From the IMG/VR virus record IMGVR_UViG_2920343190_000001: DNA of 64,000 nucleotides; one strand, written 5' to 3'. The notes beneath the pieces were generated by a model. It worked only from the letters and a program-made list of their open reading frames with translations, did not search any database and had not been told where the DNA came from. Positions 1-64,000 of this stretch are shown one piece after another (the first letter of the stretch is position 1; each line of letters begins with the position of its first letter). Source of the DNA: a virus. The position numbers and the translations under genes are program-made.

Positions 1-407
1 GGATATAAATAAAATGTCAAAAAATTCTCTTCTTCTACTAATTCCTCTCTACTGTTTATATTTATATCGGTATATTTATACTCTATTAATAATCTAAATT
101 CAACTAACGATATTTATACAACTCATAATAGTGTACTATGGTGATTTTTATTTCCTATATTCAACTTTACATTCAACAACATATCCATAATGATTTTGAA
201 CTTAAAATCATTATATCTATAAATAAAGTCCTGTCGACCTTAGATAACGACAAAAGTGCCCGTCATCGACAGGACCCTATAATAGCCTATATTTAATACT
301 TTCATGAAAATAACAACTAAAAAATGTTGATAATCTGTTTAAAATATTATATATCGACAAAAAGGGGGCTTCTATGCTAATATAATCATAGATAAATAGA
401 AGCACCC

Positions 408-966
408 ATTTTAATCTGACCATAGTGGAATCTAAATTTGATTATCTTCATAATATCCGCAGGAGAATATTTAATTTTAATCTGACCATAGTGGAATCTA
501 AATTCAAGTAAAAATTCATAATCTAAACCTTGGGCTATGTCATTTTAATCTGACCATAGTGGAATCTAAATAGAAGTATTATGATTCTATCTCTTACATA
601 ATTTATAGATTTTAATCTGACCATAGTGGAATCTAAATACCACGATATGGGAGCATATATTCAATCGTTTAAATTTTAATCTGACCATAGTGGAATCTAA
701 ATTTGTCAGATATACGCGTTGTCTCTCCTCTGAAATATCATTTTAATCTGACCATAGTGGAATCTAAATAACAAATGATGTAACAGCCTTAGCTATTTCT
801 ACAATTTTAATCTGACCATAGTGGAATCTAAATATGCGAAATAGGTGGAAATTCACTGAGATAATTTCAATTTTAATCTGACCATAGTGGAATCTAAATT
901 TTTTAGTTAGCATAAATTCTCCTCAAAAGTTTTAACATTTTAATCTGATCATAGTGGAATCTATAA
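408..966 (+). CRISPR. CRISPR array, mirrored copy in the fold-back arm
   Basis: 9 repeats ATTTTAATCTGACCATAGTGGAATCTAAAT with the same 8 spacers as 5684-6242. Confidence 0.95.
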
Positions 967-2156
967 TTTTGGGATCCTAATATCAATTTTAAGGTCCTTG
1001 TAAAAATATTTACAATAAATATATAGCCAATGTCGAAGAGGATTTTTTTAATCCTTTTTTAGTTTCACAAAATATAATTATTACAGATTAAAATATTTAA
1101 GCAGTATCAAGCCCGGCTAAAAAAACATAGTAAAAGTAATATTTAAAAGTGGAAATAACGGGACTAAATATGAAGGATCAGAAAAGGATCAGAAAAAAAT
1201 TAATATAAATTTATTTATAAATGATATAATGAATACGATAGGAGCAGGGCAGTCAGTATATGATAAAATTTCAGATAGGTAAATTAACTTTTAAAAAATT
1301 TTTATTACATTGGATGGTTTCAATTATTCTAGTTGTAATTAGTTTTTTTTATTCTTAAAGAAAGTAACTTGAAAGAAATACTGGTAATAATAAGTATCTT
1401 TTCAATCTTCCTAGGAATGTTAGGTTCTATCCTATTAATAGCATTTGTAAAAGAGGTTATAGAAGATATTAATAATAAAGATTATAAGGTTGTAATAGCT
1501 ACAATTATATTTGCAAAATACTTTTTTAAATTATAAATGAAATTAATAGGGCCAACAAAAGAAGTTTGAATTCCTCTTTTGTTGACCCTTCCTTATTACA
1601 TTTCCTCAATAGTTGTTTTATTAATCATGAACTTTATTAGTGAAAATATAAAGAATGGTGAAGCTAATCCAAACGTTATTATAATCAATAATGTCCAACC
1701 TAATATAAACAATAAACTATCTCCAAAACTCACATCACATTTTAATCTTTTAGACATATTCAACTCTCCTTTATGTATCTAGTTACTAGATATATACTGT
1801 AATATATCAAAAGCTCCATCTGCAATAGTTTTGTTTTTAATTTATTTCTTTAAACTAAGTACTCGTCTTAATTTCCATTCATTGTTTATTTTTTCAAATA
1901 CTTTTACTTCTCTATTTTTGTTTAATTTGTCTATTAACTCCTCTACTATTATATCTTCATCCTGTAAAGAATTTACTATTTTTTCAAATATTATCGTACC
2001 TTTATTTTCTAGTAACAAAATTCTATATTGAATCTCTTCCATATTAATCAACCTCTTTTTTTTGTAAGTTTAACCATTTGTCTAATGTTGGTCTTGAAAT
2101 ATTATAAAATTTTGCTACCTTTACTTTTTTAAATTCAAAATTTATCATTGTTTCTT

Positions 2157-2597
2157 TTAAATCTTTTGGTATCTCTTTTTTAGGTTTTTATATTTACCTT
2201 TCTCTTTTGCTATAGCAATTCCTTCTCGCTGTCTCTCCAAAAGAATCTCTCTCTCAAATGTAGCTATCCCACCAATCACTGTCAACATAAGTTTGCCAGC
2301 AGGTGAAGATGTATCTATACTTTCTTTCAAACTTTTAAAAGTTGCTCCTTTAGCTGTTATAGATTCTGTTATTTCTAATAAATCTTTTGTATTCCTAGCC
2401 AATCTAGAAAATTCAGATACAATTACGACATCTCCTTTTCTTATAAAATTAAGCATTTCTTTAAGTTTTATTCTATCTGTATTTTTTCCAGATTTTTTAT
2501 CTATAAAAATTTCTTCGGCTCCATTTTCTTGAAGCGATCTAATTTGTCTTTCTTCATTTTGATCTATTGTTGAAACTCTTGCATATCCAACTTTCAC
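2157..2597 (-). CDS. Serine resolvase, mirrored copy (C-terminus frameshifted by a probable read error)
   Basis: Identical N-terminus to 4048-4602. Confidence 0.8.
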   Translation of the reverse strand: MKVGYARVSTIDQNEERQIRSLQENGAEEIFIDKKSGKNTDRIKLKEMLNFIRKGDVVIVSEFSRLARNTKDLLEITESITAKGATFKSLKESIDTSSPAGKLMLTVIGGIATFEREILLERQREGIAIAKEKGKYKNLKKRYQKI

Positions 2598-3477
2598 ATT
2601 TTCTCCTTTTTATTTTCATTTTACATTTTTTGTAATAAATAGTCAATGACTTAAGTTACAAAGAGTAAATTTATACAAATTACAAAGTTAGTTTACATAA
2701 CAACTATGTTTGTTTGATATGAGCAAAATAGGGTCTACCTTATTTTACAGTTTTCAATAAATTTAAAATTCAAAAAATAAAAAAGCGGACTAACGTCCGC
2801 TAAATTTTTTATCCCACACTTCTATAATCTGTAGTTTTTTTATAATATAAAGCTATATAACCTAATGTAAACATTATTTCATCAGTAGTATAATTATGAT
2901 TTCTGTTATTTTTAGTATATCCTATTATATTCATAGCTTTAAGATATATGTCTTCAGACATAGTAGGATGGTATGTAATATTATTTATCACTGTTAATCC
3001 AGAAGCTAACACGGATGAAATAAATGCTAGATTTTTTCTTTATCCATTAAATCTCTACAATGCTCTTCTTTTTTCCCCAATTTAGAACTGTAACTTCTTA
3101 AAAATATAATTATTTCTTCTAGTGATTTGCTCTCTAATTTTGTAACAACATTTTTATATTTATTCAATAAATTCTCCTTCGGCGTCTTGCCAAATAAATG
3201 AGAATATGGTATTATAATACTAGTTAAAAATCATAATACTATATTCCATAAAAATAAAAAGGTATAAATCGGCAAATTTATACTATCCATAATAATATAT
3301 GTAAATCGGCAAATTTAAATATATTATTAAATTTGCCGATTTACATATATTATTATGGATAGTATAAATTTGCCGATTTATACCTTTTTATTTTTATGGA
3401 ATATAGTATTATGATTTTTAACTAGTATTATAATACCATATTCTCATTTATTTGGCAAGACGCCGAAGGAGAATTTA

Positions 3478-3836
3478 TTGAATAAATATAAAAATGTTGT
3501 TACAAAATTAGAGAGCAAATCACTAGAAGAAATAATTATATTTTTAAGAAGTTACAGTTCTAAATTGGGGAAAAAAGAAGAGCATTGTAGAGATTTAATG
3601 GATAAAGAAAAAAATCTAGCATTATTTCATCCGTGTTAGCTTCTGGATTAACAGTGATAAATAATATTACATACCATCCTACTATGTCTGAAGACATATA
3701 TCTTAAAGCTATGAATATAATAGGATATACTAAAAATAACAGAAATCATAATTATACTACTGATGAAATAATGTTTACATTAGGTTATATAGCTTTATAT
3801 TATAAAAAAACTACAGATTATAGAAGTGTGGGATAA
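3478..3836 (+). CDS. Hypothetical protein (119 aa; intact at 51130-51489, single-base deletion here)
   Basis: GGAG RBS upstream of TTG; intact in second pass. Confidence 0.65.
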
Positions 3837-3843
3837 AAAATTT

Positions 3844-3866
3844 AGCGGACGTTAGTCCGCTTTTTT
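3844..3866 (+). terminator. Rho-independent terminator
   Basis: AGCGGAC-GTTA-GTCCGCT followed by a T-run. Confidence 0.7.
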
Positions 3867-3889
3867 ATTTTTTGAATTTTAAATTTATT

Positions 3890-4040
3890 GAAAACTGTAA
3901 AATAAGGTAGACCCTATTTTGCTCATATCAAACAAACATAGTTGTTATGTAAACTAACTTTGTAATTTGTATAAATTTACTCTTTGTAACTTAAGTCATT
4001 GACTATTTATTACAAAAAATGTAAAATGAAAATAAAAAGG
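3890..4040. promoter_or_regulatory. Candidate res site/promoter of the resolvase
   Basis: Non-coding AT-rich segment with imperfect dyads directly upstream of the resolvase, the usual position of res sites. Subsites not resolved. Confidence 0.35.
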
Positions 4041-4047
4041 AGAAAAT

Positions 4048-4602
4048 GTGAAAGTTGGATATGCAAGAGTTTCAACAATAGATCAAAATGAAGAAAGACA
4101 AATTAGATCGCTTCAAGAAAATGGAGCCGAAGAAATTTTTATAGATAAAAAATCTGGAAAAAATACAGATAGAATAAAACTTAAAGAAATGCTTAATTTT
4201 ATAAGAAAAGGAGATGTCGTAATTGTATCTGAATTTTCTAGATTGGCTAGGAATACAAAAGATTTATTAGAAATAACAGAATCTATAACAGCTAAAGGAG
4301 CAACTTTTAAAAGTTTGAAAGAAAGTATAGATACATCTTCACCTGCTGGCAAACTTATGTTGACAGTGATTGGTGGGATAGCTACATTTGAGAGAGAGAT
4401 TCTTTTGGAGAGACAGCGAGAAGGAATTGCTATAGCAAAAGAGAAAGGTAAATATAAAAAACCTAAAAAAGAGATACCAAAAGATTTAAAAGAAACAATG
4501 ATAAATTTTGAATTTAAAAAAGTAAAGGTAGCAAAATTTTATAATATTTCAAGACCAACATTAGACAAATGGTTAAACTTACAAAAAAAAGAGGTTGATT
4601 AA
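4048..4602 (+). CDS. Serine recombinase (resolvase/invertase family) with C-terminal HTH
   Basis: YARVST catalytic motif, DRxxL, EFSRLARN, FERE..ERQREG, C-terminal ISRPTL helix-turn-helix. Confidence 0.95.
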   Translation: MKVGYARVSTIDQNEERQIRSLQENGAEEIFIDKKSGKNTDRIKLKEMLNFIRKGDVVIVSEFSRLARNTKDLLEITESITAKGATFKSLKESIDTSSPAGKLMLTVIGGIATFEREILLERQREGIAIAKEKGKYKKPKKEIPKDLKETMINFEFKKVKVAKFYNISRPTLDKWLNLQKKEVD

Positions 4603-4804
4603 TATGGAAGAGATTCAATATAGAATTTTGTTACTAGAAAATAAAGGTACGATAATATTTGAAAAAATAGTAAATTCTTTACAGGATGAAGATATAATAG
4701 TAGAGGAGTTAATAGACAAATTAAACAAAAATAGAGAAGTAAAAGTATTTGAAAAAATAAACAATGAATGGAAATTAAGACGAGTACTTAGTTTAAAGAA
4801 ATAA
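4595..4804 (+). CDS. Hypothetical protein (69 aa), coupled to the resolvase
   Basis: Overlaps resolvase stop; GAGG RBS; present in all three passes. Confidence 0.6.
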   Translation: MINMEEIQYRILLLENKGTIIFEKIVNSLQDEDIIVEELIDKLNKNREVKVFEKINNEWKLRRVLSLKK

Positions 4805-4889
4805 ATTAAAAACAAAACTATTGCAGATGGAGCTTTTGATATATTACAGTATATATCTAGTAACTAGATACATAAAAGGAGAGTTGAAT

Positions 4890-5050
4890 ATGTCTAAAAG
4901 ATTAAAATGTGATGTGAGTTTTGGAGATAGTTTATTGTTTATATTAGGTTGGACATTATTGATTATAATAACGTTTGGATTAGCTTCACCATTCTTTATA
5001 TTTCACTAATAAAGTTCATGATTAATAAAACAACTATTGAGGAAATGTAA
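4890..5050 (+). CDS. Small membrane protein, DUF898/DUF6693-like (53 aa; intact at 52543-52704)
   Basis: AGGAG RBS; hydrophobic LLIIITFGLASPFF and terminal NKTTIE resemble that family. Confidence 0.5.
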
Positions 5051-5109
5051 TAAGGAAGGGTCAACAAAAGAGGAATTCAAACTTCTTTTGTTGGCCCTAT
5101 TAATTTCAT

Positions 5110-5388
5110 TTATAATTTAAAAAAGTATTTTGCAAATATAATTGTAGCTATTACAACCTTATAATCTTTATTATTAATATCTTCTATAACCTCTTTTACA
5201 AATGCTATTAATAGGATAGAACCTAACATTCCTAGGAAGATTGAAAAGATACTTATTATTACCAGTATTTCTTTCAAGTTACTTTCTTTACGAATATAAA
5301 AAAAACTAATTACAACTAGAATAATTGAAACCATCCAATGTAATAAAAATTTTTTAAAAGTTAATTTACCTATCTGAAATTTTATCAT
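5110..5388 (-). CDS. Membrane protein (92 aa, 2-3 TM segments)
   Basis: Hydrophobic segments; TATAAT and AGGAG upstream on the minus strand. Confidence 0.55.
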   Translation of the reverse strand: MIKFQIGKLTFKKFLLHWMVSIILVVISFFYIRKESNLKEILVIISIFSIFLGMLGSILLIAFVKEVIEDINNKDYKVVIATIIFAKYFFKL

Positions 5389-5616
5389 ATACTGACTGCC
5401 CTGCTCCTATCGTATTCATTATATCATTTATAAATAAATTTATATTAATTTTTTTCTGATCCTTTTCTGATCCTTCATATTTAGTCCCGTTATTTCCACT
5501 TTTAAATATTACTTTTACTATGTTTTTTTAGCCGGGCTTGATACTGCTTAAATATTTTAATCTGTAATAATTATATTTTGTGAAACTAAAAAAGAGGATT
5601 AAAAAATCCTCTTCGA

Positions 5617-5687
5617 CATTGGCTATATATTTATTGTAAATATTTTTTACAAGGACCTTAAAATTGATATTAGGATCCCAAAATTAT
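5617..5687 (+). repeat. Left copy of a 71-73 bp imperfect direct repeat bounding the CRISPR cassette
   Basis: CATTGGCTATATAT...AAATATTTTTTACAAGGACCTTAAAATTGATATTAGGATCCCAAAATTAT aligns with 6847-6919. Confidence 0.8.
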
Positions 5688-6242
5688 AGATTCCACTATG
5701 ATCAGATTAAAATGTTAAAACTTTTGAGGAGAATTTATGCTAACTAAAAAATTTAGATTCCACTATGGTCAGATTAAAATTGAAATTATCTCAGTGAATT
5801 TCCACCTATTTCGCATATTTAGATTCCACTATGGTCAGATTAAAATTGTAGAAATAGCTAAGGCTGTTACATCATTTGTTATTTAGATTCCACTATGGTC
5901 AGATTAAAATGATATTTCAGAGGAGAGACAACGCGTATATCTGACAAATTTAGATTCCACTATGGTCAGATTAAAATTTAAACGATTGAATATATGCTCC
6001 CATATCGTGGTATTTAGATTCCACTATGGTCAGATTAAAATCTATAAATTATGTAAGAGATAGAATCATAATACTTCTATTTAGATTCCACTATGGTCAG
6101 ATTAAAATGACATAGCCCAAGGTTTAGATTATGAATTTTTACTTGAATTTAGATTCCACTATGGTCAGATTAAAATTAAATATTCTCCTGCGGATATTAT
6201 GAAGATAATCAAATTTAGATTCCACTATGGTCAGATTAAAAT
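5684..6242 (-). CRISPR. Orphan CRISPR array, type I-B-like repeat: 9 repeats of 30 nt, 8 spacers of 34-38 nt
   Basis: Repeat ATTTAGATTCCACTATGGTCAGATTAAAAT starts at 5684 (degenerate), 5751, 5817, 5881, 5948, 6012, 6079, 6147 and 6213. Spacer lengths are 37, 36, 34, 37, 34, 37, 38 and 36. The degenerate repeat marks the trailer, so transcription is inferred to be on the minus strand. Confidence 0.97.
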
Positions 6243-6430
6243 GGGTGCTTCTATTTATCTATGATTATATTAGCATAGAAGCCCCCTTTTTGTCGATATA
6301 TAATATTTTAAACAGATTATCAACATTTTTTAGTTGTTATTTTCATGAAAGTATTAAATATAGGCTATTATAGGGTCCTGTCGATGACGGGCACTTTTGT
6401 CGTTATCTAAGGTCGACAGGACTTTATTTA
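6243..6430 (-). promoter_or_regulatory. CRISPR leader
   Basis: AT-rich. Minus strand carries GTCGACCTTAGATAACGACAAAAGTGCCCGTCATCGACA inside a GTCCTGTCGA/TCGACAGGAC inverted repeat (about 6375-6422). A GGGTGCTTCTA/TAGAAGCCCCC hairpin abuts the first repeat. Confidence 0.75.
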
Positions 6431-6665
6431 TAGATATAATGATTTTAAGTTCAAAATCATTATGGATATGTTGTTGAATGTAAAGTTGAATATAGGAAAT
6501 AAAAATCACCATAGTACACTATTATGAGTTGTATAAATATCGTTAGTTGAATTTAGATTATTAATAGAGTATAAATATACCGATATAAATATAAACAGTA
6601 GAGAGGAATTAGTAGAAGAAGAGAATTTTTTTGACATTTTATTTATATCCAAATAGGAGGAAGAT

Positions 6666-6815
6666 ATGAAATTAACATTTTTTGTAGCTTTAGCATTTAT
6701 ATTATTATTAACTGGCTGTAATAACAAAGAGACACGTAATTACAAAGTGAAAACAATAACAGCCGTTAATGATGGAAAAGAAGTTTATAGAAGTAGAGAA
6801 ATTATAGAATTTTAA
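6666..6815 (+). CDS. Small lipoprotein (49 aa), not in the ORF track
   Basis: AGGAGG RBS; MKLTFFVALAFILLLTGC signal peptide with LTGC lipobox; same ORF at 54319-54468. Confidence 0.8.
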   Translation: MKLTFFVALAFILLLTGCNNKETRNYKVKTITAVNDGKEVYRSREIIEF

Positions 6816-6846
6816 ATTAAAAAGGGGATTATTAGTCCTATTTTTT

Positions 6847-6919
6847 CATTGCCTATATATATTTGGTTGAAAATATTTTTGCAAAGACCTTAAAATCGAT
6901 TTTACGACCCCAAAATTAT
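6847..6919 (+). repeat. Right copy of the direct repeat bounding the CRISPR cassette
   Basis: Aligns with 5617-5687; contains perfect palindrome TAAAATCGATTTTA (6891-6904). Confidence 0.8.
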
Positions 6920-6992
6920 TGTTTAAAATTTATATTGCCGATTCTATATTTTTTTAGATAAAATATAGAAAAACAAACTTAGGAGTCTCGGT

Positions 6993-8107
6993 ATGAAAAA
7001 TAAGACTATTGAAATTTATAATTATGAAGATGAGACCGCAAAAACACAAATAACAATCAATTCACTTTTTAAAAATGATACAATTTTATTTGAACAAATA
7101 GATATAGAAGATATTAAGATATTTTTAAAGCATGGAATTTTTGCTATAAAAGGATATATTCGACACGGGGATGATATAAACGGTGAAAATATATTAAAAT
7201 TAAATAAATGGTGCAGAACGAATGGGGATAAAATAGAATGGTTAAAAAGAATTAATATAAAAATTGTCAGAAGCGGCTATGTCATTAGAGAATATGTATT
7301 TAATGGATTTGTAGCTGATTATATAGAGTTTTTTAATAAGGGAAAACATATGTTCTATGTAGTTATAAGACAATATAAATTACAACCTTTAGATGGCAGA
7401 GGAGAAACAGGAGCCGATAGTTTAAGTTCTTATGTTGGAAATATTGAAATTAAAGATGTATCTAACGAATTAATTATTTTACCTATGGACTGGAGTAAAA
7501 CTCTAATGAGTACCAGTAACTTAGCGGCAACAATTGGAATTAGTCAAACTATAAAACATAATCCTCTATCAGTATCGTTTATACTGATAGCACATACGAC
7601 AGGGATGATAACTGAATTTGTAGCAGATGTTTATTTTGTAGCTAAAGGCACCCCAGATAAGATGGGAAGTTTTAATATAACTAGAGATTGGTTTTATAAG
7701 CCTCTAGGGAATATTATAAAAGATTGGATTGAATATAGAAATCCATCTATAGAAATAAGCAATAATTTAGGAGAAGATATATATAACATTGGAAATCTTG
7801 CATTTTCTATTTTTGATTTAGGTGGAAAAGTTATAAACGGATATAAAGCATTAAAAAATATAAAAGGCGAAGGAATTTTATTTACGATTAAAATAAAAAT
7901 GTAAAAGTTAGTCGTTTTGGTAGAGAGTTGCAACCAACAAAATATATAGGATTAACACCATTGAAATCAACAGTGCAATTTACTAAAGATATGGGGCTTG
8001 ATATATATGCAACAAAAGAGGGATTCAAATCTGAATTAGAAAAAAGAGAAAAAATCTATCCTACAATAAATAATATAATAATGCCGAAAAATACAGATAT
8101 AAAGTAA
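6993..8107 (+). CDS. Hcp/TssD-like tube-domain fusion protein, candidate effector (371 aa; intact at 54646-55761, single-A deletion near 7900 here)
   Basis: N-terminal about 130 aa (KLNKWC...IVRSGYVIREYVFNGFVADYIEFF...FYVVIRQ) resembles the so-called membrane-associated protease 1/TssD-like family. C-terminal extension has a hydrophobic stretch. Confidence 0.6.
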
Positions 8108-8114
8108 GGGGGAT

Positions 8115-8411
8115 TTGATGAAAATTGATTTCAAAAAAATATTTATAAAATACATTATACCAGCTTTCCTTTTAGTTTTAGGATTTGTTGTATATACATA
8201 TTTAACAACTGGCTATATGGCTCCATTTTCAACACCAGATATAGGATTATTTTTTGTAGCTTTATTATTTATGTTTGCATTTTGGGCTTTACTAGATTAT
8301 TTTCAACATGTTACAGGTATATTGATGGCTGAAACATGGGTAAGTAGAATAATTTTTATTATAGTAGCTTTAGGGTTATTTTATATCTATAGAATCAACG
8401 GAAGAATATAA
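8115..8411 (+). CDS. 3-TM membrane protein (98 aa), candidate immunity protein
   Basis: Three hydrophobic helices; GGGGG RBS immediately after the upstream gene's stop. Confidence 0.6.
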   Translation: MMKIDFKKIFIKYIIPAFLLVLGFVVYTYLTTGYMAPFSTPDIGLFFVALLFMFAFWALLDYFQHVTGILMAETWVSRIIFIIVALGLFYIYRINGRI

Positions 8412-8438
8412 ATAATAATTGTAAATTTTCATAATATA

Positions 8439-8473
8439 AAAAGGCTCCTCAGTTTTATTTTGAGGAGCCTTTT
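8439..8473. terminator. Bidirectional terminator between the moron operon and the late operon
   Basis: AAAAGGCTCCTCA...TGAGGAGCCTTTT between convergent genes. Confidence 0.85.
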
Positions 8474-8480
8474 ATTTTTT

Positions 8481-8927
8481 TTAAGGTTTAAAAATATATA
8501 TTCCATTTTTGTCTGTGTGTATATCATCTACATGGATATATCCTTTTTTTAGAGTCACTTCTGGATCCTCGATTCTTGTAATCATATAATACTTTTCTTG
8601 ATTGTTAATAATTTTCTCGTAAACCTTTTTTATATCCATTCCAGGAACTTCAAAGTCTACACCTCTCCCCAGTACATGGGCACTTAAATATAATTTGTTT
8701 GATTTTACTTTATCTATTACAATGCTATCTAAAGTTGTTCTAAGCCCTCTTTGTGTTATCCCATGACTTGGTCTATTAACTAATACAGGAACCCCTAAAT
8801 CTTCTCTTAAGGTATCCAGGAACAACCAGATATTGTCGCTTATATATTTCCTAGCATCGTCTCCAAGTTTTTCATATACTTGTGGAGATACTAATTCTTT
8901 AACTTTAAAATATTTACTTTTGTACAT
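8481..8927 (-). CDS. Endolysin, zinc peptidase M15 family
   Basis: R...SAH..G.GVD and YIHVD zinc-binding motifs; adjacent to holin. Confidence 0.85.
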   Translation of the reverse strand: MYKSKYFKVKELVSPQVYEKLGDDARKYISDNIWLFLDTLREDLGVPVLVNRPSHGITQRGLRTTLDSIVIDKVKSNKLYLSAHVLGRGVDFEVPGMDIKKVYEKIINNQEKYYMITRIEDPEVTLKKGYIHVDDIHTDKNGIYIFKP

Positions 8928-8929
8928 AC

Positions 8930-9374
8930 CTAATCTCCTTCTACACTTTCTTTATGTTTTACTGAAGCTAAAATATTTTTAATTGGAGTAGGGATAGGAA
9001 AACCTAGATTTTCTAAGTTTTCCAAGATTGAAATACCCTCCATTATGATGCACGCATTTATTAACATTTCTCTCAGGGAAAATCCGAGGTCTTTTAATGC
9101 TCCTGATTTGTCAATTTGATACATTACAGTTATTGCAATATATATTGAAGGTTTCTTAAAAATAAATCCTTTATACATGGTATGAGAGAAAACATTTCCA
9201 TTTTTAACTCCTTTTAAAATACCCGTTATGACATCTAACACTGTTAGAATAAACAGAGATTCTAAAGCGTTATCAAAACCTCCTATAAGCGGAATAATAA
9301 AGCCTAAACAAAGGTATTTAAAAAGGTTCACCGTGTCTATTATTAAATTTTCTAGTATATTTTTTCATCATCAT
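8930..9374 (-). CDS. Phage holin, holin_4 family (147 aa; intact at 56584-57027)
   Basis: DVITGILKG, KK..IYI, EGISILENL..LGFPIP motifs. Confidence 0.85.
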
Positions 9375-9379
9375 CAGCT

Positions 9380-9625
9380 CTATGATAAAATATAATTAAT
9401 TAATTTTTCATTTAAATCATAAATCCAGGAATCAATATTGAAGATTTGTGGAAAAACGGAGTTAAGGATACAAACAATTAAAACTATTAAAGAAATTAGA
9501 GAAATAACAGGGGCATATTCTTTATGTTTTGACTGTTTAAAATCTTGGTCTTTTTCTGCATTTTTAGTAGTCTTGTCAAAAATTGTTAAAACTCTTTCAA
9601 TTATTGTTGCAATTGGAAATTTCAT
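9380..9625 (-). CDS. Small membrane protein in the lysis cassette
   Basis: One TM segment; position next to the holin. Confidence 0.55.
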   Translation of the reverse strand: MKFPIATIIERVLTIFDKTTKNAEKDQDFKQSKHKEYAPVISLISLIVLIVCILNSVFPQIFNIDSWIYDLNEKLINYILS

Positions 9626-9642
9626 TATAGGCTCCTTTTTCT

Positions 9643-10287
9643 CTAATCATAAGTTGTTACACATATTCCATGAACTCTTTGATATCTATGCTTTCCACCA
9701 TCAACGTGAGCTTGATAGTCTCCAGTTGACAGGTAGATACTAATGTACAAGTCATAAATGTTAAGACTATAATCATTTATGATATCTGAAAGATTTTTGT
9801 TGTATATTGTTCCTGCTTCAAATCCACTTGCACCATCTCCGCCATTTGTTTGATCTCTCCAGATCTCTTTGCTGAATACTCTATTCCCATTAGAAAATGC
9901 TTCTAAAACTACATATCCCTTTGCTATTCTGTCTCCATCATTTCGATGTGATCTTCTATCAGAAACAGTTACATCTATTTTTAATTTAGATAAACTGGCA
10001 GCTCTTGAAGGGATTAAAAAGCTATCCACTCTATAGACTCTTGAGCTATCTCTTGGATTATGTGTTTTAGCGCATATTGTGATAGTGTCAGTTTTGTTGA
10101 ATTTTTCTCTTATATAAAATACTTTTCCATTCTTTTTGAATTCTAATGTTGGTTTTCCATTTGTAAGTGCTATATTATCTGTTAAATCAAACCTATCTCC
10201 ATTTATAGATAATTGATTTTTAGCACCATAATTTCTTCCTTCTATTTGTCTTATTATCCCATCTTTTTTTAATTGAAGTTTAGGCAT
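9643..10287 (-). CDS. Tail-associated hypothetical protein, possible adhesin
   Basis: Coupled to the tail-fibre genes; beta-rich sequence. Confidence 0.45.
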   Translation of the reverse strand: MPKLQLKKDGIIRQIEGRNYGAKNQLSINGDRFDLTDNIALTNGKPTLEFKKNGKVFYIREKFNKTDTITICAKTHNPRDSSRVYRVDSFLIPSRAASLSKLKIDVTVSDRRSHRNDGDRIAKGYVVLEAFSNGNRVFSKEIWRDQTNGGDGASGFEAGTIYNKNLSDIINDYSLNIYDLYISIYLSTGDYQAHVDGGKHRYQRVHGICVTTYD

Positions 10288-10694
10288 TACTCAATCACCC
10301 TGATTTCATATCCATTTAAATTTAGAACCATTTCCCCAGATTTACCGAATTTATCTTTTATTTTATCAACTTCAACTTTATCTTCTTTAGACATATGACC
10401 GTCTTTAGAAGAAGTGGCAATAGTGCCTTTATGTGTATTAAATAAGCTAGTTAAATTAGTTAAGTTATTTATACAATTTGTAACTATTTGTAAAAATATA
10501 GTTTGCTTAACTTCTGCAAATAAACCATTATTTAAAGGTATTGATGTAGATGTATTTTTTATGTTATAAAAATACCCAGTTTCTGCGACTTTTATAATAT
10601 TCCCATTTTGTAAAGTTTGATTATTTTTCATTGATTCTACAGTACATTCTCTTTTAAATCCTTTTCTGTCCAAAAACTTTTCTTTTGAGTTCAA
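10287..10694 (-). CDS. Tail-fibre-associated protein
   Basis: Position; N-terminal TVESMK..L..G..IKV....FY.I and ATSSKDGHMSKEDK segments resemble phage fibre modules. Confidence 0.5.
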   Translation of the reverse strand: MNSKEKFLDRKGFKRECTVESMKNNQTLQNGNIIKVAETGYFYNIKNTSTSIPLNNGLFAEVKQTIFLQIVTNCINNLTNLTSLFNTHKGTIATSSKDGHMSKEDKVEVDKIKDKFGKSGEMVLNLNGYEIRVIE

Positions 10695-10708
10695 TTGATC
10701 CTCCTTTC

Positions 10709-10831
10709 TTACCTTTTGAAGTCTGCTTCAATTTTGGTCATTTTTTTAATTTTGTCTTTCTCTCCAGTTATGTGTAAAAATATTTTTACACTATTCCAAA
10801 TAACTTTTGTTATAGTAATAAATTTATTCAT
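10709..10831 (-). CDS. Small hypothetical protein (40 aa)
   Basis: ATG overlaps the fibre stop and the ORF fills the gap: MNKFITITKVIWNSVKIFLHITGEKDKIKKMTKIEADFKR. Confidence 0.4.
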   Translation of the reverse strand: MNKFITITKVIWNSVKIFLHITGEKDKIKKMTKIEADFKR

Positions 10832-13280
10832 TAGTTTTCTCCATGTGTTTTTTAATTTGTTGCATCTCTTTTACTAATTCATTTATTTGTTTTTGCTGTT
10901 CTTGTATTGCTTTTGTTAGAACTGGGATAAACTCAGTATAACCAATACTTAAAACTTCTTTTCCACCATTTATAGAATGGTCTTGATAGCCACCAAAATC
11001 AACTCCCAGTTCTCTCATAGTTTGAAATACTTCTTGCGCTATAAATCCTTGATGAAGTCTCCATCCTTTTTTACTTCCATCTTTTTTTATACTTTCAATA
11101 TCAAATATTTTCAATGCTTCTGCACGATTTATCTTTCTACCTTTTTTATTTAATTTTTCTATTTTTTTTCTAATTTTATCAATTTCTTGATAGTTTCTGT
11201 AAGATTCTCTATAGTCAAATCTGTATTCCCTAGGCTTTAATTTCATAATGAACCCTAGTCCTAGTCTTGTATCTTTTATATCAGTTTTATCTCTTTCGTC
11301 CGAACGATTCTGAACACTCCCATAACAATAAGCTGTTGTAGATCTATCACCAAGTTGTAGTTGATGATCTCCAGTTACAGTTGACCTGTATCCTAAACAT
11401 GTTGTGAATGAAAAATCATTAATACCTTCTCCACTCTGAAATCCTACCGCTGTATTGAAATCTCCATATTGTAAATTACGAAGAGACCCTGATCCTAAAG
11501 CTGTATTCCCACTTGCACTGTATCTTCTGTCGCATAAAGCCTCACTTCCAAATGCTGTATTATCAGTGCCTGAGCTTGTTTTGAAGAGAGCTTCATTTCC
11601 TACCGCTGTATTATTTCTTTCAAGCATCTCTTCACCATCAACTTTATTGAAAATTACTGAAGAACTGTTGTATCTAAATGAACCACCAACTGATATTTTT
11701 CCATTATCAATATTAATTCCTTCTCCTATTTGAACTATACCTCTTCCATTTTTTGTTGAAATTGGATATATTGGGTTAATTACTCCATCTGGATTAATCT
11801 GCATATTTACACCAACTCTCACTCCACCAATACCTGTTTTTGATGCTATTGGCAGCTCAGCTATGTCTGGAATTTCAACAGATATTTTCCCTTCTTTATC
11901 TACAGTGATATTATCCCCTATAATAACACTACCCAAAGAGGTTTTTGTAGCTGGGGTTAAATTTAGATTCAAACCTCCCATATTAACGACAAACTCGAAA
12001 CTAGTATTTCTTTTTTCAAATAGTTTTCCATTGTCCTTATCATTAGAACTTATTACTACATATTCCCCAAAGTTAATATCTTCATTTATAAAATCAGATT
12101 CCATTTCTACAATAGATGAGTAAGTTTTAGCTATGTAGAAAGAATCTCCTTTTTGCCCACGTGGAGATGTAAATGTTTCTGTTGTTTTTGTTCCATCCTC
12201 TAATACTAAAACATATTTAGCATCTCCGTTTTCTGTTGTTCCCACATACTCGGAATTTGCTATTCCATTACCCCTATCTCCTTTTATAGATAAGAGGTAA
12301 TCTTCGTATGTTTTCCCAGGATTTTTTTGCAACCAGTCTTCAGAAGCGCTAAGTCCTGTATTTCCTTTTAATTCTTCTTTGTGTTCCTCTATATATGTAT
12401 CTAAATCACTGTAGAAATTCTTAAGCTTATCTTCAAATTCGATATATATTTCATCTCTTAACTTTTCAAAGTCTACTTTAGAATCTACCACAAGCTCTTT
12501 AAAATCATTTATAAAAGTTTGTATCTGTTCTCTGACGTATGAAGCTGGCAACGGGTCTATAACCTCGTATAGAGTTCCAGCTTTAAAGTTATATATATTA
12601 TTCAAAGTAATTGTATTAGCATGAGTGTCTATTGTATAATCTCTTTCTAAGAAATATATATCGCCTTCAATATTTAGAATTGCTCTATTTGAAAGAGGAA
12701 CTAACTCAGCGCCTGTAGGTACTTGTATAACTTTTTGTCCTTCTACTAAAGTTCCTTTAATTTTTCTAAATCCAATATTTCTAATATTCTCTTTCAATAG
12801 TTCGATTATTTCTTTAGTTAAAAAGCCTTCAGGATTGATTAGTTGCTCTATTTTACTTTCTGTGCTTATATTTGAATCTATTGTAAATTTATATGTTGCA
12901 GGAACGATAGATTCACTAGGGATAGTTTCTCCATCATCATCTGTAGTTGAATAAGCAAATAGGACTTCATCTGTATCTTGAAACTTTGCATAAATTCCAA
13001 GTTCTTTCATTATTTTATTTTCTGTTAATCCAGAATTTGTAAATGCTATTTCTACTCTCAGTAGATAATTATCCTTGTCATTAATAATTCTTACGCTATT
13101 AAGAGGGAATTTAATCCAAGAGTTTTTAATATCTATAGCTTTTTTTATTTCTTCTGATAATAACTTTCCACTTCCCAGGCCTGCATTAGTAAATGTTATG
13201 ACTTTATCAACATTTGTATTTGATGAAAGGAGCATTTCTTGTCCTTTTGTTGTTAAAATTAAATTATTAAAGTAACTCAT
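10824..13280 (-). CDS. Tail fibre with C-terminal peptidase S74 intramolecular chaperone
   Basis: N-terminal ILTTKG baseplate-attachment region; short collagen-like GxxG stretches; NTAxG repeats; SDERDKTDI...GFIAQEV...YTEFIPVL S74 signature. Confidence 0.9.
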   Translation of the reverse strand: MSYFNNLILTTKGQEMLLSSNTNVDKVITFTNAGLGSGKLLSEEIKKAIDIKNSWIKFPLNSVRIINDKDNYLLRVEIAFTNSGLTENKIMKELGIYAKFQDTDEVLFAYSTTDDDGETIPSESIVPATYKFTIDSNISTESKIEQLINPEGFLTKEIIELLKENIRNIGFRKIKGTLVEGQKVIQVPTGAELVPLSNRAILNIEGDIYFLERDYTIDTHANTITLNNIYNFKAGTLYEVIDPLPASYVREQIQTFINDFKELVVDSKVDFEKLRDEIYIEFEDKLKNFYSDLDTYIEEHKEELKGNTGLSASEDWLQKNPGKTYEDYLLSIKGDRGNGIANSEYVGTTENGDAKYVLVLEDGTKTTETFTSPRGQKGDSFYIAKTYSSIVEMESDFINEDINFGEYVVISSNDKDNGKLFEKRNTSFEFVVNMGGLNLNLTPATKTSLGSVIIGDNITVDKEGKISVEIPDIAELPIASKTGIGGVRVGVNMQINPDGVINPIYPISTKNGRGIVQIGEGINIDNGKISVGGSFRYNSSSVIFNKVDGEEMLERNNTAVGNEALFKTSSGTDNTAFGSEALCDRRYSASGNTALGSGSLRNLQYGDFNTAVGFQSGEGINDFSFTTCLGYRSTVTGDHQLQLGDRSTTAYCYGSVQNRSDERDKTDIKDTRLGLGFIMKLKPREYRFDYRESYRNYQEIDKIRKKIEKLNKKGRKINRAEALKIFDIESIKKDGSKKGWRLHQGFIAQEVFQTMRELGVDFGGYQDHSINGGKEVLSIGYTEFIPVLTKAIQEQQKQINELVKEMQQIKKHMEKTNE

Positions 13281-13840
13281 ATATTAAAGTCTCCTATTAT
13301 TGTTTTTTCTTTATGTGTATATATTCCAGTTGCAAAATTAAGGTTTAATTCTACTTTTCCATTTTTTGTAAGTTGACTGATGTGTTGGCTTTTCTTTTTT
13401 GTTGTTTCAATCATTTTTAAGATATCTTCGATTGATTCATTTATGCTTGCATCTGAAATATTAATATTAAAATATCCTGGATTAAGTCCAACTTCGTGCC
13501 ATTGATTTACCTTAGCTCCTTTGAAAAAAGTTCCTAACAGCGTATTTATTGCTCCCACTGTACCTTTTTTCATGTGGGTTTGAAGTGAATCATTGCATAC
13601 TTTTCTTTTTTCTTCTAATGTGTATTTAGGATTATAGTAGTCTATATGAAGCTCTTTACTTAAAAGGTCTAATTCAAATTCTTCCATCTCGTCAATTCTA
13701 TCGAAGTGGACTAATCTTTTTATTTGAGAGATTAAAAAATTTTGTATTAGTAGTTCACAAACTTTAAAAATATCTTCGTATTTATCTTTAGCTAATTTGG
13801 GAGATAATTTTAAAATATTTTCTTCAAATATAGTTCTCAT
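13277..13840 (-). CDS. Baseplate/tail protein I (P2 gpI-like)
   Basis: LDLLSKELHIDYY...HMKKGT.GAI motif; position after baseplate J. Confidence 0.85.
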   Translation of the reverse strand: MRTIFEENILKLSPKLAKDKYEDIFKVCELLIQNFLISQIKRLVHFDRIDEMEEFELDLLSKELHIDYYNPKYTLEEKRKVCNDSLQTHMKKGTVGAINTLLGTFFKGAKVNQWHEVGLNPGYFNINISDASINESIEDILKMIETTKKKSQHISQLTKNGKVELNLNFATGIYTHKEKTIIGDFNI

Positions 13841-14919
13841 TCAACACCCCTATAATTAAGAGTTATTGAATTACATTTGATTAATGAAGTTTCCGTTATT
13901 TCTAATTCTTCAGGAGATGTAATTTCACATTTTTTTATATCTTCATTTTTAATTATTCTTATAATATCTTGAGTATTTAGGTTATCTCCTATTTGTATTT
14001 TTTTGAAATGTAAGTTCAATTTTTTTAAGAGACTGGACTTGATTGTTTCAACATTTCTTATTTCATTATCATAAAGATAGTAATCAATGTTTAAGTCTAT
14101 ATTTATTATTTCTGGATCTTTTATAGTTACTAAATCATTTAGTGGTAATCTATCTAAATTTGTTAAGAAGTCTTTTATTGCTTCTTTTTCTTCAGTGGTG
14201 ATTTGTTCGTTAAATCCATAAACATAAATATCTATTTCGTTTGGTCTTGGAGTTTTAACTATAACTTGATTTACTAACTGACTAACTTTCTTAGTCCAAA
14301 ATTTATAGGAGCCTTCGCTTCCTGCACTTGTAAATGATTCTGGAATTTCTTCCATTCTTTTTCTGTATTGCTCATCATCCTCTTCGTTTCCACCTTTTGA
14401 TACGTTTTGAGGATTTGTACAAGATTGATAATAGTCATATCTATCAATTATTTGAGTAATTTCCCCTGCGAGTATTTCACCTATATCTCCTGGATTCTCA
14501 GCTTGCGCTAAGATAGTTGTTTTAGTTTTACCTGGATATATTGCTCCTTCTTCTAGGGAGTGGAAGATATTTTCTCCATGTAAAAATCTTGTTCCTTTTT
14601 GTATGAATACGATTCTTTCGACAGGTTGAGAGATATGACATTCCATAATTACTTTTGCATGAGAAGCTTTGTTTCTTTTAGCACGCTCTCCAAAAATTGT
14701 TGCTTTTAAGTCTAGTCTATCTCCTCGTGCATAAGCTAAGTAATTTTGTATGGCTATATCATTAATACCATAAAGAATATCTCCAAGGATCATTGATATG
14801 GTTGAATAAATATGTGCTTTTTCATCCGCTGGAGAAAGTTTTTTACCTGTAATATCTTCGTGTAGCTTGACAGCTTCATTGTATATTTGTTGCGCATCTC
14901 CCTCTATTAGTTTAAGCAG
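13837..14919 (-). CDS. Baseplate J-like protein, probable CTG start
   Basis: YARGDRLD, GGNEEDDEQYR, FTSAGSEGSY motifs; open frame extends 42 codons upstream of 14793 to a CTG after GAGGTG. Confidence 0.9.
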   Translation of the reverse strand: MLKLIEGDAQQIYNEAVKLHEDITGKKLSPADEKAHIYSTISMILGDILYGINDIAIQNYLAYARGDRLDLKATIFGERAKRNKASHAKVIMECHISQPVERIVFIQKGTRFLHGENIFHSLEEGAIYPGKTKTTILAQAENPGDIGEILAGEITQIIDRYDYYQSCTNPQNVSKGGNEEDDEQYRKRMEEIPESFTSAGSEGSYKFWTKKVSQLVNQVIVKTPRPNEIDIYVYGFNEQITTEEKEAIKDFLTNLDRLPLNDLVTIKDPEIINIDLNIDYYLYDNEIRNVETIKSSLLKKLNLHFKKIQIGDNLNTQDIIRIIKNEDIKKCEITSPEELEITETSLIKCNSITLNYRGVE

Positions 14920-15187
14920 TTTTTTCCACCTCTACTTTCAATATTGTTTTCTCTTCTTCAAGTTCTATACCAACACTTTTTAACTTTAACCCTGGAATAT
15001 ATTTTTTTATTTGTAAGTCTAGATCTTGCGATAATACTGATGGAATTTTATTTATTTGCATATCTATTATTGAAGAGCTTAATCCCAAATCTCTAAATAA
15101 AGGAACAGTCCCTTTGCATGTATTTAAAATTACCCATAATTGTCTTAAGTATGTATCTTTTGGCTCTATATTACTTTTAACTACCAT
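14912..15187 (-). CDS. Baseplate wedge protein (gpW/gp25-like)
   Basis: ILNTCKGTVPLFRDLGL motif; position. Confidence 0.8.
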   Translation of the reverse strand: MVVKSNIEPKDTYLRQLWVILNTCKGTVPLFRDLGLSSSIIDMQINKIPSVLSQDLDLQIKKYIPGLKLKSVGIELEEEKTILKVEVEKTA

Positions 15188-15774
15188 AATCTCACCTTTG
15201 ATAACTGTTGTAAAACTTGTTCATTAATTATTGAAACAACTTTTTTCTCTAAAGTTTTTACTCCTTTTTGCTGCACTTTAATTTCTTTTGGATTATTTAT
15301 TTTTTCGATATATTCTTCAAAAGATACATCTAACTCCACTACTAAAGGAGTTCCTATTCTATCGGTTTTTGTGACCTTTTCACTGTATTTAGTCAATATA
15401 AATGTGTTATTTCCTATTTTCTTTCCACTTAGTACAAGTGGAAAGTGATGACCTTCATTAATATATTCTGTTAATCTTCCTCTTGCTCTTTCTATATTTG
15501 TTAAACTATATATTAGTTTTATTCCAAGTGAAACTCTGATAAGCTGTCTACCTTGAAATTCTGTTATATCTGGATTATTTATTATTTGATGTTTTTTTGT
15601 TTTTGGGGCTCTATCTATTTTGTAGTTGTTAGGAGATAGCGTGCCCAGTGATGAAACTTTAAAAATCACTTTTCCGAAAGAACCTACACTACTTAACTTG
15701 GTGTACCAATCTACCGAATCGAGATAATTTCCAAGCTCATCCTTTGCTATATCTGTTAAAATTCCATTAATCAT
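15181..15774 (-). CDS. Tail protein (P2 GpU-like)
   Basis: FGKVIF..., H.IIN..D..EF.G, V.FEEY motifs. Confidence 0.75.
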   Translation of the reverse strand: MINGILTDIAKDELGNYLDSVDWYTKLSSVGSFGKVIFKVSSLGTLSPNNYKIDRAPKTKKHQIINNPDITEFQGRQLIRVSLGIKLIYSLTNIERARGRLTEYINEGHHFPLVLSGKKIGNNTFILTKYSEKVTKTDRIGTPLVVELDVSFEEYIEKINNPKEIKVQQKGVKTLEKKVVSIINEQVLQQLSKVRLW

Positions 15775-15786
15775 TATTGTCCTCTC

Positions 15787-16329
15787 TTATTGTTTCAAGA
15801 AATCTTTTGCATAGATTACAAACTTTGATTTAATAAGGCCTAAAACTTCTATTAAAGCTGATTTGATTGATATACTCTCATTAGCCTCAAGTGAAATAGT
15901 TTTTCCTTTCAAATTAATATCTTTAGCTTTAACAGAAAAAGAATCACATGATATACTTATATTTTTCGATTTTATTTCAATCTTTTCTTTCGATATTATT
16001 GTGATACTATTGTCCTTTCTATTTAAACAAAAATAATTTCCTTCGCAGTCAAATATTATTTTATCTTTGTCTCCATCCGCTTTGTTTTTTGCTGAATAAA
16101 ACCCCGCTATTACAAAACCCTTATCAGTATTATCATCAAAAAATATAACTAATACTGGAGTATTCACGTCAGGGAGAAGATAAGATGTTTTCCCAAAACT
16201 GAGTAGTGTAGTTACTTGTAAATCTTCTGTTATTACTTCCTCATATTCTAAAAGTTTAACCCTGACCGTATAGTCACTCTCATTAATACTGTGGATTTCT
16301 CCTATTGCACCTTTTAAAAAACTAAACAT
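15787..16329 (-). CDS. Baseplate assembly protein V (spike)
   Basis: GEIHSIN....VRV OB-fold start, LPDVNTPVL, C-terminal repetitive beta strands. Confidence 0.8.
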   Translation of the reverse strand: MFSFLKGAIGEIHSINESDYTVRVKLLEYEEVITEDLQVTTLLSFGKTSYLLPDVNTPVLVIFFDDNTDKGFVIAGFYSAKNKADGDKDKIIFDCEGNYFCLNRKDNSITIISKEKIEIKSKNISISCDSFSVKAKDINLKGKTISLEANESISIKSALIEVLGLIKSKFVIYAKDFLKQ

Positions 16330-17344
16330 TTTTATTTCTCTCCCATATTTTATATGCTAATATTTTGACATTTAGTTCAGGTAATTTTTTGGTAGTCTTT
16401 CTAATCATATATTTTCCACTAAAAATCCCGGCATTTGTAACATTTATTACATCTCCGGAGTATAGATCAATTTTATCTATAATAGTTGTATTTAAAGTAA
16501 CTCTATCTCTATTTTCTTTAAATAGTCTGACTCTCGCTAATTTTTTTAAGTCTGAACTTTTACTTCTTGCATTTATTTTTAAAATTTTATCTCTTAATTT
16601 CCCAGGCAATTTAATTCCAAAATCTTCTACAGAATAAACAACTTTTTCTTCATCTAAAAATTTACTTCTTCTATATTTTATTTCAACCTTTGTATAGATA
16701 TTCTTTGTTTCTTCATCTATTGAATAAGGCAAACTATTTAAATCGATGGTGTGTTTTATTTCTCTTTTTTCATACTCTTCAATATCAAACATTATTAATT
16801 TATCTACATTTATTTTAAAATTCATTCCTTCTTCTATTGCTATTTTTCCTAAAAAAGATAAGTCAGATTCATTTTCTTGTTTTATATCTTTCAAAATAGG
16901 ATTACTCTTAGAACTGAAATATGAAGATATTTTAAATTTATCTGCAAATTCTTTATTTAAGCTTTTTAGAGATATTTCTCCCCATGTTTTTGTATTGACT
17001 TCATCTTGACTATTTCCACCAGGTATTGATAAGGCTTTAAAGATTCCTGTATCGTTGCTAAAACTTCTTGTATCTATATAGTAAATTCCTAAGTTATATG
17101 TTTTGATGCCTTCTGATACTGAGTTCCAATTTTGAGTCCATAATTCGAATTGAATTTTTTCTCCTATGCATAATTCATTATCTTTATTTAAAAGTCTATT
17201 TTTGTTATTTTTCAAAACGAAATCTATGCTATCAATTGCTGAGGAGATATTATCAGTTATTGTTAAGGAGCTGAGTTCTGTGCTCAGCTCCACTTCTTTT
17301 TTATTATAAAATGCCTTTATTCCTGCCCTTCTTGTTAAAACCAT
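16322..17344 (-). CDS. Baseplate hub / late control D-like protein
   Basis: LTITDN...DSIDF, Q.NESDLSFL motifs. Confidence 0.8.
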   Translation of the reverse strand: MVLTRRAGIKAFYNKKEVELSTELSSLTITDNISSAIDSIDFVLKNNKNRLLNKDNELCIGEKIQFELWTQNWNSVSEGIKTYNLGIYYIDTRSFSNDTGIFKALSIPGGNSQDEVNTKTWGEISLKSLNKEFADKFKISSYFSSKSNPILKDIKQENESDLSFLGKIAIEEGMNFKINVDKLIMFDIEEYEKREIKHTIDLNSLPYSIDEETKNIYTKVEIKYRRSKFLDEEKVVYSVEDFGIKLPGKLRDKILKINARSKSSDLKKLARVRLFKENRDRVTLNTTIIDKIDLYSGDVINVTNAGIFSGKYMIRKTTKKLPELNVKILAYKIWERNKNV

Positions 17345-17547
17345 TCAGGGTTTTCCCCCTCTTCACTAACTTTTACAACAGGAATAATAAGAGCAACCTC
17401 TTCTGGAAAACAAATTAATTTTATAAAGTCGTAATTTGCTTTTTTTAGCTCCTCTACATACTGGACTGAACCATAAACCTTAAAGGATATCAAATCCCAT
17501 GTATCACCTTTTTGTGTGATGTAGCTAGATAGCTGTTCTGACCGCAT
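17335..17547 (-). CDS. Tail protein X (LysM-like)
   Basis: YIT.KGDTWDLISFKVYGS...L..AN motif. Confidence 0.85.
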   Translation of the reverse strand: MRSEQLSSYITQKGDTWDLISFKVYGSVQYVEELKKANYDFIKLICFPEEVALIIPVVKVSEEGENPEWF

Positions 17548-20194
17548 CTTTTACTCTCCTTTCTAGCTCTTTATTATTCTCTTCTAGCATTTTTTTGAAA
17601 TTATCATACATTTCTTTTAAGATTTCTCCTGGGATCATTGATGCTGTATCCGGAAAATTAAATTGATAATTTCCTCCCTCAATAGCAATATTAATTTCTT
17701 TATTACTGTTCGTATAACTATCGCTACTATTTTCACTTTCTCTTGTACTTCTTAAGTTATTTAAAATTCTTTTTCCAAAAGATTCATTTTCTTCTGCAGT
17801 TAATACTCTTTCACCTTTGTGAAGTTCAGCCACATATCCGTCATATGGCACATATGACAGTCCGTTTTTATGACTTCCATCTGCTTTTGTTTCTATGCTT
17901 AATTTTTTTAATAAGCTTCCAACTATAGGGACATCTGCAATAGAACTGGTCCAAACTTGGAAGGCAGTTTTAACCATGCTAATTTTCTCTAAAATTCCAT
18001 CAAAGAATACGCCGAAGCCTTTTTTTAAATTGTCTACTATTGATAAAGAACTATTCCAGTTATCTGTAAAAGCTTTGACTAAATCAACTATTGTTCTAAG
18101 AGGATTCAACGCTTTAAATATTTCAGAAATCATACGGAACCAATTTTTACAAGATTCCCAAATAGCTACTATATTATTCCAAACTTCTACAAGTATAGGT
18201 TTTACACTATCCCAATTCTTATACATTAAGTATCCTATTAAAGCTATGGCTGCTCCTATCCAAAGTACAGGACCACCTAAAGTTACAATTGTAGCTATCA
18301 TGGTAGCTATTCCAGAAGTAATAGCTCCAAGTATAAGTGGTATTCCTGAGAGAGTTGCAAAAGCAGTAGCAAATACAAGTATATTATCGATACCTATAGC
18401 ATCATTTATCCATTTTAGACCTTTTGCTATTGCAGAAAATGCACAAGCTGCTATATAAGCAACTTTTAGAAGAATCATTCCTATATCTTTAAAAAACTTT
18501 GTTAATGTTGGATCCATTAAAATACTTTTTAAAGCTTCGAAACCTGGCCCTAAAATTTCTTTAAACTTTGTTCTAATTTTATCAATCTTTTGAAACATAT
18601 TTTGCCAGAATTTATTAACTGGATCGTCAGATAATTGACCCCTTAAAACAAGTCCAAATTCAGACACATATTTTGTTGCTATTTTTATTTTTTCTAATGT
18701 ATTTTCTGTGAAAACAGTTTTTCCGATAGCCATTTTAAGGCCATCTACTGCAGAGAAAAATAAAGTTCTTGCTCCATTTGCACCTTCTAGCATTATTTCT
18801 TTCATTCTTTCAGCAGCTCCAACACTTTCTGTTTTAGTTGCATTTATTTGAGCTGAAATTCTTTCGACACCTTTATACACTTGTCCATTTATTTCTTTTT
18901 CTCCATCGAGCAAAGCATTTACAACTCTCGCTGCTCTTGCGTCAAACATTTTAGAAATCATTTGTTGTCTTTTGAAACCAGCAATATTTTGTTTCTTAAA
19001 GAATAATTCAAGTTGTTTTAAGAAATTCTCAGTTCCTACAAACTCACCTTTTTTGTCTGTTAATTTTATTCCTAAATTTTCGAATTCCTTAGCATCTTTT
19101 AATATTCCTGTGTAGACAGCTCCTAATCCTGTTCCGGCTTGAGATCCTTTCATTGCTTTGTCAGCAAGCAGGCCTAAAATAGCTGAAGATTCTTCTATAG
19201 AAACATTTAATCCCTCTGATTGAGTAGCTACATATTTAAAAGATTCTCCTAGTTGTTCAACTCCAGTATTAGTTCTAGACATCGTATATGCAAATATATC
19301 AGCTACCCTTCCTGCGTCTTTTGCTTCCAGTCCAAAAGCTGTCATATTATCTGATACTATATCTGATACCAGTGTTAGATTTTCTCCTGAAGCTGCTGCT
19401 AAATTTAGCATTCCAGGCATAGCGGAAATAATATCACTAACTTTGAAACCTGCTAAAGCAAATTTTTCCATTCCTTGAGCAGCTTCTTTTGAAGTAAAAG
19501 AAGTTGTAGCTCCGAGTCTTAAAGCTTCTTTTTCAAGAAGATTGAACTCTTGTTTTGTAGCCCCACTAATAGCTTGTACTCTTTTCATTTGTCCTTCAAA
19601 ATCAGCATATTGACTTGCTGAAGTTGCTGTGAAATATCCTGCGGCCATTGTTCCAGCTATAGCAGCACCAGCAGCTGCTTTTCCACCTGTTATTAATGCT
19701 TTTTTAGCAAAGCTTCCAGCTTTTTTCTTAAATTCTGAAGCTCTATTAAATAGTTTTTGTTTAGCCGTAGCATTGCTTAATTCTTTTGCTGTTTCCTTTA
19801 TTTCTTTTTGGAGTTGATTGTGAGGTATTTTTAATTTTGTTAGCTCCATGGAATATCTTTGATAAGCTTTTCTTTCTTTATCTACAACTTTTCCTAATTT
19901 TTCTTGTGATGAAGTTAGTTTCTTGTATTCTTTTTCTTGCTCTTTAGTCAAACTTCCATTCGTGGTTTTTATTTTATTCAACATTTGAAGTTTGGAACTC
20001 ATCTTTTGATATTCAAGAATATTTTTAGAGAGATTTTTAGGCATCATTTTTGATATATCATTAAGTTGTTTTTGTCTATTCTTTAAATTATTAAATTCTT
20101 TTGATATTTTTTCAATATTTCCAGGCAATGCTTTATCCATTTGAGTAGTTAATTTCATAACCATCTCCATTACTTTTCCTCTAGCCATAATCAC
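17525..20194 (-). CDS. Tail tape measure protein (TP901-type core)
   Basis: FEGQM..VQAISGAT...TTSFTSKEAAQGM core; coiled-coil N-terminus; C-terminal LHKGERVLTA. Confidence 0.92.
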   Translation of the reverse strand: MIMARGKVMEMVMKLTTQMDKALPGNIEKISKEFNNLKNRQKQLNDISKMMPKNLSKNILEYQKMSSKLQMLNKIKTTNGSLTKEQEKEYKKLTSSQEKLGKVVDKERKAYQRYSMELTKLKIPHNQLQKEIKETAKELSNATAKQKLFNRASEFKKKAGSFAKKALITGGKAAAGAAIAGTMAAGYFTATSASQYADFEGQMKRVQAISGATKQEFNLLEKEALRLGATTSFTSKEAAQGMEKFALAGFKVSDIISAMPGMLNLAAASGENLTLVSDIVSDNMTAFGLEAKDAGRVADIFAYTMSRTNTGVEQLGESFKYVATQSEGLNVSIEESSAILGLLADKAMKGSQAGTGLGAVYTGILKDAKEFENLGIKLTDKKGEFVGTENFLKQLELFFKKQNIAGFKRQQMISKMFDARAARVVNALLDGEKEINGQVYKGVERISAQINATKTESVGAAERMKEIMLEGANGARTLFFSAVDGLKMAIGKTVFTENTLEKIKIATKYVSEFGLVLRGQLSDDPVNKFWQNMFQKIDKIRTKFKEILGPGFEALKSILMDPTLTKFFKDIGMILLKVAYIAACAFSAIAKGLKWINDAIGIDNILVFATAFATLSGIPLILGAITSGIATMIATIVTLGGPVLWIGAAIALIGYLMYKNWDSVKPILVEVWNNIVAIWESCKNWFRMISEIFKALNPLRTIVDLVKAFTDNWNSSLSIVDNLKKGFGVFFDGILEKISMVKTAFQVWTSSIADVPIVGSLLKKLSIETKADGSHKNGLSYVPYDGYVAELHKGERVLTAEENESFGKRILNNLRSTRESENSSDSYTNSNKEINIAIEGGNYQFNFPDTASMIPGEILKEMYDNFKKMLEENNKELERRVKDAVRTAI

Positions 20195-20224
20195 CTCCTT
20201 TGGTTATATAGTTGAATTTTTAAT

Positions 20225-20248
20225 GAGCCCCTACAAAAGTAGGAGCTC
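20225..20248 (-). terminator. Hairpin upstream of the tape measure gene
   Basis: GAGCTCCTAC-TTTT-GTAGGGGCTC on the minus strand. Confidence 0.55.
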
Positions 20249-20250
20249 TG

Positions 20251-20450
20251 TTATTTTTTGTTTATTTTTTCTATCCACCGATTATATAAATTTATATAAT
20301 CTTGAAGTTCATTCAATGTCATTTCTTCAAGTCTTGAATAATCTATTCTCATACTCATTCCCATCGGGTTATTTAGAACAATAGAGAGCTCTGTACAGAG
20401 CTCTCTAAATGTATTGCAGGCCTCTTCTAACGTAAGGCCTATTCTTCCCC
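20251..20450 (-). CDS. Tail chaperone -1 frameshift extension (gpE'-like)
   Basis: Open -1 frame from the G-run near 20447-20451 gives RIGLTLEEACN...LEEMTLNELQDY...KINKK*. Confidence 0.6.
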
Positions 20451-20831
20451 CAAGAAAGCTGCTACATGATTTTTAAGTCTTGTATAGTCTTGTACTGGAA
20501 GTTCTAAAAATTCGCTATAATTTATTCCAGTCATTAGTTCTGCCATCATTAAGTAAAAGAAATCATCCATCTCTGCCATGAATTTAGCTTTTTTCTTTCT
20601 CTCTCTTTCATACTTCGATTTAACTAGAAGAATCTGTTTTCCTGTTAGTTCAGTGTTAAATTCTATAAAGTAGCTTCCCTTAAATTCGTTTTTTAATTTT
20701 AAGCTTGAGTAATCTACTTCTTCATCTGTTCCTAAAGTGTCAACATCTATTTTTTTACTATTAGTATTAATAGCTCCTTTTACCCTCTCTGTTTCTTTTA
20801 GTATTTCTTCTGCTGTTAATTTTTCTTTCAT
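20439..20831 (-). CDS. Tail assembly chaperone (gpE-like)
   Basis: Position between tube and tape measure; ELTGKQI...F..L...DY motif. Confidence 0.75.
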   Translation of the reverse strand: MKEKLTAEEILKETERVKGAINTNSKKIDVDTLGTDEEVDYSSLKLKNEFKGSYFIEFNTELTGKQILLVKSKYERERKKKAKFMAEMDDFFYLMMAELMTGINYSEFLELPVQDYTRLKNHVAAFLGEE

Positions 20832-20835
20832 AATC

Positions 20836-21342
20836 TTATCCTCCTAAAGCTGCTTTAATTCCGTCATAAATATCTCTACCATCTATCACAAGTGTATTGT
20901 TAATTTGATCTATTTCGTGAATAACTTCATCATTTATTTCAAGCTTGTAGTAATCCAAATTTAGCTCCATTTCAGGTTCTAATTTCCCGGCCTTACTTAT
21001 TTCTCCCATTTTAAAACTTTTTACACTTCCTTTTACTGTTGCAACAATAGTAAGATAACTTAAATCATCTCCATCTACTTGCACCGCTGCTGCTAAAACT
21101 AAAGTAACTTTATTTTTTTTCAAAATTGATATAGCTTCTTTATCTACACCACGTATTTTTAAACTCATACTTAATGATTCAATACTATTTTTTAAAATCT
21201 CTTTTCTGGATCCTGTTCCTAAACCTGTTATTTCTTCTTCTTTATAACTTATTTCAGGCAAGTTATAACTCGCTAAACCTACTGTTTGGCTGCCGTTTAC
21301 TTTAACTAGTGCATCGGCTATTAAACTTGGAATTATTCCCAT
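20836..21342 (-). CDS. Major tail tube protein (P2 FII-like)
   Basis: LPEI..KEEEITGLG...YYKLEI.DEVIHEID.IN motif. Confidence 0.88.
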   Translation of the reverse strand: MGIIPSLIADALVKVNGSQTVGLASYNLPEISYKEEEITGLGTGSRKEILKNSIESLSMSLKIRGVDKEAISILKKNKVTLVLAAAVQVDGDDLSYLTIVATVKGSVKSFKMGEISKAGKLEPEMELNLDYYKLEINDEVIHEIDQINNTLVIDGRDIYDGIKAALGG

Positions 21343-21353
21343 TTTCTATCCTC

Positions 21354-22802
21354 CTAATTTTTGTACATTTCTACAGCAAATTCTGAAGTATTCTTTACAT
21401 TAAATAGCAAGTCTTCCCCAATAGGTACATCCCCAAAAGCAACTGCCCACACAAACTTTCCATTCGCTACATTCTGTTCTGGATTATCCTCTTGTCTAAA
21501 TGCAACTCTTGCTCCTGATATTTTTTCTTCTGATTTGAGTGCTGATAACCATTGGTTGATGTCATCTCTTATTGCTGACGCTTTCATCTTGGACATTGTT
21601 TTATCGACCTCATTTTGGTTATTAAGAGCTATCGTATTACAGATAAATTGAATCATTCTTTTAGCATGAATCCATATGTCTTTTTTTTCTGTTGTTCCCC
21701 CTGGCTGAAAAGCTGAAGTTCTGTTTCCCCAAAACATAAATCCTCCAGGAGTTTGAATTGCTGTAACTATCCCGTTTTCATTTAAGAGCTCTGCTTGTCT
21801 TTCATCTAATCCCATTTCTTCATATGAATCTGTATCCTCATTTTTGTAAACTACTTTTGATACTTTTGCTTGTTTATTTGATGGAGAGTCGCATGGAACT
21901 CCACCATTTTCTGCATTACCTCTTAGTAATTCACAAGCAACTAATGTTGAAAGATGTAATCTTTTATCTCCAAGAACTCCTTTTCCATAGCACAATATTT
22001 GTTCGGGATCTATTGCGTTATTATCTTTTTTCCACTTTATGGCATCACCATATTTTACATTTTCTGGAATATCGGTAATTATAATACTTTTCCACTTTCC
22101 ACCATTTACAGATTGAAATTTAGTATTCATGATAGTTCTAAGTTCATTATCGTGCGTGTATCCTGGAGCTATCCCCGCTCCTGGAATTACACTATACTTA
22201 GTAAAAATATCATCAACTAATTCCAAACCTTCTTTTTTAAGAGCTTTAATGTCTATTTGCCCTATTATATCTTCGGGAGTAACTAATTTCGGATTTAGTC
22301 TTTTTACACTTCCATCTATTAATGTTATTTCTAAATCCTCAAAATAAATTTCTAGATATCCATTAGAATCAAAAGAAGTTTGATAGTTTAATACATCTAT
22401 AGATTCTTCAGTTCCACCTTTTTTTAATATAAGTTCACTTGGAATTATTCCAACCTTTTCTATTTTAGCCATACCATTTTTTACTATAATTCCCGTTAAC
22501 ACTTCTACTTCACTGTGTTTTTTAGGATTTAATACATTTATACAAATCACTGGAGCTACTCCAAATAATTGAAATGCAGAATATAAAACTTCAGATATAT
22601 TAAAGCCTTCTACCTTATTTACTCCACCAAAGTATTTTGTAGCTTCAGACACATTTTGAATTAGAGTTGGTTGATTAACACAACTCATATCTCCCATATT
22701 GATTGGAGCAGCTCCAAATACCACTATTGGTGTTTTAGCAGATAAATAGACTTTTTCCCCACTTTCAATCTCATTAGTTCTCAATCCATGTCTAAATTCC
22801 AT
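21354..22802 (-). CDS. Contractile tail sheath protein
   Basis: HGL.T.E, GAAPIN, SPSNK, LNENGIVT, WGNRT motifs. Confidence 0.92.
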   Translation of the reverse strand: MEFRHGLRTNEIESGEKVYLSAKTPIVVFGAAPINMGDMSCVNQPTLIQNVSEATKYFGGVNKVEGFNISEVLYSAFQLFGVAPVICINVLNPKKHSEVEVLTGIIVKNGMAKIEKVGIIPSELILKKGGTEESIDVLNYQTSFDSNGYLEIYFEDLEITLIDGSVKRLNPKLVTPEDIIGQIDIKALKKEGLELVDDIFTKYSVIPGAGIAPGYTHDNELRTIMNTKFQSVNGGKWKSIIITDIPENVKYGDAIKWKKDNNAIDPEQILCYGKGVLGDKRLHLSTLVACELLRGNAENGGVPCDSPSNKQAKVSKVVYKNEDTDSYEEMGLDERQAELLNENGIVTAIQTPGGFMFWGNRTSAFQPGGTTEKKDIWIHAKRMIQFICNTIALNNQNEVDKTMSKMKASAIRDDINQWLSALKSEEKISGARVAFRQEDNPEQNVANGKFVWAVAFGDVPIGEDLLFNVKNTSEFAVEMYKN

Positions 22803-23019
22803 TTAGTACCTCCTGGAAGGTTTTTTCTATTTTTTTAGAATAAAAAGCTAAATTCGATTTGAACTTTGGAAATTCTTTTGTATTAATAAATAAATCTTTA
22901 GCTTTTGTATTTATTTTTTCAATTTCTTTCAAGTCAGAAAATGATATAACCATATTCTTCTTTAGAAAAATATTTTTTAGTTGTAGGTCCTCTCCTAAAT
23001 AAATATATTTTTCACTCAT
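22792..23019 (-). CDS. Hypothetical virion-module protein
   Basis: Coupled within the late operon. Confidence 0.6.
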   Translation of the reverse strand: MSEKYIYLGEDLQLKNIFLKKNMVISFSDLKEIEKINTKAKDLFINTKEFPKFKSNLAFYSKKIEKTFQEVLNGI

Positions 23020-23477
23020 TAAAAATCCATCTCCTCTAATATTTTTGATTTAACTGCAGGAATATCAGCTTCAAAAGTTATTGTATAACCCCAAAAGTCT
23101 TCTCCACATACTTCTGGATTAAAATCACCTACTATAGTTGCAGGATTGATTGCAAATTTCCCAGGAACAATACTATTTTTTTCTATTATTTCTATAACTT
23201 TTTCGACTATGTCAAAAAGATTTTCCTGCGCTTTGTCATCATTTTCTTCTTCTAATCCAATTATTATTTCAAAAATTCTTTTCTTAAATACCCCATCTTT
23301 CAATTCTTTCCGCGGTCTTATTAGTAAAAATGGATAATAACCACTTTCATTTTTTCCTTTTTCTTCTATTGCATTTTCTTTTGGTAAAAACATCCTAAAA
23401 TACTTCAATCTTAGAATGTCTAAATTTTCTTTTAAATGTTCTAAAATATTATTTTGAATGGTTATTGTTTTAGACAT
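23019..23477 (-). CDS. Probable tail terminator/completion protein
   Basis: Position; YPFLLIRP motif. Confidence 0.55.
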   Translation of the reverse strand: MSKTITIQNNILEHLKENLDILRLKYFRMFLPKENAIEEKGKNESGYYPFLLIRPRKELKDGVFKKRIFEIIIGLEEENDDKAQENLFDIVEKVIEIIEKNSIVPGKFAINPATIVGDFNPEVCGEDFWGYTITFEADIPAVKSKILEEMDF

Positions 23478-24024
23478 TCTCTAACTCCTTTTGAAATAAC
23501 TTTTCTAAAGTTTCATTAAAAACTTTATTTGCACCACTCATTACTTCTTCTGATACCTCTATAGTGGTTACCATCTGAAATAAAGATGGTGATTTTACTC
23601 TTGTTATATGTTTTCTGTTTGAGAGTCTCATATATAAACCTAATTTACTTGTATTTTCTTTGTGGAAAGCCCAGAACATAGTTTTCATTTCTGTTTCTCC
23701 ATTTTTCTTTTTAACTCTTGCTAAAAGTTTACTTTTACTCTTTCCTGGTGTCATCAAAGATACGTAAAAATCACTAATGTCCCTTCTTTTTACACTAGCT
23801 AACAATTGACTTTCCCCATTTTTTGTTACTATTTTTATCCCTGGATTAATCAAACCTTCATAAATATCATATTCTTCTTTCACTTCTTTATTTGTTGCTT
23901 TTTTTATATATGTTGTTGTTTTAGCTAAAGCTTTATTTAGTAACCTATTAATTATTCCTGATTTGTTATTAAAAAATATCTTTAACTGCTCGCTTAAATC
24001 TTTATCTATTTCAACATACATCAT
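23470..24024 (-). CDS. Minor tail protein (lambda gpZ-like)
   Basis: Basic protein, RLLNKAL, PSLFQMV; position. Confidence 0.6.
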   Translation of the reverse strand: MMYVEIDKDLSEQLKIFFNNKSGIINRLLNKALAKTTTYIKKATNKEVKEEYDIYEGLINPGIKIVTKNGESQLLASVKRRDISDFYVSLMTPGKSKSKLLARVKKKNGETEMKTMFWAFHKENTSKLGLYMRLSNRKHITRVKSPSLFQMVTTIEVSEEVMSGANKVFNETLEKLFQKELENV

Positions 24025-24374
24025 TTTTCTTTTCTCCTTAGAGTGAACTCTTTCATATAACCATTGTCTCTAATTTTACTTACAAGGTATTTAATATCGT
24101 TTACATATATTTCCGCTCCCTGTTTAAAGTTATATTCTTTAAAAGGCTCTGAATCTATTATAAGGATTGTTTCTTCTATTTTCTGTTCATTGATGGGAGC
24201 GACTCTTGGATGTTTCCAAGAGTCACTTATTGTTGATAATACCCCTACTAATTCCATCTCTTCCATCGGTGGGAACTGTACTTTTAAAATTTGAGCAAAT
24301 TCATCTTTATTTAAAAATACATTAACTACATCTTGCTTAAATTGATCCTTCAGTGTTTTCTTCATTTTCATCAA
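24021..24374 (-). CDS. Head-tail joining/closure protein
   Basis: FKQDV..VFLN.DEFA motif typical of lambda-portal phages. Confidence 0.6.
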   Translation of the reverse strand: MMKMKKTLKDQFKQDVVNVFLNKDEFAQILKVQFPPMEEMELVGVLSTISDSWKHPRVAPINEQKIEETILIIDSEPFKEYNFKQGAEIYVNDIKYLVSKIRDNGYMKEFTLRRKEK

Positions 24375-24735
24375 CTTTCGACTTACTTTGATCTAAATAG
24401 TTCTTTACTTCATGTTCTAACTCTAGACCTTTTTCATTAAATTTATCTACAGCTTCCTCTATGACTTCACCTTTTTTTGCTTTGGTTAAAATAATCCCAA
24501 ATCTATCTTTACTAAAATCTTTTAACTCCTTTACTGTTAAAGGAAATTCAATTTCTTTAACTTCATTTTGTTCTTCTGTTTTATCTTCAACTTTCGAGAG
24601 TGTTGTTATGATTTTCTCCATACAATCATCTCTAAAAAATCTTTCTTCTATTTCTAAAATCTCACTTGGTTTATATTCGTTATTATTATAATAAACCGTA
24701 CAATTAGTTACTCTAACTTTTATTGTTGTTTTCAT
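24337..24735 (-). CDS. Hypothetical head-associated protein
   Basis: Directly after the major capsid gene; Y..GE-like N-terminus and LTVKELK helical module. Confidence 0.5.
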   Translation of the reverse strand: MKTTIKVRVTNCTVYYNNNEYKPSEILEIEERFFRDDCMEKIITTLSKVEDKTEEQNEVKEIEFPLTVKELKDFSKDRFGIILTKAKKGEVIEEAVDKFNEKGLELEHEVKNYLDQSKSKVDENEENTEGSI

Positions 24736-24756
24736 CTTTCCCCTCTCTTTTAAATT

Positions 24757-25770
24757 TTATATAGCTTCAAAATATACCCACGACCCTGGAGTTTCTGGTC
24801 TTATAAATGGTGATGATAATAACTCAACTTTATCAATATCATCTTTTTCTACTTTTCTAATTAGTTCATCAACTACAAAAGTTTGTGCATCTTGTCCTTG
24901 TTTTAGTCTTGCTGTTATCAAGGCGTAATCACACACGAATGATTTTTTCTTTATGTAGATTCCTCCATTACTAGGAATCAGTTCTGTTGTTATACCTTTT
25001 AAATCATCTACAAAATCTGTAAATGTATATACTGTTGTATTTATTTCTGGAATATATCCTAAATATGCCACTCCCTCTTGAACTTCCCTTGGAGCCATAG
25101 AAATCATTACTCCCTGATTTAATTTTAACAACTCTCTTATTTCAGGGTTCTCTTGGAATGCTGCTCCAACTTCAGCTGAAAGAATTAAAGTATCAGGAAC
25201 AACCCCCATTTCTTTTTGAATTTTTTTTCTTTGTTCTTTTAAAAAATTAATTGGAGATGATTTAAGATCTGTCCATAAAGAATGTCCTGATAAAATTACT
25301 TTTTTAAACTCTCCAAAGTCTATCGCCTCATCTCCTTCATTAGCTGGTAATACCCCAGTTGTCAATAATTGTGACAATAGATACTGTTTTGTTCTAATTG
25401 CTATAGTTTTTAATTCCTCAACATCTTCCATCATAATTTTTACAAGATTTCTCATTGGATCTCCATAAATTGTCTCCCCATATTGTTGCTGAGTTAATAA
25501 ATCTATATCTATCATTTTGTAAGGTTTTAACATTTTGGGTGCATAAGTTCTTTTTTGAAAAGCTTCCCTTTTTATAAAAGTTCCATTCTCTCTTCTTCCA
25601 ACGAGTGGAACTATAGTTCTATTTCCAACTTTGCTATGAATTTCTAATTCAACTGCCCTATGTGCTTTTTCTTTAGAAATTAACATGTTCCAAAGAAATA
25701 AAACTGGTAATTTAACTTTTTCCTTCGCTTTCATTAATGATGTTGTGCTATATATTGTTCCTTTTGGCAT
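24757..25770 (-). CDS. Major capsid protein E (lambda family)
   Basis: Size and position; VPLVGRR.NG, RTKQYL..Q.L.TG motifs. Confidence 0.88.
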   Translation of the reverse strand: MPKGTIYSTTSLMKAKEKVKLPVLFLWNMLISKEKAHRAVELEIHSKVGNRTIVPLVGRRENGTFIKREAFQKRTYAPKMLKPYKMIDIDLLTQQQYGETIYGDPMRNLVKIMMEDVEELKTIAIRTKQYLLSQLLTTGVLPANEGDEAIDFGEFKKVILSGHSLWTDLKSSPINFLKEQRKKIQKEMGVVPDTLILSAEVGAAFQENPEIRELLKLNQGVMISMAPREVQEGVAYLGYIPEINTTVYTFTDFVDDLKGITTELIPSNGGIYIKKKSFVCDYALITARLKQGQDAQTFVVDELIRKVEKDDIDKVELLSSPFIRPETPGSWVYFEAI

Positions 25771-25783
25771 ATTTATTCTCTCC

Positions 25784-26113
25784 TTATCTTACGAATATTG
25801 TTTTTTCTCTTAATTTTTCTTTAAAATCTGCTAATGATTTGCCTTCTGGATATACTAAATCTCCATTGTTAAAACATCCTGTTAAATATACAACAGCTTT
25901 AATCTCAGCTGTTTCATTTGAATAATCTTCACTTAAAATACTATGAGGTGATCCATCCCCCGATAATTTCTCCAACTTGCCCGTTACTTCTTCTAACTGT
26001 AAAATAGTTCCTTGTTCATAATCTCCCTGCTTTAAAATATAACTTTCTTTAATAAAAGGAAAACTTGTATCTATTTTTAAATTTCTTCCACCTATCTTTT
26101 CGACTTTTCCCAT
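25784..26113 (-). CDS. Head decoration protein D-like
   Basis: AVVYLTGCFN...L motif; between protease and capsid. Confidence 0.75.
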   Translation of the reverse strand: MGKVEKIGGRNLKIDTSFPFIKESYILKQGDYEQGTILQLEEVTGKLEKLSGDGSPHSILSEDYSNETAEIKAVVYLTGCFNNGDLVYPEGKSLADFKEKLREKTIFVR

Positions 26114-27144
26114 TATTTCATTCCTCCAATCTCATCTATATAATTTAAAACTGTTTCTTGACTTTGAGCACTTGTCTTCACAACTTCTGTTCCTTCAATT
26201 CCATTCAGATCTTTAGCATCGTTTACTCTTGTTGCAAAAGGATCTAACTTTTCATCTTCAGCTTTCGGAGTTTCAGTAGAAATAATTCCTCCATTCTGTA
26301 TTAAGCTAAAAGCTAGCTTTTCAGCTGTATCAAAAGTTTCGTACTTAGCTTTATTTAATAATTCTTGACCTGCTTTGTTAATTTTGTCTTTGAATCCATC
26401 TAAAGCTTTAATTCTTTCTCTTTCACAATTTCTTCCTGATTCCAAAATCTGGTTATACAACTCAGGGTGATTATCCTGCAATTCTTTCAAAGTCATATTT
26501 TTCTCCTCCGACATTTCTGTTTTATTCTCTATAACAATTGGATTTTTAAATTTATTTTCATATTTAGAATATGTCAAATCCCAATCTTCCATATAATTTT
26601 TAAATGTTGTTGCATGTGTAATCTCTGTTATAAAACCAGCCGCTAAAGCTCTATCAGCTTTATAGTAAGTTGCTTTATCCATTGCTACTATTAATTCTTC
26701 TTTTGTTATTTTGCATTTTGTCATATAAGCATTTAAAATAGAATCTCTAATCCCATCTAATACCTCTGCATCATGCCTTAATTCATTAGCTTCTCCCATT
26801 GCGACTGTCCATGGATTATGAATCATAAATTGAGATGCATTATTCATATATATCTCATCTCCAGCCATTGCAATCACTGTCGCTATCGAAGCACACATTC
26901 CATCAATATATACTTTTACTTTTGCTTTATGGTCCTTTAAATAACTATATAATCCTATTCCTGCAAATACTGATCCTCCAGGTGAATCTATCCTCAAAGT
27001 TATTTCTTCAACGTCATCATACTCTGACAATTCTTCTCTTATTTTATTTGTATCTACTTTGCTCCACCAAGAATTTCCTATTTCTCCCAGAATGAGGATC
27101 TCCGCTTTATTCCCCTTTTTTTTGACCGCTCGCCACCAGGACAT
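26113..27144 (-). CDS. ClpP-like head maturation protease with scaffold-like C-terminus
   Basis: IDSPGGSVF, IDG.CASIATVIAMAGD, MIHNPW, A..AL.AGF. Confidence 0.92.
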   Translation of the reverse strand: MSWWRAVKKKGNKAEILILGEIGNSWWSKVDTNKIREELSEYDDVEEITLRIDSPGGSVFAGIGLYSYLKDHKAKVKVYIDGMCASIATVIAMAGDEIYMNNASQFMIHNPWTVAMGEANELRHDAEVLDGIRDSILNAYMTKCKITKEELIVAMDKATYYKADRALAAGFITEITHATTFKNYMEDWDLTYSKYENKFKNPIVIENKTEMSEEKNMTLKELQDNHPELYNQILESGRNCERERIKALDGFKDKINKAGQELLNKAKYETFDTAEKLAFSLIQNGGIISTETPKAEDEKLDPFATRVNDAKDLNGIEGTEVVKTSAQSQETVLNYIDEIGGMK

Positions 27145-28603
27145 TTCCTTCTCCTCCTCTAAACTCTTTTTTCAATTTTTCTAGTTCTCCTTCCAGTTTT
27201 ATTTCTCTTTTTCTCTGCTTATATGTTTTTTCATAATCAGTTCCTGTTAGTATTTTGCTTTCCCTTGCTAATGTAGATAATCCACTTCTTACTTTTTCCA
27301 CACTTGCTTTTACTTCTTTTAATGGATCTATTTGACCCGCACTATTTCCAAACCACTCACTACTCTGATATGCTCTTCTCATTAGTAAATTTTCTCTATA
27401 TCCTGGAAGTTCTATTATTTTTTTATCTACTATGTAATCAAGAAATTCAGCATAAATAGGCTTACAGAATTCTGTTATATGCCACTCTCTATGAAGCATA
27501 TAGGTCCTCCAAGCTTCATTTAATGAGGCTCTAGAAGCTGAATAACTAGAATTAAAAGAACTCATTAAAACCTCATAAGGAATTTCTATACAGGCTCCTA
27601 TATTTTTGGCTACTGAAGAAATAAAAACTTCTAAAGAAGCACACTGTCTATTTGGATTTGCAAACTCTAACTTCTGACCGGGTGGCAAGGCCCATATGTT
27701 CCCTGCTCCTAGTTTTATCTCTTTTCCATCTTCTTTAACAATCTTTTCTAAGCTTGATTTTGTTGCCATATGTTGGCTTCCACCTTCGCTAGTTATAAAT
27801 CCTGTAAATATTGTTGAAACTGCTATATTTTTTAGTTCAGCCCTTCTTACTTTAGTTATTTGATGCAATTCTTCAAAAACTGGAGCTAGAATCGGGACTC
27901 CTCTTTTTTGACCTGGGCGCTCTTTTTCCATAAGCATTAATATGTTTCTTCTTCCTGTTTCACTTCCAAATTTAGAAATTCTTACAAAATCAAATGAACT
28001 ATAGCTTTTTTTAAAGTGATAAGCTACCGGTACTCCTTGCTCGTCACTCTCTATCCCGTTGACTATCTTTTTAAGGGTCCCTGTCGGGGATGAACATAAA
28101 GCTGAATCTAATATCCTTATCTTTAGATCAAATACTTCTCCAGGTCCTCTTCTAAAAGGTAATGCTACAAAACACTCTCCATCTCTCAGTTTTGTTAACA
28201 TTGAAAGAGATTGAAGTTGATAAAAATTACATTGCCCTTCAAAATCACATTCAGTAGTTTCGGCCCAATATTCCCACAAAGACTCCAACTTATCTTCTAA
28301 TTTTTCAGCTTCTTCTTCTGAGATTCCAAGAATATCAGCATCTATTGTTGATTTTAATTTCAATCCTGTTCCAACAACATTTGTCCTAAACTTTTTAAGA
28401 GCTGAGATAGCTAAAGCATTTCCCATAGCTAGTTGTCTTGACCTTCCCATGAGTACATCTTTATTATCTTCGATATCCTCTTCTGTAGAATTTAAGGTAT
28501 GTATTAAATCAGATAATGCAGTACTTACAAGACTGGCTCCTGATTCTGCATAATTTACAGGATCCATTTTATTAGTCCTATTTCTTTTTTTATTTCTTCT
28601 CAT
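27107..28603 (-). CDS. Portal protein, lambda family
   Basis: R.RQL..GNALA...VVGTGL, ERPGQ.RGVP, YSASRASL, IDPLKEV. Confidence 0.95.
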   Translation of the reverse strand: MRRNKKRNRTNKMDPVNYAESGASLVSTALSDLIHTLNSTEEDIEDNKDVLMGRSRQLAMGNALAISALKKFRTNVVGTGLKLKSTIDADILGISEEEAEKLEDKLESLWEYWAETTECDFEGQCNFYQLQSLSMLTKLRDGECFVALPFRRGPGEVFDLKIRILDSALCSSPTGTLKKIVNGIESDEQGVPVAYHFKKSYSSFDFVRISKFGSETGRRNILMLMEKERPGQKRGVPILAPVFEELHQITKVRRAELKNIAVSTIFTGFITSEGGSQHMATKSSLEKIVKEDGKEIKLGAGNIWALPPGQKLEFANPNRQCASLEVFISSVAKNIGACIEIPYEVLMSSFNSSYSASRASLNEAWRTYMLHREWHITEFCKPIYAEFLDYIVDKKIIELPGYRENLLMRRAYQSSEWFGNSAGQIDPLKEVKASVEKVRSGLSTLARESKILTGTDYEKTYKQRKREIKLEGELEKLKKEFRGGEGNVLVASGQKKGE

Positions 28604-28612
28604 TTTAGCTCC

Positions 28613-28846
28613 TTACCTTAAGCCGATTGGATAAATTCCTATCCCACATAATTCTTTGTCTGATAACTCAATACATTTCTCTTCCCAGTATTTTAATCCC
28701 GCTCTAATTTTATTTAAATCTGCTCTTGTTAATTTTTCTCCAGTTGAAAGTTCATATTCCTGTCCCAGGAGCACAGATTCTTCTGCGGCCAAATACCCTC
28801 TGTATCTAACTCTTGCTTCTTCTAACGTTAAACCAGTTGCACTCAT
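28613..28846 (-). CDS. Head-to-tail joining protein (lambda gpW-like)
   Basis: LAAEE.VL.GQEY...LTRADL..I motif. Confidence 0.8.
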   Translation of the reverse strand: MSATGLTLEEARVRYRGYLAAEESVLLGQEYELSTGEKLTRADLNKIRAGLKYWEEKCIELSDKELCGIGIYPIGLR

Positions 28847-30696
28847 ATGTCTATTTCCCCTTTGTATATTTCAACTTCTTGTTCTTTTGATAGTATTGGA
28901 TTTAAGTTTATTGATACAATTTTCAATCTTCTATTTATTTCATCTATGTCTATTCCAACCGATAATAGAGCTCCTAGTATATAAGCCCTTATATCCAAAG
29001 ATTCGTTTCTTGGTCTTATTTTTTCCCAAACAACATTTCCATTTTTATTTATTTTTTTTATTTCTGCAGTCAAAGATTTAAAATACTCTATATCATACCC
29101 ATGTTTTGGATTAAGACTAAAATGACAATAACCTTCGCCAGGATTGTTTAACAATAATCTTGCATATACTGTACTTTTTAAATTATTTACTCCTAAAGAT
29201 ATTAAATTGACTCTTCCACAGTTAGTAATTTTACTTCCGTTAAATCCTGGTCTACTTCCACCTATTCCTTTTATTCCATAAACTGCATCTCCTTGTCTTG
29301 GAAATATGAAGTTATAAGCCTCATCTGTATAATGACCTCCGGTGTCTATTACCGTTACTTCCACACTCAAAGTTCTTCCTGTTTTACTATTTACAAATTT
29401 TTTATTTATATAATCATCTAACTTTTCCCATGTTGAAGTTTCACTCACATTCCCTACCACTCTATGTGTTCCTAGTCCCCAACTTTCCATTTTTTCACCA
29501 TAACCTACATATTCAAGTTGGAACCAAGTATCTTGAGTATCTATTGCTAATACTATAACTGCTACCTCATCTGGTAATTCATCATATTCTTCCCTTCTAT
29601 TAAACAACCCTTCATAGCCTACAGTCTGTTTTACTTCCTCATCCCACGTTTCAGCTAATACGGTATTATAAAAAGCTTTTAATTCTTGTAAATCATTTCT
29701 TTTCTTTAGGTATTCCTCTACAATATTTCTCCATGACATCCAAGGGCTTGCTAAGGACGATAACTTATATCCATACGTTTTTATATCTGAATCTTTATGT
29801 ATCCATTTTCCTTCTGATTGTTCATTAGCTTTCCATTCATCTTCTTTGTTTTCTATTTCACATATTGGACAAATCATTGTTGGTTCCCCTTTTCCATCTT
29901 CTGAGAACCTCATTCTTTCCCATGAAAAAGTTACGTATTCTCCGCATTCTGGACAAGGAATATACCATTCTCCTTGTGTTGATTCCAGATAGTGTTTTTC
30001 TATAGCTGAATGATTTTTTATGGTTGGGGTTCCTGATAAAAATAACCTTGCATCTTCTTTAAATGTGGTTAATCTTTTTTGTATTAATGTTATCGGATCT
30101 CCTTCTTTAGTACTTAGAAATCTATCAATTTCATCACACAAAGCTATACAAATAGGTTTACTTGCTAATTTATGAGCTGCTCCAGTTCCTCTAAATGATA
30201 AAAATCCTCCCGGGAAAGGTTTATATTTAATTGTAGTGCCAGATACTTCTCCCATGATTTCTTTTAAAACTGGTGTATCTCTTAACATAGGAGCTACTCT
30301 TTCTTTTGAATATTCTTCTGCAGCTGTCTCTGTTGGAAATACTATCAAAGTTGGACATTGGTACATATGTATTATCCAACCTATTATATTATTCATTGTT
30401 TCAGATTTACCAAGTTGTGAGGCTAACATCAAAACTACTCCTTTAACCTCTTCTTGTGAAAATTTTTCTAAAACTTCCTTCATGTATGGAGTTCTTTTTA
30501 TCCCAAATTTTCCAGGTTCAGCAGATCCTTCGTTAGATAAATATCTAAATTCTTCCCCCCAATTCAAAGGATTCATCCTTGATATTCCAATTAAACCTTT
30601 AAGAAAGTTCGATAAAATAATATCTTTACTTTTTGTTAAATTTTTTAAAGAGTTTTTATTGAGTGTTTGCTTCTTCTTCTTTTTTATATATTTCAA
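28843..30696 (-). CDS. Terminase large subunit, GpA family
   Basis: TPYMKE, ASQLGKSE Walker A, CDEIDRF, SGTPT, CPECG, IDTGGH. Confidence 0.95.
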   Translation of the reverse strand: MKYIKKKKKQTLNKNSLKNLTKSKDIILSNFLKGLIGISRMNPLNWGEEFRYLSNEGSAEPGKFGIKRTPYMKEVLEKFSQEEVKGVVLMLASQLGKSETMNNIIGWIIHMYQCPTLIVFPTETAAEEYSKERVAPMLRDTPVLKEIMGEVSGTTIKYKPFPGGFLSFRGTGAAHKLASKPICIALCDEIDRFLSTKEGDPITLIQKRLTTFKEDARLFLSGTPTIKNHSAIEKHYLESTQGEWYIPCPECGEYVTFSWERMRFSEDGKGEPTMICPICEIENKEDEWKANEQSEGKWIHKDSDIKTYGYKLSSLASPWMSWRNIVEEYLKKRNDLQELKAFYNTVLAETWDEEVKQTVGYEGLFNRREEYDELPDEVAVIVLAIDTQDTWFQLEYVGYGEKMESWGLGTHRVVGNVSETSTWEKLDDYINKKFVNSKTGRTLSVEVTVIDTGGHYTDEAYNFIFPRQGDAVYGIKGIGGSRPGFNGSKITNCGRVNLISLGVNNLKSTVYARLLLNNPGEGYCHFSLNPKHGYDIEYFKSLTAEIKKINKNGNVVWEKIRPRNESLDIRAYILGALLSVGIDIDEINRRLKIVSINLNPILSKEQEVEIYKGEIDI

Positions 30697-31309
30697 TAAC
30701 TTTCTCTCCTATTTCTTCAGATAATTTATTTAAATTTACTAATGTACCATCTAAAATTTCTTGAATATTTTTTTTCCATTTTGTATGAGGTTGGTTCTTT
30801 AAATTTACTGTAATTGTGGTTGCTGTTCTTAGTAATTCTTGCTTGAATGTAGTCGAAAGGTCTCTTAATATGCTCCCATAAAGATCCACTGGAATATACT
30901 TCCTCTCTTCAATATCTAAAAGTAATAGTTCTCTTTCTTTTCTAACTTCTTCTCTTTCTCTTTTTACTCTTAAAATTTTGTTGTATTCGTTTGATTCTTG
31001 ATTGTACTTTTCTAAATTCATTAGTAAATCAAAGGTCCCATCGATTTCTGCTAATAATATTTTTTTAGTTTTATAGTTTTGGATTGTTTTTTCTGTTACT
31101 CCCAAAATTCTTGAAAAAGTTTCTACATCTACAAAAATTTGCTTTTTCTTTAGAGAATATTTTTCTTCTATTGCATCTTCAGCTATTGCTAAATAGTCAT
31201 ATTCTTTTTCTTTTATTTTAAAATTCTTAAATTTATTCCTAATAGATCTAGGACTTAATCCTGTCATTTCTGCTAGATTATCCTCACCAATATAATACTT
31301 TGATTTCAT
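30656..31309 (-). CDS. Terminase small subunit-like (Nu1-type position)
   Basis: Tandem HTH-like segments and coiled coil; directly upstream of terL. Confidence 0.65.
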   Translation of the reverse strand: MKSKYYIGEDNLAEMTGLSPRSIRNKFKNFKIKEKEYDYLAIAEDAIEEKYSLKKKQIFVDVETFSRILGVTEKTIQNYKTKKILLAEIDGTFDLLMNLEKYNQESNEYNKILRVKREREEVRKERELLLLDIEERKYIPVDLYGSILRDLSTTFKQELLRTATTITVNLKNQPHTKWKKNIQEILDGTLVNLNKLSEEIGEKVIEIYKKEEEANTQ

Positions 31310-31369
31310 ACTCTCACCCCGAATTCTATTCCCCTGGCAAATGGAAGGAACCGAAAAAAATAAATAAAA

Positions 31370-31440
31370 TTTTGAAAGCGTCGCGACTCGTTTCGACCCT
31401 CAAGCTGGGGATGTCCCCTCCACAGTACCTTTTTTCTTTT
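31370..31440 (-). other. Candidate cos/packaging initiation region
   Basis: GC-rich non-coding island (minus strand AAAAGGTACTGTGGAGGGGACATCCCC...GTCGCGACGC) upstream of the Nu1-like gene, where lambda-type phages place cos. Confidence 0.4.
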
Positions 31441-31707
31441 GTTTGACTTTTTGGTACAAACGTAATATACTCGTACCAACTCCTCTGTTGGAAACTTGAT
31501 ATATATTGTTATTGAATTAAGCTTGAAGCCCCCCCGGCCTCGCGTTTTATTAAATACCCTTAGGGAATTATTAGCTCAACCTTTTTCTTTATTGAATATT
31601 AACGATGGAATTTATCACCTTAGGCATTTTTCTTTTCGTTTTTATTAATCTTTAGAACAGGTTGATGTGTTTCATTCCAATAGAGGAGTCTTTATTTTGT
31701 TATAAAC

Positions 31708-31815
31708 TTGACTTTTTGTTGTAAAAATTATATAACATGAATTGTGATTCCTTACTGTATGGAATATATAAACTATTGTAAATGAAAGCCACCTCTACTA
31801 CTGAGGTGGTTTTTA
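31708..31815 (+). ncRNA. Candidate small RNA antisense to the late operon
   Basis: TTGACT-17-TATAAC (31708-31736) followed about 50 nt later by terminator AAAGCCACCTC...GAGGTGGTTTTT (31785-31815). Confidence 0.4.
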
Positions 31816-31878
31816 TTTTTTATCCTTGATACTTATTAGGATCGTCTACTTGTGGGGGTTTCTTCGCTGGTTCTTTCT

Positions 31879-32580
31879 TCATCTAGTTTTCCTCCTCGGA
31901 ATTATCTCTACCCTTTCATTTCCTTCTTCATCTGTACTTTGTTGTTTAATGTTTAATGACTTAGGATCATATCCAAGGATAGACATTTTCATCTTTAGTG
32001 CCGCTAGCTCTACTCCAAAAGCATTTGTTTTCTTTATAGTTCTGGTAATATCTTTTCCATCTGTTGTTGTAAATCTTGTTGTAAGCATATCCTCTGTCTT
32101 ATATTCTTCTGCTTTTAGCTGCACTTTATCTATCGCTTTAATTACTGCCTCTACCCCATGTTTCTCATCCGTTAAAAAATCTTTTCTTATCTCTTCCAGG
32201 GTTCTTGCTACATTTGGTTGTTTTTCTATATCTACTGCTTTTGTATTCTCACTATATCCTGCGTGTTCTTTAGCTTCTTCTTTTCCAAATCCAGACAGTC
32301 TAGCCTTTATGTATCTTAACTCTAATCCTGTCAAGCCCTCTAAATTGAGTCTTTTTGAGTCTTTTTTTTGAGTCTTTTTGGGAAGTTCTTTTTTAAACTC
32401 TATATAATTCTCGTAATATCTAGTTATCCACGTTTTAACCGTTGTTGTAGGAGTCTCTAGTTGCTCTCCTATAGCCTTATATTTATTCAACTTGGTTTTA
32501 CCAACTTTATTTAAAAACATCTCCTCATAAAGAATTAACGCTTTTATTTGATTATTTGTTAAGTTCTCTATGTTACTCAT
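31879..32580 (-). CDS. Second terminase-small-subunit-like protein
   Basis: N-terminal HTH (TVKTWI) and A...AGYS..T motif typical of TerS proteins. Confidence 0.55.
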   Translation of the reverse strand: MSNIENLTNNQIKALILYEEMFLNKVGKTKLNKYKAIGEQLETPTTTVKTWITRYYENYIEFKKELPKKTQKKDSKRLNLEGLTGLELRYIKARLSGFGKEEAKEHAGYSENTKAVDIEKQPNVARTLEEIRKDFLTDEKHGVEAVIKAIDKVQLKAEEYKTEDMLTTRFTTTDGKDITRTIKKTNAFGVELAALKMKMSILGYDPKSLNIKQQSTDEEGNERVEIIPRRKTR

Positions 32581-33891
32581 TTAATCACCTATAAATTCTG
32601 CAATCTCTTGATAATTTATTTCCAATCCATCTCTTATTAGTTTAATATCTGTTTTACCTAGCCTCATATATCTCTTAACTATTACATCAACATACCTTGG
32701 ATCATATTCCATCATTCTTGCTTTTCTTTGTAATTGTTCCGCTGTTATTAACGTACTTCCACTTCCTCCAAATAAATCTCCCACTATCCACCCTTTTTTT
32801 GAACTATTTGCCATTAATCTTGCTAATAGCTTAATTGGCTTCATTGTTGGATGAACATCATTTATTATTTGTTTCTCCTCTCTCACTACCGTACTTGATT
32901 CTTCCAAGTGTTTATTTATAGAATAAATATGTTCTATCAATTCAGTTTTAGACATTTTCTTATAATTTATATTTTCTTCCAAAACAGTATCCTGGGTATA
33001 ATCTTTTATAAAGAAGTGTGTGGCTCCTGGTTTCCATCCATAAAGGATTGGTTCATGTCTCCAGTTATAATCTTGTCTGGATAGGTTGAAAGCGTTTTTT
33101 GCCCAAATCAGGTTCTGTGATAGCTTGAATCCTGACTCTTTTAAAGCTCTCCTAAATGATACTGTTTCCATATCTGCATAAAATATATAAAATGCAGCTC
33201 CATCTTTCATAAAATTAAAAGAATTCTTATAAAACTCCACTAAAAACTCATAAAATTTTTCTGAGGATAATTTATCATTTTGAATCTTTAAACCATTACT
33301 AGCTTCATAGTTGACATTGTATGGAGGATCTGTTAGCAACAAATCTATTTTTTCATCTCCTAATAATCTTTTTACATCTTCTTGATTTGTTGAATCTCCA
33401 CATAGCAGCTTATGTTCACCTAAAATATATAAGTCTGCTTTTCTCGAAAAGAACACTTCTTCAACTTCAGGGATTGAAATTTCCTCTATTTCGTCAATCG
33501 AATCACCATACTTCTCTAAAGTTTCTTTAAGAGCATCTATATCAAACCCACTTATATTTACTAATTCTCCCAACCCTTCAAGTTCTTTCAATAACTTTTC
33601 ATCGTCCCATTCACCTAATTGAATCGCTCTAGTTTCAACTATTCTTAACAATCTCACTTGTTCTAAAGATAATTTTTCCATTCTTTGAACTTCAACTATT
33701 TCTTTTCCTAGTTCTTTTAAAGCCAGGTATTTAGCTTCTCCCAGAATTATCTCATTATTTTCGTTAACTATTATTGGTGTTGTCCTATCCGTTTCCAATA
33801 TTAATTTTTTATAAATCTCTATTTGCTCTGGATTATTTATAATTGGACTTTCAGGACTAATCTTAAGAGCTTGTATATTTATTTTTTCCAT
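32581..33891 (-). CDS. ParB-domain / N6-N4 DNA methyltransferase fusion
   Basis: N-terminal PIIVNENNEIILG; TDPPYN, HPTMKP, DLFGGSGST. Confidence 0.92.
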   Translation of the reverse strand: MEKINIQALKISPESPIINNPEQIEIYKKLILETDRTTPIIVNENNEIILGEAKYLALKELGKEIVEVQRMEKLSLEQVRLLRIVETRAIQLGEWDDEKLLKELEGLGELVNISGFDIDALKETLEKYGDSIDEIEEISIPEVEEVFFSRKADLYILGEHKLLCGDSTNQEDVKRLLGDEKIDLLLTDPPYNVNYEASNGLKIQNDKLSSEKFYEFLVEFYKNSFNFMKDGAAFYIFYADMETVSFRRALKESGFKLSQNLIWAKNAFNLSRQDYNWRHEPILYGWKPGATHFFIKDYTQDTVLEENINYKKMSKTELIEHIYSINKHLEESSTVVREEKQIINDVHPTMKPIKLLARLMANSSKKGWIVGDLFGGSGSTLITAEQLQRKARMMEYDPRYVDVIVKRYMRLGKTDIKLIRDGLEINYQEIAEFIGD

Positions 33892-34076
33892 CTCGTCTCC
33901 TTGTTTAAACTTCGTCTATTTTCGTCTCTGATTTAAAGTTATTCAATTTCACTTTTAGGACTCTTTAGCCTCACACTTATTACGCGCGAGCAAATTACAT
34001 ATAACCCCTTGATTCTATTGAAGGTTGTTAAACTTCACCCCCCTCAAAAGTGTCACTTTTATGATACTTTTAGACG

Positions 34077-35204
34077 TTAAGAAATTAGAATTCTTTCCTT
34101 TCTACTTTGTTTGATTTTCAAAGTTATTCCAAACAAATTTTTAAGAAAAATCTCTAATCTCTCTACATTTTTAATATTATTTCTTTTGGGGCTATTTGAT
34201 AATCCTAGCAATGTTAATTTACGTTTTGATGCAGCTTGACATCTTTTCGATGTTGACTCCGCTTTATTCTTTATTACTTCTTTGTGCAGAATGCAATTAA
34301 ATGTATCAGCATCAAAAATCCACTCATTATTCTCTGTTACAAATAATTCCATATTTTTAGGTGTTATTCTTTCTAGGCTTCTCAACCTTTTTATCAACTC
34401 TTTTTCATCATTTTTGAATTGATCTATTACTGATTGTTTTATGGATATTTCTAATTTTTTACTAATCCCGATTCTTAAGCGTTCAAGAGTAATTTCCTCT
34501 ACGTTTGTAGTTGCCAACATTGTCTTCAATACCGTTGCTGTTACAGTCAGCTCAGTTTTTAACTCTCCACCTAAAACTTTAGAATCTGTATTATTCTTAT
34601 TGTTTTCTATTGTCTTGTTGTATACTTTCAAATTTAGTCCCTTAGAAAGTTTAAAACTAAATCCTGTTAAATAAAATCTATCCAACGCTCTGGAATAATC
34701 TCCATAGAGACATTTTGAATCAGTTTTAAACCCTCCGTTACATAAAGCTTTAAATATGAAGTAGATTGCATTGTTAAAATCCGAAAATATCTTAACTCGA
34801 AGCTGCTCTGCCACTTCAATTTCTAAATAATCCAATATTACAGTTTCTGCTTCCGTTTCAAGTAAATCCGCAAGAAGAAGCTTTATATCAAAATCAACCT
34901 TCTTCTTATATAATTGATTAGTTACAAGATGAAAATTTGTTTTTTCAAAATATTTAGGGTAATTTATTTCTACCTCTAAGTAGCAACGATCACTTATTTT
35001 ATCTCCAAGTTTTTTTACAACTTTGACCCAATTTATATATCTAAAAATTGGATTAGAGTTCTCTCTTCCAATATATATTTTTTCTATATTGTTGGCATGG
35101 ATATCATCTTTTAAGTTAAATTTCTTTAAGATATTTACTTTTAATCTATCTGCATCCATTCTAACTACTCCAGTTTTCATTACTACTCTATCTAACCCAA
35201 TCAT
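34077..35204 (-). CDS. Phage/plasmid replication protein gene II/X (CRI / Rep_trans)-like
   Basis: Motif order MIGLD, EINYPKYF...NF, YLEIEVA, LKVYNKTIE, LKTELT resembles that family. Confidence 0.5.
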   Translation of the reverse strand: MIGLDRVVMKTGVVRMDADRLKVNILKKFNLKDDIHANNIEKIYIGRENSNPIFRYINWVKVVKKLGDKISDRCYLEVEINYPKYFEKTNFHLVTNQLYKKKVDFDIKLLLADLLETEAETVILDYLEIEVAEQLRVKIFSDFNNAIYFIFKALCNGGFKTDSKCLYGDYSRALDRFYLTGFSFKLSKGLNLKVYNKTIENNKNNTDSKVLGGELKTELTVTATVLKTMLATTNVEEITLERLRIGISKKLEISIKQSVIDQFKNDEKELIKRLRSLERITPKNMELFVTENNEWIFDADTFNCILHKEVIKNKAESTSKRCQAASKRKLTLLGLSNSPKRNNIKNVERLEIFLKNLFGITLKIKQSRKERILIS

Positions 35205-35278
35205 TCATCCATATCCACCTCCCTATATATAAATAAAAGTCCTGAATAGTATCTCTACCATCCAGGACTTCTTGAGTC

Positions 35279-35449
35279 TCAAAGTTTTATATTCATTTTT
35301 TTTCCACATAAGCATTCAAGTATGTTTTGTCCTTCTTTTCCAAGTTTAACTATCCCTTTCGGTTTAGTTATCACAAGTTCTCCTTTTTCATTGAATTTTC
35401 CAAGAAGCTTCAAACATTTTTCACATCTCAATTCCTTTTCCATCTTCAT
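35279..35449 (-). CDS. Com-like zinc-ribbon regulator
   Basis: ELRCEKCLKLLGK...LECLCGKKMN; start reassigned to the internal ATG at 35449. Confidence 0.6.
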   Translation of the reverse strand: MKMEKELRCEKCLKLLGKFNEKGELVITKPKGIVKLGKEGQNILECLCGKKMNIKL

Positions 35450-35546
35450 TATTCTCCTATTCTCGTTCGATAAAATTTGTAGATTTTGAGTTATTAAAGT
35501 AATATATAAATATTCTAAAACAAATAAATCCACCGAGGTGACTAAT

Positions 35547-35705
35547 ATGCGCAATTATTTAATTATTTTTTTACTACTCATTATCTATGTACTTGTTAAA
35601 TATAATGATATTCATATCCTGAATTCATTCGAAGAATTTTTTCATTCTTTAAATTCAATTTTTTTAGAAACTGTAAAATCTATTTCTAGAAAACTTGGAA
35701 TATAA
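35547..35705 (+). CDS. Small membrane protein (52 aa), not in the ORF track
   Basis: GAGGTG RBS; MRNYLIIFLLLIIYVLVKY N-terminal TM helix. Confidence 0.5.
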   Translation: MRNYLIIFLLLIIYVLVKYNDIHILNSFEEFFHSLNSIFLETVKSISRKLGI

Positions 35706-35707
35706 AC

Positions 35708-35935
35708 TCACTTAACAATCACTTTCCATAAATTTTCTATATTAATCTGTCTAAAAAGTACTGGATATGGTACTTTTTTTTCATTACAATAAGTTTGAAG
35801 TTGCTTCATACTTATCTTCATATTATTATCTCTTAGTCTTTTCAATTCTTCTATTATCTCTTCCAATAATAAATTTCTAACAATTCCAATCACCATCCTT
35901 CTAAAGTTAGGGGTGGTGCTACAATTAAGTAGCAC
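35708..35935 (-). CDS. Hypothetical protein
   Basis: Co-oriented with the early/middle operon; start uncertain. Confidence 0.45.
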   Translation of the reverse strand: MLLNCSTTPNFRRMVIGIVRNLLLEEIIEELKRLRDNNMKISMKQLQTYCNEKKVPYPVLFRQINIENLWKVIVK

Positions 35936-36231
35936 TATGGGGATACGAAATATTAGACTCGAACTAACATGTATAAAAAAATATACACCTTCCTAGTTTC
36001 GCATATGACCCTCATGTGAGGGAACGTCTCGAAATTAGTATAAGCTACAATTTTCTTAATTTTTTTTTGGATTTCTCCAACAAAGACTACCAATTGCATG
36101 TTCTTCTTCTGAAAAGGAGACATTGATAATCTTTGTAAGAGATCTAATCTCTCTAGTATTGTGTATGCACTCCCAAAAAGATATAATGTGATTGCCAAAC
36201 AACAAACTCATTTGATTGGGAGGTTGTTACT

Positions 36232-36543
36232 ATGTATGATATATACACTTTTACTGCATGGTTGAAAGAAGATGAACCTTTATATACAGAAGTTATCTAT
36301 AAAGGAACTAAATTTGTAGCTGGTGCCCATTTAATCAGCGTGCCTCAAGAAATCTACGAACAGTTCTTCATCCAAATTGGAACCTTAGAAAAAATTGAAT
36401 TTCCATATCAAATAAGAAAAACTGAATTTAAAATTCATAACAATATTTTTTCTGCAACTTTTGAATTCAGATACTCAGAAGAGAAAAATAAATTTTTCTG
36501 TAATGCTAGTCTATATTGTGATTCTAATTTATCCTATGACTAG
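36232..36543 (+). CDS. Hypothetical moron protein (103 aa)
   Basis: TATAAT at 36183 and GGGAGG RBS; flanked by a 13-bp inverted repeat. Confidence 0.65.
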   Translation: MYDIYTFTAWLKEDEPLYTEVIYKGTKFVAGAHLISVPQEIYEQFFIQIGTLEKIEFPYQIRKTEFKIHNNIFSATFEFRYSEEKNKFFCNASLYCDSNLSYD

Positions 36544-36881
36544 GTAGAACCCCAGTTGTTGTTTGGCATTTAAATATTTCTATTAAATATTAATTTCACA
36601 CAATTTTCAGTAAAATATTATTTATTTAATACTTTTATTTATTTTTTGCTATTTTTTAACTTGCTTTTCTCAAATTAGTGAGGTATAGTCATATCGTCTT
36701 ATTAAGACTCGATAGCCGGGGGGTTATTATATAATTTTATATTAATTTTTTTTCGTAAAAAAACTTATAACTAAAAACCATCGGATTATTAATGCTGACG
36801 GTTATTGTTATTACTGTAAGAGCATCCAATGAAGAGGGGAACTAAAGTTCTCCTCTTTTGATTTTAAATAAACAACCAGAC

Positions 36882-36965
36882 AACTTTTCCCAACGGCTCC
36901 ACAGAGGATAGTAGAGCTGTTACCCCTCAATATTTCAACCTTAACTTTTAAAAAGGTTTTTTCAT
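36882..36965. repeat. About 84-bp direct repeat, copy 1
   Basis: Near-identical to 38683-38766. Confidence 0.9.
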
Positions 36966-37056
36966 CAAATTTATTGATAATATTTAAATAATTCTCATAA
37001 TTTAGCTTCTAAGCCTTTTTTATCCATAAACGGATTTTATATATACTCCCAAAAAT

Positions 37057-37087
37057 TTATAATTAAATTACCCGACAAGGAATAAAA
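37057..37087 (+). promoter_or_regulatory. 31-bp promoter/leader motif, copy 1
   Basis: TTATAATTAAATTACCCGACAAGGAATAAAA, identical at 38920-38950, each upstream of a + strand gene. Confidence 0.7.
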
Positions 37088-37107
37088 AATAAAATTTTGG
37101 AGGTCAT

Positions 37108-37704
37108 ATGAACATGGTTGATATTTTACAACCGTTCCTTAGCATGGTCACTCCTATTATTGGAGACAAAGCTGTGACAAAAGTTGTTGAACTTTTTTTA
37201 GCTAACAACGAATTAATCGTCAATATTCCTACTTGGAACTTAAAAAATAATTTTTTTATTTTGAAACTCGAACTACAAACCGATAGAGCTCCTATGATAA
37301 TTAATGAAATTTTTATTGAGTCACCAGACTCTATAATTTTTTACGCTTCTCAAAGGACTTTTTCACAACCACCCAAAGCATTTGGGATGAATGATTATCT
37401 TTTTGTTGATGCATCCTCTGAAAATAATTATCTATCTTCTTTCACTGATTATTTCGGTAGGGTTATTAACTTAAACTTTGATTTTACCAATAAATTTTCA
37501 ATTGTTTTTAAAGATATTCCTGAAAATACAAATTTTGAAAATTGGAAGATTCATTTTAAAGTTAATAACAAAGTAAAAACTTACGGTTTGAAAGAACTTA
37601 TTGCTGAAACACCAACTATTCTTTCTTATTTAAGACAAAGAGGTAATGATATTGAAGCTATGTTAAAAAATCGTGAGTTGATGTTTGGATCAGCGTTTAA
37701 ATAA
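37108..37704 (+). CDS. Hypothetical moron protein (198 aa)
   Basis: GGAGG RBS; own terminator at 37719-37746. Confidence 0.7.
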   Translation: MNMVDILQPFLSMVTPIIGDKAVTKVVELFLANNELIVNIPTWNLKNNFFILKLELQTDRAPMIINEIFIESPDSIIFYASQRTFSQPPKAFGMNDYLFVDASSENNYLSSFTDYFGRVINLNFDFTNKFSIVFKDIPENTNFENWKIHFKVNNKVKTYGLKELIAETPTILSYLRQRGNDIEAMLKNRELMFGSAFK

Positions 37705-37754
37705 TAATTTTCTCTTCGAGAACCTGTATGTACACAGGTTCTTTTTTCATCATT

Positions 37755-37982
37755 TTAACAATAAAAAACTTGTACTATTTTGATAAATTCTGGCAACGAG
37801 TACTTCAGGCAAAGCCAAGCTACATAATTAGCTAATGCTCCCGTAAATAACCGTGATATCATATCTTTAATAGCTTCCTTAACGCTAACGTCTTTATATC
37901 TATCTGGTGCATTTTTACCCAGAATCTCCCGACTTATATAACCCGTTCCACTACATAATAAGTAAAATGAAACCCAGCTCAC
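37755..37982 (-). CDS. Small membrane protein
   Basis: AGGAGG RBS plus GTG start. Confidence 0.55.
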   Translation of the reverse strand: MSWVSFYLLCSGTGYISREILGKNAPDRYKDVSVKEAIKDMISRLFTGALANYVAWLCLKYSLPEFIKIVQVFYC

Positions 37983-38198
37983 AATTTGACCTCCTATCCA
38001 ACAGTCACTCTAGCTTCTATTCCGCTAGAAAAATATTATTTGTAATCTATTTTAAATCTTTAAAAAAATTTCCTAAATTTTTTTTGATAAATTGATAAGC
38101 TTTTAACTAAGAGACTTTTTCTTAAATTGTCTCTTTAAGCTTGTTCTTTATTTGTTTTAACGTTATAATATATTGGGCTAGATTTTTAAGGAGGAATT

Positions 38199-38438
38199 AT
38201 TATCGAAACTAATCAAGAAATACTAAACAAATGTATCGAAAATTTTATAAAAAAATTTGAATGTTATCCAATAATTGAGCACACTATTGAAAACAATATT
38301 ATCAAAGCTACAATTTCTTTGACAAAAGAACTTCCTTTATCTTCAGGATTTGCTCATTTACAAGCTTTTGCAGATGTTAACATATATGCTTGTGAGGCAA
38401 CTATAAACGCATTTAAAAACTACGATTCTAAATTTTAA
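38199..38438 (+). CDS. Hypothetical protein (about 79 aa) with a non-canonical ATT/ATC start
   Basis: TATAAT at 38164, AGGAGG at 38189-38194, 80-codon open frame, downstream hairpin. Confidence 0.45.
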   Translation: MIETNQEILNKCIENFIKKFECYPIIEHTIENNIIKATISLTKELPLSSGFAHLQAFADVNIYACEATINAFKNYDSKF

Positions 38439-38472
38439 AAACATAAACTAGATTTTATAGAATCTAGCCCTT

Positions 38473-38616
38473 TTATATATCGGTTCTTTTTTCTAAAGTT
38501 ATTCTTTCCCAGTTATAATTTTTCATAAATTCTATCACCAATTCTGTTTCATTTTTTAATTGTAATTCTCTTATTTTCAATGTAAATTTTTCTAAATCGT
38601 TTAAAAATTTATTCAT
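38473..38616 (-). CDS. Small hypothetical protein (47 aa)
   Basis: GGAGG RBS plus ATG; MNKFLNDLEKFTLKIRELQLKNE... Confidence 0.5.
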   Translation of the reverse strand: MNKFLNDLEKFTLKIRELQLKNETELVIEFMKNYNWERITLEKRTDI

Positions 38617-38682
38617 TTACAACACCTCCATGCTAAATAATTATAATTTACTCTAATTCTTTAAATAGAACTCCAACTGCAC

Positions 38683-38766
38683 AGCTTTTCTCAACGGTTC
38701 CACAGAAGATAGTAGAGCTATTACCCCTCAATATTTCAACCTTAACTTTTAAAAAGGTTTTTTCAT
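38683..38766. repeat. About 84-bp direct repeat, copy 2
   Basis: Near-identical to 36882-36965. Confidence 0.9.
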
Positions 38767-38974
38767 AAGTTCATTCAAACCTTCTAATAAATACTGTATC
38801 TTCCCTGATCCTATTGCCATCCTTAATCCATCTGTAAATTCCATTATTATATAATATATTTTATCTATCTTTTCTAACTTTCCATCCGCTAAAACTATTG
38901 CGGATGCTCCTACAAGAAATTATAATTAAATTACCCGACAAGGAATAAAACTATAACTTTCAAGGAGATATTAA

Positions 38975-39283
38975 ATGCCTAAAAAATATTATAATGCTAA
39001 CGATGCTATATATGTAGATGGGATAAATAAAATTATTCATTTAAAAGATAGGAATGGAGAAAATTGTGTCCTCCCACCTCTTAAACCTTCTGTTGTTTTT
39101 AGTAGCTATGTCGATCTACTAAACTATTACTTAGGAACAGACCATATTTTATGTCCTCATTGCTTTGCAAATTTAACTTTCGATAACTTTAAAAAAGTTC
39201 ATGGTTTTAATTTTGATAACTGCAAGTCTCGAAGTTACAATAATCAAGAAAATAGGTTGAAAATACTAAATAAACAAAGCTAA
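38975..39283 (+). CDS. Hypothetical protein with CPHC...DNCK zinc-ribbon-like motif
   Basis: AAGGAG RBS; motif resembles C-terminal modules of phage homing-endonuclease-associated proteins. Confidence 0.55.
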   Translation: MPKKYYNANDAIYVDGINKIIHLKDRNGENCVLPPLKPSVVFSSYVDLLNYYLGTDHILCPHCFANLTFDNFKKVHGFNFDNCKSRSYNNQENRLKILNKQS

Positions 39284-39687
39284 ATTATTGTAGAGCTGGA
39301 AATGCTTTTTAAAAGTATTTCTGCTCTAATTTCTCTTCCTCTTAGATAATAATCCCATCTGTCCATTTCAAAATATTCTCCTCCATGTAAAATTTCAAGC
39401 GGAAATATTTCTAATATATTGTTTCTTTTCTTTTTTATTTTTTCTATAATTTTTTCTAATTTTTTAATTTTACTTTTTCTATCTTCAATTATTTTTTTGT
39501 CTGCAAGTTCCTTTCTAATGCAAGGACTGTAAATTTCTTTTCCTATTGGATCATATTTAGGAAACACCTCTAGAGTGGCATTAAATTCTTTCACCACTAT
39601 TAAATATTCTGTTTCACTAAAAATATAACTTCTTCCATTAGGAGCCGTTATTTCTTTCCTAGGGCAATAATAAATCTCACTTCTCAC
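39280..39687 (-). CDS. Hypothetical protein
   Basis: GGAGG RBS plus GTG start. Confidence 0.6.
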   Translation of the reverse strand: MRSEIYYCPRKEITAPNGRSYIFSETEYLIVVKEFNATLEVFPKYDPIGKEIYSPCIRKELADKKIIEDRKSKIKKLEKIIEKIKKKRNNILEIFPLEILHGGEYFEMDRWDYYLRGREIRAEILLKSISSSTII

Positions 39688-39739
39688 TTAATCACCTCCC
39701 AAAAACCCACCATTTTGAGTTAGCCATTCCCTTGCTTCC

Positions 39740-39976
39740 CTATTTTAATAATTCCCATGGTTCAACCTCTAAGGCTCTAGCTATTTCCGATATAGTTTTT
39801 AAAGTTATTGTTGAATCATAATTTTTTAATCTTCTAAATTTATTAGACAAAACAGATTGATTAATTTCTAATTTATCACTCAGTTCTTTTTGTTTAATTC
39901 CTTTACTTTTCATAAATAAATTTATATTTTTATATATAATTGAATTTATATTTACATTCAAAAAAATCCCCTCCAT
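39740..39976 (-). CDS. XRE-family HTH regulator
   Basis: QKELSDKLEINQSVLS...TISEIARALEV. Confidence 0.85.
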   Translation of the reverse strand: MEGIFLNVNINSIIYKNINLFMKSKGIKQKELSDKLEINQSVLSNKFRRLKNYDSTITLKTISEIARALEVEPWELLK

Positions 39977-40087
39977 AAAAAATATTTCTTTAAAGATAAT
40001 ATATTTACTATAAAGATATAATTAATAGTGAGTTTTGTCAATATAAAAATATTAAATTTTTATTCCAAGCATATAAAATCCTTTATT

Positions 40088-40396
40088 TTATATATCTTTT
40101 ATCTCTTTTAAAATTTTTTTCAATTTTAAATTTTCTTGTTCTAATTTAAAAAAATACTCCATAGTTTCTCTATGACCTCTATCATAACTCCAAGCTTTCC
40201 ATATGTCTTTTTCCTCTTCTTTAGTAAGTACTAAGACATCAATAATCGCTTGAATAGTCTCTTCACTTCCTATTTTTTTACCTGTTTTTATTCCACTAAA
40301 AAACCCTTGTGTTATCCCAACTTTTGAGCATATCTCAGTTTGAGTTATCTTTTTTCCTACCAAAACTTTTTCTATAGCTAAACCTATTTTTGTCAT
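40088..40396 (-). CDS. XRE-family HTH regulator (repressor candidate)
   Basis: TQTEICSKVGITQGFFSGIKTG; lies at the divergent promoter region 40400-40640. Confidence 0.8.
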   Translation of the reverse strand: MTKIGLAIEKVLVGKKITQTEICSKVGITQGFFSGIKTGKKIGSEETIQAIIDVLVLTKEEEKDIWKAWSYDRGHRETMEYFFKLEQENLKLKKILKEIKDI

Positions 40397-41040
40397 ATCC
40401 TATTCTCCTTTTCTTTTAAGAAATTTTTAAAAATTATAACACTCCACATTCCTTTATTTTATAAGGGTTTATAGGAATAATCAATATAAAAATATTTCTT
40501 CAAAGAAATTTTTGTTGACTTTATTTCTATAAAGAAATATAATTGCGTATAAACCCAATTAAATAAAGGTTTTATGTTTAAAAATAAAAATATAATAATT
40601 TCTTTTTAGAAATAATTATAAAATATAGGAGGTCTTAAAATGTTTAACTACAACAAATTAAATATCGTGTATATTAACTCTACATAAAATTGATGAATTC
40701 ATTACTTTTGAAACGGAGAATTTAACTTAATTGAAAGATTGAGAGTAGCTTTATGATTACTTGGCGAAAAAGGACATTTAAAATGAATTTTACAAAAAAT
40801 GAAAAATGGGCAGCTCGGAACTGCCCATTTAACCTGAAACCTGTAGTTATTATAATTATTATAGTCATAATAACAAAATAAAAAATAATACTTATATATT
40901 ACTATAGGTTTCTCCAAAACACAAGGAGGAATTTAAATGAAATTAGAACAATTTTTAAAAGACTGTAAAACTATTGAGAAAAAGCTTGGGACACTTAATA
41001 TTTCAATTAAGGAGTTTCTAGCAATGGTAGTTGATAAATA

Positions 41041-41256
41041 ATGAAAATAATCGCTAAAGAAATATATATACTAAAATTTTTGGGACAAAATATTATAGCT
41101 TCCATTTCTGAAGAATTAGCTTTAAAAGAGCTGGAAGAAAGAAAAAGCGAGACATGTTGTGATTCAAATTATTCTATTGAAGTTTGTCACTTACAATTTC
41201 CAAATACAGTAACAAACTTGAACTTTGATTTTAAAAAGCTAGGATTCAACGAATAA
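41041..41256 (+). CDS. Hypothetical protein
   Basis: Coupled to an upstream 34-aa ORF and a downstream 24-aa ORF. Confidence 0.5.
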   Translation: MKIIAKEIYILKFLGQNIIASISEELALKELEERKSETCCDSNYSIEVCHLQFPNTVTNLNFDFKKLGFNE

Positions 41257-41330
41257 TGAATATTATAATAGCTGATTTAATTTACGGGGCCATAGTGTTT
41301 TTTACAATAGTTTCTGTATCCAAAAAATAG
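41256..41330 (+). CDS. 24-aa hydrophobic peptide
   Basis: ATG overlaps the upstream TAA; MNIIIADLIYGAIVFFTIVSVSKK; followed by a hairpin. Confidence 0.4.
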   Translation: MNIIIADLIYGAIVFFTIVSVSKK

Positions 41331-41599
41331 AAAAATGGGTAGCTAAAACTACCCATTCTTACAATTTTACAACACCCTATTTCAACACATTTATAAACAA
41401 GCTTGTCCCTAGTATACTATATATTATTTTGATTTACAATCCAGAAATGAACTTCGAGAAACAAAATGTCCAAAAAATAGAAAGTGAGTAGCTAGGACTA
41501 CCCACTTCACAATAACTTAAAAAATCCATATTTTGAGATATGTTTATCAAAAGAAACTCATGTTTAATATACCATACACCTTATTTATCTTCAATCCGA

Positions 41600-41775
41600 A
41601 ACTAAACAAAAAGAGAGCCTCCTCGGTTAAAAAGTGTATTTTATGAAAGGGGTGGTAAATCCCTAACATAAAAGAAGTCACCTTATATTAAAAGATGACT
41701 TCTTTTATATAAACACACTTTTAACCGAGTTTTGTTAATCGCTCCGACTTACCAGGTCATCACTGCTTTTAACAC
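41600..41775 (-). ncRNA. Candidate structured RNA
   Basis: Downstream of a consensus promoter; nested inverted repeats; no long ORF. Confidence 0.4.
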
Positions 41776-41779
41776 CATT

Positions 41780-41808
41780 ATTATAAATTTTTTAATTTAT
41801 ATTGTCAA
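41780..41808 (-). promoter_or_regulatory. Consensus sigma70 promoter
   Basis: TTGACA (41808-41803), 17-bp spacer, TATAAT (41785-41780) on the minus strand. Confidence 0.8.
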
Positions 41809-41905
41809 ATTCAAAAATATGCTTCAAATAACTTAGATTTTTTTAATAAGTTCTTAATTTTTTAAGAGTTTATTTGAAAAATTAAAATCAATCAGGAGGG
41901 ATCAA

Positions 41906-42925
41906 ATGGCTAAAATATTTAACAAGACTAAAAAAGAGTTTACGCAAATTAACAATCAACTCCTGACAAACTCTGATTTAACTTTTGGAGCTAGGGGACT
42001 TATTGGACTTATGCTTTCTAGACCAGAGGAATGGGAGTTCAATATGGACGAAATAGCAAGTAATACAAAAGAAAGTTATTATGCTGTTCAAAAATTAATT
42101 AAAGAGCTAGAAACAAACAAATATTTATTTAGAATTAAAAGAGGTGTTCCTGGTAAAAAATCAACTTTTGAATGGTTATATTTCTTAAATGAAGTTCCAT
42201 TTTCTGATTTAGATATCAAAGAAATTGAAGAGGAATACTTGAAAAATAAGGGTTCCAACGACAATGCGAAAATGACATCATCGTTGCCAACGACAACCCC
42301 AATTAGCGACCGTCGCAAAATGGGGTCATATATAAATACTTATACATGTAAAAATACTTATGTAAATAAGACATGTAACATGTCTATTTCCAAAAACAAC
42401 CTTGGAACAAATAAAAAAGGGTTTCCCATCAAAGACAAATGGGAGAAATTTTTAATTGATAATATTTCTGGAATTGATTATCAAACAAATATTCAAAAGC
42501 AAATTAGAAAACTAGAAAAGAATTGGTCTGAAAAACAAATACAAGATTATTTACTAGAAACATATGCTAGCGGAATTAAACAAAATTTATCTTTAGGACT
42601 TATAGCTAAGTTAATTGCTAATGGTAAAAGAATTAGAGAAAATAAATATCCTGAAAAGAAAGTTAATAAACAAAATACTATCGAGACTAAAGAACTTATA
42701 GCAGCTAAAAATATATCAATTGAAAAAACTAAAAAATATTTATCTGAACAAAATAAAGTAAAAGTTGAAATTTTAAATGGAACTTCAAATTCAAAAATGG
42801 ATCCTTTATTAGAAACACTTATTCAAAAATATAAAGATATGGGATTAGGATTAGGTTCTGCAACTATGAAAGCTGGAGCAGAATTTTATAACTTACAAAA
42901 ATCTCAAGGGAGTATTAATGCCTAA
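41906..42925 (+). CDS. Phage replication initiator/replisome organiser (winged HTH N-terminus)
   Basis: FTQINNQLL....LTFGARGL...MLSRPEEW motif; internal short repeats. Confidence 0.75.
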   Translation: MAKIFNKTKKEFTQINNQLLTNSDLTFGARGLIGLMLSRPEEWEFNMDEIASNTKESYYAVQKLIKELETNKYLFRIKRGVPGKKSTFEWLYFLNEVPFSDLDIKEIEEEYLKNKGSNDNAKMTSSLPTTTPISDRRKMGSYINTYTCKNTYVNKTCNMSISKNNLGTNKKGFPIKDKWEKFLIDNISGIDYQTNIQKQIRKLEKNWSEKQIQDYLLETYASGIKQNLSLGLIAKLIANGKRIRENKYPEKKVNKQNTIETKELIAAKNISIEKTKKYLSEQNKVKVEILNGTSNSKMDPLLETLIQKYKDMGLGLGSATMKAGAEFYNLQKSQGSINA

Positions 42926-43157
42926 AAGAAACCTTAAAATACAAACTAATATTGAAATTATAGCTAAAGACTATATGAAAATTGCGAGAGTTGAAACCTT
43001 GGCTGAACTTAAAAGCACAACATATTGGGAATATTACCAAAAAGAAGTGCGTGGATTAAGCAATGTTAAAACTATTGTTAATGTGAATGAAATTATAAAA
43101 AAATCTGAAAATATTGAAAACATATCGAAAGAAGTGATTCAAAAGTTACTTGAATAG
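42918..43157 (+). CDS. Hypothetical protein
   Basis: Coupled to the initiator gene. Confidence 0.55.
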   Translation: MPKRNLKIQTNIEIIAKDYMKIARVETLAELKSTTYWEYYQKEVRGLSNVKTIVNVNEIIKKSENIENISKEVIQKLLE

Positions 43158-43569
43158 GTGTCTAAAACGCTTTAAAATCGTTTTTAATAAACTTCATAGA
43201 TGTTTAATGGATGTTTTATTGTTAAATGTGTTTAGATGACGTTAAAAACGTTTTTAATCAATGTTTGAGATTATTGGAAAAAATATGGAGCAATTAATAA
43301 CATTGAATAATTTAAGGGTAAATCAACTTGAAATTATTTTGACAATAAATGAAAAGTTAACAAACATAATTAAAAAACTAATTCTCTGATTTAATTAAAT
43401 GATTAATTCTGATAGAGAAGTTTTCTTTGAAATAAACAAACCAATTATTTTTAGTTTTTATAGAAATAAAAAAATAAAACTCTTTAAATATAAATTTTAT
43501 AACTTTAATAACTTTAAATACTTTAGGATTCATCTAGGCCAGTAAAATCAATGCTTAAAAGTGGGGTAT

Positions 43570-43697
43570 AGCGTACATCTTGTAACAATAAAACGTACAT
43601 CTTGTAACAATGAAGCGTACATCTTGTAACAATGAAGCGTACATCTTGTAACAAATACCCATACATCTTGTAACATATAGCGTACGTCTTGTAACAA
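43570..43697 (+). repeat. Plasmid origin iterons: six copies, about 22-bp period, consensus AGCGTACATCTTGTAACAA
   Basis: Copies near 43570, 43592, 43614, 43636, 43658 and 43679; AT-rich region upstream; further partial copy near 43803 in the rep promoter. Confidence 0.92.
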
Positions 43698-43897
43698 ATA
43701 TCTTTAAATAGAAATAATTATATAGTTGAATTAAAAATAAGTTAATAAACATAATGTTTTCAGGCATTAATTTGTATTTTAAGTTTTCACTATACAAAAT
43801 GTACGTACATTTTGTAACAATTAAAGCGTACCGATATATTTACAAGTACGTTTCACTGTGGTATATTTAATATTGAATATGAAAATTTAGAAAAGGA

Positions 43898-45091
43898 GTG
43901 TTGATGAAAAGCTTAGAAGTTAAGTATAGTAATGTAATGAATAATGTTTCTTTTGCAGGATTTAAAGAAAAAGAATTAGATCTTTTTTTTAGTATTTGCT
44001 TTAAATTAAAAGAATATGGAACAGATGAATTAACATTAGAATTTGATGAATTAAGAGAGCTTTCTAATTATCAACATAGAGGATTAGAAAGGTTTTATAA
44101 AGATTTAGATCAAGTTTATAGAAAGTTAATTGAATTGAATTTTAAATATGAAGATGATGAAAAAATTATTAGATTTGTTTTATTTAATAGATATGAAATA
44201 AATAAAAAAAATAAAGTTGTATCTGTAAAAGTAAATGAAGATTTTAAAAATATATTAAATGATTTGACCAAAATGTATACAAAGTTTGATTTATTAGATT
44301 TTGTAAATTTAAAAAGTGTTTATTCAAAAAATACTTTTAAATTATTGAAACAATGGGAAGGAACTAAAAGCATAGATTTTCAAATAGAAAACTTAAGAGA
44401 AATTCTAGGAGTTCCAATAAGTTATAATATGGATAATTTTAATAAAAGAGTTTTAAAACCTTTGGAAGAAGAGTTACCACACTGTTTTAAAAACTTAAAA
44501 ATAGAAAAAATTAGAACGGGCAGAAAAATAACTAATATAAATTTTAGTTGGGAGAGAAATAAAGAAAAAGAAATAGCGGAGATTGTAGAAATTGAAATAT
44601 CTTCTAAACTAAATAAAGCCATAGATAAAGCTAAACAGAATAGGTATTTAAAAGATATTTTTACAGAAAAAAACATCCATAAATTATCAGAAAAATTTAA
44701 AGAAGATAATTTAATTAAAGCTTTACATTACGCCTATAAAACAGTAAAACAAGAAGTGCCAAATTTCAGTTATTTTTTAAAAATAATTGAATCAGGGACA
44801 AAAGAAACTCAAATAAAAATAAAAATAAATAAAGAAGAGATTGAAATATTAAAAATTGAAGATAAACTTGAAAATGTAGTAGAAACGCTAAAGTCTGAAG
44901 AACAAGAATCAGATTTAATATATAAAATGTTTTTAAATATGCCAGATGAGATTAAAACTTCAATAATGGAGAAAGCTAAAGATTTATTTTTAAAAGAAAT
45001 TGGAGCAGATAAAATGAATTCTATGTATGAAAAGTTTTTTAGTGCTTCTGAAAAAAAATTAATATTAAAAGTAATTAGGGAGAGTGAATAA
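43898..45091 (+). CDS. repB: Plasmid replication initiator, Rep_3/RepB family
   Basis: KELDLFF, F..L.S.YSK..FKLLKQW, LREILGVP.SY....FNKRVLKP; adjacent iterons. Confidence 0.92.
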   Translation: MLMKSLEVKYSNVMNNVSFAGFKEKELDLFFSICFKLKEYGTDELTLEFDELRELSNYQHRGLERFYKDLDQVYRKLIELNFKYEDDEKIIRFVLFNRYEINKKNKVVSVKVNEDFKNILNDLTKMYTKFDLLDFVNLKSVYSKNTFKLLKQWEGTKSIDFQIENLREILGVPISYNMDNFNKRVLKPLEEELPHCFKNLKIEKIRTGRKITNINFSWERNKEKEIAEIVEIEISSKLNKAIDKAKQNRYLKDIFTEKNIHKLSEKFKEDNLIKALHYAYKTVKQEVPNFSYFLKIIESGTKETQIKIKINKEEIEILKIEDKLENVVETLKSEEQESDLIYKMFLNMPDEIKTSIMEKAKDLFLKEIGADKMNSMYEKFFSASEKKLILKVIRESE

Positions 45092-45093
45092 TT

Positions 45094-45789
45094 TTGAAAA
45101 TAATATCCATAAAAAATAATAAAGGTGGAGTTGGAAAAACTTTTATTACTACCCAATTAGCGGCGGGATTAGCTTATGCAGACAAAAGAGTTCTGATACT
45201 AACATCTGATCCACAAAATAATGTATTCAATTTTTTATTTAAAGGAGATAAAACTTTTAAGAAAGGACTTAAAGCAGAGGTTTTAAAAAAAGATGGAGAA
45301 TATTTTAGATTGAGAAGTAATTTATATTTTCTTCCCTTAGAAGATGTTAAATTCTCTAATCAGTTTTTAAAAGAAGTGGTGGAGTTTATAAAAAGAATAA
45401 AAAATGAATTTGACTATATATTGATAGATAGTATTCCAACATTAAAAATTGATGAAATATTCCTTAATTTATCTGATTATATTATAATCCCAAGTTATGC
45501 TGACGAACTAACAACAGAAAGTATTTTAGAGCTTCTAAAGACTATAGACGTAAGTAAAGTTAAAGCAATAGTAACTAATAGGTATAAATCAACATCAGCG
45601 GTTCAGAAGGCTAATTATACAGCTTTAAAAAGTGATTTAGAAGGGAGTTCTATATTGTTTACTGATCCTATTGAAAACTTATCTTTTATAGAATTGATGA
45701 TTCAAAATAAAAAAACTATTTGGGAATATAATAATACTTTTGCGACTAAAGTGCAAAAGATATTTTTAGAAATACTTAAAGTAATTTAA
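45094..45789 (+). CDS. parA: ParA family partition ATPase
   Basis: NNKGGVGKT deviant Walker A, ILTSDPQNN, YILIDSIP. Confidence 0.92.
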   Translation: MKIISIKNNKGGVGKTFITTQLAAGLAYADKRVLILTSDPQNNVFNFLFKGDKTFKKGLKAEVLKKDGEYFRLRSNLYFLPLEDVKFSNQFLKEVVEFIKRIKNEFDYILIDSIPTLKIDEIFLNLSDYIIIPSYADELTTESILELLKTIDVSKVKAIVTNRYKSTSAVQKANYTALKSDLEGSSILFTDPIENLSFIELMIQNKKTIWEYNNTFATKVQKIFLEILKVI

Positions 45790-45798
45790 TGAAAATTT

Positions 45799-45829
45799 AA
45801 AAGCAAGGGACAACTTGTCCCTTGCTTTT
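45799..45829. promoter_or_regulatory. Perfect 15-bp-arm palindrome, candidate centromere (parS) or operator
   Basis: AAAAGCAAGGGACAA-C-TTGTCCCTTGCTTTT between parA and its partner. Confidence 0.55.
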
Positions 45830-45846
45830 GGGGAGAGTGAAATTCG

Positions 45847-46521
45847 GTGAGTAAAGTTAGATTAGATATAAAAAATATGCTTCAAAATTCCATTGATAAG
45901 CCTAACGTAAAAAAAGAAGAAGAATATACTTATGAAGTAGACTCTATTATAAATTTAGATTTAATTAGAGAATTGTCAGATGATAATGAAATAAGTAAAT
46001 TATTGGTAGATAAGACTAAATCTTTAATTAACTTACAAATAAAAAATGCCATTTCGTTAGGAGAGATTTTTACATCTGTTTTTGATAAACTATCTAAATC
46101 TGGAAGTAAATATGAGGGGTTATATGAAAAATGGCTTCAGTTGAATGATATAAATAAAAAGACGGCTTTAAGATATAGAAAAAGATATGAATTATATTCA
46201 ATGATTAATAATAAAGAAACAATAGCAATAATGCCACAAAAATATATAGATATACTTTATTCTGAAGAAGATAAAACTAAATATATAGAGCTGATTGAAA
46301 AAGGTGCGACATCAAAAGAAATTATAGAGTATATAGATTCACAAGGTATTGTTGAACTCAAAACAGTTAATTTAATAGAGGAAAGAGATGAGATATTTAA
46401 TCATATTCCTAAGTATTTAAATTTTTCAAAAGAGATAAATAGAAAAATAGAAACTTTAGATGAAAAGAAAAAAAGAGATCTACAGAAATATTTGGATAAA
46501 ATAGATAAAATATTGAATTAG
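45847..46521 (+). CDS. ParB-like partition partner
   Basis: Directly follows parA; helical DNA-binding-like region (TALRYRKRYELY). Confidence 0.6.
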   Translation: MSKVRLDIKNMLQNSIDKPNVKKEEEYTYEVDSIINLDLIRELSDDNEISKLLVDKTKSLINLQIKNAISLGEIFTSVFDKLSKSGSKYEGLYEKWLQLNDINKKTALRYRKRYELYSMINNKETIAIMPQKYIDILYSEEDKTKYIELIEKGATSKEIIEYIDSQGIVELKTVNLIEERDEIFNHIPKYLNFSKEINRKIETLDEKKKRDLQKYLDKIDKILN

Positions 46522-46555
46522 GTTGTTTTTAAATCATAATTTTTGGGAGAGAAAA

Positions 46556-47107
46556 ATGGGAAAGTTAGAAGCTATCAGCAAAATTATTTCGACTGCTATT
46601 ATTTGTATATCTATAGCTTTAATGGTATCAAATAAAAGTGAAAATAAAGAAGTTGAAAGAATAGAAATAACGGAAGTAAGTAAAAATACTTTAAACGATA
46701 AAGAAAAAGTTTTTAAGTGGAGAAGTAAAGTAGATAACAAAAATTTTAATATTAAATACAAAATAACAAATGAATTAGAAAATAAATCAACTTTATTCTA
46801 TGATAGAGATACTGAAGAAGAGGGAATTAGGATAACAAATGAATTGTCTAAGGATAAAATAATAATTAAGCCCATGTATGCAAATCATATACAAAGATCT
46901 CCTGAAGAAAGGGCTGCAATTTTTAACGGAAAGTTTAAGAAAAAATATTCTGGATATGAAATCTATAATACAGAAAAACCAAATCCTTCATTCATCTTTT
47001 TTAAAAATAAACTGTGTTTAATTGAATATTATAAAGTAGATGGAAAATTAAATAAAATTTATGATTTAGTAACAAAAACTATTAACGGTGTTTCACCTAA
47101 AGGATAA
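46556..47107 (+). CDS. Exported/membrane-anchored hypothetical protein
   Basis: GGGAG RBS before ATG 46556; N-terminal hydrophobic helix. Confidence 0.6.
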   Translation: MGKLEAISKIISTAIICISIALMVSNKSENKEVERIEITEVSKNTLNDKEKVFKWRSKVDNKNFNIKYKITNELENKSTLFYDRDTEEEGIRITNELSKDKIIIKPMYANHIQRSPEERAAIFNGKFKKKYSGYEIYNTEKPNPSFIFFKNKLCLIEYYKVDGKLNKIYDLVTKTINGVSPKG

Positions 47108-47148
47108 AATTAATGAAATTATTTGGTAGGTTAGAATAAGGAGGGCTA

Positions 47149-47478
47149 ATGTTAACAAGAGAAGAACTTTTAAAAAGTTTAAAAGATAATAAAGAAAAAT
47201 TAGAAATGTTAGGAGCCTTTAAAATAGGCATTTTTGGAAGCTATGCTAAAGGAACGGCAACAGAGGATAGCGACATAGATATACTTTTAGAATTAAATCC
47301 AGAAGGAGATATTTATGGAAATTATTGTAACGTAAAATATTTCTTAGAAGAACTGTATAATAAAAAAGTTGATTTGTTAACAACGAGCCATTTTAGAAGA
47401 AATTACAAAACAGAATTAGCAAAAAAACATAATGAAATAATTCAAAAAAAAATAATGGCGAGTGTTATATATATTTAA
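47149..47478 (+). CDS. Minimal nucleotidyltransferase (MNT)
   Basis: IGIFGSYAKG.ATEDSDIDIL. Confidence 0.9.
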   Translation: MLTREELLKSLKDNKEKLEMLGAFKIGIFGSYAKGTATEDSDIDILLELNPEGDIYGNYCNVKYFLEELYNKKVDLLTTSHFRRNYKTELAKKHNEIIQKKIMASVIYI

Positions 47479-47503
47479 GTTGAAATTAATTAGGAGGAAT
47501 TCC

Positions 47504-47821
47504 ATGATAAATCTAAAGGAAATAGAAGAAGTAAAAAATAGATTAGTTGCAGAATTTCATCCTAAAAAAATATATATCTTTGGATCCTATGCTTGGGGAG
47601 TTCCAAACGAAGATAGTGACTTGGATATTATGGTCATTTTAGATAAGTATAATAACAAAATGAGTGAAATAAGAAGAGGATTAAAAGCCCTAAGAGGAAT
47701 TAGATTTCCTAAAGATGTAATTATAAATAATGAGTTAGAATTTATAGAAAATTCTAAGAAAAATTATACGATAGAGAGTGAAATATTAGAAAATGGATAT
47801 TTATTATACGAAGATAAATAA
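47504..47821 (+). CDS. Second minimal nucleotidyltransferase (MNT)
   Basis: IYIFGSYAWG.PNEDSDLDIMV; AGGAGG RBS before ATG near 47504. Confidence 0.88.
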   Translation: MINLKEIEEVKNRLVAEFHPKKIYIFGSYAWGVPNEDSDLDIMVILDKYNNKMSEIRRGLKALRGIRFPKDVIINNELEFIENSKKNYTIESEILENGYLLYEDK

Positions 47822-47900
47822 ATTTGATTGTTAAAAGTATCTAGTGATATAGAAATTGGAGAAAAAATATTAGAAAAAGATTAGACTCAGAGGAGAAAAA
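47822..47900 (+). pseudogene. Possible truncated HEPN N-terminal remnant
   Basis: TGA-LLKVSSDIEIGEKILEKE resembles the W..KA..D...A..LL start of HEPN toxins. Confidence 0.3.
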
Positions 47901-48623
47901 ATGAAAAATAAATATATTATGTCAAGAAAAGATAATATTATGTTAGCTAAAAGAAATATTGTTGATTCAATATGGAAAAGTGCAAATTTGGAAGGAATAG
48001 CAGTTACTTTTCCAGAAACAGAAATGATTTTTGATGGTTTAGTAGCAAAAGATATGATTATAAAAGATGTTAATGTAATTATTAATTTAAAGAAAGCATG
48101 GGAGTTTATAATAGATTATGCAGATTATCCGATAGACTTTGGATATATTTGTATGATTAATAAAATTGTAGGATCTGATAATGTTACTCCCTATCCAGGA
48201 TATATGAGAACATCTGAAGTGAAGATGGGTGGAACAGAGTGGATTCCAGAAATACCAAATGAAGTTAAGATTAAACAAGATTTAGAAGAAATAAAAAAAA
48301 TAGAAAATGCAACAGATCAAGCTATTACCTTAATGCTTTACCTTATGAGAAGTCAAATTTTCTATGATGGAAATAAAAGAACTGCTATGTTAGCAGCAAA
48401 TCAAGTAATGATACATAATGGAGCAGGAATTATTTCTATCCCTCTTGAAGAGCAAAAGAATTTTAGAAATGAACTGGTAAAGTTCTACGAAAGTAATGAT
48501 ATGACTGGAATAAAAGAAATGATTTATAATAAATGTATTGATGGAATTGATTTTAATATTAAGGAAAATAAAGATTTATTAGATTTTGAGAAAAAATTAA
48601 AAGATATGAAAAAAAGTCAGTAA
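47901..48623 (+). CDS. Fic/DOC family protein
   Basis: QIFYDGNKRTA (variant Fic motif). Confidence 0.88.
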   Translation: MKNKYIMSRKDNIMLAKRNIVDSIWKSANLEGIAVTFPETEMIFDGLVAKDMIIKDVNVIINLKKAWEFIIDYADYPIDFGYICMINKIVGSDNVTPYPGYMRTSEVKMGGTEWIPEIPNEVKIKQDLEEIKKIENATDQAITLMLYLMRSQIFYDGNKRTAMLAANQVMIHNGAGIISIPLEEQKNFRNELVKFYESNDMTGIKEMIYNKCIDGIDFNIKENKDLLDFEKKLKDMKKSQ

Positions 48624-48745
48624 ATTATATGGAGTTGATTAAAAAGAATTCACCAATAATAATATTGAAAAAATAAAAAGGTAGATATATAAATTATTTG
48701 GCTACAGAAAATGTAAAATAGCCTTAAAAATGGGAGTGATGTAAA

Positions 48746-49012
48746 ATGACAAAACAAGAATTTATTAATTTACATCAAGAGAACATGGGGATAGATAGAA
48801 AGAAAGAATTTGAAAAATTAATGAGTGAACTATTCTCAACATTAGAAGATATTTTAGAAACGGGAGAAGAATTGTCAATAAGAGGATTTGGAGAACTTGA
48901 AGTTGTAATTCAAGCAACAAGAACTTATAGAAATCTAAAAACAGAAGAGGTTGAGAAAAAAGGAGTTAAATTTAAAGCAGAAAAAGGATTGGTTAAAAAG
49001 TCAGTAAAATAA
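48746..49012 (+). CDS. HU/IHF-like DNA-binding protein
   Basis: MTKQEFI...GEELSIRGFGELEV...RTYRNLKT...VKFKA.K.L. Confidence 0.85.
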   Translation: MTKQEFINLHQENMGIDRKKEFEKLMSELFSTLEDILETGEELSIRGFGELEVVIQATRTYRNLKTEEVEKKGVKFKAEKGLVKKSVK

Positions 49013-49277
49013 ACATTGATTTATAATTTTTTTATTATCTATATTTCAGAAGTTTTTTAGTCTATGGCTAAAGAGCTTTTTTTTATATAAAAGATGACAC
49101 TTTAGATATTTTAATTTTAAAAAGTATATTTTTGAGAATAATTTAAAAGAAAGACTCACATATATTATTAAAATGTTACGTAAAAATGTTTAAAAATAAA
49201 AAAAACTTGATTTTTTAGTAACAGGGAAGTATAATAATAATATGTTAATAATATTGTTAACTAGGAGGAGAACAGTA

Positions 49278-49586
49278 ATGAACAGTGTAAAAAAAATAAG
49301 AGAAAGTAATGGATTAACACAGGAAAAGGTAGCAAAAATTATGGGTGTAAAAAGAGAGATGGTATCATACTATGAATCAAATACAAGAGAAATTCCTGTA
49401 ACAAATTTACAAAAGTTACTTAATTTTTTAGGAATCAAGTCAGAGGATTTAAAAAAAGGTAGCTATGAAAGAAAAATTCAAGTAGCTTATAGAAAGCATA
49501 ATATTTCAGAAGAAAATTTCAATCAGGTAATTTGGCTAAATAGATTTGTTATGAATCTTTCAGAAATAAAAAAGATAAATGAATGA
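49278..49586 (+). CDS. XRE HTH protein
   Basis: VKKIRE..GLTQEKVA...GV.R.MVSYYE; AGGAGG RBS. Confidence 0.88.
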   Translation: MNSVKKIRESNGLTQEKVAKIMGVKREMVSYYESNTREIPVTNLQKLLNFLGIKSEDLKKGSYERKIQVAYRKHNISEENFNQVIWLNRFVMNLSEIKKINE

Positions 49587-50358
49587 AGAGGAGGTAATGA
49601 TGAATAGAAATGAAAAACTTCTAGCTGTTGAAGCTAGAATAAATCTTGGAATAGGTTTATTGGATCCGATAGAAAGTATAGAGAACTTAATTTTTAAAAA
49701 AACTGGAATTTCAATTATAAAAAAAAGAATTCCAGTCGATATATCTGGAATTTGTAGTAGAATTTCAGATGGAATTATGGCGATTTTGGTAAATACAAGC
49801 TTTAGTATAGGAAGACAAAATTTTACAATAGCTCATGAATACTATCACTTGATGTACGACAAAGATTTGGATAAATATGAAAAAGAAAAAGAAGCTAGAG
49901 CTAATACATTCGCATCATACTTTATAATGCCTGAAGCAGCGCTTGATTATTATTTAGAAAAAAAGAAAATATCTAGAAAAAAAGATAGTTTAACTCCAGA
50001 TGATGTGATAGAAATTTCTGCACATTTTAAAATGAGTTATTTGGCTACAATTGTACGTCTAGAAAAAAATGAAAAATTGCTATCAAAAGAAAAAGCTAAT
50101 GAATATATAGGATTAAATGCAAAAGAGTTAGCCGTTTCTAATGGAATATTTACTGATTTATATGATGTTACAGAAGAAGAATTTAGTGCAAAAACAGATT
50201 ATGTTGAAGAGGTAAAAAAAGCATTAGAAAATGAAAAAATAACAGTTGGGAAATATGAGGCTTTACTTTTAGAAGGAGGATTTGAAGATGTTGTTTTTGG
50301 TTTAGATGAAAATGATTATGGGGTGGTAGTTGATGGAAGAATCGAAGATTATATGTGA
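49579..50358 (+). CDS. ImmA/IrrE (DUF955/COG2856) zinc metallopeptidase
   Basis: RQNFTIAHEYYH, E..ANTFASYFIMP. Confidence 0.92.
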   Translation: MNEEEVMMNRNEKLLAVEARINLGIGLLDPIESIENLIFKKTGISIIKKRIPVDISGICSRISDGIMAILVNTSFSIGRQNFTIAHEYYHLMYDKDLDKYEKEKEARANTFASYFIMPEAALDYYLEKKKISRKKDSLTPDDVIEISAHFKMSYLATIVRLEKNEKLLSKEKANEYIGLNAKELAVSNGIFTDLYDVTEEEFSAKTDYVEEVKKALENEKITVGKYEALLLEGGFEDVVFGLDENDYGVVVDGRIEDYM

Positions 50359-50902
50359 TAATGATTTTTTATCTTCTTTTCTATGGGTGGGGGAAGAACA
50401 GTTATTGGTAGCAATGTATGGAAAAAGAATGCATGTACCCGATGCAGTAAGAGTAGAATTTGAAGCATTAAAAGGAACAAGACTAGGAAATCACGTATAT
50501 AACAAATTCAATGAAATGATTGATAATGGTCATTTAAAAATTCTTACAATAAATGTTGATTCAGAAGAAGCTAAATTAATGGAAAAAATAAGGAAAGATT
50601 TTAGAGGGCAATTTAGAAAAGAAATAGGTGAAGGAGAATTACAAATGGTAGCATTAGCAATTCATCAAAAAGCTATTTTCACTGTAAATACTGCCAGTAA
50701 TAACTTAAGTGATATTGCATATTTTGTACAACAAGATGAGATAAAAAATATAACAACAATGGAAGTTCTTTGTAATGCTTATGAAAATAAATTGAAAGAT
50801 TTTCCAGAATTAGAAGTAATAAAAAAAGAAATGATAAAAAGAAAAAGGAGGCTTCCTTCAATGGATGTTAAGGAATATCATGGAAACATGTACAAAAAAT
50901 AA
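50330..50902 (+). CDS. PIN-like domain protein, candidate toxin
   Basis: N-terminal ICDNDFL, VP..V..E, IGEGE...ALA motifs. Confidence 0.65.
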   Translation: MMEESKIICDNDFLSSFLWVGEEQLLVAMYGKRMHVPDAVRVEFEALKGTRLGNHVYNKFNEMIDNGHLKILTINVDSEEAKLMEKIRKDFRGQFRKEIGEGELQMVALAIHQKAIFTVNTASNNLSDIAYFVQQDEIKNITTMEVLCNAYENKLKDFPELEVIKKEMIKRKRRLPSMDVKEYHGNMYKK

Positions 50903-51129
50903 AAATAGCCCTCAACTAAAAGGACGTTATAGAAATCCCAGCAAAATGCTGTTTACATAAATTGATTTAATAATATATTTAAATTTGCCGATTTACATAT
51001 ATTATTATGGATAGTATAAATTTGCCGATTTATACCTTTTTATTTTTATGGAATATAGTATTATGATTTTTAACTAGTATTATAATACCATATTCTCATT
51101 TATTTGGCAAGACGCCGAAGGAGAATTTA

Positions 51130-51489
51130 TTGAATAAATATAAAAATGTTGTTACAAAATTAGAGAGCAAATCACTAGAAGAAATAATTATATTTTTAAG
51201 AAGTTACAGTTCTAAATTGGGGAAAAAAGAAGAGCATTGTAGAGATTTAATGGATAAAGAAAAAAATCTAGCATTTATTTCATCCGTGTTAGCTTCTGGA
51301 TTAACAGTGATAAATAATATTACATACCATCCTACTATGTCTGAAGACATATATCTTAAAGCTATGAATATAATAGGATATACTAAAAATAACAGAAATC
51401 ATAATTATACTACTGATGAAATAATGTTTACATTAGGTTATATAGCTTTATATTATAAAAAAACTACAGATTATAGAAGTGTGGGATAA
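51130..51489 (+). CDS. Hypothetical protein (second pass, intact)
   Basis: 119-aa ORF with GGAG RBS. Confidence 0.7.
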   Translation: MNKYKNVVTKLESKSLEEIIIFLRSYSSKLGKKEEHCRDLMDKEKNLAFISSVLASGLTVINNITYHPTMSEDIYLKAMNIIGYTKNNRNHNYTTDEIMFTLGYIALYYKKTTDYRSVG

Positions 51490-51700
51490 AAAATTTAGCG
51501 GACGTTAGTCCGCTTTTTTATTTTTTGAATTTTAAATTTATTGAAAACTGTAAAATAAGGTAGACCCTATTTTGCTCATATCAAACAAACATAGTTGTTA
51601 TGTAAACTAACTTTGTAATTTGTATAAATTTACTCTTTGTAACTTAAGTCATTGACTATTTATTACAAAAAATGTAAAATGAAAATAAAAAGGAGAAAAT

Positions 51701-52255
51701 GTGAAAGTTGGATATGCAAGAGTTTCAACAATAGATCAAAATGAAGAAAGACAAATTAGATCGCTTCAAGAAAATGGAGCCGAAGAAATTTTTATAGATA
51801 AAAAATCTGGAAAAAATACAGATAGAATAAAACTTAAAGAAATGCTTAATTTTATAAGAAAAGGAGATGTCGTAATTGTATCTGAATTTTCTAGATTGGC
51901 TAGGAATACAAAAGATTTATTAGAAATAACAGAATCTATAACAGCTAAAGGAGCAACTTTTAAAAGTTTGAAAGAAAGTATAGATACATCTTCACCTGCT
52001 GGCAAACTTATGTTGACAGTGATTGGTGGGATAGCTACATTTGAGAGAGAGATTCTTTTGGAGAGACAGCGAGAAGGAATTGCTATAGCAAAAGAGAAAG
52101 GTAAATATAAAAAACCTAAAAAAGAGATACCAAAAGATTTAAAAGAAACAATGATAAATTTTGAATTTAAAAAAGTAAAGGTAGCAAAATTTTATAATAT
52201 TTCAAGACCAACATTAGACAAATGGTTAAACTTACAAAAAAAAGAGGTTGATTAA
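51701..52255 (+). CDS. Serine resolvase (second pass)
   Basis: Identical to 4048-4602. Confidence 0.95.
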   Translation: MKVGYARVSTIDQNEERQIRSLQENGAEEIFIDKKSGKNTDRIKLKEMLNFIRKGDVVIVSEFSRLARNTKDLLEITESITAKGATFKSLKESIDTSSPAGKLMLTVIGGIATFEREILLERQREGIAIAKEKGKYKKPKKEIPKDLKETMINFEFKKVKVAKFYNISRPTLDKWLNLQKKEVD

Positions 52256-52457
52256 TATGGAAGAGATTCAATATAGAATTTTGTTACTAGAAAATAAAGG
52301 TACGATAATATTTGAAAAAATAGTAAATTCTTTACAGGATGAAGATATAATAGTAGAGGAGTTAATAGACAAATTAAACAAAAATAGAGAAGTAAAAGTA
52401 TTTGAAAAAATAAACAATGAATGGAAATTAAGACGAGTACTTAGTTTAAAGAAATAA
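52248..52457 (+). CDS. Hypothetical protein (second pass)
   Basis: Identical to 4595-4804. Confidence 0.6.
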   Translation: MINMEEIQYRILLLENKGTIIFEKIVNSLQDEDIIVEELIDKLNKNREVKVFEKINNEWKLRRVLSLKK

Positions 52458-52542
52458 ATTAAAAACAAAACTATTGCAGATGGAGCTTTTGATATATTAC
52501 AGTATATATCTAGTAACTAGATACATAAAAGGAGAGTTGAAT

Positions 52543-52704
52543 ATGTCTAAAAGATTAAAATGTGATGTGAGTTTTGGAGATAGTTTATTGTTTATATTAG
52601 GTTGGACATTATTGATTATAATAACGTTTGGATTAGCTTCACCATTCTTTATATTTTCACTAATAAAGTTCATGATTAATAAAACAACTATTGAGGAAAT
52701 GTAA
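52543..52704 (+). CDS. DUF898/DUF6693-like small membrane protein (second pass, intact)
   Basis: MSKRLKCDVSFG...NKTTIEEM. Confidence 0.55.
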   Translation: MSKRLKCDVSFGDSLLFILGWTLLIIITFGLASPFFIFSLIKFMINKTTIEEM

Positions 52705-52763
52705 TAAGGAAGGGTCAACAAAAGAGGAATTCAAACTTCTTTTGTTGGCCCTATTAATTTCAT

Positions 52764-53042
52764 TTATAATTTAAAAAAGTATTTTGCAAATATAATTGTA
52801 GCTATTACAACCTTATAATCTTTATTATTAATATCTTCTATAACCTCTTTTACAAATGCTATTAATAGGATAGAACCTAACATTCCTAGGAAGATTGAAA
52901 AGATACTTATTATTACCAGTATTTCTTTCAAGTTACTTTCTTTAAGAATATAAAAAAAACTAATTACAACTAGAATAATTGAAACCATCCAATGTAATAA
53001 AAATTTTTTAAAAGTTAATTTACCTATCTGAAATTTTATCAT
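52764..53042 (-). CDS. Membrane protein (second pass)
   Basis: Copy of 5110-5388. Confidence 0.55.
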   Translation of the reverse strand: MIKFQIGKLTFKKFLLHWMVSIILVVISFFYILKESNLKEILVIISIFSIFLGMLGSILLIAFVKEVIEDINNKDYKVVIATIIFAKYFFKL

Positions 53043-53337
53043 ATACTGACTGCCCTGCTCCTATCGTATTCATTATATCATTTATAAATAAATTTATATT
53101 AATTTTTTTCTGATCCTTTTCTGATCCTTCATATTTAGTCCCGTTATTTCCACTTTTAAATATTACTTTTACTATGTTTTTTTAGCCGGGCTTGATACTG
53201 CTTAAATATTTTAATCTGTAATAATTATATTTTGTGAAACTAAAAAAGAGGATTAAAAAAATCCTCTTCGACATTGGCTATATATTTATTGTAAATATTT
53301 TTACAAGGACCTTAAAATTGATATTAGGATCCCAAAA

Positions 53338-53896
53338 TTATAGATTCCACTATGATCAGATTAAAATGTTAAAACTTTTGAGGAGAATTTATGCTAACTA
53401 AAAAATTTAGATTCCACTATGGTCAGATTAAAATTGAAATTATCTCAGTGAATTTCCACCTATTTCGCATATTTAGATTCCACTATGGTCAGATTAAAAT
53501 TGTAGAAATAGCTAAGGCTGTTACATCATTTGTTATTTAGATTCCACTATGGTCAGATTAAAATGATATTTCAGAGGAGAGACAACGCGTATATCTGACA
53601 AATTTAGATTCCACTATGGTCAGATTAAAATTTAAACGATTGAATATATGCTCCCATATCGTGGTATTTAGATTCCACTATGGTCAGATTAAAATCTATA
53701 AATTATGTAAGAGATAGAATCATAATACTTCTATTTAGATTCCACTATGGTCAGATTAAAATGACATAGCCCAAGGTTTAGATTATGAATTTTTACTTGA
53801 ATTTAGATTCCACTATGGTCAGATTAAAATTAAATATTCTCCTGCGGATATTATGAAGATAATCAAATTTAGATTCCACTATGGTCAGATTAAAAT
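53338..53896 (-). CRISPR. CRISPR array (second pass)
   Basis: Same 9 repeats and 8 spacers as 5684-6242. Confidence 0.97.
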
Positions 53897-54318
53897 GGGT
53901 GCTTCTATTTATCTATGATTATATTAGCATAGAAGCCCCCTTTTTGTCGATATATAATATTTTAAACAGATTATCAACATTTTTTAGTTGTTATTTTCAT
54001 GAAAGTATTAAATATAGGCTATTATAGGGTCCTGTCGATGACGGGCACTTTTGTCGTTATCTAAGGTCGACAGGACTTTATTTATAGATATAATGATTTT
54101 AAGTTCAAAATCATTATGGATATGTTGTTGAATGTAAAGTTGAATATAGGAAATAAAAATCACCATAGTACACTATTATGAGTTGTATAAATATCGTTAG
54201 TTGAATTTAGATTATTAATAGAGTATAAATATACCGATATAAATATAAACAGTAGAGAGGAATTAGTAGAAGAAGAGAATTTTTTGACATTTTATTTATA
54301 TCCAAATAGGAGGAAGAT

Positions 54319-54468
54319 ATGAAATTAACATTTTTTGTAGCTTTAGCATTTATATTATTATTAACTGGCTGTAATAACAAAGAGACACGTAATTACAAAG
54401 TGAAAACAATAACAGCCGTTAATGATGGAAAAGAAGTTTATAGAAGTAGAGAAATTATAGAATTTTAA
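54319..54468 (+). CDS. Small lipoprotein (second pass)
   Basis: LTGC lipobox. Confidence 0.8.
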   Translation: MKLTFFVALAFILLLTGCNNKETRNYKVKTITAVNDGKEVYRSREIIEF

Positions 54469-54645
54469 ATTAAAAAGGGGATTATTAGTCCTATTTTTTC
54501 ATTGCCTATATATATTTGGTTGAAAATATTTTTGCAAAGACCTTAAAATCGATTTTACGACCCCAAAATTATTGTTTAAAATTTATATTGCCGATTCTAT
54601 ATTTTTTTAGATAAAATATAGAAAAACAAACTTAGGAGTCTCGGT

Positions 54646-55761
54646 ATGAAAAATAAGACTATTGAAATTTATAATTATGAAGATGAGACCGCAAAAACAC
54701 AAATAACAATCAATTCACTTTTTAAAAATGATACAATTTTATTTGAACAAATAGATATAGAAGATATTAAGATATTTTTAAAGCATGGAATTTTTGCTAT
54801 AAAAGGATATATTCGACACGGGGATGATATAAACGGTGAAAATATATTAAAATTAAATAAATGGTGCAGAACGAATGGGGATAAAATAGAATGGTTAAAA
54901 AGAATTAATATAAAAATTGTCAGAAGCGGCTATGTCATTAGAGAATATGTATTTAATGGATTTGTAGCTGATTATATAGAGTTTTTTAATAAGGGAAAAC
55001 ATATGTTCTATGTAGTTATAAGACAATATAAATTACAACCTTTAGATGGCAGAGGAGAAACAGGAGCCGATAGTTTAAGTTCTTATGTTGGAAATATTGA
55101 AATTAAAGATGTATCTAACGAATTAATTATTTTACCTATGGACTGGAGTAAAACTCTAATGAGTACCAGTAACTTAGCGGCAACAATTGGAATTAGTCAA
55201 ACTATAAAACATAATCCTCTATCAGTATCGTTTATACTGATAGCACATACGACAGGGATGATAACTGAATTTGTAGCAGATGTTTATTTTGTAGCTAAAG
55301 GCACCCCAGATAAGATGGGAAGTTTTAATATAACTAGAGATTGGTTTTATAAGCCTCTAGGGAATATTATAAAAGATTGGATTGAATATAGAAATCCATC
55401 TATAGAAATAAGCAATAATTTAGGAGAAGATATATATAACATTGGAAATCTTGCATTTTCTATTTTTGATTTAGGTGGAAAAGTTATAAACGGATATAAA
55501 GCATTAAAAAATATAAAAGGCGAAGGAATTTTATTTACGATTAAAATAAAAAATGTAAAAGTTAGTCGTTTTGGTAGAGAGTTGCAACCAACAAAATATA
55601 TAGGATTAACACCATTGAAATCAACAGTGCAATTTACTAAAGATATGGGGCTTGATATATATGCAACAAAAGAGGGATTCAAATCTGAATTAGAAAAAAG
55701 AGAAAAAATCTATCCTACAATAAATAATATAATAATGCCGAAAAATACAGATATAAAGTAA
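54646..55761 (+). CDS. Hcp/TssD-like domain fusion, candidate effector (intact, 371 aa)
   Basis: See 6993-8107. Confidence 0.62.
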   Translation: MKNKTIEIYNYEDETAKTQITINSLFKNDTILFEQIDIEDIKIFLKHGIFAIKGYIRHGDDINGENILKLNKWCRTNGDKIEWLKRINIKIVRSGYVIREYVFNGFVADYIEFFNKGKHMFYVVIRQYKLQPLDGRGETGADSLSSYVGNIEIKDVSNELIILPMDWSKTLMSTSNLAATIGISQTIKHNPLSVSFILIAHTTGMITEFVADVYFVAKGTPDKMGSFNITRDWFYKPLGNIIKDWIEYRNPSIEISNNLGEDIYNIGNLAFSIFDLGGKVINGYKALKNIKGEGILFTIKIKNVKVSRFGRELQPTKYIGLTPLKSTVQFTKDMGLDIYATKEGFKSELEKREKIYPTINNIIMPKNTDIK

Positions 55762-55768
55762 GGGGGAT

Positions 55769-56065
55769 TTGATGAAAATTGATTTCAAAAAAATATTTAT
55801 AAAATACATTATACCAGCTTTCCTTTTAGTTTTAGGATTTGTTGTATATACATATTTAACAACTGGCTATATGGCTCCATTTTCAACACCAGATATAGGA
55901 TTATTTTTTGTAGCTTTATTATTTATGTTTGCATTTTGGGCTTTACTAGATTATTTTCAACATGTTACAGGTATATTGATGGCTGAAACATGGGTAAGTA
56001 GAATAATTTTTATTATAGTAGCTTTAGGGTTATTTTATATCTATAGAATCAACGGAAGAATATAA
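55769..56065 (+). CDS. 3-TM candidate immunity protein (second pass)
   Basis: Identical to 8115-8411. Confidence 0.6.
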   Translation: MMKIDFKKIFIKYIIPAFLLVLGFVVYTYLTTGYMAPFSTPDIGLFFVALLFMFAFWALLDYFQHVTGILMAETWVSRIIFIIVALGLFYIYRINGRI

Positions 56066-56134
56066 ATAATAATTGTAAATTTTCATAATATAAAAAGGCT
56101 CCTCAGTTTTATTTTGAGGAGCCTTTTATTTTTT

Positions 56135-56581
56135 TTAAGGTTTAAAAATATATATTCCATTTTTGTCTGTGTGTATATCATCTACATGGATATATCCTTT
56201 TTTTAGAGTCACTTCTGGATCCTCGATTCTTGTAATCATATAATACTTTTCTTGATTGTTAATAATTTTCTCGTAAACCTTTTTTATATCCATTCCAGGA
56301 ACTTCAAAGTCTACACCTCTCCCCAGTACATGGGCACTTAAATATAATTTGTTTGATTTTACTTTATCTATTACAATGCTATCTAAAGTTGTTCTAAGCC
56401 CTCTTTGTGTTATCCCATGACTTGGTCTATTAACTAATACAGGAACCCCTAAATCTTCTCTTAAGGTATCCAGGAACAACCAGATATTGTCGCTTATATA
56501 TTTCCTAGCATCGTCTCCAAGTTTTTCATATACTTGTGGAGATACTAATTCTTTAACTTTAAAATATTTACTTTTGTACAT
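56135..56581 (-). CDS. M15 endolysin (second pass)
   Basis: Identical to 8481-8927. Confidence 0.85.
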   Translation of the reverse strand: MYKSKYFKVKELVSPQVYEKLGDDARKYISDNIWLFLDTLREDLGVPVLVNRPSHGITQRGLRTTLDSIVIDKVKSNKLYLSAHVLGRGVDFEVPGMDIKKVYEKIINNQEKYYMITRIEDPEVTLKKGYIHVDDIHTDKNGIYIFKP

Positions 56582-56583
56582 AC

Positions 56584-57027
56584 CTAATCTCCTTCTACAC
56601 TTTCTTTATGTTTTACTGAAGCTAAAATATTTTTAATTGGAGTAGGGATAGGAAAACCTAGATTTTCTAAGTTTTCCAAGATTGAAATACCCTCCATTAT
56701 GATGCACGCATTTATTAACATTTCTCTCAGGGAAAATCCGAGGTCTTTTAATGCTCCTGATTTGTCAATTTGATACATTACAGTTATTGCAATATATATT
56801 GAAGGTTTCTTAAAAATAAATCCTTTATACATGGTATGAGAGAAAACATTTCCATTTTTAACTCCTTTTAAAATACCCGTTATGACATCTAACACTGTTA
56901 GAATAAACAGAGATTCTAAAGCGTTATCAAAACCTCCTATAAGCGGAATAATAAAGCCTAAACAAAGGTATTTAAAAAGGTTCACCGTGTCTATTATTAA
57001 ATTTTCTAGTATATTTTTCATCATCAT
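56584..57027 (-). CDS. Holin (second pass, intact)
   Basis: Holin_4 motifs. Confidence 0.85.
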   Translation of the reverse strand: MMMKNILENLIIDTVNLFKYLCLGFIIPLIGGFDNALESLFILTVLDVITGILKGVKNGNVFSHTMYKGFIFKKPSIYIAITVMYQIDKSGALKDLGFSLREMLINACIIMEGISILENLENLGFPIPTPIKNILASVKHKESVEGD

Positions 57028-57032
57028 CAGCT

Positions 57033-57278
57033 CTATGATAAAATATAATTAATTAATTTTTCATTTAAATCATAAATCCAGGAATCAATATTGAAGATTT
57101 GTGGAAAAACGGAGTTAAGGATACAAACAATTAAAACTATTAAAGAAATTAGAGAAATAACAGGGGCATATTCTTTATGTTTTGACTGTTTAAAATCTTG
57201 GTCTTTTTCTGCATTTTTAGTAGTCTTGTCAAAAATTGTTAAAACTCTTTCAATTATTGTTGCAATTGGAAATTTCAT
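57033..57278 (-). CDS. Small membrane protein (second pass)
   Basis: Identical to 9380-9625. Confidence 0.55.
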   Translation of the reverse strand: MKFPIATIIERVLTIFDKTTKNAEKDQDFKQSKHKEYAPVISLISLIVLIVCILNSVFPQIFNIDSWIYDLNEKLINYILS

Positions 57279-57295
57279 TATAGGCTCCTTTTTCT

Positions 57296-57940
57296 CTAAT
57301 CATAAGTTGTTACACATATTCCATGAACTCTTTGATATCTATGCTTTCCACCATCAACGTGAGCTTGATAGTCTCCAGTTGACAGGTAGATACTAATGTA
57401 CAAGTCATAAATGTTAAGACTATAATCATTTATGATATCTGAAAGATTTTTGTTGTATATTGTTCCTGCTTCAAATCCACTTGCACCATCTCCGCCATTT
57501 GTTTGATCTCTCCAGATCTCTTTGCTGAATACTCTATTCCCATTAGAAAATGCTTCTAAAACTACATATCCCTTTGCTATTCTGTCTCCATCATTTCGAT
57601 GTGATCTTCTATCAGAAACAGTTACATCTATTTTTAATTTAGATAAACTGGCAGCTCTTGAAGGGATTAAAAAGCTATCCACTCTATAGACTCTTGAGCT
57701 ATCTCTTGGATTATGTGTTTTAGCGCATATTGTGATAGTGTCAGTTTTGTTGAATTTTTCTCTTATATAAAATACTTTTCCATTCTTTTTGAATTCTAAT
57801 GTTGGTTTTCCATTTGTAAGTGCTATATTATCTGTTAAATCAAACCTATCTCCATTTATAGATAATTGATTTTTAGCACCATAATTTCTTCCTTCTATTT
57901 GTCTTATTATCCCATCTTTTTTTAATTGAAGTTTAGGCAT
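57296..57940 (-). CDS. Tail-associated protein (second pass)
   Basis: Identical to 9643-10287. Confidence 0.45.
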   Translation of the reverse strand: MPKLQLKKDGIIRQIEGRNYGAKNQLSINGDRFDLTDNIALTNGKPTLEFKKNGKVFYIREKFNKTDTITICAKTHNPRDSSRVYRVDSFLIPSRAASLSKLKIDVTVSDRRSHRNDGDRIAKGYVVLEAFSNGNRVFSKEIWRDQTNGGDGASGFEAGTIYNKNLSDIINDYSLNIYDLYISIYLSTGDYQAHVDGGKHRYQRVHGICVTTYD

Positions 57941-58347
57941 TACTCAATCACCCTGATTTCATATCCATTTAAATTTAGAACCATTTCCCCAGATTTACCG
58001 AATTTATCTTTTATTTTATCAACTTCAACTTTATCTTCTTTAGACATATGACCGTCTTTAGAAGAAGTGGCAATAGTGCCTTTATGTGTATTAAATAAGC
58101 TAGTTAAATTAGTTAAGTTATTTATACAATTTGTAACTATTTGTAAAAATATAGTTTGCTTAACTTCTGCAAATAAACCATTATTTAAAGGTATTGATGT
58201 AGATGTATTTTTTATGTTATAAAAATACCCAGTTTCTGCGACTTTTATAATATTCCCATTTTGTAAAGTTTGATTATTTTTCATTGATTCTACAGTACAT
58301 TCTCTTTTAAATCCTTTTCTGTCCAAAAACTTTTCTTTTGAGTTCAA
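57940..58347 (-). CDS. Tail-fibre-associated protein (second pass)
   Basis: Identical to 10287-10694. Confidence 0.5.
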   Translation of the reverse strand: MNSKEKFLDRKGFKRECTVESMKNNQTLQNGNIIKVAETGYFYNIKNTSTSIPLNNGLFAEVKQTIFLQIVTNCINNLTNLTSLFNTHKGTIATSSKDGHMSKEDKVEVDKIKDKFGKSGEMVLNLNGYEIRVIE

Positions 58348-58476
58348 TTGATCCTCCTTTCTTACCTTTTGAAGTCTGCTTCAATTTTGGTCATTTTTTT
58401 AATTTTGTCTTTCTCTCCAGTTATGTGTAAAAATATTTTTACACTATTCCAAATAACTTTTGTTATAGTAATAAAT

Positions 58477-60933
58477 TTATTCATTAGTTTTCTCCATGTG
58501 TTTTTTAATTTGTTGCATCTCTTTTACTAATTCATTTATTTGTTTTTGCTGTTCTTGTATTGCTTTTGTTAGAACTGGGATAAACTCAGTATAACCAATA
58601 CTTAAAACTTCTTTTCCACCATTTATAGAATGGTCTTGATAGCCACCAAAATCAACTCCCAGTTCTCTCATAGTTTGAAATACTTCTTGCGCTATAAATC
58701 CTTGATGAAGTCTCCATCCTTTTTTACTTCCATCTTTTTTTATACTTTCAATATCAAATATTTTCAATGCTTCTGCACGATTTATCTTTCTACCTTTTTT
58801 ATTTAATTTTTCTATTTTTTTTCTAATTTTATCAATTTCTTGATAGTTTCTGTAAGATTCTCTATAGTCAAATCTGTATTCCCTAGGCTTTAATTTCATA
58901 ATGAACCCTAGTCCTAGTCTTGTATCTTTTATATCAGTTTTATCTCTTTCGTCCGAACGATTCTGAACACTCCCATAACAATAAGCTGTTGTAGATCTAT
59001 CACCAAGTTGTAGTTGATGATCTCCAGTTACAGTTGACCTGTATCCTAAACATGTTGTGAATGAAAAATCATTAATACCTTCTCCACTCTGAAATCCTAC
59101 CGCTGTATTGAAATCTCCATATTGTAAATTACGAAGAGACCCTGATCCTAAAGCTGTATTCCCACTTGCACTGTATCTTCTGTCGCATAAAGCCTCACTT
59201 CCAAATGCTGTATTATCAGTGCCTGAGCTTGTTTTGAAGAGAGCTTCATTTCCTACCGCTGTATTATTTCTTTCAAGCATCTCTTCACCATCAACTTTAT
59301 TGAAAATTACTGAAGAACTGTTGTATCTAAATGAACCACCAACTGATATTTTTCCATTATCAATATTAATTCCTTCTCCTATTTGAACTATACCTCTTCC
59401 ATTTTTTGTTGAAATTGGATATATTGGGTTAATTACTCCATCTGGATTAATCTGCATATTTACACCAACTCTCACTCCACCAATACCTGTTTTTGATGCT
59501 ATTGGCAGCTCAGCTATGTCTGGAATTTCAACAGATATTTTCCCTTCTTTATCTACAGTGATATTATCCCCTATAATAACACTACCCAAAGAGGTTTTTG
59601 TAGCTGGGGTTAAATTTAGATTCAAACCTCCCATATTAACGACAAACTCGAAACTAGTATTTCTTTTTTCAAATAGTTTTCCATTGTCCTTATCATTAGA
59701 ACTTATTACTACATATTCCCCAAAGTTAATATCTTCATTTATAAAATCAGATTCCATTTCTACAATAGATGAGTAAGTTTTAGCTATGTAGAAAGAATCT
59801 CCTTTTTGCCCACGTGGAGATGTAAATGTTTCTGTTGTTTTTGTTCCATCCTCTAATACTAAAACATATTTAGCATCTCCGTTTTCTGTTGTTCCCACAT
59901 ACTCGGAATTTGCTATTCCATTACCCCTATCTCCTTTTATAGATAAGAGGTAATCTTCGTATGTTTTCCCAGGATTTTTTTGCAACCAGTCTTCAGAAGC
60001 GCTAAGTCCTGTATTTCCTTTTAATTCTTCTTTGTGTTCCTCTATATATGTATCTAAATCACTGTAGAAATTCTTAAGCTTATCTTCAAATTCGATATAT
60101 ATTTCATCTCTTAACTTTTCAAAGTCTACTTTAGAATCTACCACAAGCTCTTTAAAATCATTTATAAAAGTTTGTATCTGTTCTCTGACGTATGAAGCTG
60201 GCAACGGGTCTATAACCTCGTATAGAGTTCCAGCTTTAAAGTTATATATATTATTCAAAGTAATTGTATTAGCATGAGTGTCTATTGTATAATCTCTTTC
60301 TAAGAAATATATATCGCCTTCAATATTTAGAATTGCTCTATTTGAAAGAGGAACTAACTCAGCGCCTGTAGGTACTTGTATAACTTTTTGTCCTTCTACT
60401 AAAGTTCCTTTAATTTTTCTAAATCCAATATTTCTAATATTCTCTTTCAATAGTTCGATTATTTCTTTAGTTAAAAAGCCTTCAGGATTGATTAGTTGCT
60501 CTATTTTACTTTCTGTGCTTATATTTGAATCTATTGTAAATTTATATGTTGCAGGAACGATAGATTCACTAGGGATAGTTTCTCCATCATCATCTGTAGT
60601 TGAATAAGCAAATAGGACTTCATCTGTATCTTGAAACTTTGCATAAATTCCAAGTTCTTTCATTATTTTATTTTCTGTTAATCCAGAATTTGTAAATGCT
60701 ATTTCTACTCTCAGTAGATAATTATCCTTGTCATTAATAATTCTTACGCTATTAAGAGGGAATTTAATCCAAGAGTTTTTAATATCTATAGCTTTTTTTA
60801 TTTCTTCTGATAATAACTTTCCACTTCCCAGGCCTGCATTAGTAAATGTTATGACTTTATCAACATTTGTATTTGATGAAAGGAGCATTTCTTGTCCTTT
60901 TGTTGTTAAAATTAAATTATTAAAGTAACTCAT
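58477..60933 (-). CDS. Tail fibre with S74 chaperone (second pass)
   Basis: Identical to 10824-13280. Confidence 0.9.
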   Translation of the reverse strand: MSYFNNLILTTKGQEMLLSSNTNVDKVITFTNAGLGSGKLLSEEIKKAIDIKNSWIKFPLNSVRIINDKDNYLLRVEIAFTNSGLTENKIMKELGIYAKFQDTDEVLFAYSTTDDDGETIPSESIVPATYKFTIDSNISTESKIEQLINPEGFLTKEIIELLKENIRNIGFRKIKGTLVEGQKVIQVPTGAELVPLSNRAILNIEGDIYFLERDYTIDTHANTITLNNIYNFKAGTLYEVIDPLPASYVREQIQTFINDFKELVVDSKVDFEKLRDEIYIEFEDKLKNFYSDLDTYIEEHKEELKGNTGLSASEDWLQKNPGKTYEDYLLSIKGDRGNGIANSEYVGTTENGDAKYVLVLEDGTKTTETFTSPRGQKGDSFYIAKTYSSIVEMESDFINEDINFGEYVVISSNDKDNGKLFEKRNTSFEFVVNMGGLNLNLTPATKTSLGSVIIGDNITVDKEGKISVEIPDIAELPIASKTGIGGVRVGVNMQINPDGVINPIYPISTKNGRGIVQIGEGINIDNGKISVGGSFRYNSSSVIFNKVDGEEMLERNNTAVGNEALFKTSSGTDNTAFGSEALCDRRYSASGNTALGSGSLRNLQYGDFNTAVGFQSGEGINDFSFTTCLGYRSTVTGDHQLQLGDRSTTAYCYGSVQNRSDERDKTDIKDTRLGLGFIMKLKPREYRFDYRESYRNYQEIDKIRKKIEKLNKKGRKINRAEALKIFDIESIKKDGSKKGWRLHQGFIAQEVFQTMRELGVDFGGYQDHSINGGKEVLSIGYTEFIPVLTKAIQEQQKQINELVKEMQQIKKHMEKTNE

Positions 60934-61493
60934 ATATTAAAGTCTCCTATTATTGTTTTTTCTTTATGTGTATATATTCCAGTTGCAAAATTAAGGTTTA
61001 ATTCTACTTTTCCATTTTTTGTAAGTTGACTGATGTGTTGGCTTTTCTTTTTTGTTGTTTCAATCATTTTTAAGATATCTTCGATTGATTCATTTATGCT
61101 TGCATCTGAAATATTAATATTAAAATATCCTGGATTAAGTCCAACTTCGTGCCATTGATTTACCTTAGCTCCTTTGAAAAAAGTTCCTAACAGCGTATTT
61201 ATTGCTCCCACTGTACCTTTTTTCATGTGGGTTTGAAGTGAATCATTGCATACTTTTCTTTTTTCTTCTAATGTGTATTTAGGATTATAGTAGTCTATAT
61301 GAAGCTCTTTACTTAAAAGGTCTAATTCAAATTCTTCCATCTCGTCAATTCTATCGAAGTGGACTAATCTTTTTATTTGAGAGATTAAAAAATTTTGTAT
61401 TAGTAGTTCACAAACTTTAAAAATATCTTCGTATTTATCTTTAGCTAATTTGGGAGATAATTTTAAAATATTTTCTTCAAATATAGTTCTCAT
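60930..61493 (-). CDS. Baseplate protein I-like (second pass)
   Basis: Identical to 13277-13840. Confidence 0.85.
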   Translation of the reverse strand: MRTIFEENILKLSPKLAKDKYEDIFKVCELLIQNFLISQIKRLVHFDRIDEMEEFELDLLSKELHIDYYNPKYTLEEKRKVCNDSLQTHMKKGTVGAINTLLGTFFKGAKVNQWHEVGLNPGYFNINISDASINESIEDILKMIETTKKKSQHISQLTKNGKVELNLNFATGIYTHKEKTIIGDFNI

Positions 61494-62570
61494 TCAACAC
61501 CCCTATAATTAAGAGTTATTGAATTACATTTGATTAATGAAGTTTCCGTTATTTCTAATTCTTCAGGAGATGTAATTTCACATTTTTTTATATCTTCATT
61601 TTTAATTATTCTTATAATATCTTGAGTATTTAGGTTATCTCCTATTTGTATTTTTTTGAAATGTAAGTTCAATTTTTTTAAGAGACTGGACTTGATTGTT
61701 TCAACATTTCTTATTTCATTATCATAAAGATAGTAATCAATGTTTAAGTCTATATTTATTATTTCTGGATCTTTTATAGTTACTAAATCATTTAGTGGTA
61801 ATCTATCTAAATTTGTTAAGAAGTCTTTTATTGCTTCTTTTTCTTCAGTGGTGATTTGTTCGTTAAATCCATAAACATAAATATCTATTTCGTTTGGTCT
61901 TGGAGTTTTAACTATAACTTGATTTACTAACTGACTAACTTTCTTAGTCCAAAATTTATAGGAGCCTTCGCTTCCTGCACTTGTAAATGATTCTGGAATT
62001 TCTTCCATTCTTTTTCTGTATTGCTCATCATCCTCTTCGTTTCCACCTTTTGATACGTTTTGAGGATTTGTACAAGATTGATAATAGTCATATCTATCAA
62101 TTATTTGAGTAATTTCCCCTGCGAGTATTTCACCTATATCTCCTGGATTCTCAGCTTGCGCTAAGATAGTTGTTTTAGTTTTACCTGGATATATTGCTCC
62201 TTCTTCTAGGGAGTGGAAGATATTTTCTCCATGTAAAAATCTTGTTCCTTTTGTATGAATACGATTCTTTCGACAGGTTGAGAGATATGACATTCCATAA
62301 TTACTTTTGCATGAGAAGCTTTGTTTCTTTTAGCACGCTCTCCAAAAATTGTTGCTTTTAAGTCTAGTCTATCTCCTCGTGCATAAGCTAAGTAATTTTG
62401 TATGGCTATATCATTAATACCATAAAGAATATCTCAAGGATCATTGATATGGTTGAATAAATATGTGCTTTTTCATCCGCTGGAGAAAGTTTTTTACCTG
62501 TAATATCTTCGTGTAGCTTGACAGCTTCATTGTATATTTGTTGCGCATCTCCCTCTATTAGTTTAAGCAG
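61490..62570 (-). CDS. Baseplate J-like (second pass, frameshifted by probable read errors)
   Basis: Copy of 13837-14919 with indels. Confidence 0.8.
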
Positions 62571-62838
62571 TTTTTTCCACCTCTACTTTCAATATTGTTT
62601 TCTCTTCTTCAAGTTCTATACCAACACTTTTTAACTTTAACCCTGGAATATATTTTTTTATTTGTAAGTCTAGATCTTGCGATAATACTGATGGAATTTT
62701 ATTTATTTGCATATCTATTATTGAAGAGCTTAATCCCAAATCTCTAAATAAAGGAACAGTCCCTTTGCATGTATTTAAAATTACCCATAATTGTCTTAAG
62801 TATGTATCTTTTGGCTCTATATTACTTTTAACTACCAT
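62563..62838 (-). CDS. Baseplate wedge gpW-like (second pass)
   Basis: Identical to 14912-15187. Confidence 0.8.
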   Translation of the reverse strand: MVVKSNIEPKDTYLRQLWVILNTCKGTVPLFRDLGLSSSIIDMQINKIPSVLSQDLDLQIKKYIPGLKLKSVGIELEEEKTILKVEVEKTA

Positions 62839-63425
62839 AATCTCACCTTTGATAACTGTTGTAAAACTTGTTCATTAATTATTGAAACAACTTTTTTTCT
62901 CTAAAGTTTTTACTCCTTTTTGCTGCACTTTAATTCTTTTGGATTATTTATTTTTTCGATATATTCTTCAAAAGATACATCTAACTCCACTACTAAAGGA
63001 GTTCCTATTCTATCGGTTTTTGTGACCTTTTCACTGTATTTAGTCAATATAAATGTGTTATTTCCTATTTTCTTTCCACTTAGTACAAGTGGAAAGTGAT
63101 GACCTTCATTAATATATTCTGTTAATCTTCCTCTTGCTCTTTCTATATTTGTTAAACTATATATTAGTTTTATTCCAAGTGAAACTCTGATAAGCTGTCT
63201 ACCTTGAAATTCTGTTATATCTGGATTATTTATTATTTGATGTTTTTTTGTTTTTGGGGCTCTATCTATTTTGTAGTTGTTAGGAGATAGCGTGCCCAGT
63301 GATGAAACTTTAAAAATCACTTTTCCGAAAGAACCTACACTACTTAACTTGGTGTACCAATCTACCGAATCGAGATAATTTCCAAGCTCATCCTTTGCTA
63401 TATCTGTTAAAATTCCATTAATCAT
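62832..63425 (-). CDS. GpU-like tail protein (second pass, one indel)
   Basis: Copy of 15181-15774. Confidence 0.7.
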
Positions 63426-63437
63426 TATTGTCCTCTC

Positions 63438-63978
63438 TTATTGTTTCAAGAAATCTTTTGCATAGATTACAAACTTTGATTTAATAAGGCCTAAAACTTC
63501 TATTAAAGCTGATTTGATTGATATACTCTCATTAGCCTCAAGTGAAATAGTTTTTCCTTTCAAATTAATATCTTTAGCTTTAACAGAAAAAGAATCACAT
63601 GATATACTTATATTTTTCGATTTTATTTCAATCTTTTCTTTCGATATTATTGTGATACTATTGTCCTTTCTATTTAAACAAAAATAATTTCCTTCGCAGT
63701 CAAATATTATTTTATCTTTGTCTCCATCCGCTTTGTTTTTTGCTGAATAAAACCCCGCTATTACAAAACCCTTATCAGTATTATCATCAAAAATATAACT
63801 AATACTGGAGTATTCACGTCAGGGAGAAGATAAGATGTTTTCCCAAAACTGAGTAGTGTAGTTACTTGTAAATCTTCTGTTATTACTTCCTCATATTCTA
63901 AAAGTTTAACCCTGACCGTATAGTCACTCTCATTAATACTGTGGATTTCTCCTATTGCACCTTTTAAAAACTAAACAT
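63438..63978 (-). CDS. Baseplate V (second pass, indels)
   Basis: Copy of 15787-16329. Confidence 0.7.
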
Positions 63979-64000
63979 TTTTATTTCTCTCCCATATTTT

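Follow-up and report, generated by a model that had tools for sequence, protein, structure and literature searches.

The CRISPR array described here is probably a portable type I-B leader-array module, which stems from a Cas-positive setting, is inert in its present cell and would need a compatible I-B system in trans to be of any use. Its carrier is a circular phage-plasmid of 47.65 kb, which is maintained extrachromosomally in a Fusobacteriaceae bacterium. Since neither this element nor its host provides any Cas protein, the array cannot work in this cell, and the model that it borrows the Cas proteins of its host is refuted for this host.

Array, leader and orientation

Within the window, by which the whole 64,000-nt stretch of analyzed DNA is meant, the array occupies positions 5684-6242 on the minus strand and is built from nine repeats of 30 nt and eight unique spacers (S1-S8). 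The repeats start at positions 5684 (ending at 5713), 5751, 5817, 5881, 5948, 6012, 6079, 6147, and 6213 (ending at 6242), which results in start-to-start distances of 64-68 nt. Eight of the nine repeats are identical and read ATTTAGATTCCACTATGGTCAGATTAAAAT on the plus strand, corresponding to ATTTTAATCTGACCATAGTGGAATCTAAAT in the crRNA sense (minus strand). As RNA, the repeat is essentially unstructured in both senses. All eight spacers differ from each other and have a length of 34-38 nt; the leader-proximal and newest spacer, S1, is found at 6177-6212 and the spacer at the trailer end, S8, at 5714-5750, both on the minus strand. The only deviating repeat is the terminal one at the trailer (5684-5713, minus strand), which carries three mismatches, and a degenerate repeat has the same placement in related arrays. 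The last 3 nt of this trailer repeat coincide with the start of the homology to a flanking direct repeat.

The leader (6243-6430, minus strand) can be aligned with nine other leaders of the I-B repeat class. Three of these have been shown to follow cas2, namely those of G092, which represents another Fusobacteriaceae genus, and of the two sister species G003 and G004. A predicted promoter is present at 6267-6296 on the minus strand, composed of the -35 box TCGACA (6291-6296), an 18-nt spacer and a TG-extended TAATAT. In most of the related leaders this -35 box is likewise TCGACA or TTGACA. Transcription from this sigma-70-type promoter would yield a pre-crRNA of ~650-680 nt, ending at an intrinsic terminator. 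The latter, a 10-bp stem followed by TTTTTT (5591-5614, minus strand; hairpin z = -4.2), lies ~70 nt beyond the last repeat on the array's own strand.

A further element of the leader is the dyad TGTCGA-N28-TCGACA at 6379-6418, which occurs once per unit in the window versus zero occurrences expected by chance. In the related leaders the dyad takes the form TGTCGA-N(20-40)-TCGACA; most of the related loci fetched have it at the equivalent position, and in G092 and the two sister species it immediately follows cas2. The TCGACA boxes recur in I-B leaders of Fusobacteriaceae, Brachyspira and several Clostridia lineages (loci L022, L023, L030, L031, L032, L036, L038, L042, L053, and L056), most of which also have a -35 box with the TCGACA sequence of the dyad. 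The copy in L031 pairs imperfectly, so that the sequence of the dyad is conserved and its pairing is not, which argues for a protein-binding site on the DNA rather than for an RNA hairpin. The dyad thus looks like a candidate protein-binding site, and the TCGACA boxes may be a signal, so far undescribed, for integration or regulation in this I-B subclass.

Judged from the sequence, the array is read on the minus strand, since five lines of evidence agree, which are the orientation of the G092 array after cas2, the degeneracy at the trailer, the leader alignment, the promoter and the terminator. An earlier note on this DNA had described nine repeats with eight distinct spacers, polarized degeneracy at the trailer, a host-style leader with an inverted-repeat motif and a terminator-like hairpin past the trailer. 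All of these features were recovered here, the motif being the dyad and the hairpin being the terminator (read from 5614 to 5591 on the minus strand). None of the RNA runs searched for the array locus holds the sequence, and one DNA run from an amphibian metagenome shares 5% of the k-mers of the array locus.

The phage-plasmid and the array cassette

The designation of the carrier as a phage-plasmid, already proposed in the earlier note, stands, as replication and partition genes are present together with virion and lysis genes in one unit. On the plasmid side these comprise 22-nt iterons (43570-43697), a Rep_3 initiator, a ParA ATPase and a serine resolvase. The phage side is represented by a lambda-family portal, a major capsid protein E, a gpA-type terminase, a holin and an endolysin. 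A Fic/DOC-domain protein (Pfam) is encoded at 47901-48623 among the plasmid-maintenance genes.

The window corresponds to positions 3479-67478 of contig C2 (69,450 bp). This contig begins with the unit's first 6.8 kb in reverse complement, continues with the 47,652-bp unit itself and ends with ~15 kb of a second head-to-tail copy. Here, the repeated parts are window positions 1-6650 and 50965-64000 (contig positions 1-13624 and 54443-69450), and the copies are 99.4-99.9% identical, with differences that are mostly indels. The head-to-tail junction indicates that the 47.65-kb element is circular or forms concatemers. For the fold-back, a long-read assembly artifact of a circular element is the simplest explanation; a hairpin telomere is disfavored because the other junction is head-to-tail. 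TRF places further arrays at about 407-963 and 53405-53897, and three arrays in the window were considered accordingly. This was rejected, since the additional two are assembly copies from the concatemeric fold-back contig, one in the fold-back (408-966, plus strand) and one in the second concatemer copy (53338-53896, minus strand). The element itself contains a single genuine array, which is, besides these assembly copies, the sole CRISPR array in the 2.59-Mb assembly of 14 contigs.

The array is located in an accessory region between the serine resolvase, which is accompanied by small ORFs, and the lysis module. Array, leader and a 49-aa lipoprotein-like ORF share a 1.3-kb cassette. The ORF (6666-6815, plus strand) has a signal peptide and a Cys, both read from the sequence, and a weak match to phrog_9078; the serine resolvase/invertase gene (4048-4602) lies 1 kb from the cassette. 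The cassette is bounded by imperfect direct repeats, each with a terminator hairpin and a promoter-like region, which show 78% identity across their best 69 bp. The right one (6815-6935, plus strand) is in its native place upstream of the 6993-8411 operon and is also found on contig C13 (C13:23031-23146). The left one (5585-5700, plus strand) duplicates the promoter region of this downstream operon and contains a TTGTAA/TAAAAT pair with a 19-nt spacer, which faces the array in antisense direction. These bounds, together with a left junction within the final 3 nt of the terminal repeat, suggest that the array module was acquired by recombination.

Elsewhere in the assembly, contigs C9 (C9:55184-58761) and C13 (C13:21470-23145 and 29040-29983) share 1-2.4-kb segments of 92-99% identity with the phage-plasmid, which cover the 6993-8411 operon, the resolvase region and part of a tail gene. 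This indicates that several related mobile elements co-reside or recombine in the population. Contig C13 also harbors three copies of an 18-mer ~60 nt apart (C13:51450-51571), adjacent to a homolog of a gene from G005:C16; these copies look like iterons and not like a CRISPR array.

Relatives of the element were detected neither in the family genomes nor in IMG/VR nor in an exact-protein index. PLSDB and INPHARED gave no nucleotide match to the element, and its terminase reaches no more than 40% identity with those of known phages and plasmids.

Alternatively, a leader-array fragment could have been captured once from a chromosomal I-B locus by recombination, possibly as the cassette between the ~70-115-bp imperfect direct repeats, and could since have persisted as a neutral relic, functionless in any host. 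This fits with the lack of cas genes in both element and host and with a cassette that is bounded by direct repeats and has its junction inside the last repeat. Furthermore, the searches revealed no relatives of the element or the repeat that would show maintenance over time. Nevertheless, eight identical repeats as well as an intact promoter, dyad and terminator would not be expected after a long neutral decay, although a recently captured fragment would look equally intact. A dead relic is therefore regarded as rather unlikely, but worth considering.

Related type I-B loci and spacer targets

The nearest repeats, with three mismatches, are found in four other Fusobacteriaceae genera. Among them, the 44-copy array of G092 has repeats that are identical at 27 of 30 positions and lies directly downstream of cas2 on the same strand. 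The corresponding operon, cas6-cas8b-cas7-cas5-cas3-cas4-cas1-cas2, is complete, and its genes are named Cas6, Cas8b1, I-B Cas7, Cas5b, Cas3, Cas4, Cas1b, and Cas2 by NCBIfam. This identity to cas-linked repeats bears out the previous description of the repeat as type I-B-like. The same repeat class is also present in Brachyspira, Clostridiaceae and Acidaminobacteraceae, and a comparison with Rfam CRISPR-DR43 gave 23.4 bits, which is below the threshold of 35 bits. For the exact 25-nt repeat core, no match was obtained in 185,579 species-representative genomes, IMG/VR and JGI metagenomes. Since the exact repeat was found next to no cas locus, the compatible set of Cas proteins is hypothetical.

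The I-B repeats of the sister species differ from the array repeat at 7-8 of 30 positions, and the Cas6 and Cas7 proteins of these species are only ~33% identical to the G092 type. Of 131 family genomes, 45 encode I-B Cas7, those of both sister species among them, so that Cas-positive hosts exist nearby. None of 519 spacers from related arrays targets the carrying genome, and none is shared with this array. A 908-aa ORF inside the G003 array was rejected as an artifact of masked N bases.

Targets of the spacers were searched in 190 Fusobacteriota genomes, for which a reversed control pattern of S1 gave no match. S1 matched at 35 of 36 positions in G015 and at 34 of 36 positions in both G005 and G004, the latter belonging to the genus of the carrying genome, and each match is single-copy in its genome. 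The protospacers lie in tnpA, which encodes a Y1 transposase (PF01797, IS200-like) and is followed by a TnpB/OrfB gene, representing an IS200/IS605 element. In all three species the 5' flank of the protospacer (crRNA sense) is CCT; as the three are homologous copies of one IS, this is effectively one PAM observation. CCT fits the YNW PAM predicted for the I-B system of F. nucleatum (bioRxiv 10.1101/2022.01.21.477265), and for the similar I-B system of C. difficile the PAM CCW has been shown experimentally (PMC4556805). The IS is located on an accessory contig in G005, which shares genes with the phage-plasmid, and is chromosomal in G004; in the carrying genome it was not found. The G004 protospacer (G004:C1:1300701-1300736; L060 6702-6737) belongs to an IS200/IS605 element among ABC-transporter genes, ~15 kb from the I-B CRISPR-cas locus of G004 itself, and differs from S1 at a seed position (position 3).

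For S2-S8 no target was found among the 190 Fusobacteriota genomes, and the own genome contains no protospacer of S1-S8. The searches likewise gave no protospacer for S8, the trailer spacer whose target the earlier note had proposed to be a gene start. Against INPHARED phages and PLSDB plasmids the spacers gave chance-level matches alone (E >= 0.1). Exact 24-26-mers of S2, S4, S5, S6, S7, and S8 are absent from IMG/VR, and the S1 protospacer is absent from JGI metagenomes. The spacer search and PAM derivation proposed earlier have thus provided a target for S1 alone, with its 5'-CCT flank. An action against competing phages or plasmids had been proposed in the earlier note; the sole identified target is the transposase gene of an IS, which is not demonstrably part of such a rival.

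The existence of natural protospacers with a 5'-CCT PAM for the newest spacer argues that a genuine I-B adaptation machinery inserted the spacers. Mechanistically, a module of this kind would have acquired its spacers through such machinery in an earlier Cas-positive setting and would be inert in the present cell, lacking Cas6, Cascade, Cas3, and Cas1-Cas2. Activity would be regained only with a compatible I-B system in trans, for example after the phage-plasmid has moved to another host. The likeliest type of Cas donor would be the systems adjoining the 27/30-identical repeats in other Fusobacteriaceae genera. By analogy with the prophage arrays of C. difficile, crRNAs with the 8-nt 5' handle ATCTAAAT would then guide Cascade-Cas3 to CCT-flanked targets such as IS200/IS605.

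A more active role, in which the phage-plasmid keeps the competent module as a portable immune memory while residing in Cas-less carriers, is considered unlikely. Here, the module would be switched on by the I-B system of a host reached by transfer or of a co-resident element, and S1 could attack chromosomes or rivals that bear the IS.

Cas proteins and comparison with known cas-less arrays

No cas gene had been recognized in the unit in the earlier note, and this is confirmed and holds for the rest of the genome as well. HMM searches of the host genome revealed no Cas1, Cas6, DevR/Cas7, Cas3-HD, I-B Cas7, Cas2, Csm1/Cas10, or Cas9. When all eight proteins of the G092 I-B operon were used as tblastn queries against the host genome, the best E-value was 0.19, and no match to a cas2 remnant was obtained upstream of the leader. 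Copies of the repeat, with up to three mismatches allowed, are all located on the phage-plasmid contig, and a k-mer CRISPR scan of the whole genome detected no other array. The proposal that the prophage uses Cas6/Cascade and possibly Cas1-Cas2 of its host fails here, as this host is without any cas gene and thus without a Cas system with a matching repeat.

Against this, the host could have a matching I-B system after all (Cas6, Cascade, Cas3, and perhaps Cas1-Cas2), which is either absent from the assembly or present in a co-resident strain. CRISPR-cas islands sometimes drop out of bins. The assembly may be a metagenome bin lacking a cas island, and such an origin would mean that the host assignment and the absence of cas genes are not absolute. 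It is redundant with duplicated contigs, shows 5.5% contamination and does not represent a clean closed genome; also, I-B systems are carried by both sister species and by 45 of 131 family genomes. However, the assembly is 100% complete by markers and equals the sister species in total size, no cas gene was revealed by eight HMM families or eight tblastn queries, a second array is missing and the exact repeat occurs in no species-representative genome. A missed system is therefore quite improbable.

Repeat-bearing RNAs that sequester Cas proteins are a known concept (RNA anti-CRISPRs), and those described are generally solitary repeats or mini-arrays without real spacers. That the array RNA serves as such a decoy, which would bind Cas6 or subunits of Cascade in a Cas-positive host and thereby protect the entering phage-plasmid, would fit with the strong predicted promoter, the host-type repeat class and the lack of cas genes. 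It is highly improbable, however, since all eight spacers are unique and canonical in length, a true PAM-flanked protospacer exists for one or more of them, and the present Cas-less host offers nothing to inhibit.

Orphan arrays without cas genes occur on plasmids and viruses and presumably rely on Cas proteins supplied in trans. Phage-borne cas-less arrays are already known, and the array described here is a further example. The closest known case are the cas-less I-B arrays on C. difficile prophages (phiCD630-1/-2, the skin element and phi027; Hargreaves et al., 2014, PMC4173771; Boudry et al., 2015, PMC4556805), which are expressed, processed and used by the Cas proteins of the host (PMC4173771, PMC4556805). 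In both cases the carrier is a temperate phage and cas genes are lacking. The repeats, 29-30 nt in length, are unstructured, the one farthest from the leader is a variant, and the conserved leader includes a sigma-A/sigma-70 promoter of its own, which is a predicted one here. A 5'-CC(A/T) PAM is likewise shared, as far as the CCT flank of the S1 protospacers shows. The C. difficile repeat also ends in GTAAAT. In C. difficile, however, the host chromosome contains complete I-B cas operons as well as the same repeat, whereas the present host has neither. Unlike the C. difficile arrays, the one studied here resides on an extrachromosomal Fusobacteriaceae phage-plasmid and has an IS transposase gene as its sole identified target. 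Virus-borne mini-arrays comprise one or two spacers, in contrast to the full-length leader and eight spacers found here.

Arrays without cas genes on temperate phages are an established route by which mobile elements take part in CRISPR immunity against rivals, and the present case extends this pattern to a phage-plasmid of the Fusobacteriaceae. It is distinguished by this carrier, by the Cas-less cell, by a newest spacer directed against an IS and by a leader dyad conserved across phyla. The array is not to be taken as evidence that Cas proteins of a host are borrowed, and it is otherwise ordinary. With its promoter, leader motif and perfect repeats intact in a cell without any Cas proteins, it offers a simple test case for the question of whether mobile arrays can work as plug-in modules in different hosts whose I-B systems have diverged.

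The chromosomal I-B loci of Fusobacteriaceae (G092; bioRxiv 10.1101/2022.01.21.477265) share with this array the repeat (27/30), the layout of dyad and promoter and the spacer lengths. While these chromosomal arrays directly follow cas2, the array on the phage-plasmid is detached and located on a mobile element. The dyad, being conserved across phyla, provides a concrete candidate for a leader signal of this I-B subclass.

Follow-up and report, generated by a model that had tools for sequence, protein, structure and literature searches.

Organization of a two-gene cassette on a Fusobacteriaceae phage

The DNA analyzed here, referred to as the window, is a stretch of 64,000 nucleotides from a phage of Fusobacteriaceae and represents a 47.65-kb unit that was assembled about 1.35 times. 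This unit, a myovirus-type element, has genes for a sheath, a tape measure, a terminase, and a major head protein, and it additionally carries Rep-type initiators and a ParB-like methyltransferase. The ORF listing revealed a cassette of two genes on the plus strand (54646-56065) coding for proteins of 371 and 98 amino acids, in agreement with the coordinates given in the initial annotation. The following features were assigned:

54588-54617, + strand: promoter-like TTGCCG-18-TAAAAT (9/12 matches), within the block conserved between cassette copies
54646-55761, + strand: large gene, tube-fused candidate toxin ("evolved TssD/Hcp-like" effector), assigned from the ORF and its homologues
54682-55032, + strand: predicted N-terminal tube/Hcp-like domain, aa 13-129 (AF2, VIA, hhalign)
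55216-55365, + strand: best-conserved core of the C-domain, aa 191-240 (homologue alignments)
55329-55448, + strand: hypervariable patch 1, aa 229-268 of the 371-aa protein (DNA identity among three copies)
55769-56065, + strand: three-TM candidate immunity gene, 98 aa (ORF and TM segments)
55809-55928, + strand: hypervariable patch 2, aa 14-54 of the TM protein, covering TM1, loop, and TM2 (DNA identity)
56093-56127, + strand: intrinsic terminator common to the cassette and the convergent lysis genes (14-bp stem, then a T-run)
6993-8411, + strand: concatemer-repeat copy of the cassette, its large gene broken by a one-base homopolymer indel near 7893

The gene for the 371-aa protein is preceded at a distance of 8 nt by a TAGGAG ribosome-binding site. 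For the small gene, the annotated TTG start at 55769 yields 98 amino acids, and the ATG at 55772, located behind AGGGGG and yielding 97 amino acids, is the likelier start. The block conserved between cassette copies begins at about 54550-54610. The promoter-like element described previously is present in this block, but its significance was not borne out, as such matches are no more frequent in this AT-rich stretch than expected by chance (23 found versus 17.8 ± 4.2 expected). The terminator is significant (1 found versus 0.2 expected) and separates the cassette from the genes for an endolysin (56135-56581) and a holin (56584-57027), confirming that the cassette converges on the lysis genes. 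The cassette runs opposite to the structural operon, lies outside of it, and has its own terminator; within the phage it would represent a separately transcribed moron after the lysis genes.

The second operon reported at 6993-8411 was rejected as an independent locus. It is identical to the copy at 54646-56065 except for one A in a homopolymer, and the resulting frameshift splits the large gene into 303 + 59 aa; it is thus an assembly duplicate of the same locus arising from the concatemer repeat. The contig that carries the unit (C2, 69 kb) has a noisy inverted fold-back at its start.

The N-terminal domain resembles host tube proteins

Searches of the 371-aa and 98-aa protein sequences against Pfam, PHROGs, NCBIfam, PADLOC, and PDB yielded nothing useful; for the 371-aa protein, no Pfam match at E ≤ 1 was obtained, including PF05638 (T6SS_HCP) and PF17642 (TssD). 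AF2 modeled aa 13-129 at pLDDT 65-90. A VIA exhaustive structure comparison with this N-domain gave Z values of 7.7-11.2, and the top 50 matches were all tail tubes, Hcp proteins, or tube-like baseplate and hub proteins. B. fragilis Hcp5 and Burkholderia Hcp1 were aligned with Z values of 10.1-10.2 and rmsd values of 2.2-2.7 Å, the lowest rmsd values being those to Hcp proteins (e.g. 2.2 Å to B. fragilis Hcp5). Foldseek agreed with a tube fold, and its fourth match among the AlphaFold DB clusters was named "Membrane-associated protease 1". The three methods together support the initial proposal of a tube-like N terminus, and the domain is predicted to have the tail-tube/Hcp fold.

The same proposal had pointed to a likeness to membrane-associated protease 1. 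Indeed, hhalign of the N-domain versus the host stand-alone ~145-aa tube family gave a probability of 98.3% (E 1.4e-14, 108 columns), and profile searches were reciprocal. In 131 Fusobacteriaceae genomes, the fusion profile matched full-length relatives as well as stand-alone tubes encoded at a conserved locus of the chromosome, and the stand-alone profile matched fusions. In a database search, the members of this stand-alone family, which are 144-146 aa long, were those named "membrane-associated protease 1" in NCBI and UniRef. At E ≤ 1e-5 the family comprised 1432 proteins, with members in Fusobacterium, Cetobacterium, Leptotrichia, Orenia, and Paenibacillus. Its profile matched the Pfam family TssD (PF17642) with an E value of 9e-5 and 22.7 bits, just under the cut-off of 25.8. 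These profile matches indicate that the N-domain is homologous to the stand-alone proteins. The name "membrane-associated protease 1" in the databases therefore appears to be a misnomer, the family being one of tube proteins.

The N-domain showed no similarity to the putative tube of the phage itself (hhalign probability 0.1%), the latter being assigned only by its position as the ORF after the sheath gene and labeled "head closure" in PHROGs.

The stand-alone tube gene belongs to a T6SS-like operon

The stand-alone tube gene of the host (G000:C13:119961-120398) lies within a co-directional run of ~22 kb (G000:C13 ~117.8-139.7 kb). The run starts with genes for a 719-aa protein, the tube protein, and a 254-aa unknown protein, followed by J-domain, two FHA, TPR, and Ser/Thr kinase genes. 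Further along are several unknowns, then another paralogue of the tube (hhalign 85%), a protein resembling VgrG with weak matches (Phage_GPD, E 5e-7; TIGR01646, E 6e-7), and finally a 1196-aa protein ending in a DUF4280 domain, which was a strong match (E 5e-19). In the account of PMC13402684, DUF4280 is a PAAR-like tip domain of non-canonical T6SS.

For the 719-aa protein, a resemblance to TssC and phage sheaths was seen in language-model (ESM) features only (0.93); a PDB profile search, the PF17541 model, and hhalign versus the phage sheath were all negative for a sheath identity. The models for Hcp (PF05638) and TssC (PF17541) found no match in the window's genome. In the operon, no baseplate or membrane-complex genes were recognized, with no members of the TssB/C, TssE-K, and TssN-R families and no recognizable ClpV. 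The operon therefore looks T6SS-like from its gene content, and it is not termed a T6SS because the canonical Hcp and TssC models find nothing. A literature search retrieved no report of a T6SS or such a system in Fusobacteriota.

The gene for the sheath-like 719-aa protein was found in 18/131 Fusobacteriaceae genomes and in all five of the genomes with a 371-type fusion, a co-occurrence that rests on only about three independent genera or lineages. One of the fusion genomes is the sole positive for the sheath-like gene among 23 genomes of its genus, and the window's genome is the sole positive among 3. Two genomes with remote fusions (G091, G009) are without this gene. Of the two delivery routes suggested in the initial annotation, loading of the candidate toxin onto a host tube-based apparatus is supported, since the N-domain belongs to the family of the operon's tube gene and the fusion co-occurs with the operon.

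The cassette is carried by phages, plasmids, and islands

The window's genome harbors four cassettes, located on the phage described here, a prophage on contig C9, a non-phage island on contig C13, and a small Rep plasmid (contig C7). The C9 prophage cassette also follows holin and lysin genes. The cassette of the C13 island shows 93-95% protein identity to the phage copy, and the Rep plasmid, which has no tail genes, carries a diverged paralogue (48% identity). Homologues of about 50% and 70% identity are found on conjugative plasmids or ICEs without tail genes. The neighbors of other members are those of phage-plasmids (resolvase, integrase, small terminase, Rep3), of conjugative elements (ArdC with topoisomerase, or TrbL with MobA), or of the ends of prophages (lysins of the amidase or CHAP type). 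Often, a serine recombinase also lies next to the cassette. As these neighbors are genes of phage-plasmids, conjugative elements, and prophages, the cassette is general cargo of mobile genetic elements and not a phage part, at variance with its first description as phage-borne.

These locations bear on the second delivery route, in which the 371-aa protein would be a payload in or on the contractile tail of the phage that is injected at infection. The element does carry the sheath and tape-measure genes of a myovirus, and phage-borne polymorphic toxins have a precedent in the MuF toxins of temperate phages, for which transport within capsids has been proposed (Jamet et al. 2017, PMC5576092). 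Like these, the cassette is phage-borne and combines a conserved structural-type N-domain with a C-terminal candidate toxin and a downstream candidate immunity gene. Unlike in MuF toxins, its N-domain copies a host secretion tube instead of a phage head protein, and the cassette is found on plasmids, too, its position in the phage being outside the structural module; in agreement, the 371-aa protein had no Pfam or PHROG match to a MuF (Phage_Mu_F) domain. Loading onto the phage's own tail was rejected by the negative hhalign comparison with the ORF after the sheath gene, and it is further disfavored by the carriage on tail-less plasmids and islands, including a near-identical cassette in a non-phage island. 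Together with the opposite orientation, the separate terminator, and the position outside the structural operon, this makes a virion-associated payload very improbable.

The C-terminal domain is conserved around a core of polar residues

Among 1.8 billion proteins, the 371-aa family comprised 34 clusters at 90% identity and 13 representatives at 50%. All full-length homologues are 314-388 aa long and share one architecture, and the named members are from Fusobacterium and Cetobacterium. The 240-aa C-terminal extension is present and conserved, and in its core E208, D212, N228, T230, and D232 are invariant, with H201, G204, and R231 nearly so. The 371-aa protein has neither an N-terminal signal peptide nor a firm TM helix. 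The apolar stretch previously pointed out in the extension is marginally hydrophobic (Kyte-Doolittle maximum of 1.47 at aa 201), but it does not represent a classical TM helix because it contains the invariant H, E, and D residues. AF2 was run on the full-length protein and on the isolated C-domain, both with 27-row alignments, and placed the C-domain below pLDDT 50 (45 for the isolated domain). ESM Atlas leads for the C-domain (PT-TG, 0.83; Tle1-like_C, 0.78) were discarded, as they were below the level that shuffled proteins also reach.

The absence of a signal peptide and of a firm TM helix bears on a possible role in superinfection exclusion, in which a TM-held, tube-like ring would dock on an incoming contractile phage and obstruct its DNA channel or the tip of its tube. 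During tail assembly, proteins with the tube fold stack onto each other, and sie genes are often found near lysis genes, which the cassette adjoins while being transcribed apart from the late genes. In contrast, the 371-aa protein lacks a signal peptide and a firm TM helix, and such a role would explain neither the dependence on the host operon nor why the cassette is found on conjugative plasmids and islands; it also offers no function for a conserved, catalytic-looking C-domain core. We consider it highly unlikely.

The initial annotation had suggested a survey of homologues for variable C termini, with a divided outcome. Within the 371-aa family, wholesale swapping of the C terminus was rejected, as the 34 + 13 homologues share a single architecture with one C-domain, and the variation is confined to a patch of 40 aa. 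Variable C termini were found only in remote relatives, all of which kept the N-domain type. One of these (L018) contains a very diverged version of the 371-type C-domain (hhalign 92.8%). Three others (L025, L034, and L041) have a second class of C-domains, which share 33% identity and do not detectably match the first class. A small TM gene of its own lies downstream of each, and in L025 and L034 an extra stand-alone tube gene precedes the fusion. Thus, two C-domain classes occur on one N-domain type, each with a small TM gene, which is the pattern of polymorphic toxins. Apparent longer fusions (frames of 581 and 731 aa) were dismissed, since they correspond to genes for the hub or for paralogues in the host operon and not to further effectors.

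The transmembrane partner and paired hypervariable patches

The 98-aa protein contains three hydrophobic segments at about aa 15-32, 43-62, and 76-92, which verifies the small three-TM protein that had been described next to the large gene. Of the full-length homologue loci that were examined, all except two have a homologous TM gene coding for 93-98 aa within a few bases downstream; two of these loci repeat copies already counted from the window's genome (L010 = L031, L012 = L044). Within sub-groups, the N-domains are 86-94% identical, the C-domains 57-64%, and the TM proteins 42-56%.

Three copies in the window's genome (phage, C9, and C13) share 92-100% DNA identity across ~54600-56130 except for two patches, and their upstream flanks are unrelated. 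In these copies, the nucleotide identity drops to 65-82% in patch 1 versus 92-100% in its flanks, and to about 50% in patch 2 versus 88-97% in its flanks. A diversity-generating retroelement as the source of the patches was excluded because the differences are not limited to one base type. As cognate toxin-immunity recognition predicts, patch 1 co-varies with the variable half of the TM protein after removal of the backbone (partial Mantel r 0.30, p 0.0016, 18 distinct pairs), and the control with the conserved half of the TM protein gave r -0.02 and p 0.57. The co-variation is modest and might be imitated by shared recombination tracts, given that only about 400 nt lie between the patches. 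For the pair L040/L058, conservation is higher in both patches than in the backbones. The nearly always co-conserved TM gene and the matched hypervariable patches argue for the candidate effector-immunity pair that had been proposed for the two genes.

Sharp hypervariable patches are also what an arms race with phages predicts, and hypervariable two-gene modules on mobile genetic elements are typical of anti-phage systems as well. The cassette might accordingly act as an abortive-infection or toxin-antitoxin module, in which the tube-like domain would serve as a decoy or sensor of the tail or tube of an invading phage and set free a C-domain that damages the membrane; the TM protein would be an antitoxin or a membrane anchor. 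Its typical moron position after lysis genes, its presence also on plasmids and islands, the four paralogues in one genome, and the often adjoining serine recombinase fit this reading. It is opposed by the lack of any PADLOC match to either protein at E ≤ 1 and by an N-domain that is homologous to the T6SS-like tube of the host and not to phage tubes. Furthermore, the strict co-occurrence with the operon would be needless for a self-contained defense. An anti-phage function is thus regarded as unlikely.

Discussion

The combined data are probably best explained by a mobile "evolved Hcp" effector-immunity cartridge that serves a putative chromosomal, T6SS-like contractile machine of the host; most likely, the cassette re-arms and protects this machine. 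The 371-aa protein would be a specialized tube subunit, with its N-terminal 130 residues as a diverged copy of the host tube that may join or cap the latter and be expelled together with it. As payload, the helical C-domain of 240 residues, with its moderately hydrophobic conserved core and no signal peptide, would attack the cytoplasmic membrane of a neighboring cell. The co-transcribed three-TM protein is proposed to bind the payload in the membrane and thereby to protect the producer and its kin, and the specificity of each allele would presumably lie in two places, the patch of 40 residues on the toxin side and the TM1-loop-TM2 half on the immunity side. Transfer of the cartridge between strains possessing the machine would be mediated by phages, phage-plasmids, conjugative plasmids, and islands. 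This model explains the homology to the host instead of the phage tube, the co-occurrence with the operon, the missing signal peptide, the TM partner, the paired hypervariable patches, and the carriage on elements without tails. The rival readings each account for fewer of these facts.

Since the partner is a multi-TM protein and the C-domain core is helical and moderately hydrophobic, the payload is most probably a membrane-acting toxin domain, either a pore-former or a membrane-embedded enzyme. The latter is possible because the invariant polar residues (H/E/D and N-x-T-R-D) suggest an enzyme-like site. VasX/TsiV2, Tse4/Tsi4, and Tme/Tmi are membrane-targeting T6SS effectors with membrane immunity proteins. 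With these pairs, the cassette shares a helical, moderately hydrophobic candidate toxin and a small inner-membrane candidate immunity protein; it differs from VasX, Tse4, and Tme in that no sequence or fold match was found, and in the conserved residues that point to an enzyme-like site.

Among the closest known counterparts are the Hcp-ET1-5 proteins of Enterobacteriaceae, which the account in PMC8262886 of the work of Ma et al. (2017) presents as specialized or "evolved" Hcp effectors, often encoded at orphan loci off the main cluster. As far as that account goes, the common features are an N-terminal tube domain, a C-terminal extension of well over 60 aa, and a candidate immunity gene directly downstream. 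The cassette differs in that its tube domain is of the "membrane-associated protease 1" family and not of Pfam T6SS_HCP (PF05638), its host is a member of the Fusobacteriota, the payload is unassigned, the candidate immunity protein is a multi-TM protein, and carriage is on phages and plasmids.

With regard to the machine, TssD-type tubes and DUF4280 PAAR-like tips are features of T6SS subtypes iii (Bacteroidota) and ii (Francisella), as outlined in PMC13402684 citing Lays 2016 and Rigard 2016. Measured against that outline, the host operon shares a tube near the PF17642 cut-off, a DUF4280 protein, and a VgrG-like hub with these subtypes, and the lowest rmsd was that to Hcp5 of B. fragilis. 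It differs in having J-domain, FHA, TPR, and kinase genes instead of a recognizable ClpV. Evolved Hcp effectors and effector-immunity cassettes on mobile genetic elements are already known kinds of systems; what is new here concerns the family of the tube, the phylum, the toxin domain, and the allelic design with two patches.

In a broader and more tentative reading, to which we give slightly less than even chances, Fusobacteriota and many Bacillota own a T6SS-like weapon with a mis-annotated tube, the Bacillota part resting on the spread of the tube family; complete tube-toxin/immunity cartridges for this weapon would be traded by temperate phages, phage-plasmids, and conjugative plasmids, and the two patches would form a code for self and non-self, in which a 40-residue helix of the toxin is matched to TM1-loop-TM2 of the immunity protein.

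If the model holds true, the cassette would represent the first concrete effector-immunity pair of a contractile secretion system in Fusobacteriota, a phylum important in gut and oral ecology, and the widespread "membrane-associated protease 1" family, with its 1432 proteins at E ≤ 1e-5, would be re-annotated as a secretion-tube subunit. It would also provide a compact natural system of toxin-immunity specificity, with alleles that share more than 95% identity outside two short patches and a toxin domain that matches no family in the databases searched. Lysogenic conversion and plasmid transfer would then re-arm the weapon of the host, and mobile elements would shape competition at the strain level.

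Assembly of the contig

The contig of the window (C2 of genome G000) starts with an inverted fold-back that comprises window positions 1-6650 and the sequence just before the window (G000:C2:1-3478), with its palindrome centre near 3325. The fold-back is followed by a 47.65-kb unit present in approximately 1.35 concatemer copies. Contig C7 of the same genome, which holds a further cassette, is likewise palindromic, and these structures of both contigs are probably long-read assembly artefacts. As homopolymer indels distinguish the repeat copies, frameshifts in the window have to be interpreted with caution.

Surroundings of the cassette

The following features were identified around the cassette.

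53339-53896 (+), CRISPR-like array on the phage, nine copies of the 29-nt repeat TTTAGATTCCACTATGGTCAGATTAAAAT
5685-6242 (+) and 408-965 (-), further occurrences of this array in the window
54319-54468 (+), lipoprotein-like ORF, 49 aa, lipobox LLTGC
51701-52255 (+), small serine recombinase (resolvase), phage copy
G000:C13:29243-29797, L041:1-380, L053:5069-5638 and L055:4889-5458, small serine recombinases (resolvases) in other elements
L056:141-1833, 388-aa protein and 177-aa partner adjoining one cassette

The CRISPR-like array at 53339-53896 lies approximately 750 nt upstream of the cassette; its repeats are spaced by 64-68 nt, and none would be expected by chance. The lipoprotein-like ORF is located just upstream of the cassette, beyond the block conserved between the copies, and comparison with PHROGs weakly suggested a relation to lipoproteins of the Cor and Rz-like types. 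In different elements, a small serine recombinase was repeatedly found at a distance of 0.4-6 kb from the cassette; that of contig C13 shares 99.5% identity with the phage copy. The recombinase may mobilise or invert the region. At locus L056, the 388-aa protein contains a P-loop-like motif (GANATGKT), and the two genes possibly represent an AAA/ATPase-type defence pair.

The large protein of the cassette ends with a tail motif (Y-P-T-x-x-N-I-x-M-P-K-N-T-D-x-K/R; aa 357-371, window 55714-55761) that is kept among sub-families only 55-76% identical overall and is missing from others. It could serve as a processing or recognition signal.

Tube proteins and the host operon

The putative phage tail tube ORF (20836-21342, -) was assigned by its position directly after the sheath gene; its PHROG match (PHROG 55) is labelled 'head closure', and either this label or the positional assignment is in error. 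The stand-alone tube protein of the host (L048:9962-10399), like proteins P0047-P0166, bears the database name 'membrane-associated protease 1', a name applied to a TssD/Hcp-like tube protein and carried by 1432 proteins across Fusobacteriota and Bacillota. No indication of protease activity was found for this family.

The chromosomal T6SS-like operon (G000:C13:~117771-139700; loci L048 and L052) encodes two paralogous tube proteins, a sheath-like candidate of 719 aa and a VgrG-like protein, and one of its products, 1196 aa long, carries DUF4280 at the C-terminus. The operon also has genes for a J-domain protein, two FHA proteins, a TPR protein and a Ser/Thr kinase. It was found in 18 of 131 Fusobacteriaceae genomes. 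A literature search retrieved no description of such an operon in Fusobacteriota; within the literature searched, it appears not to have been described for this phylum.
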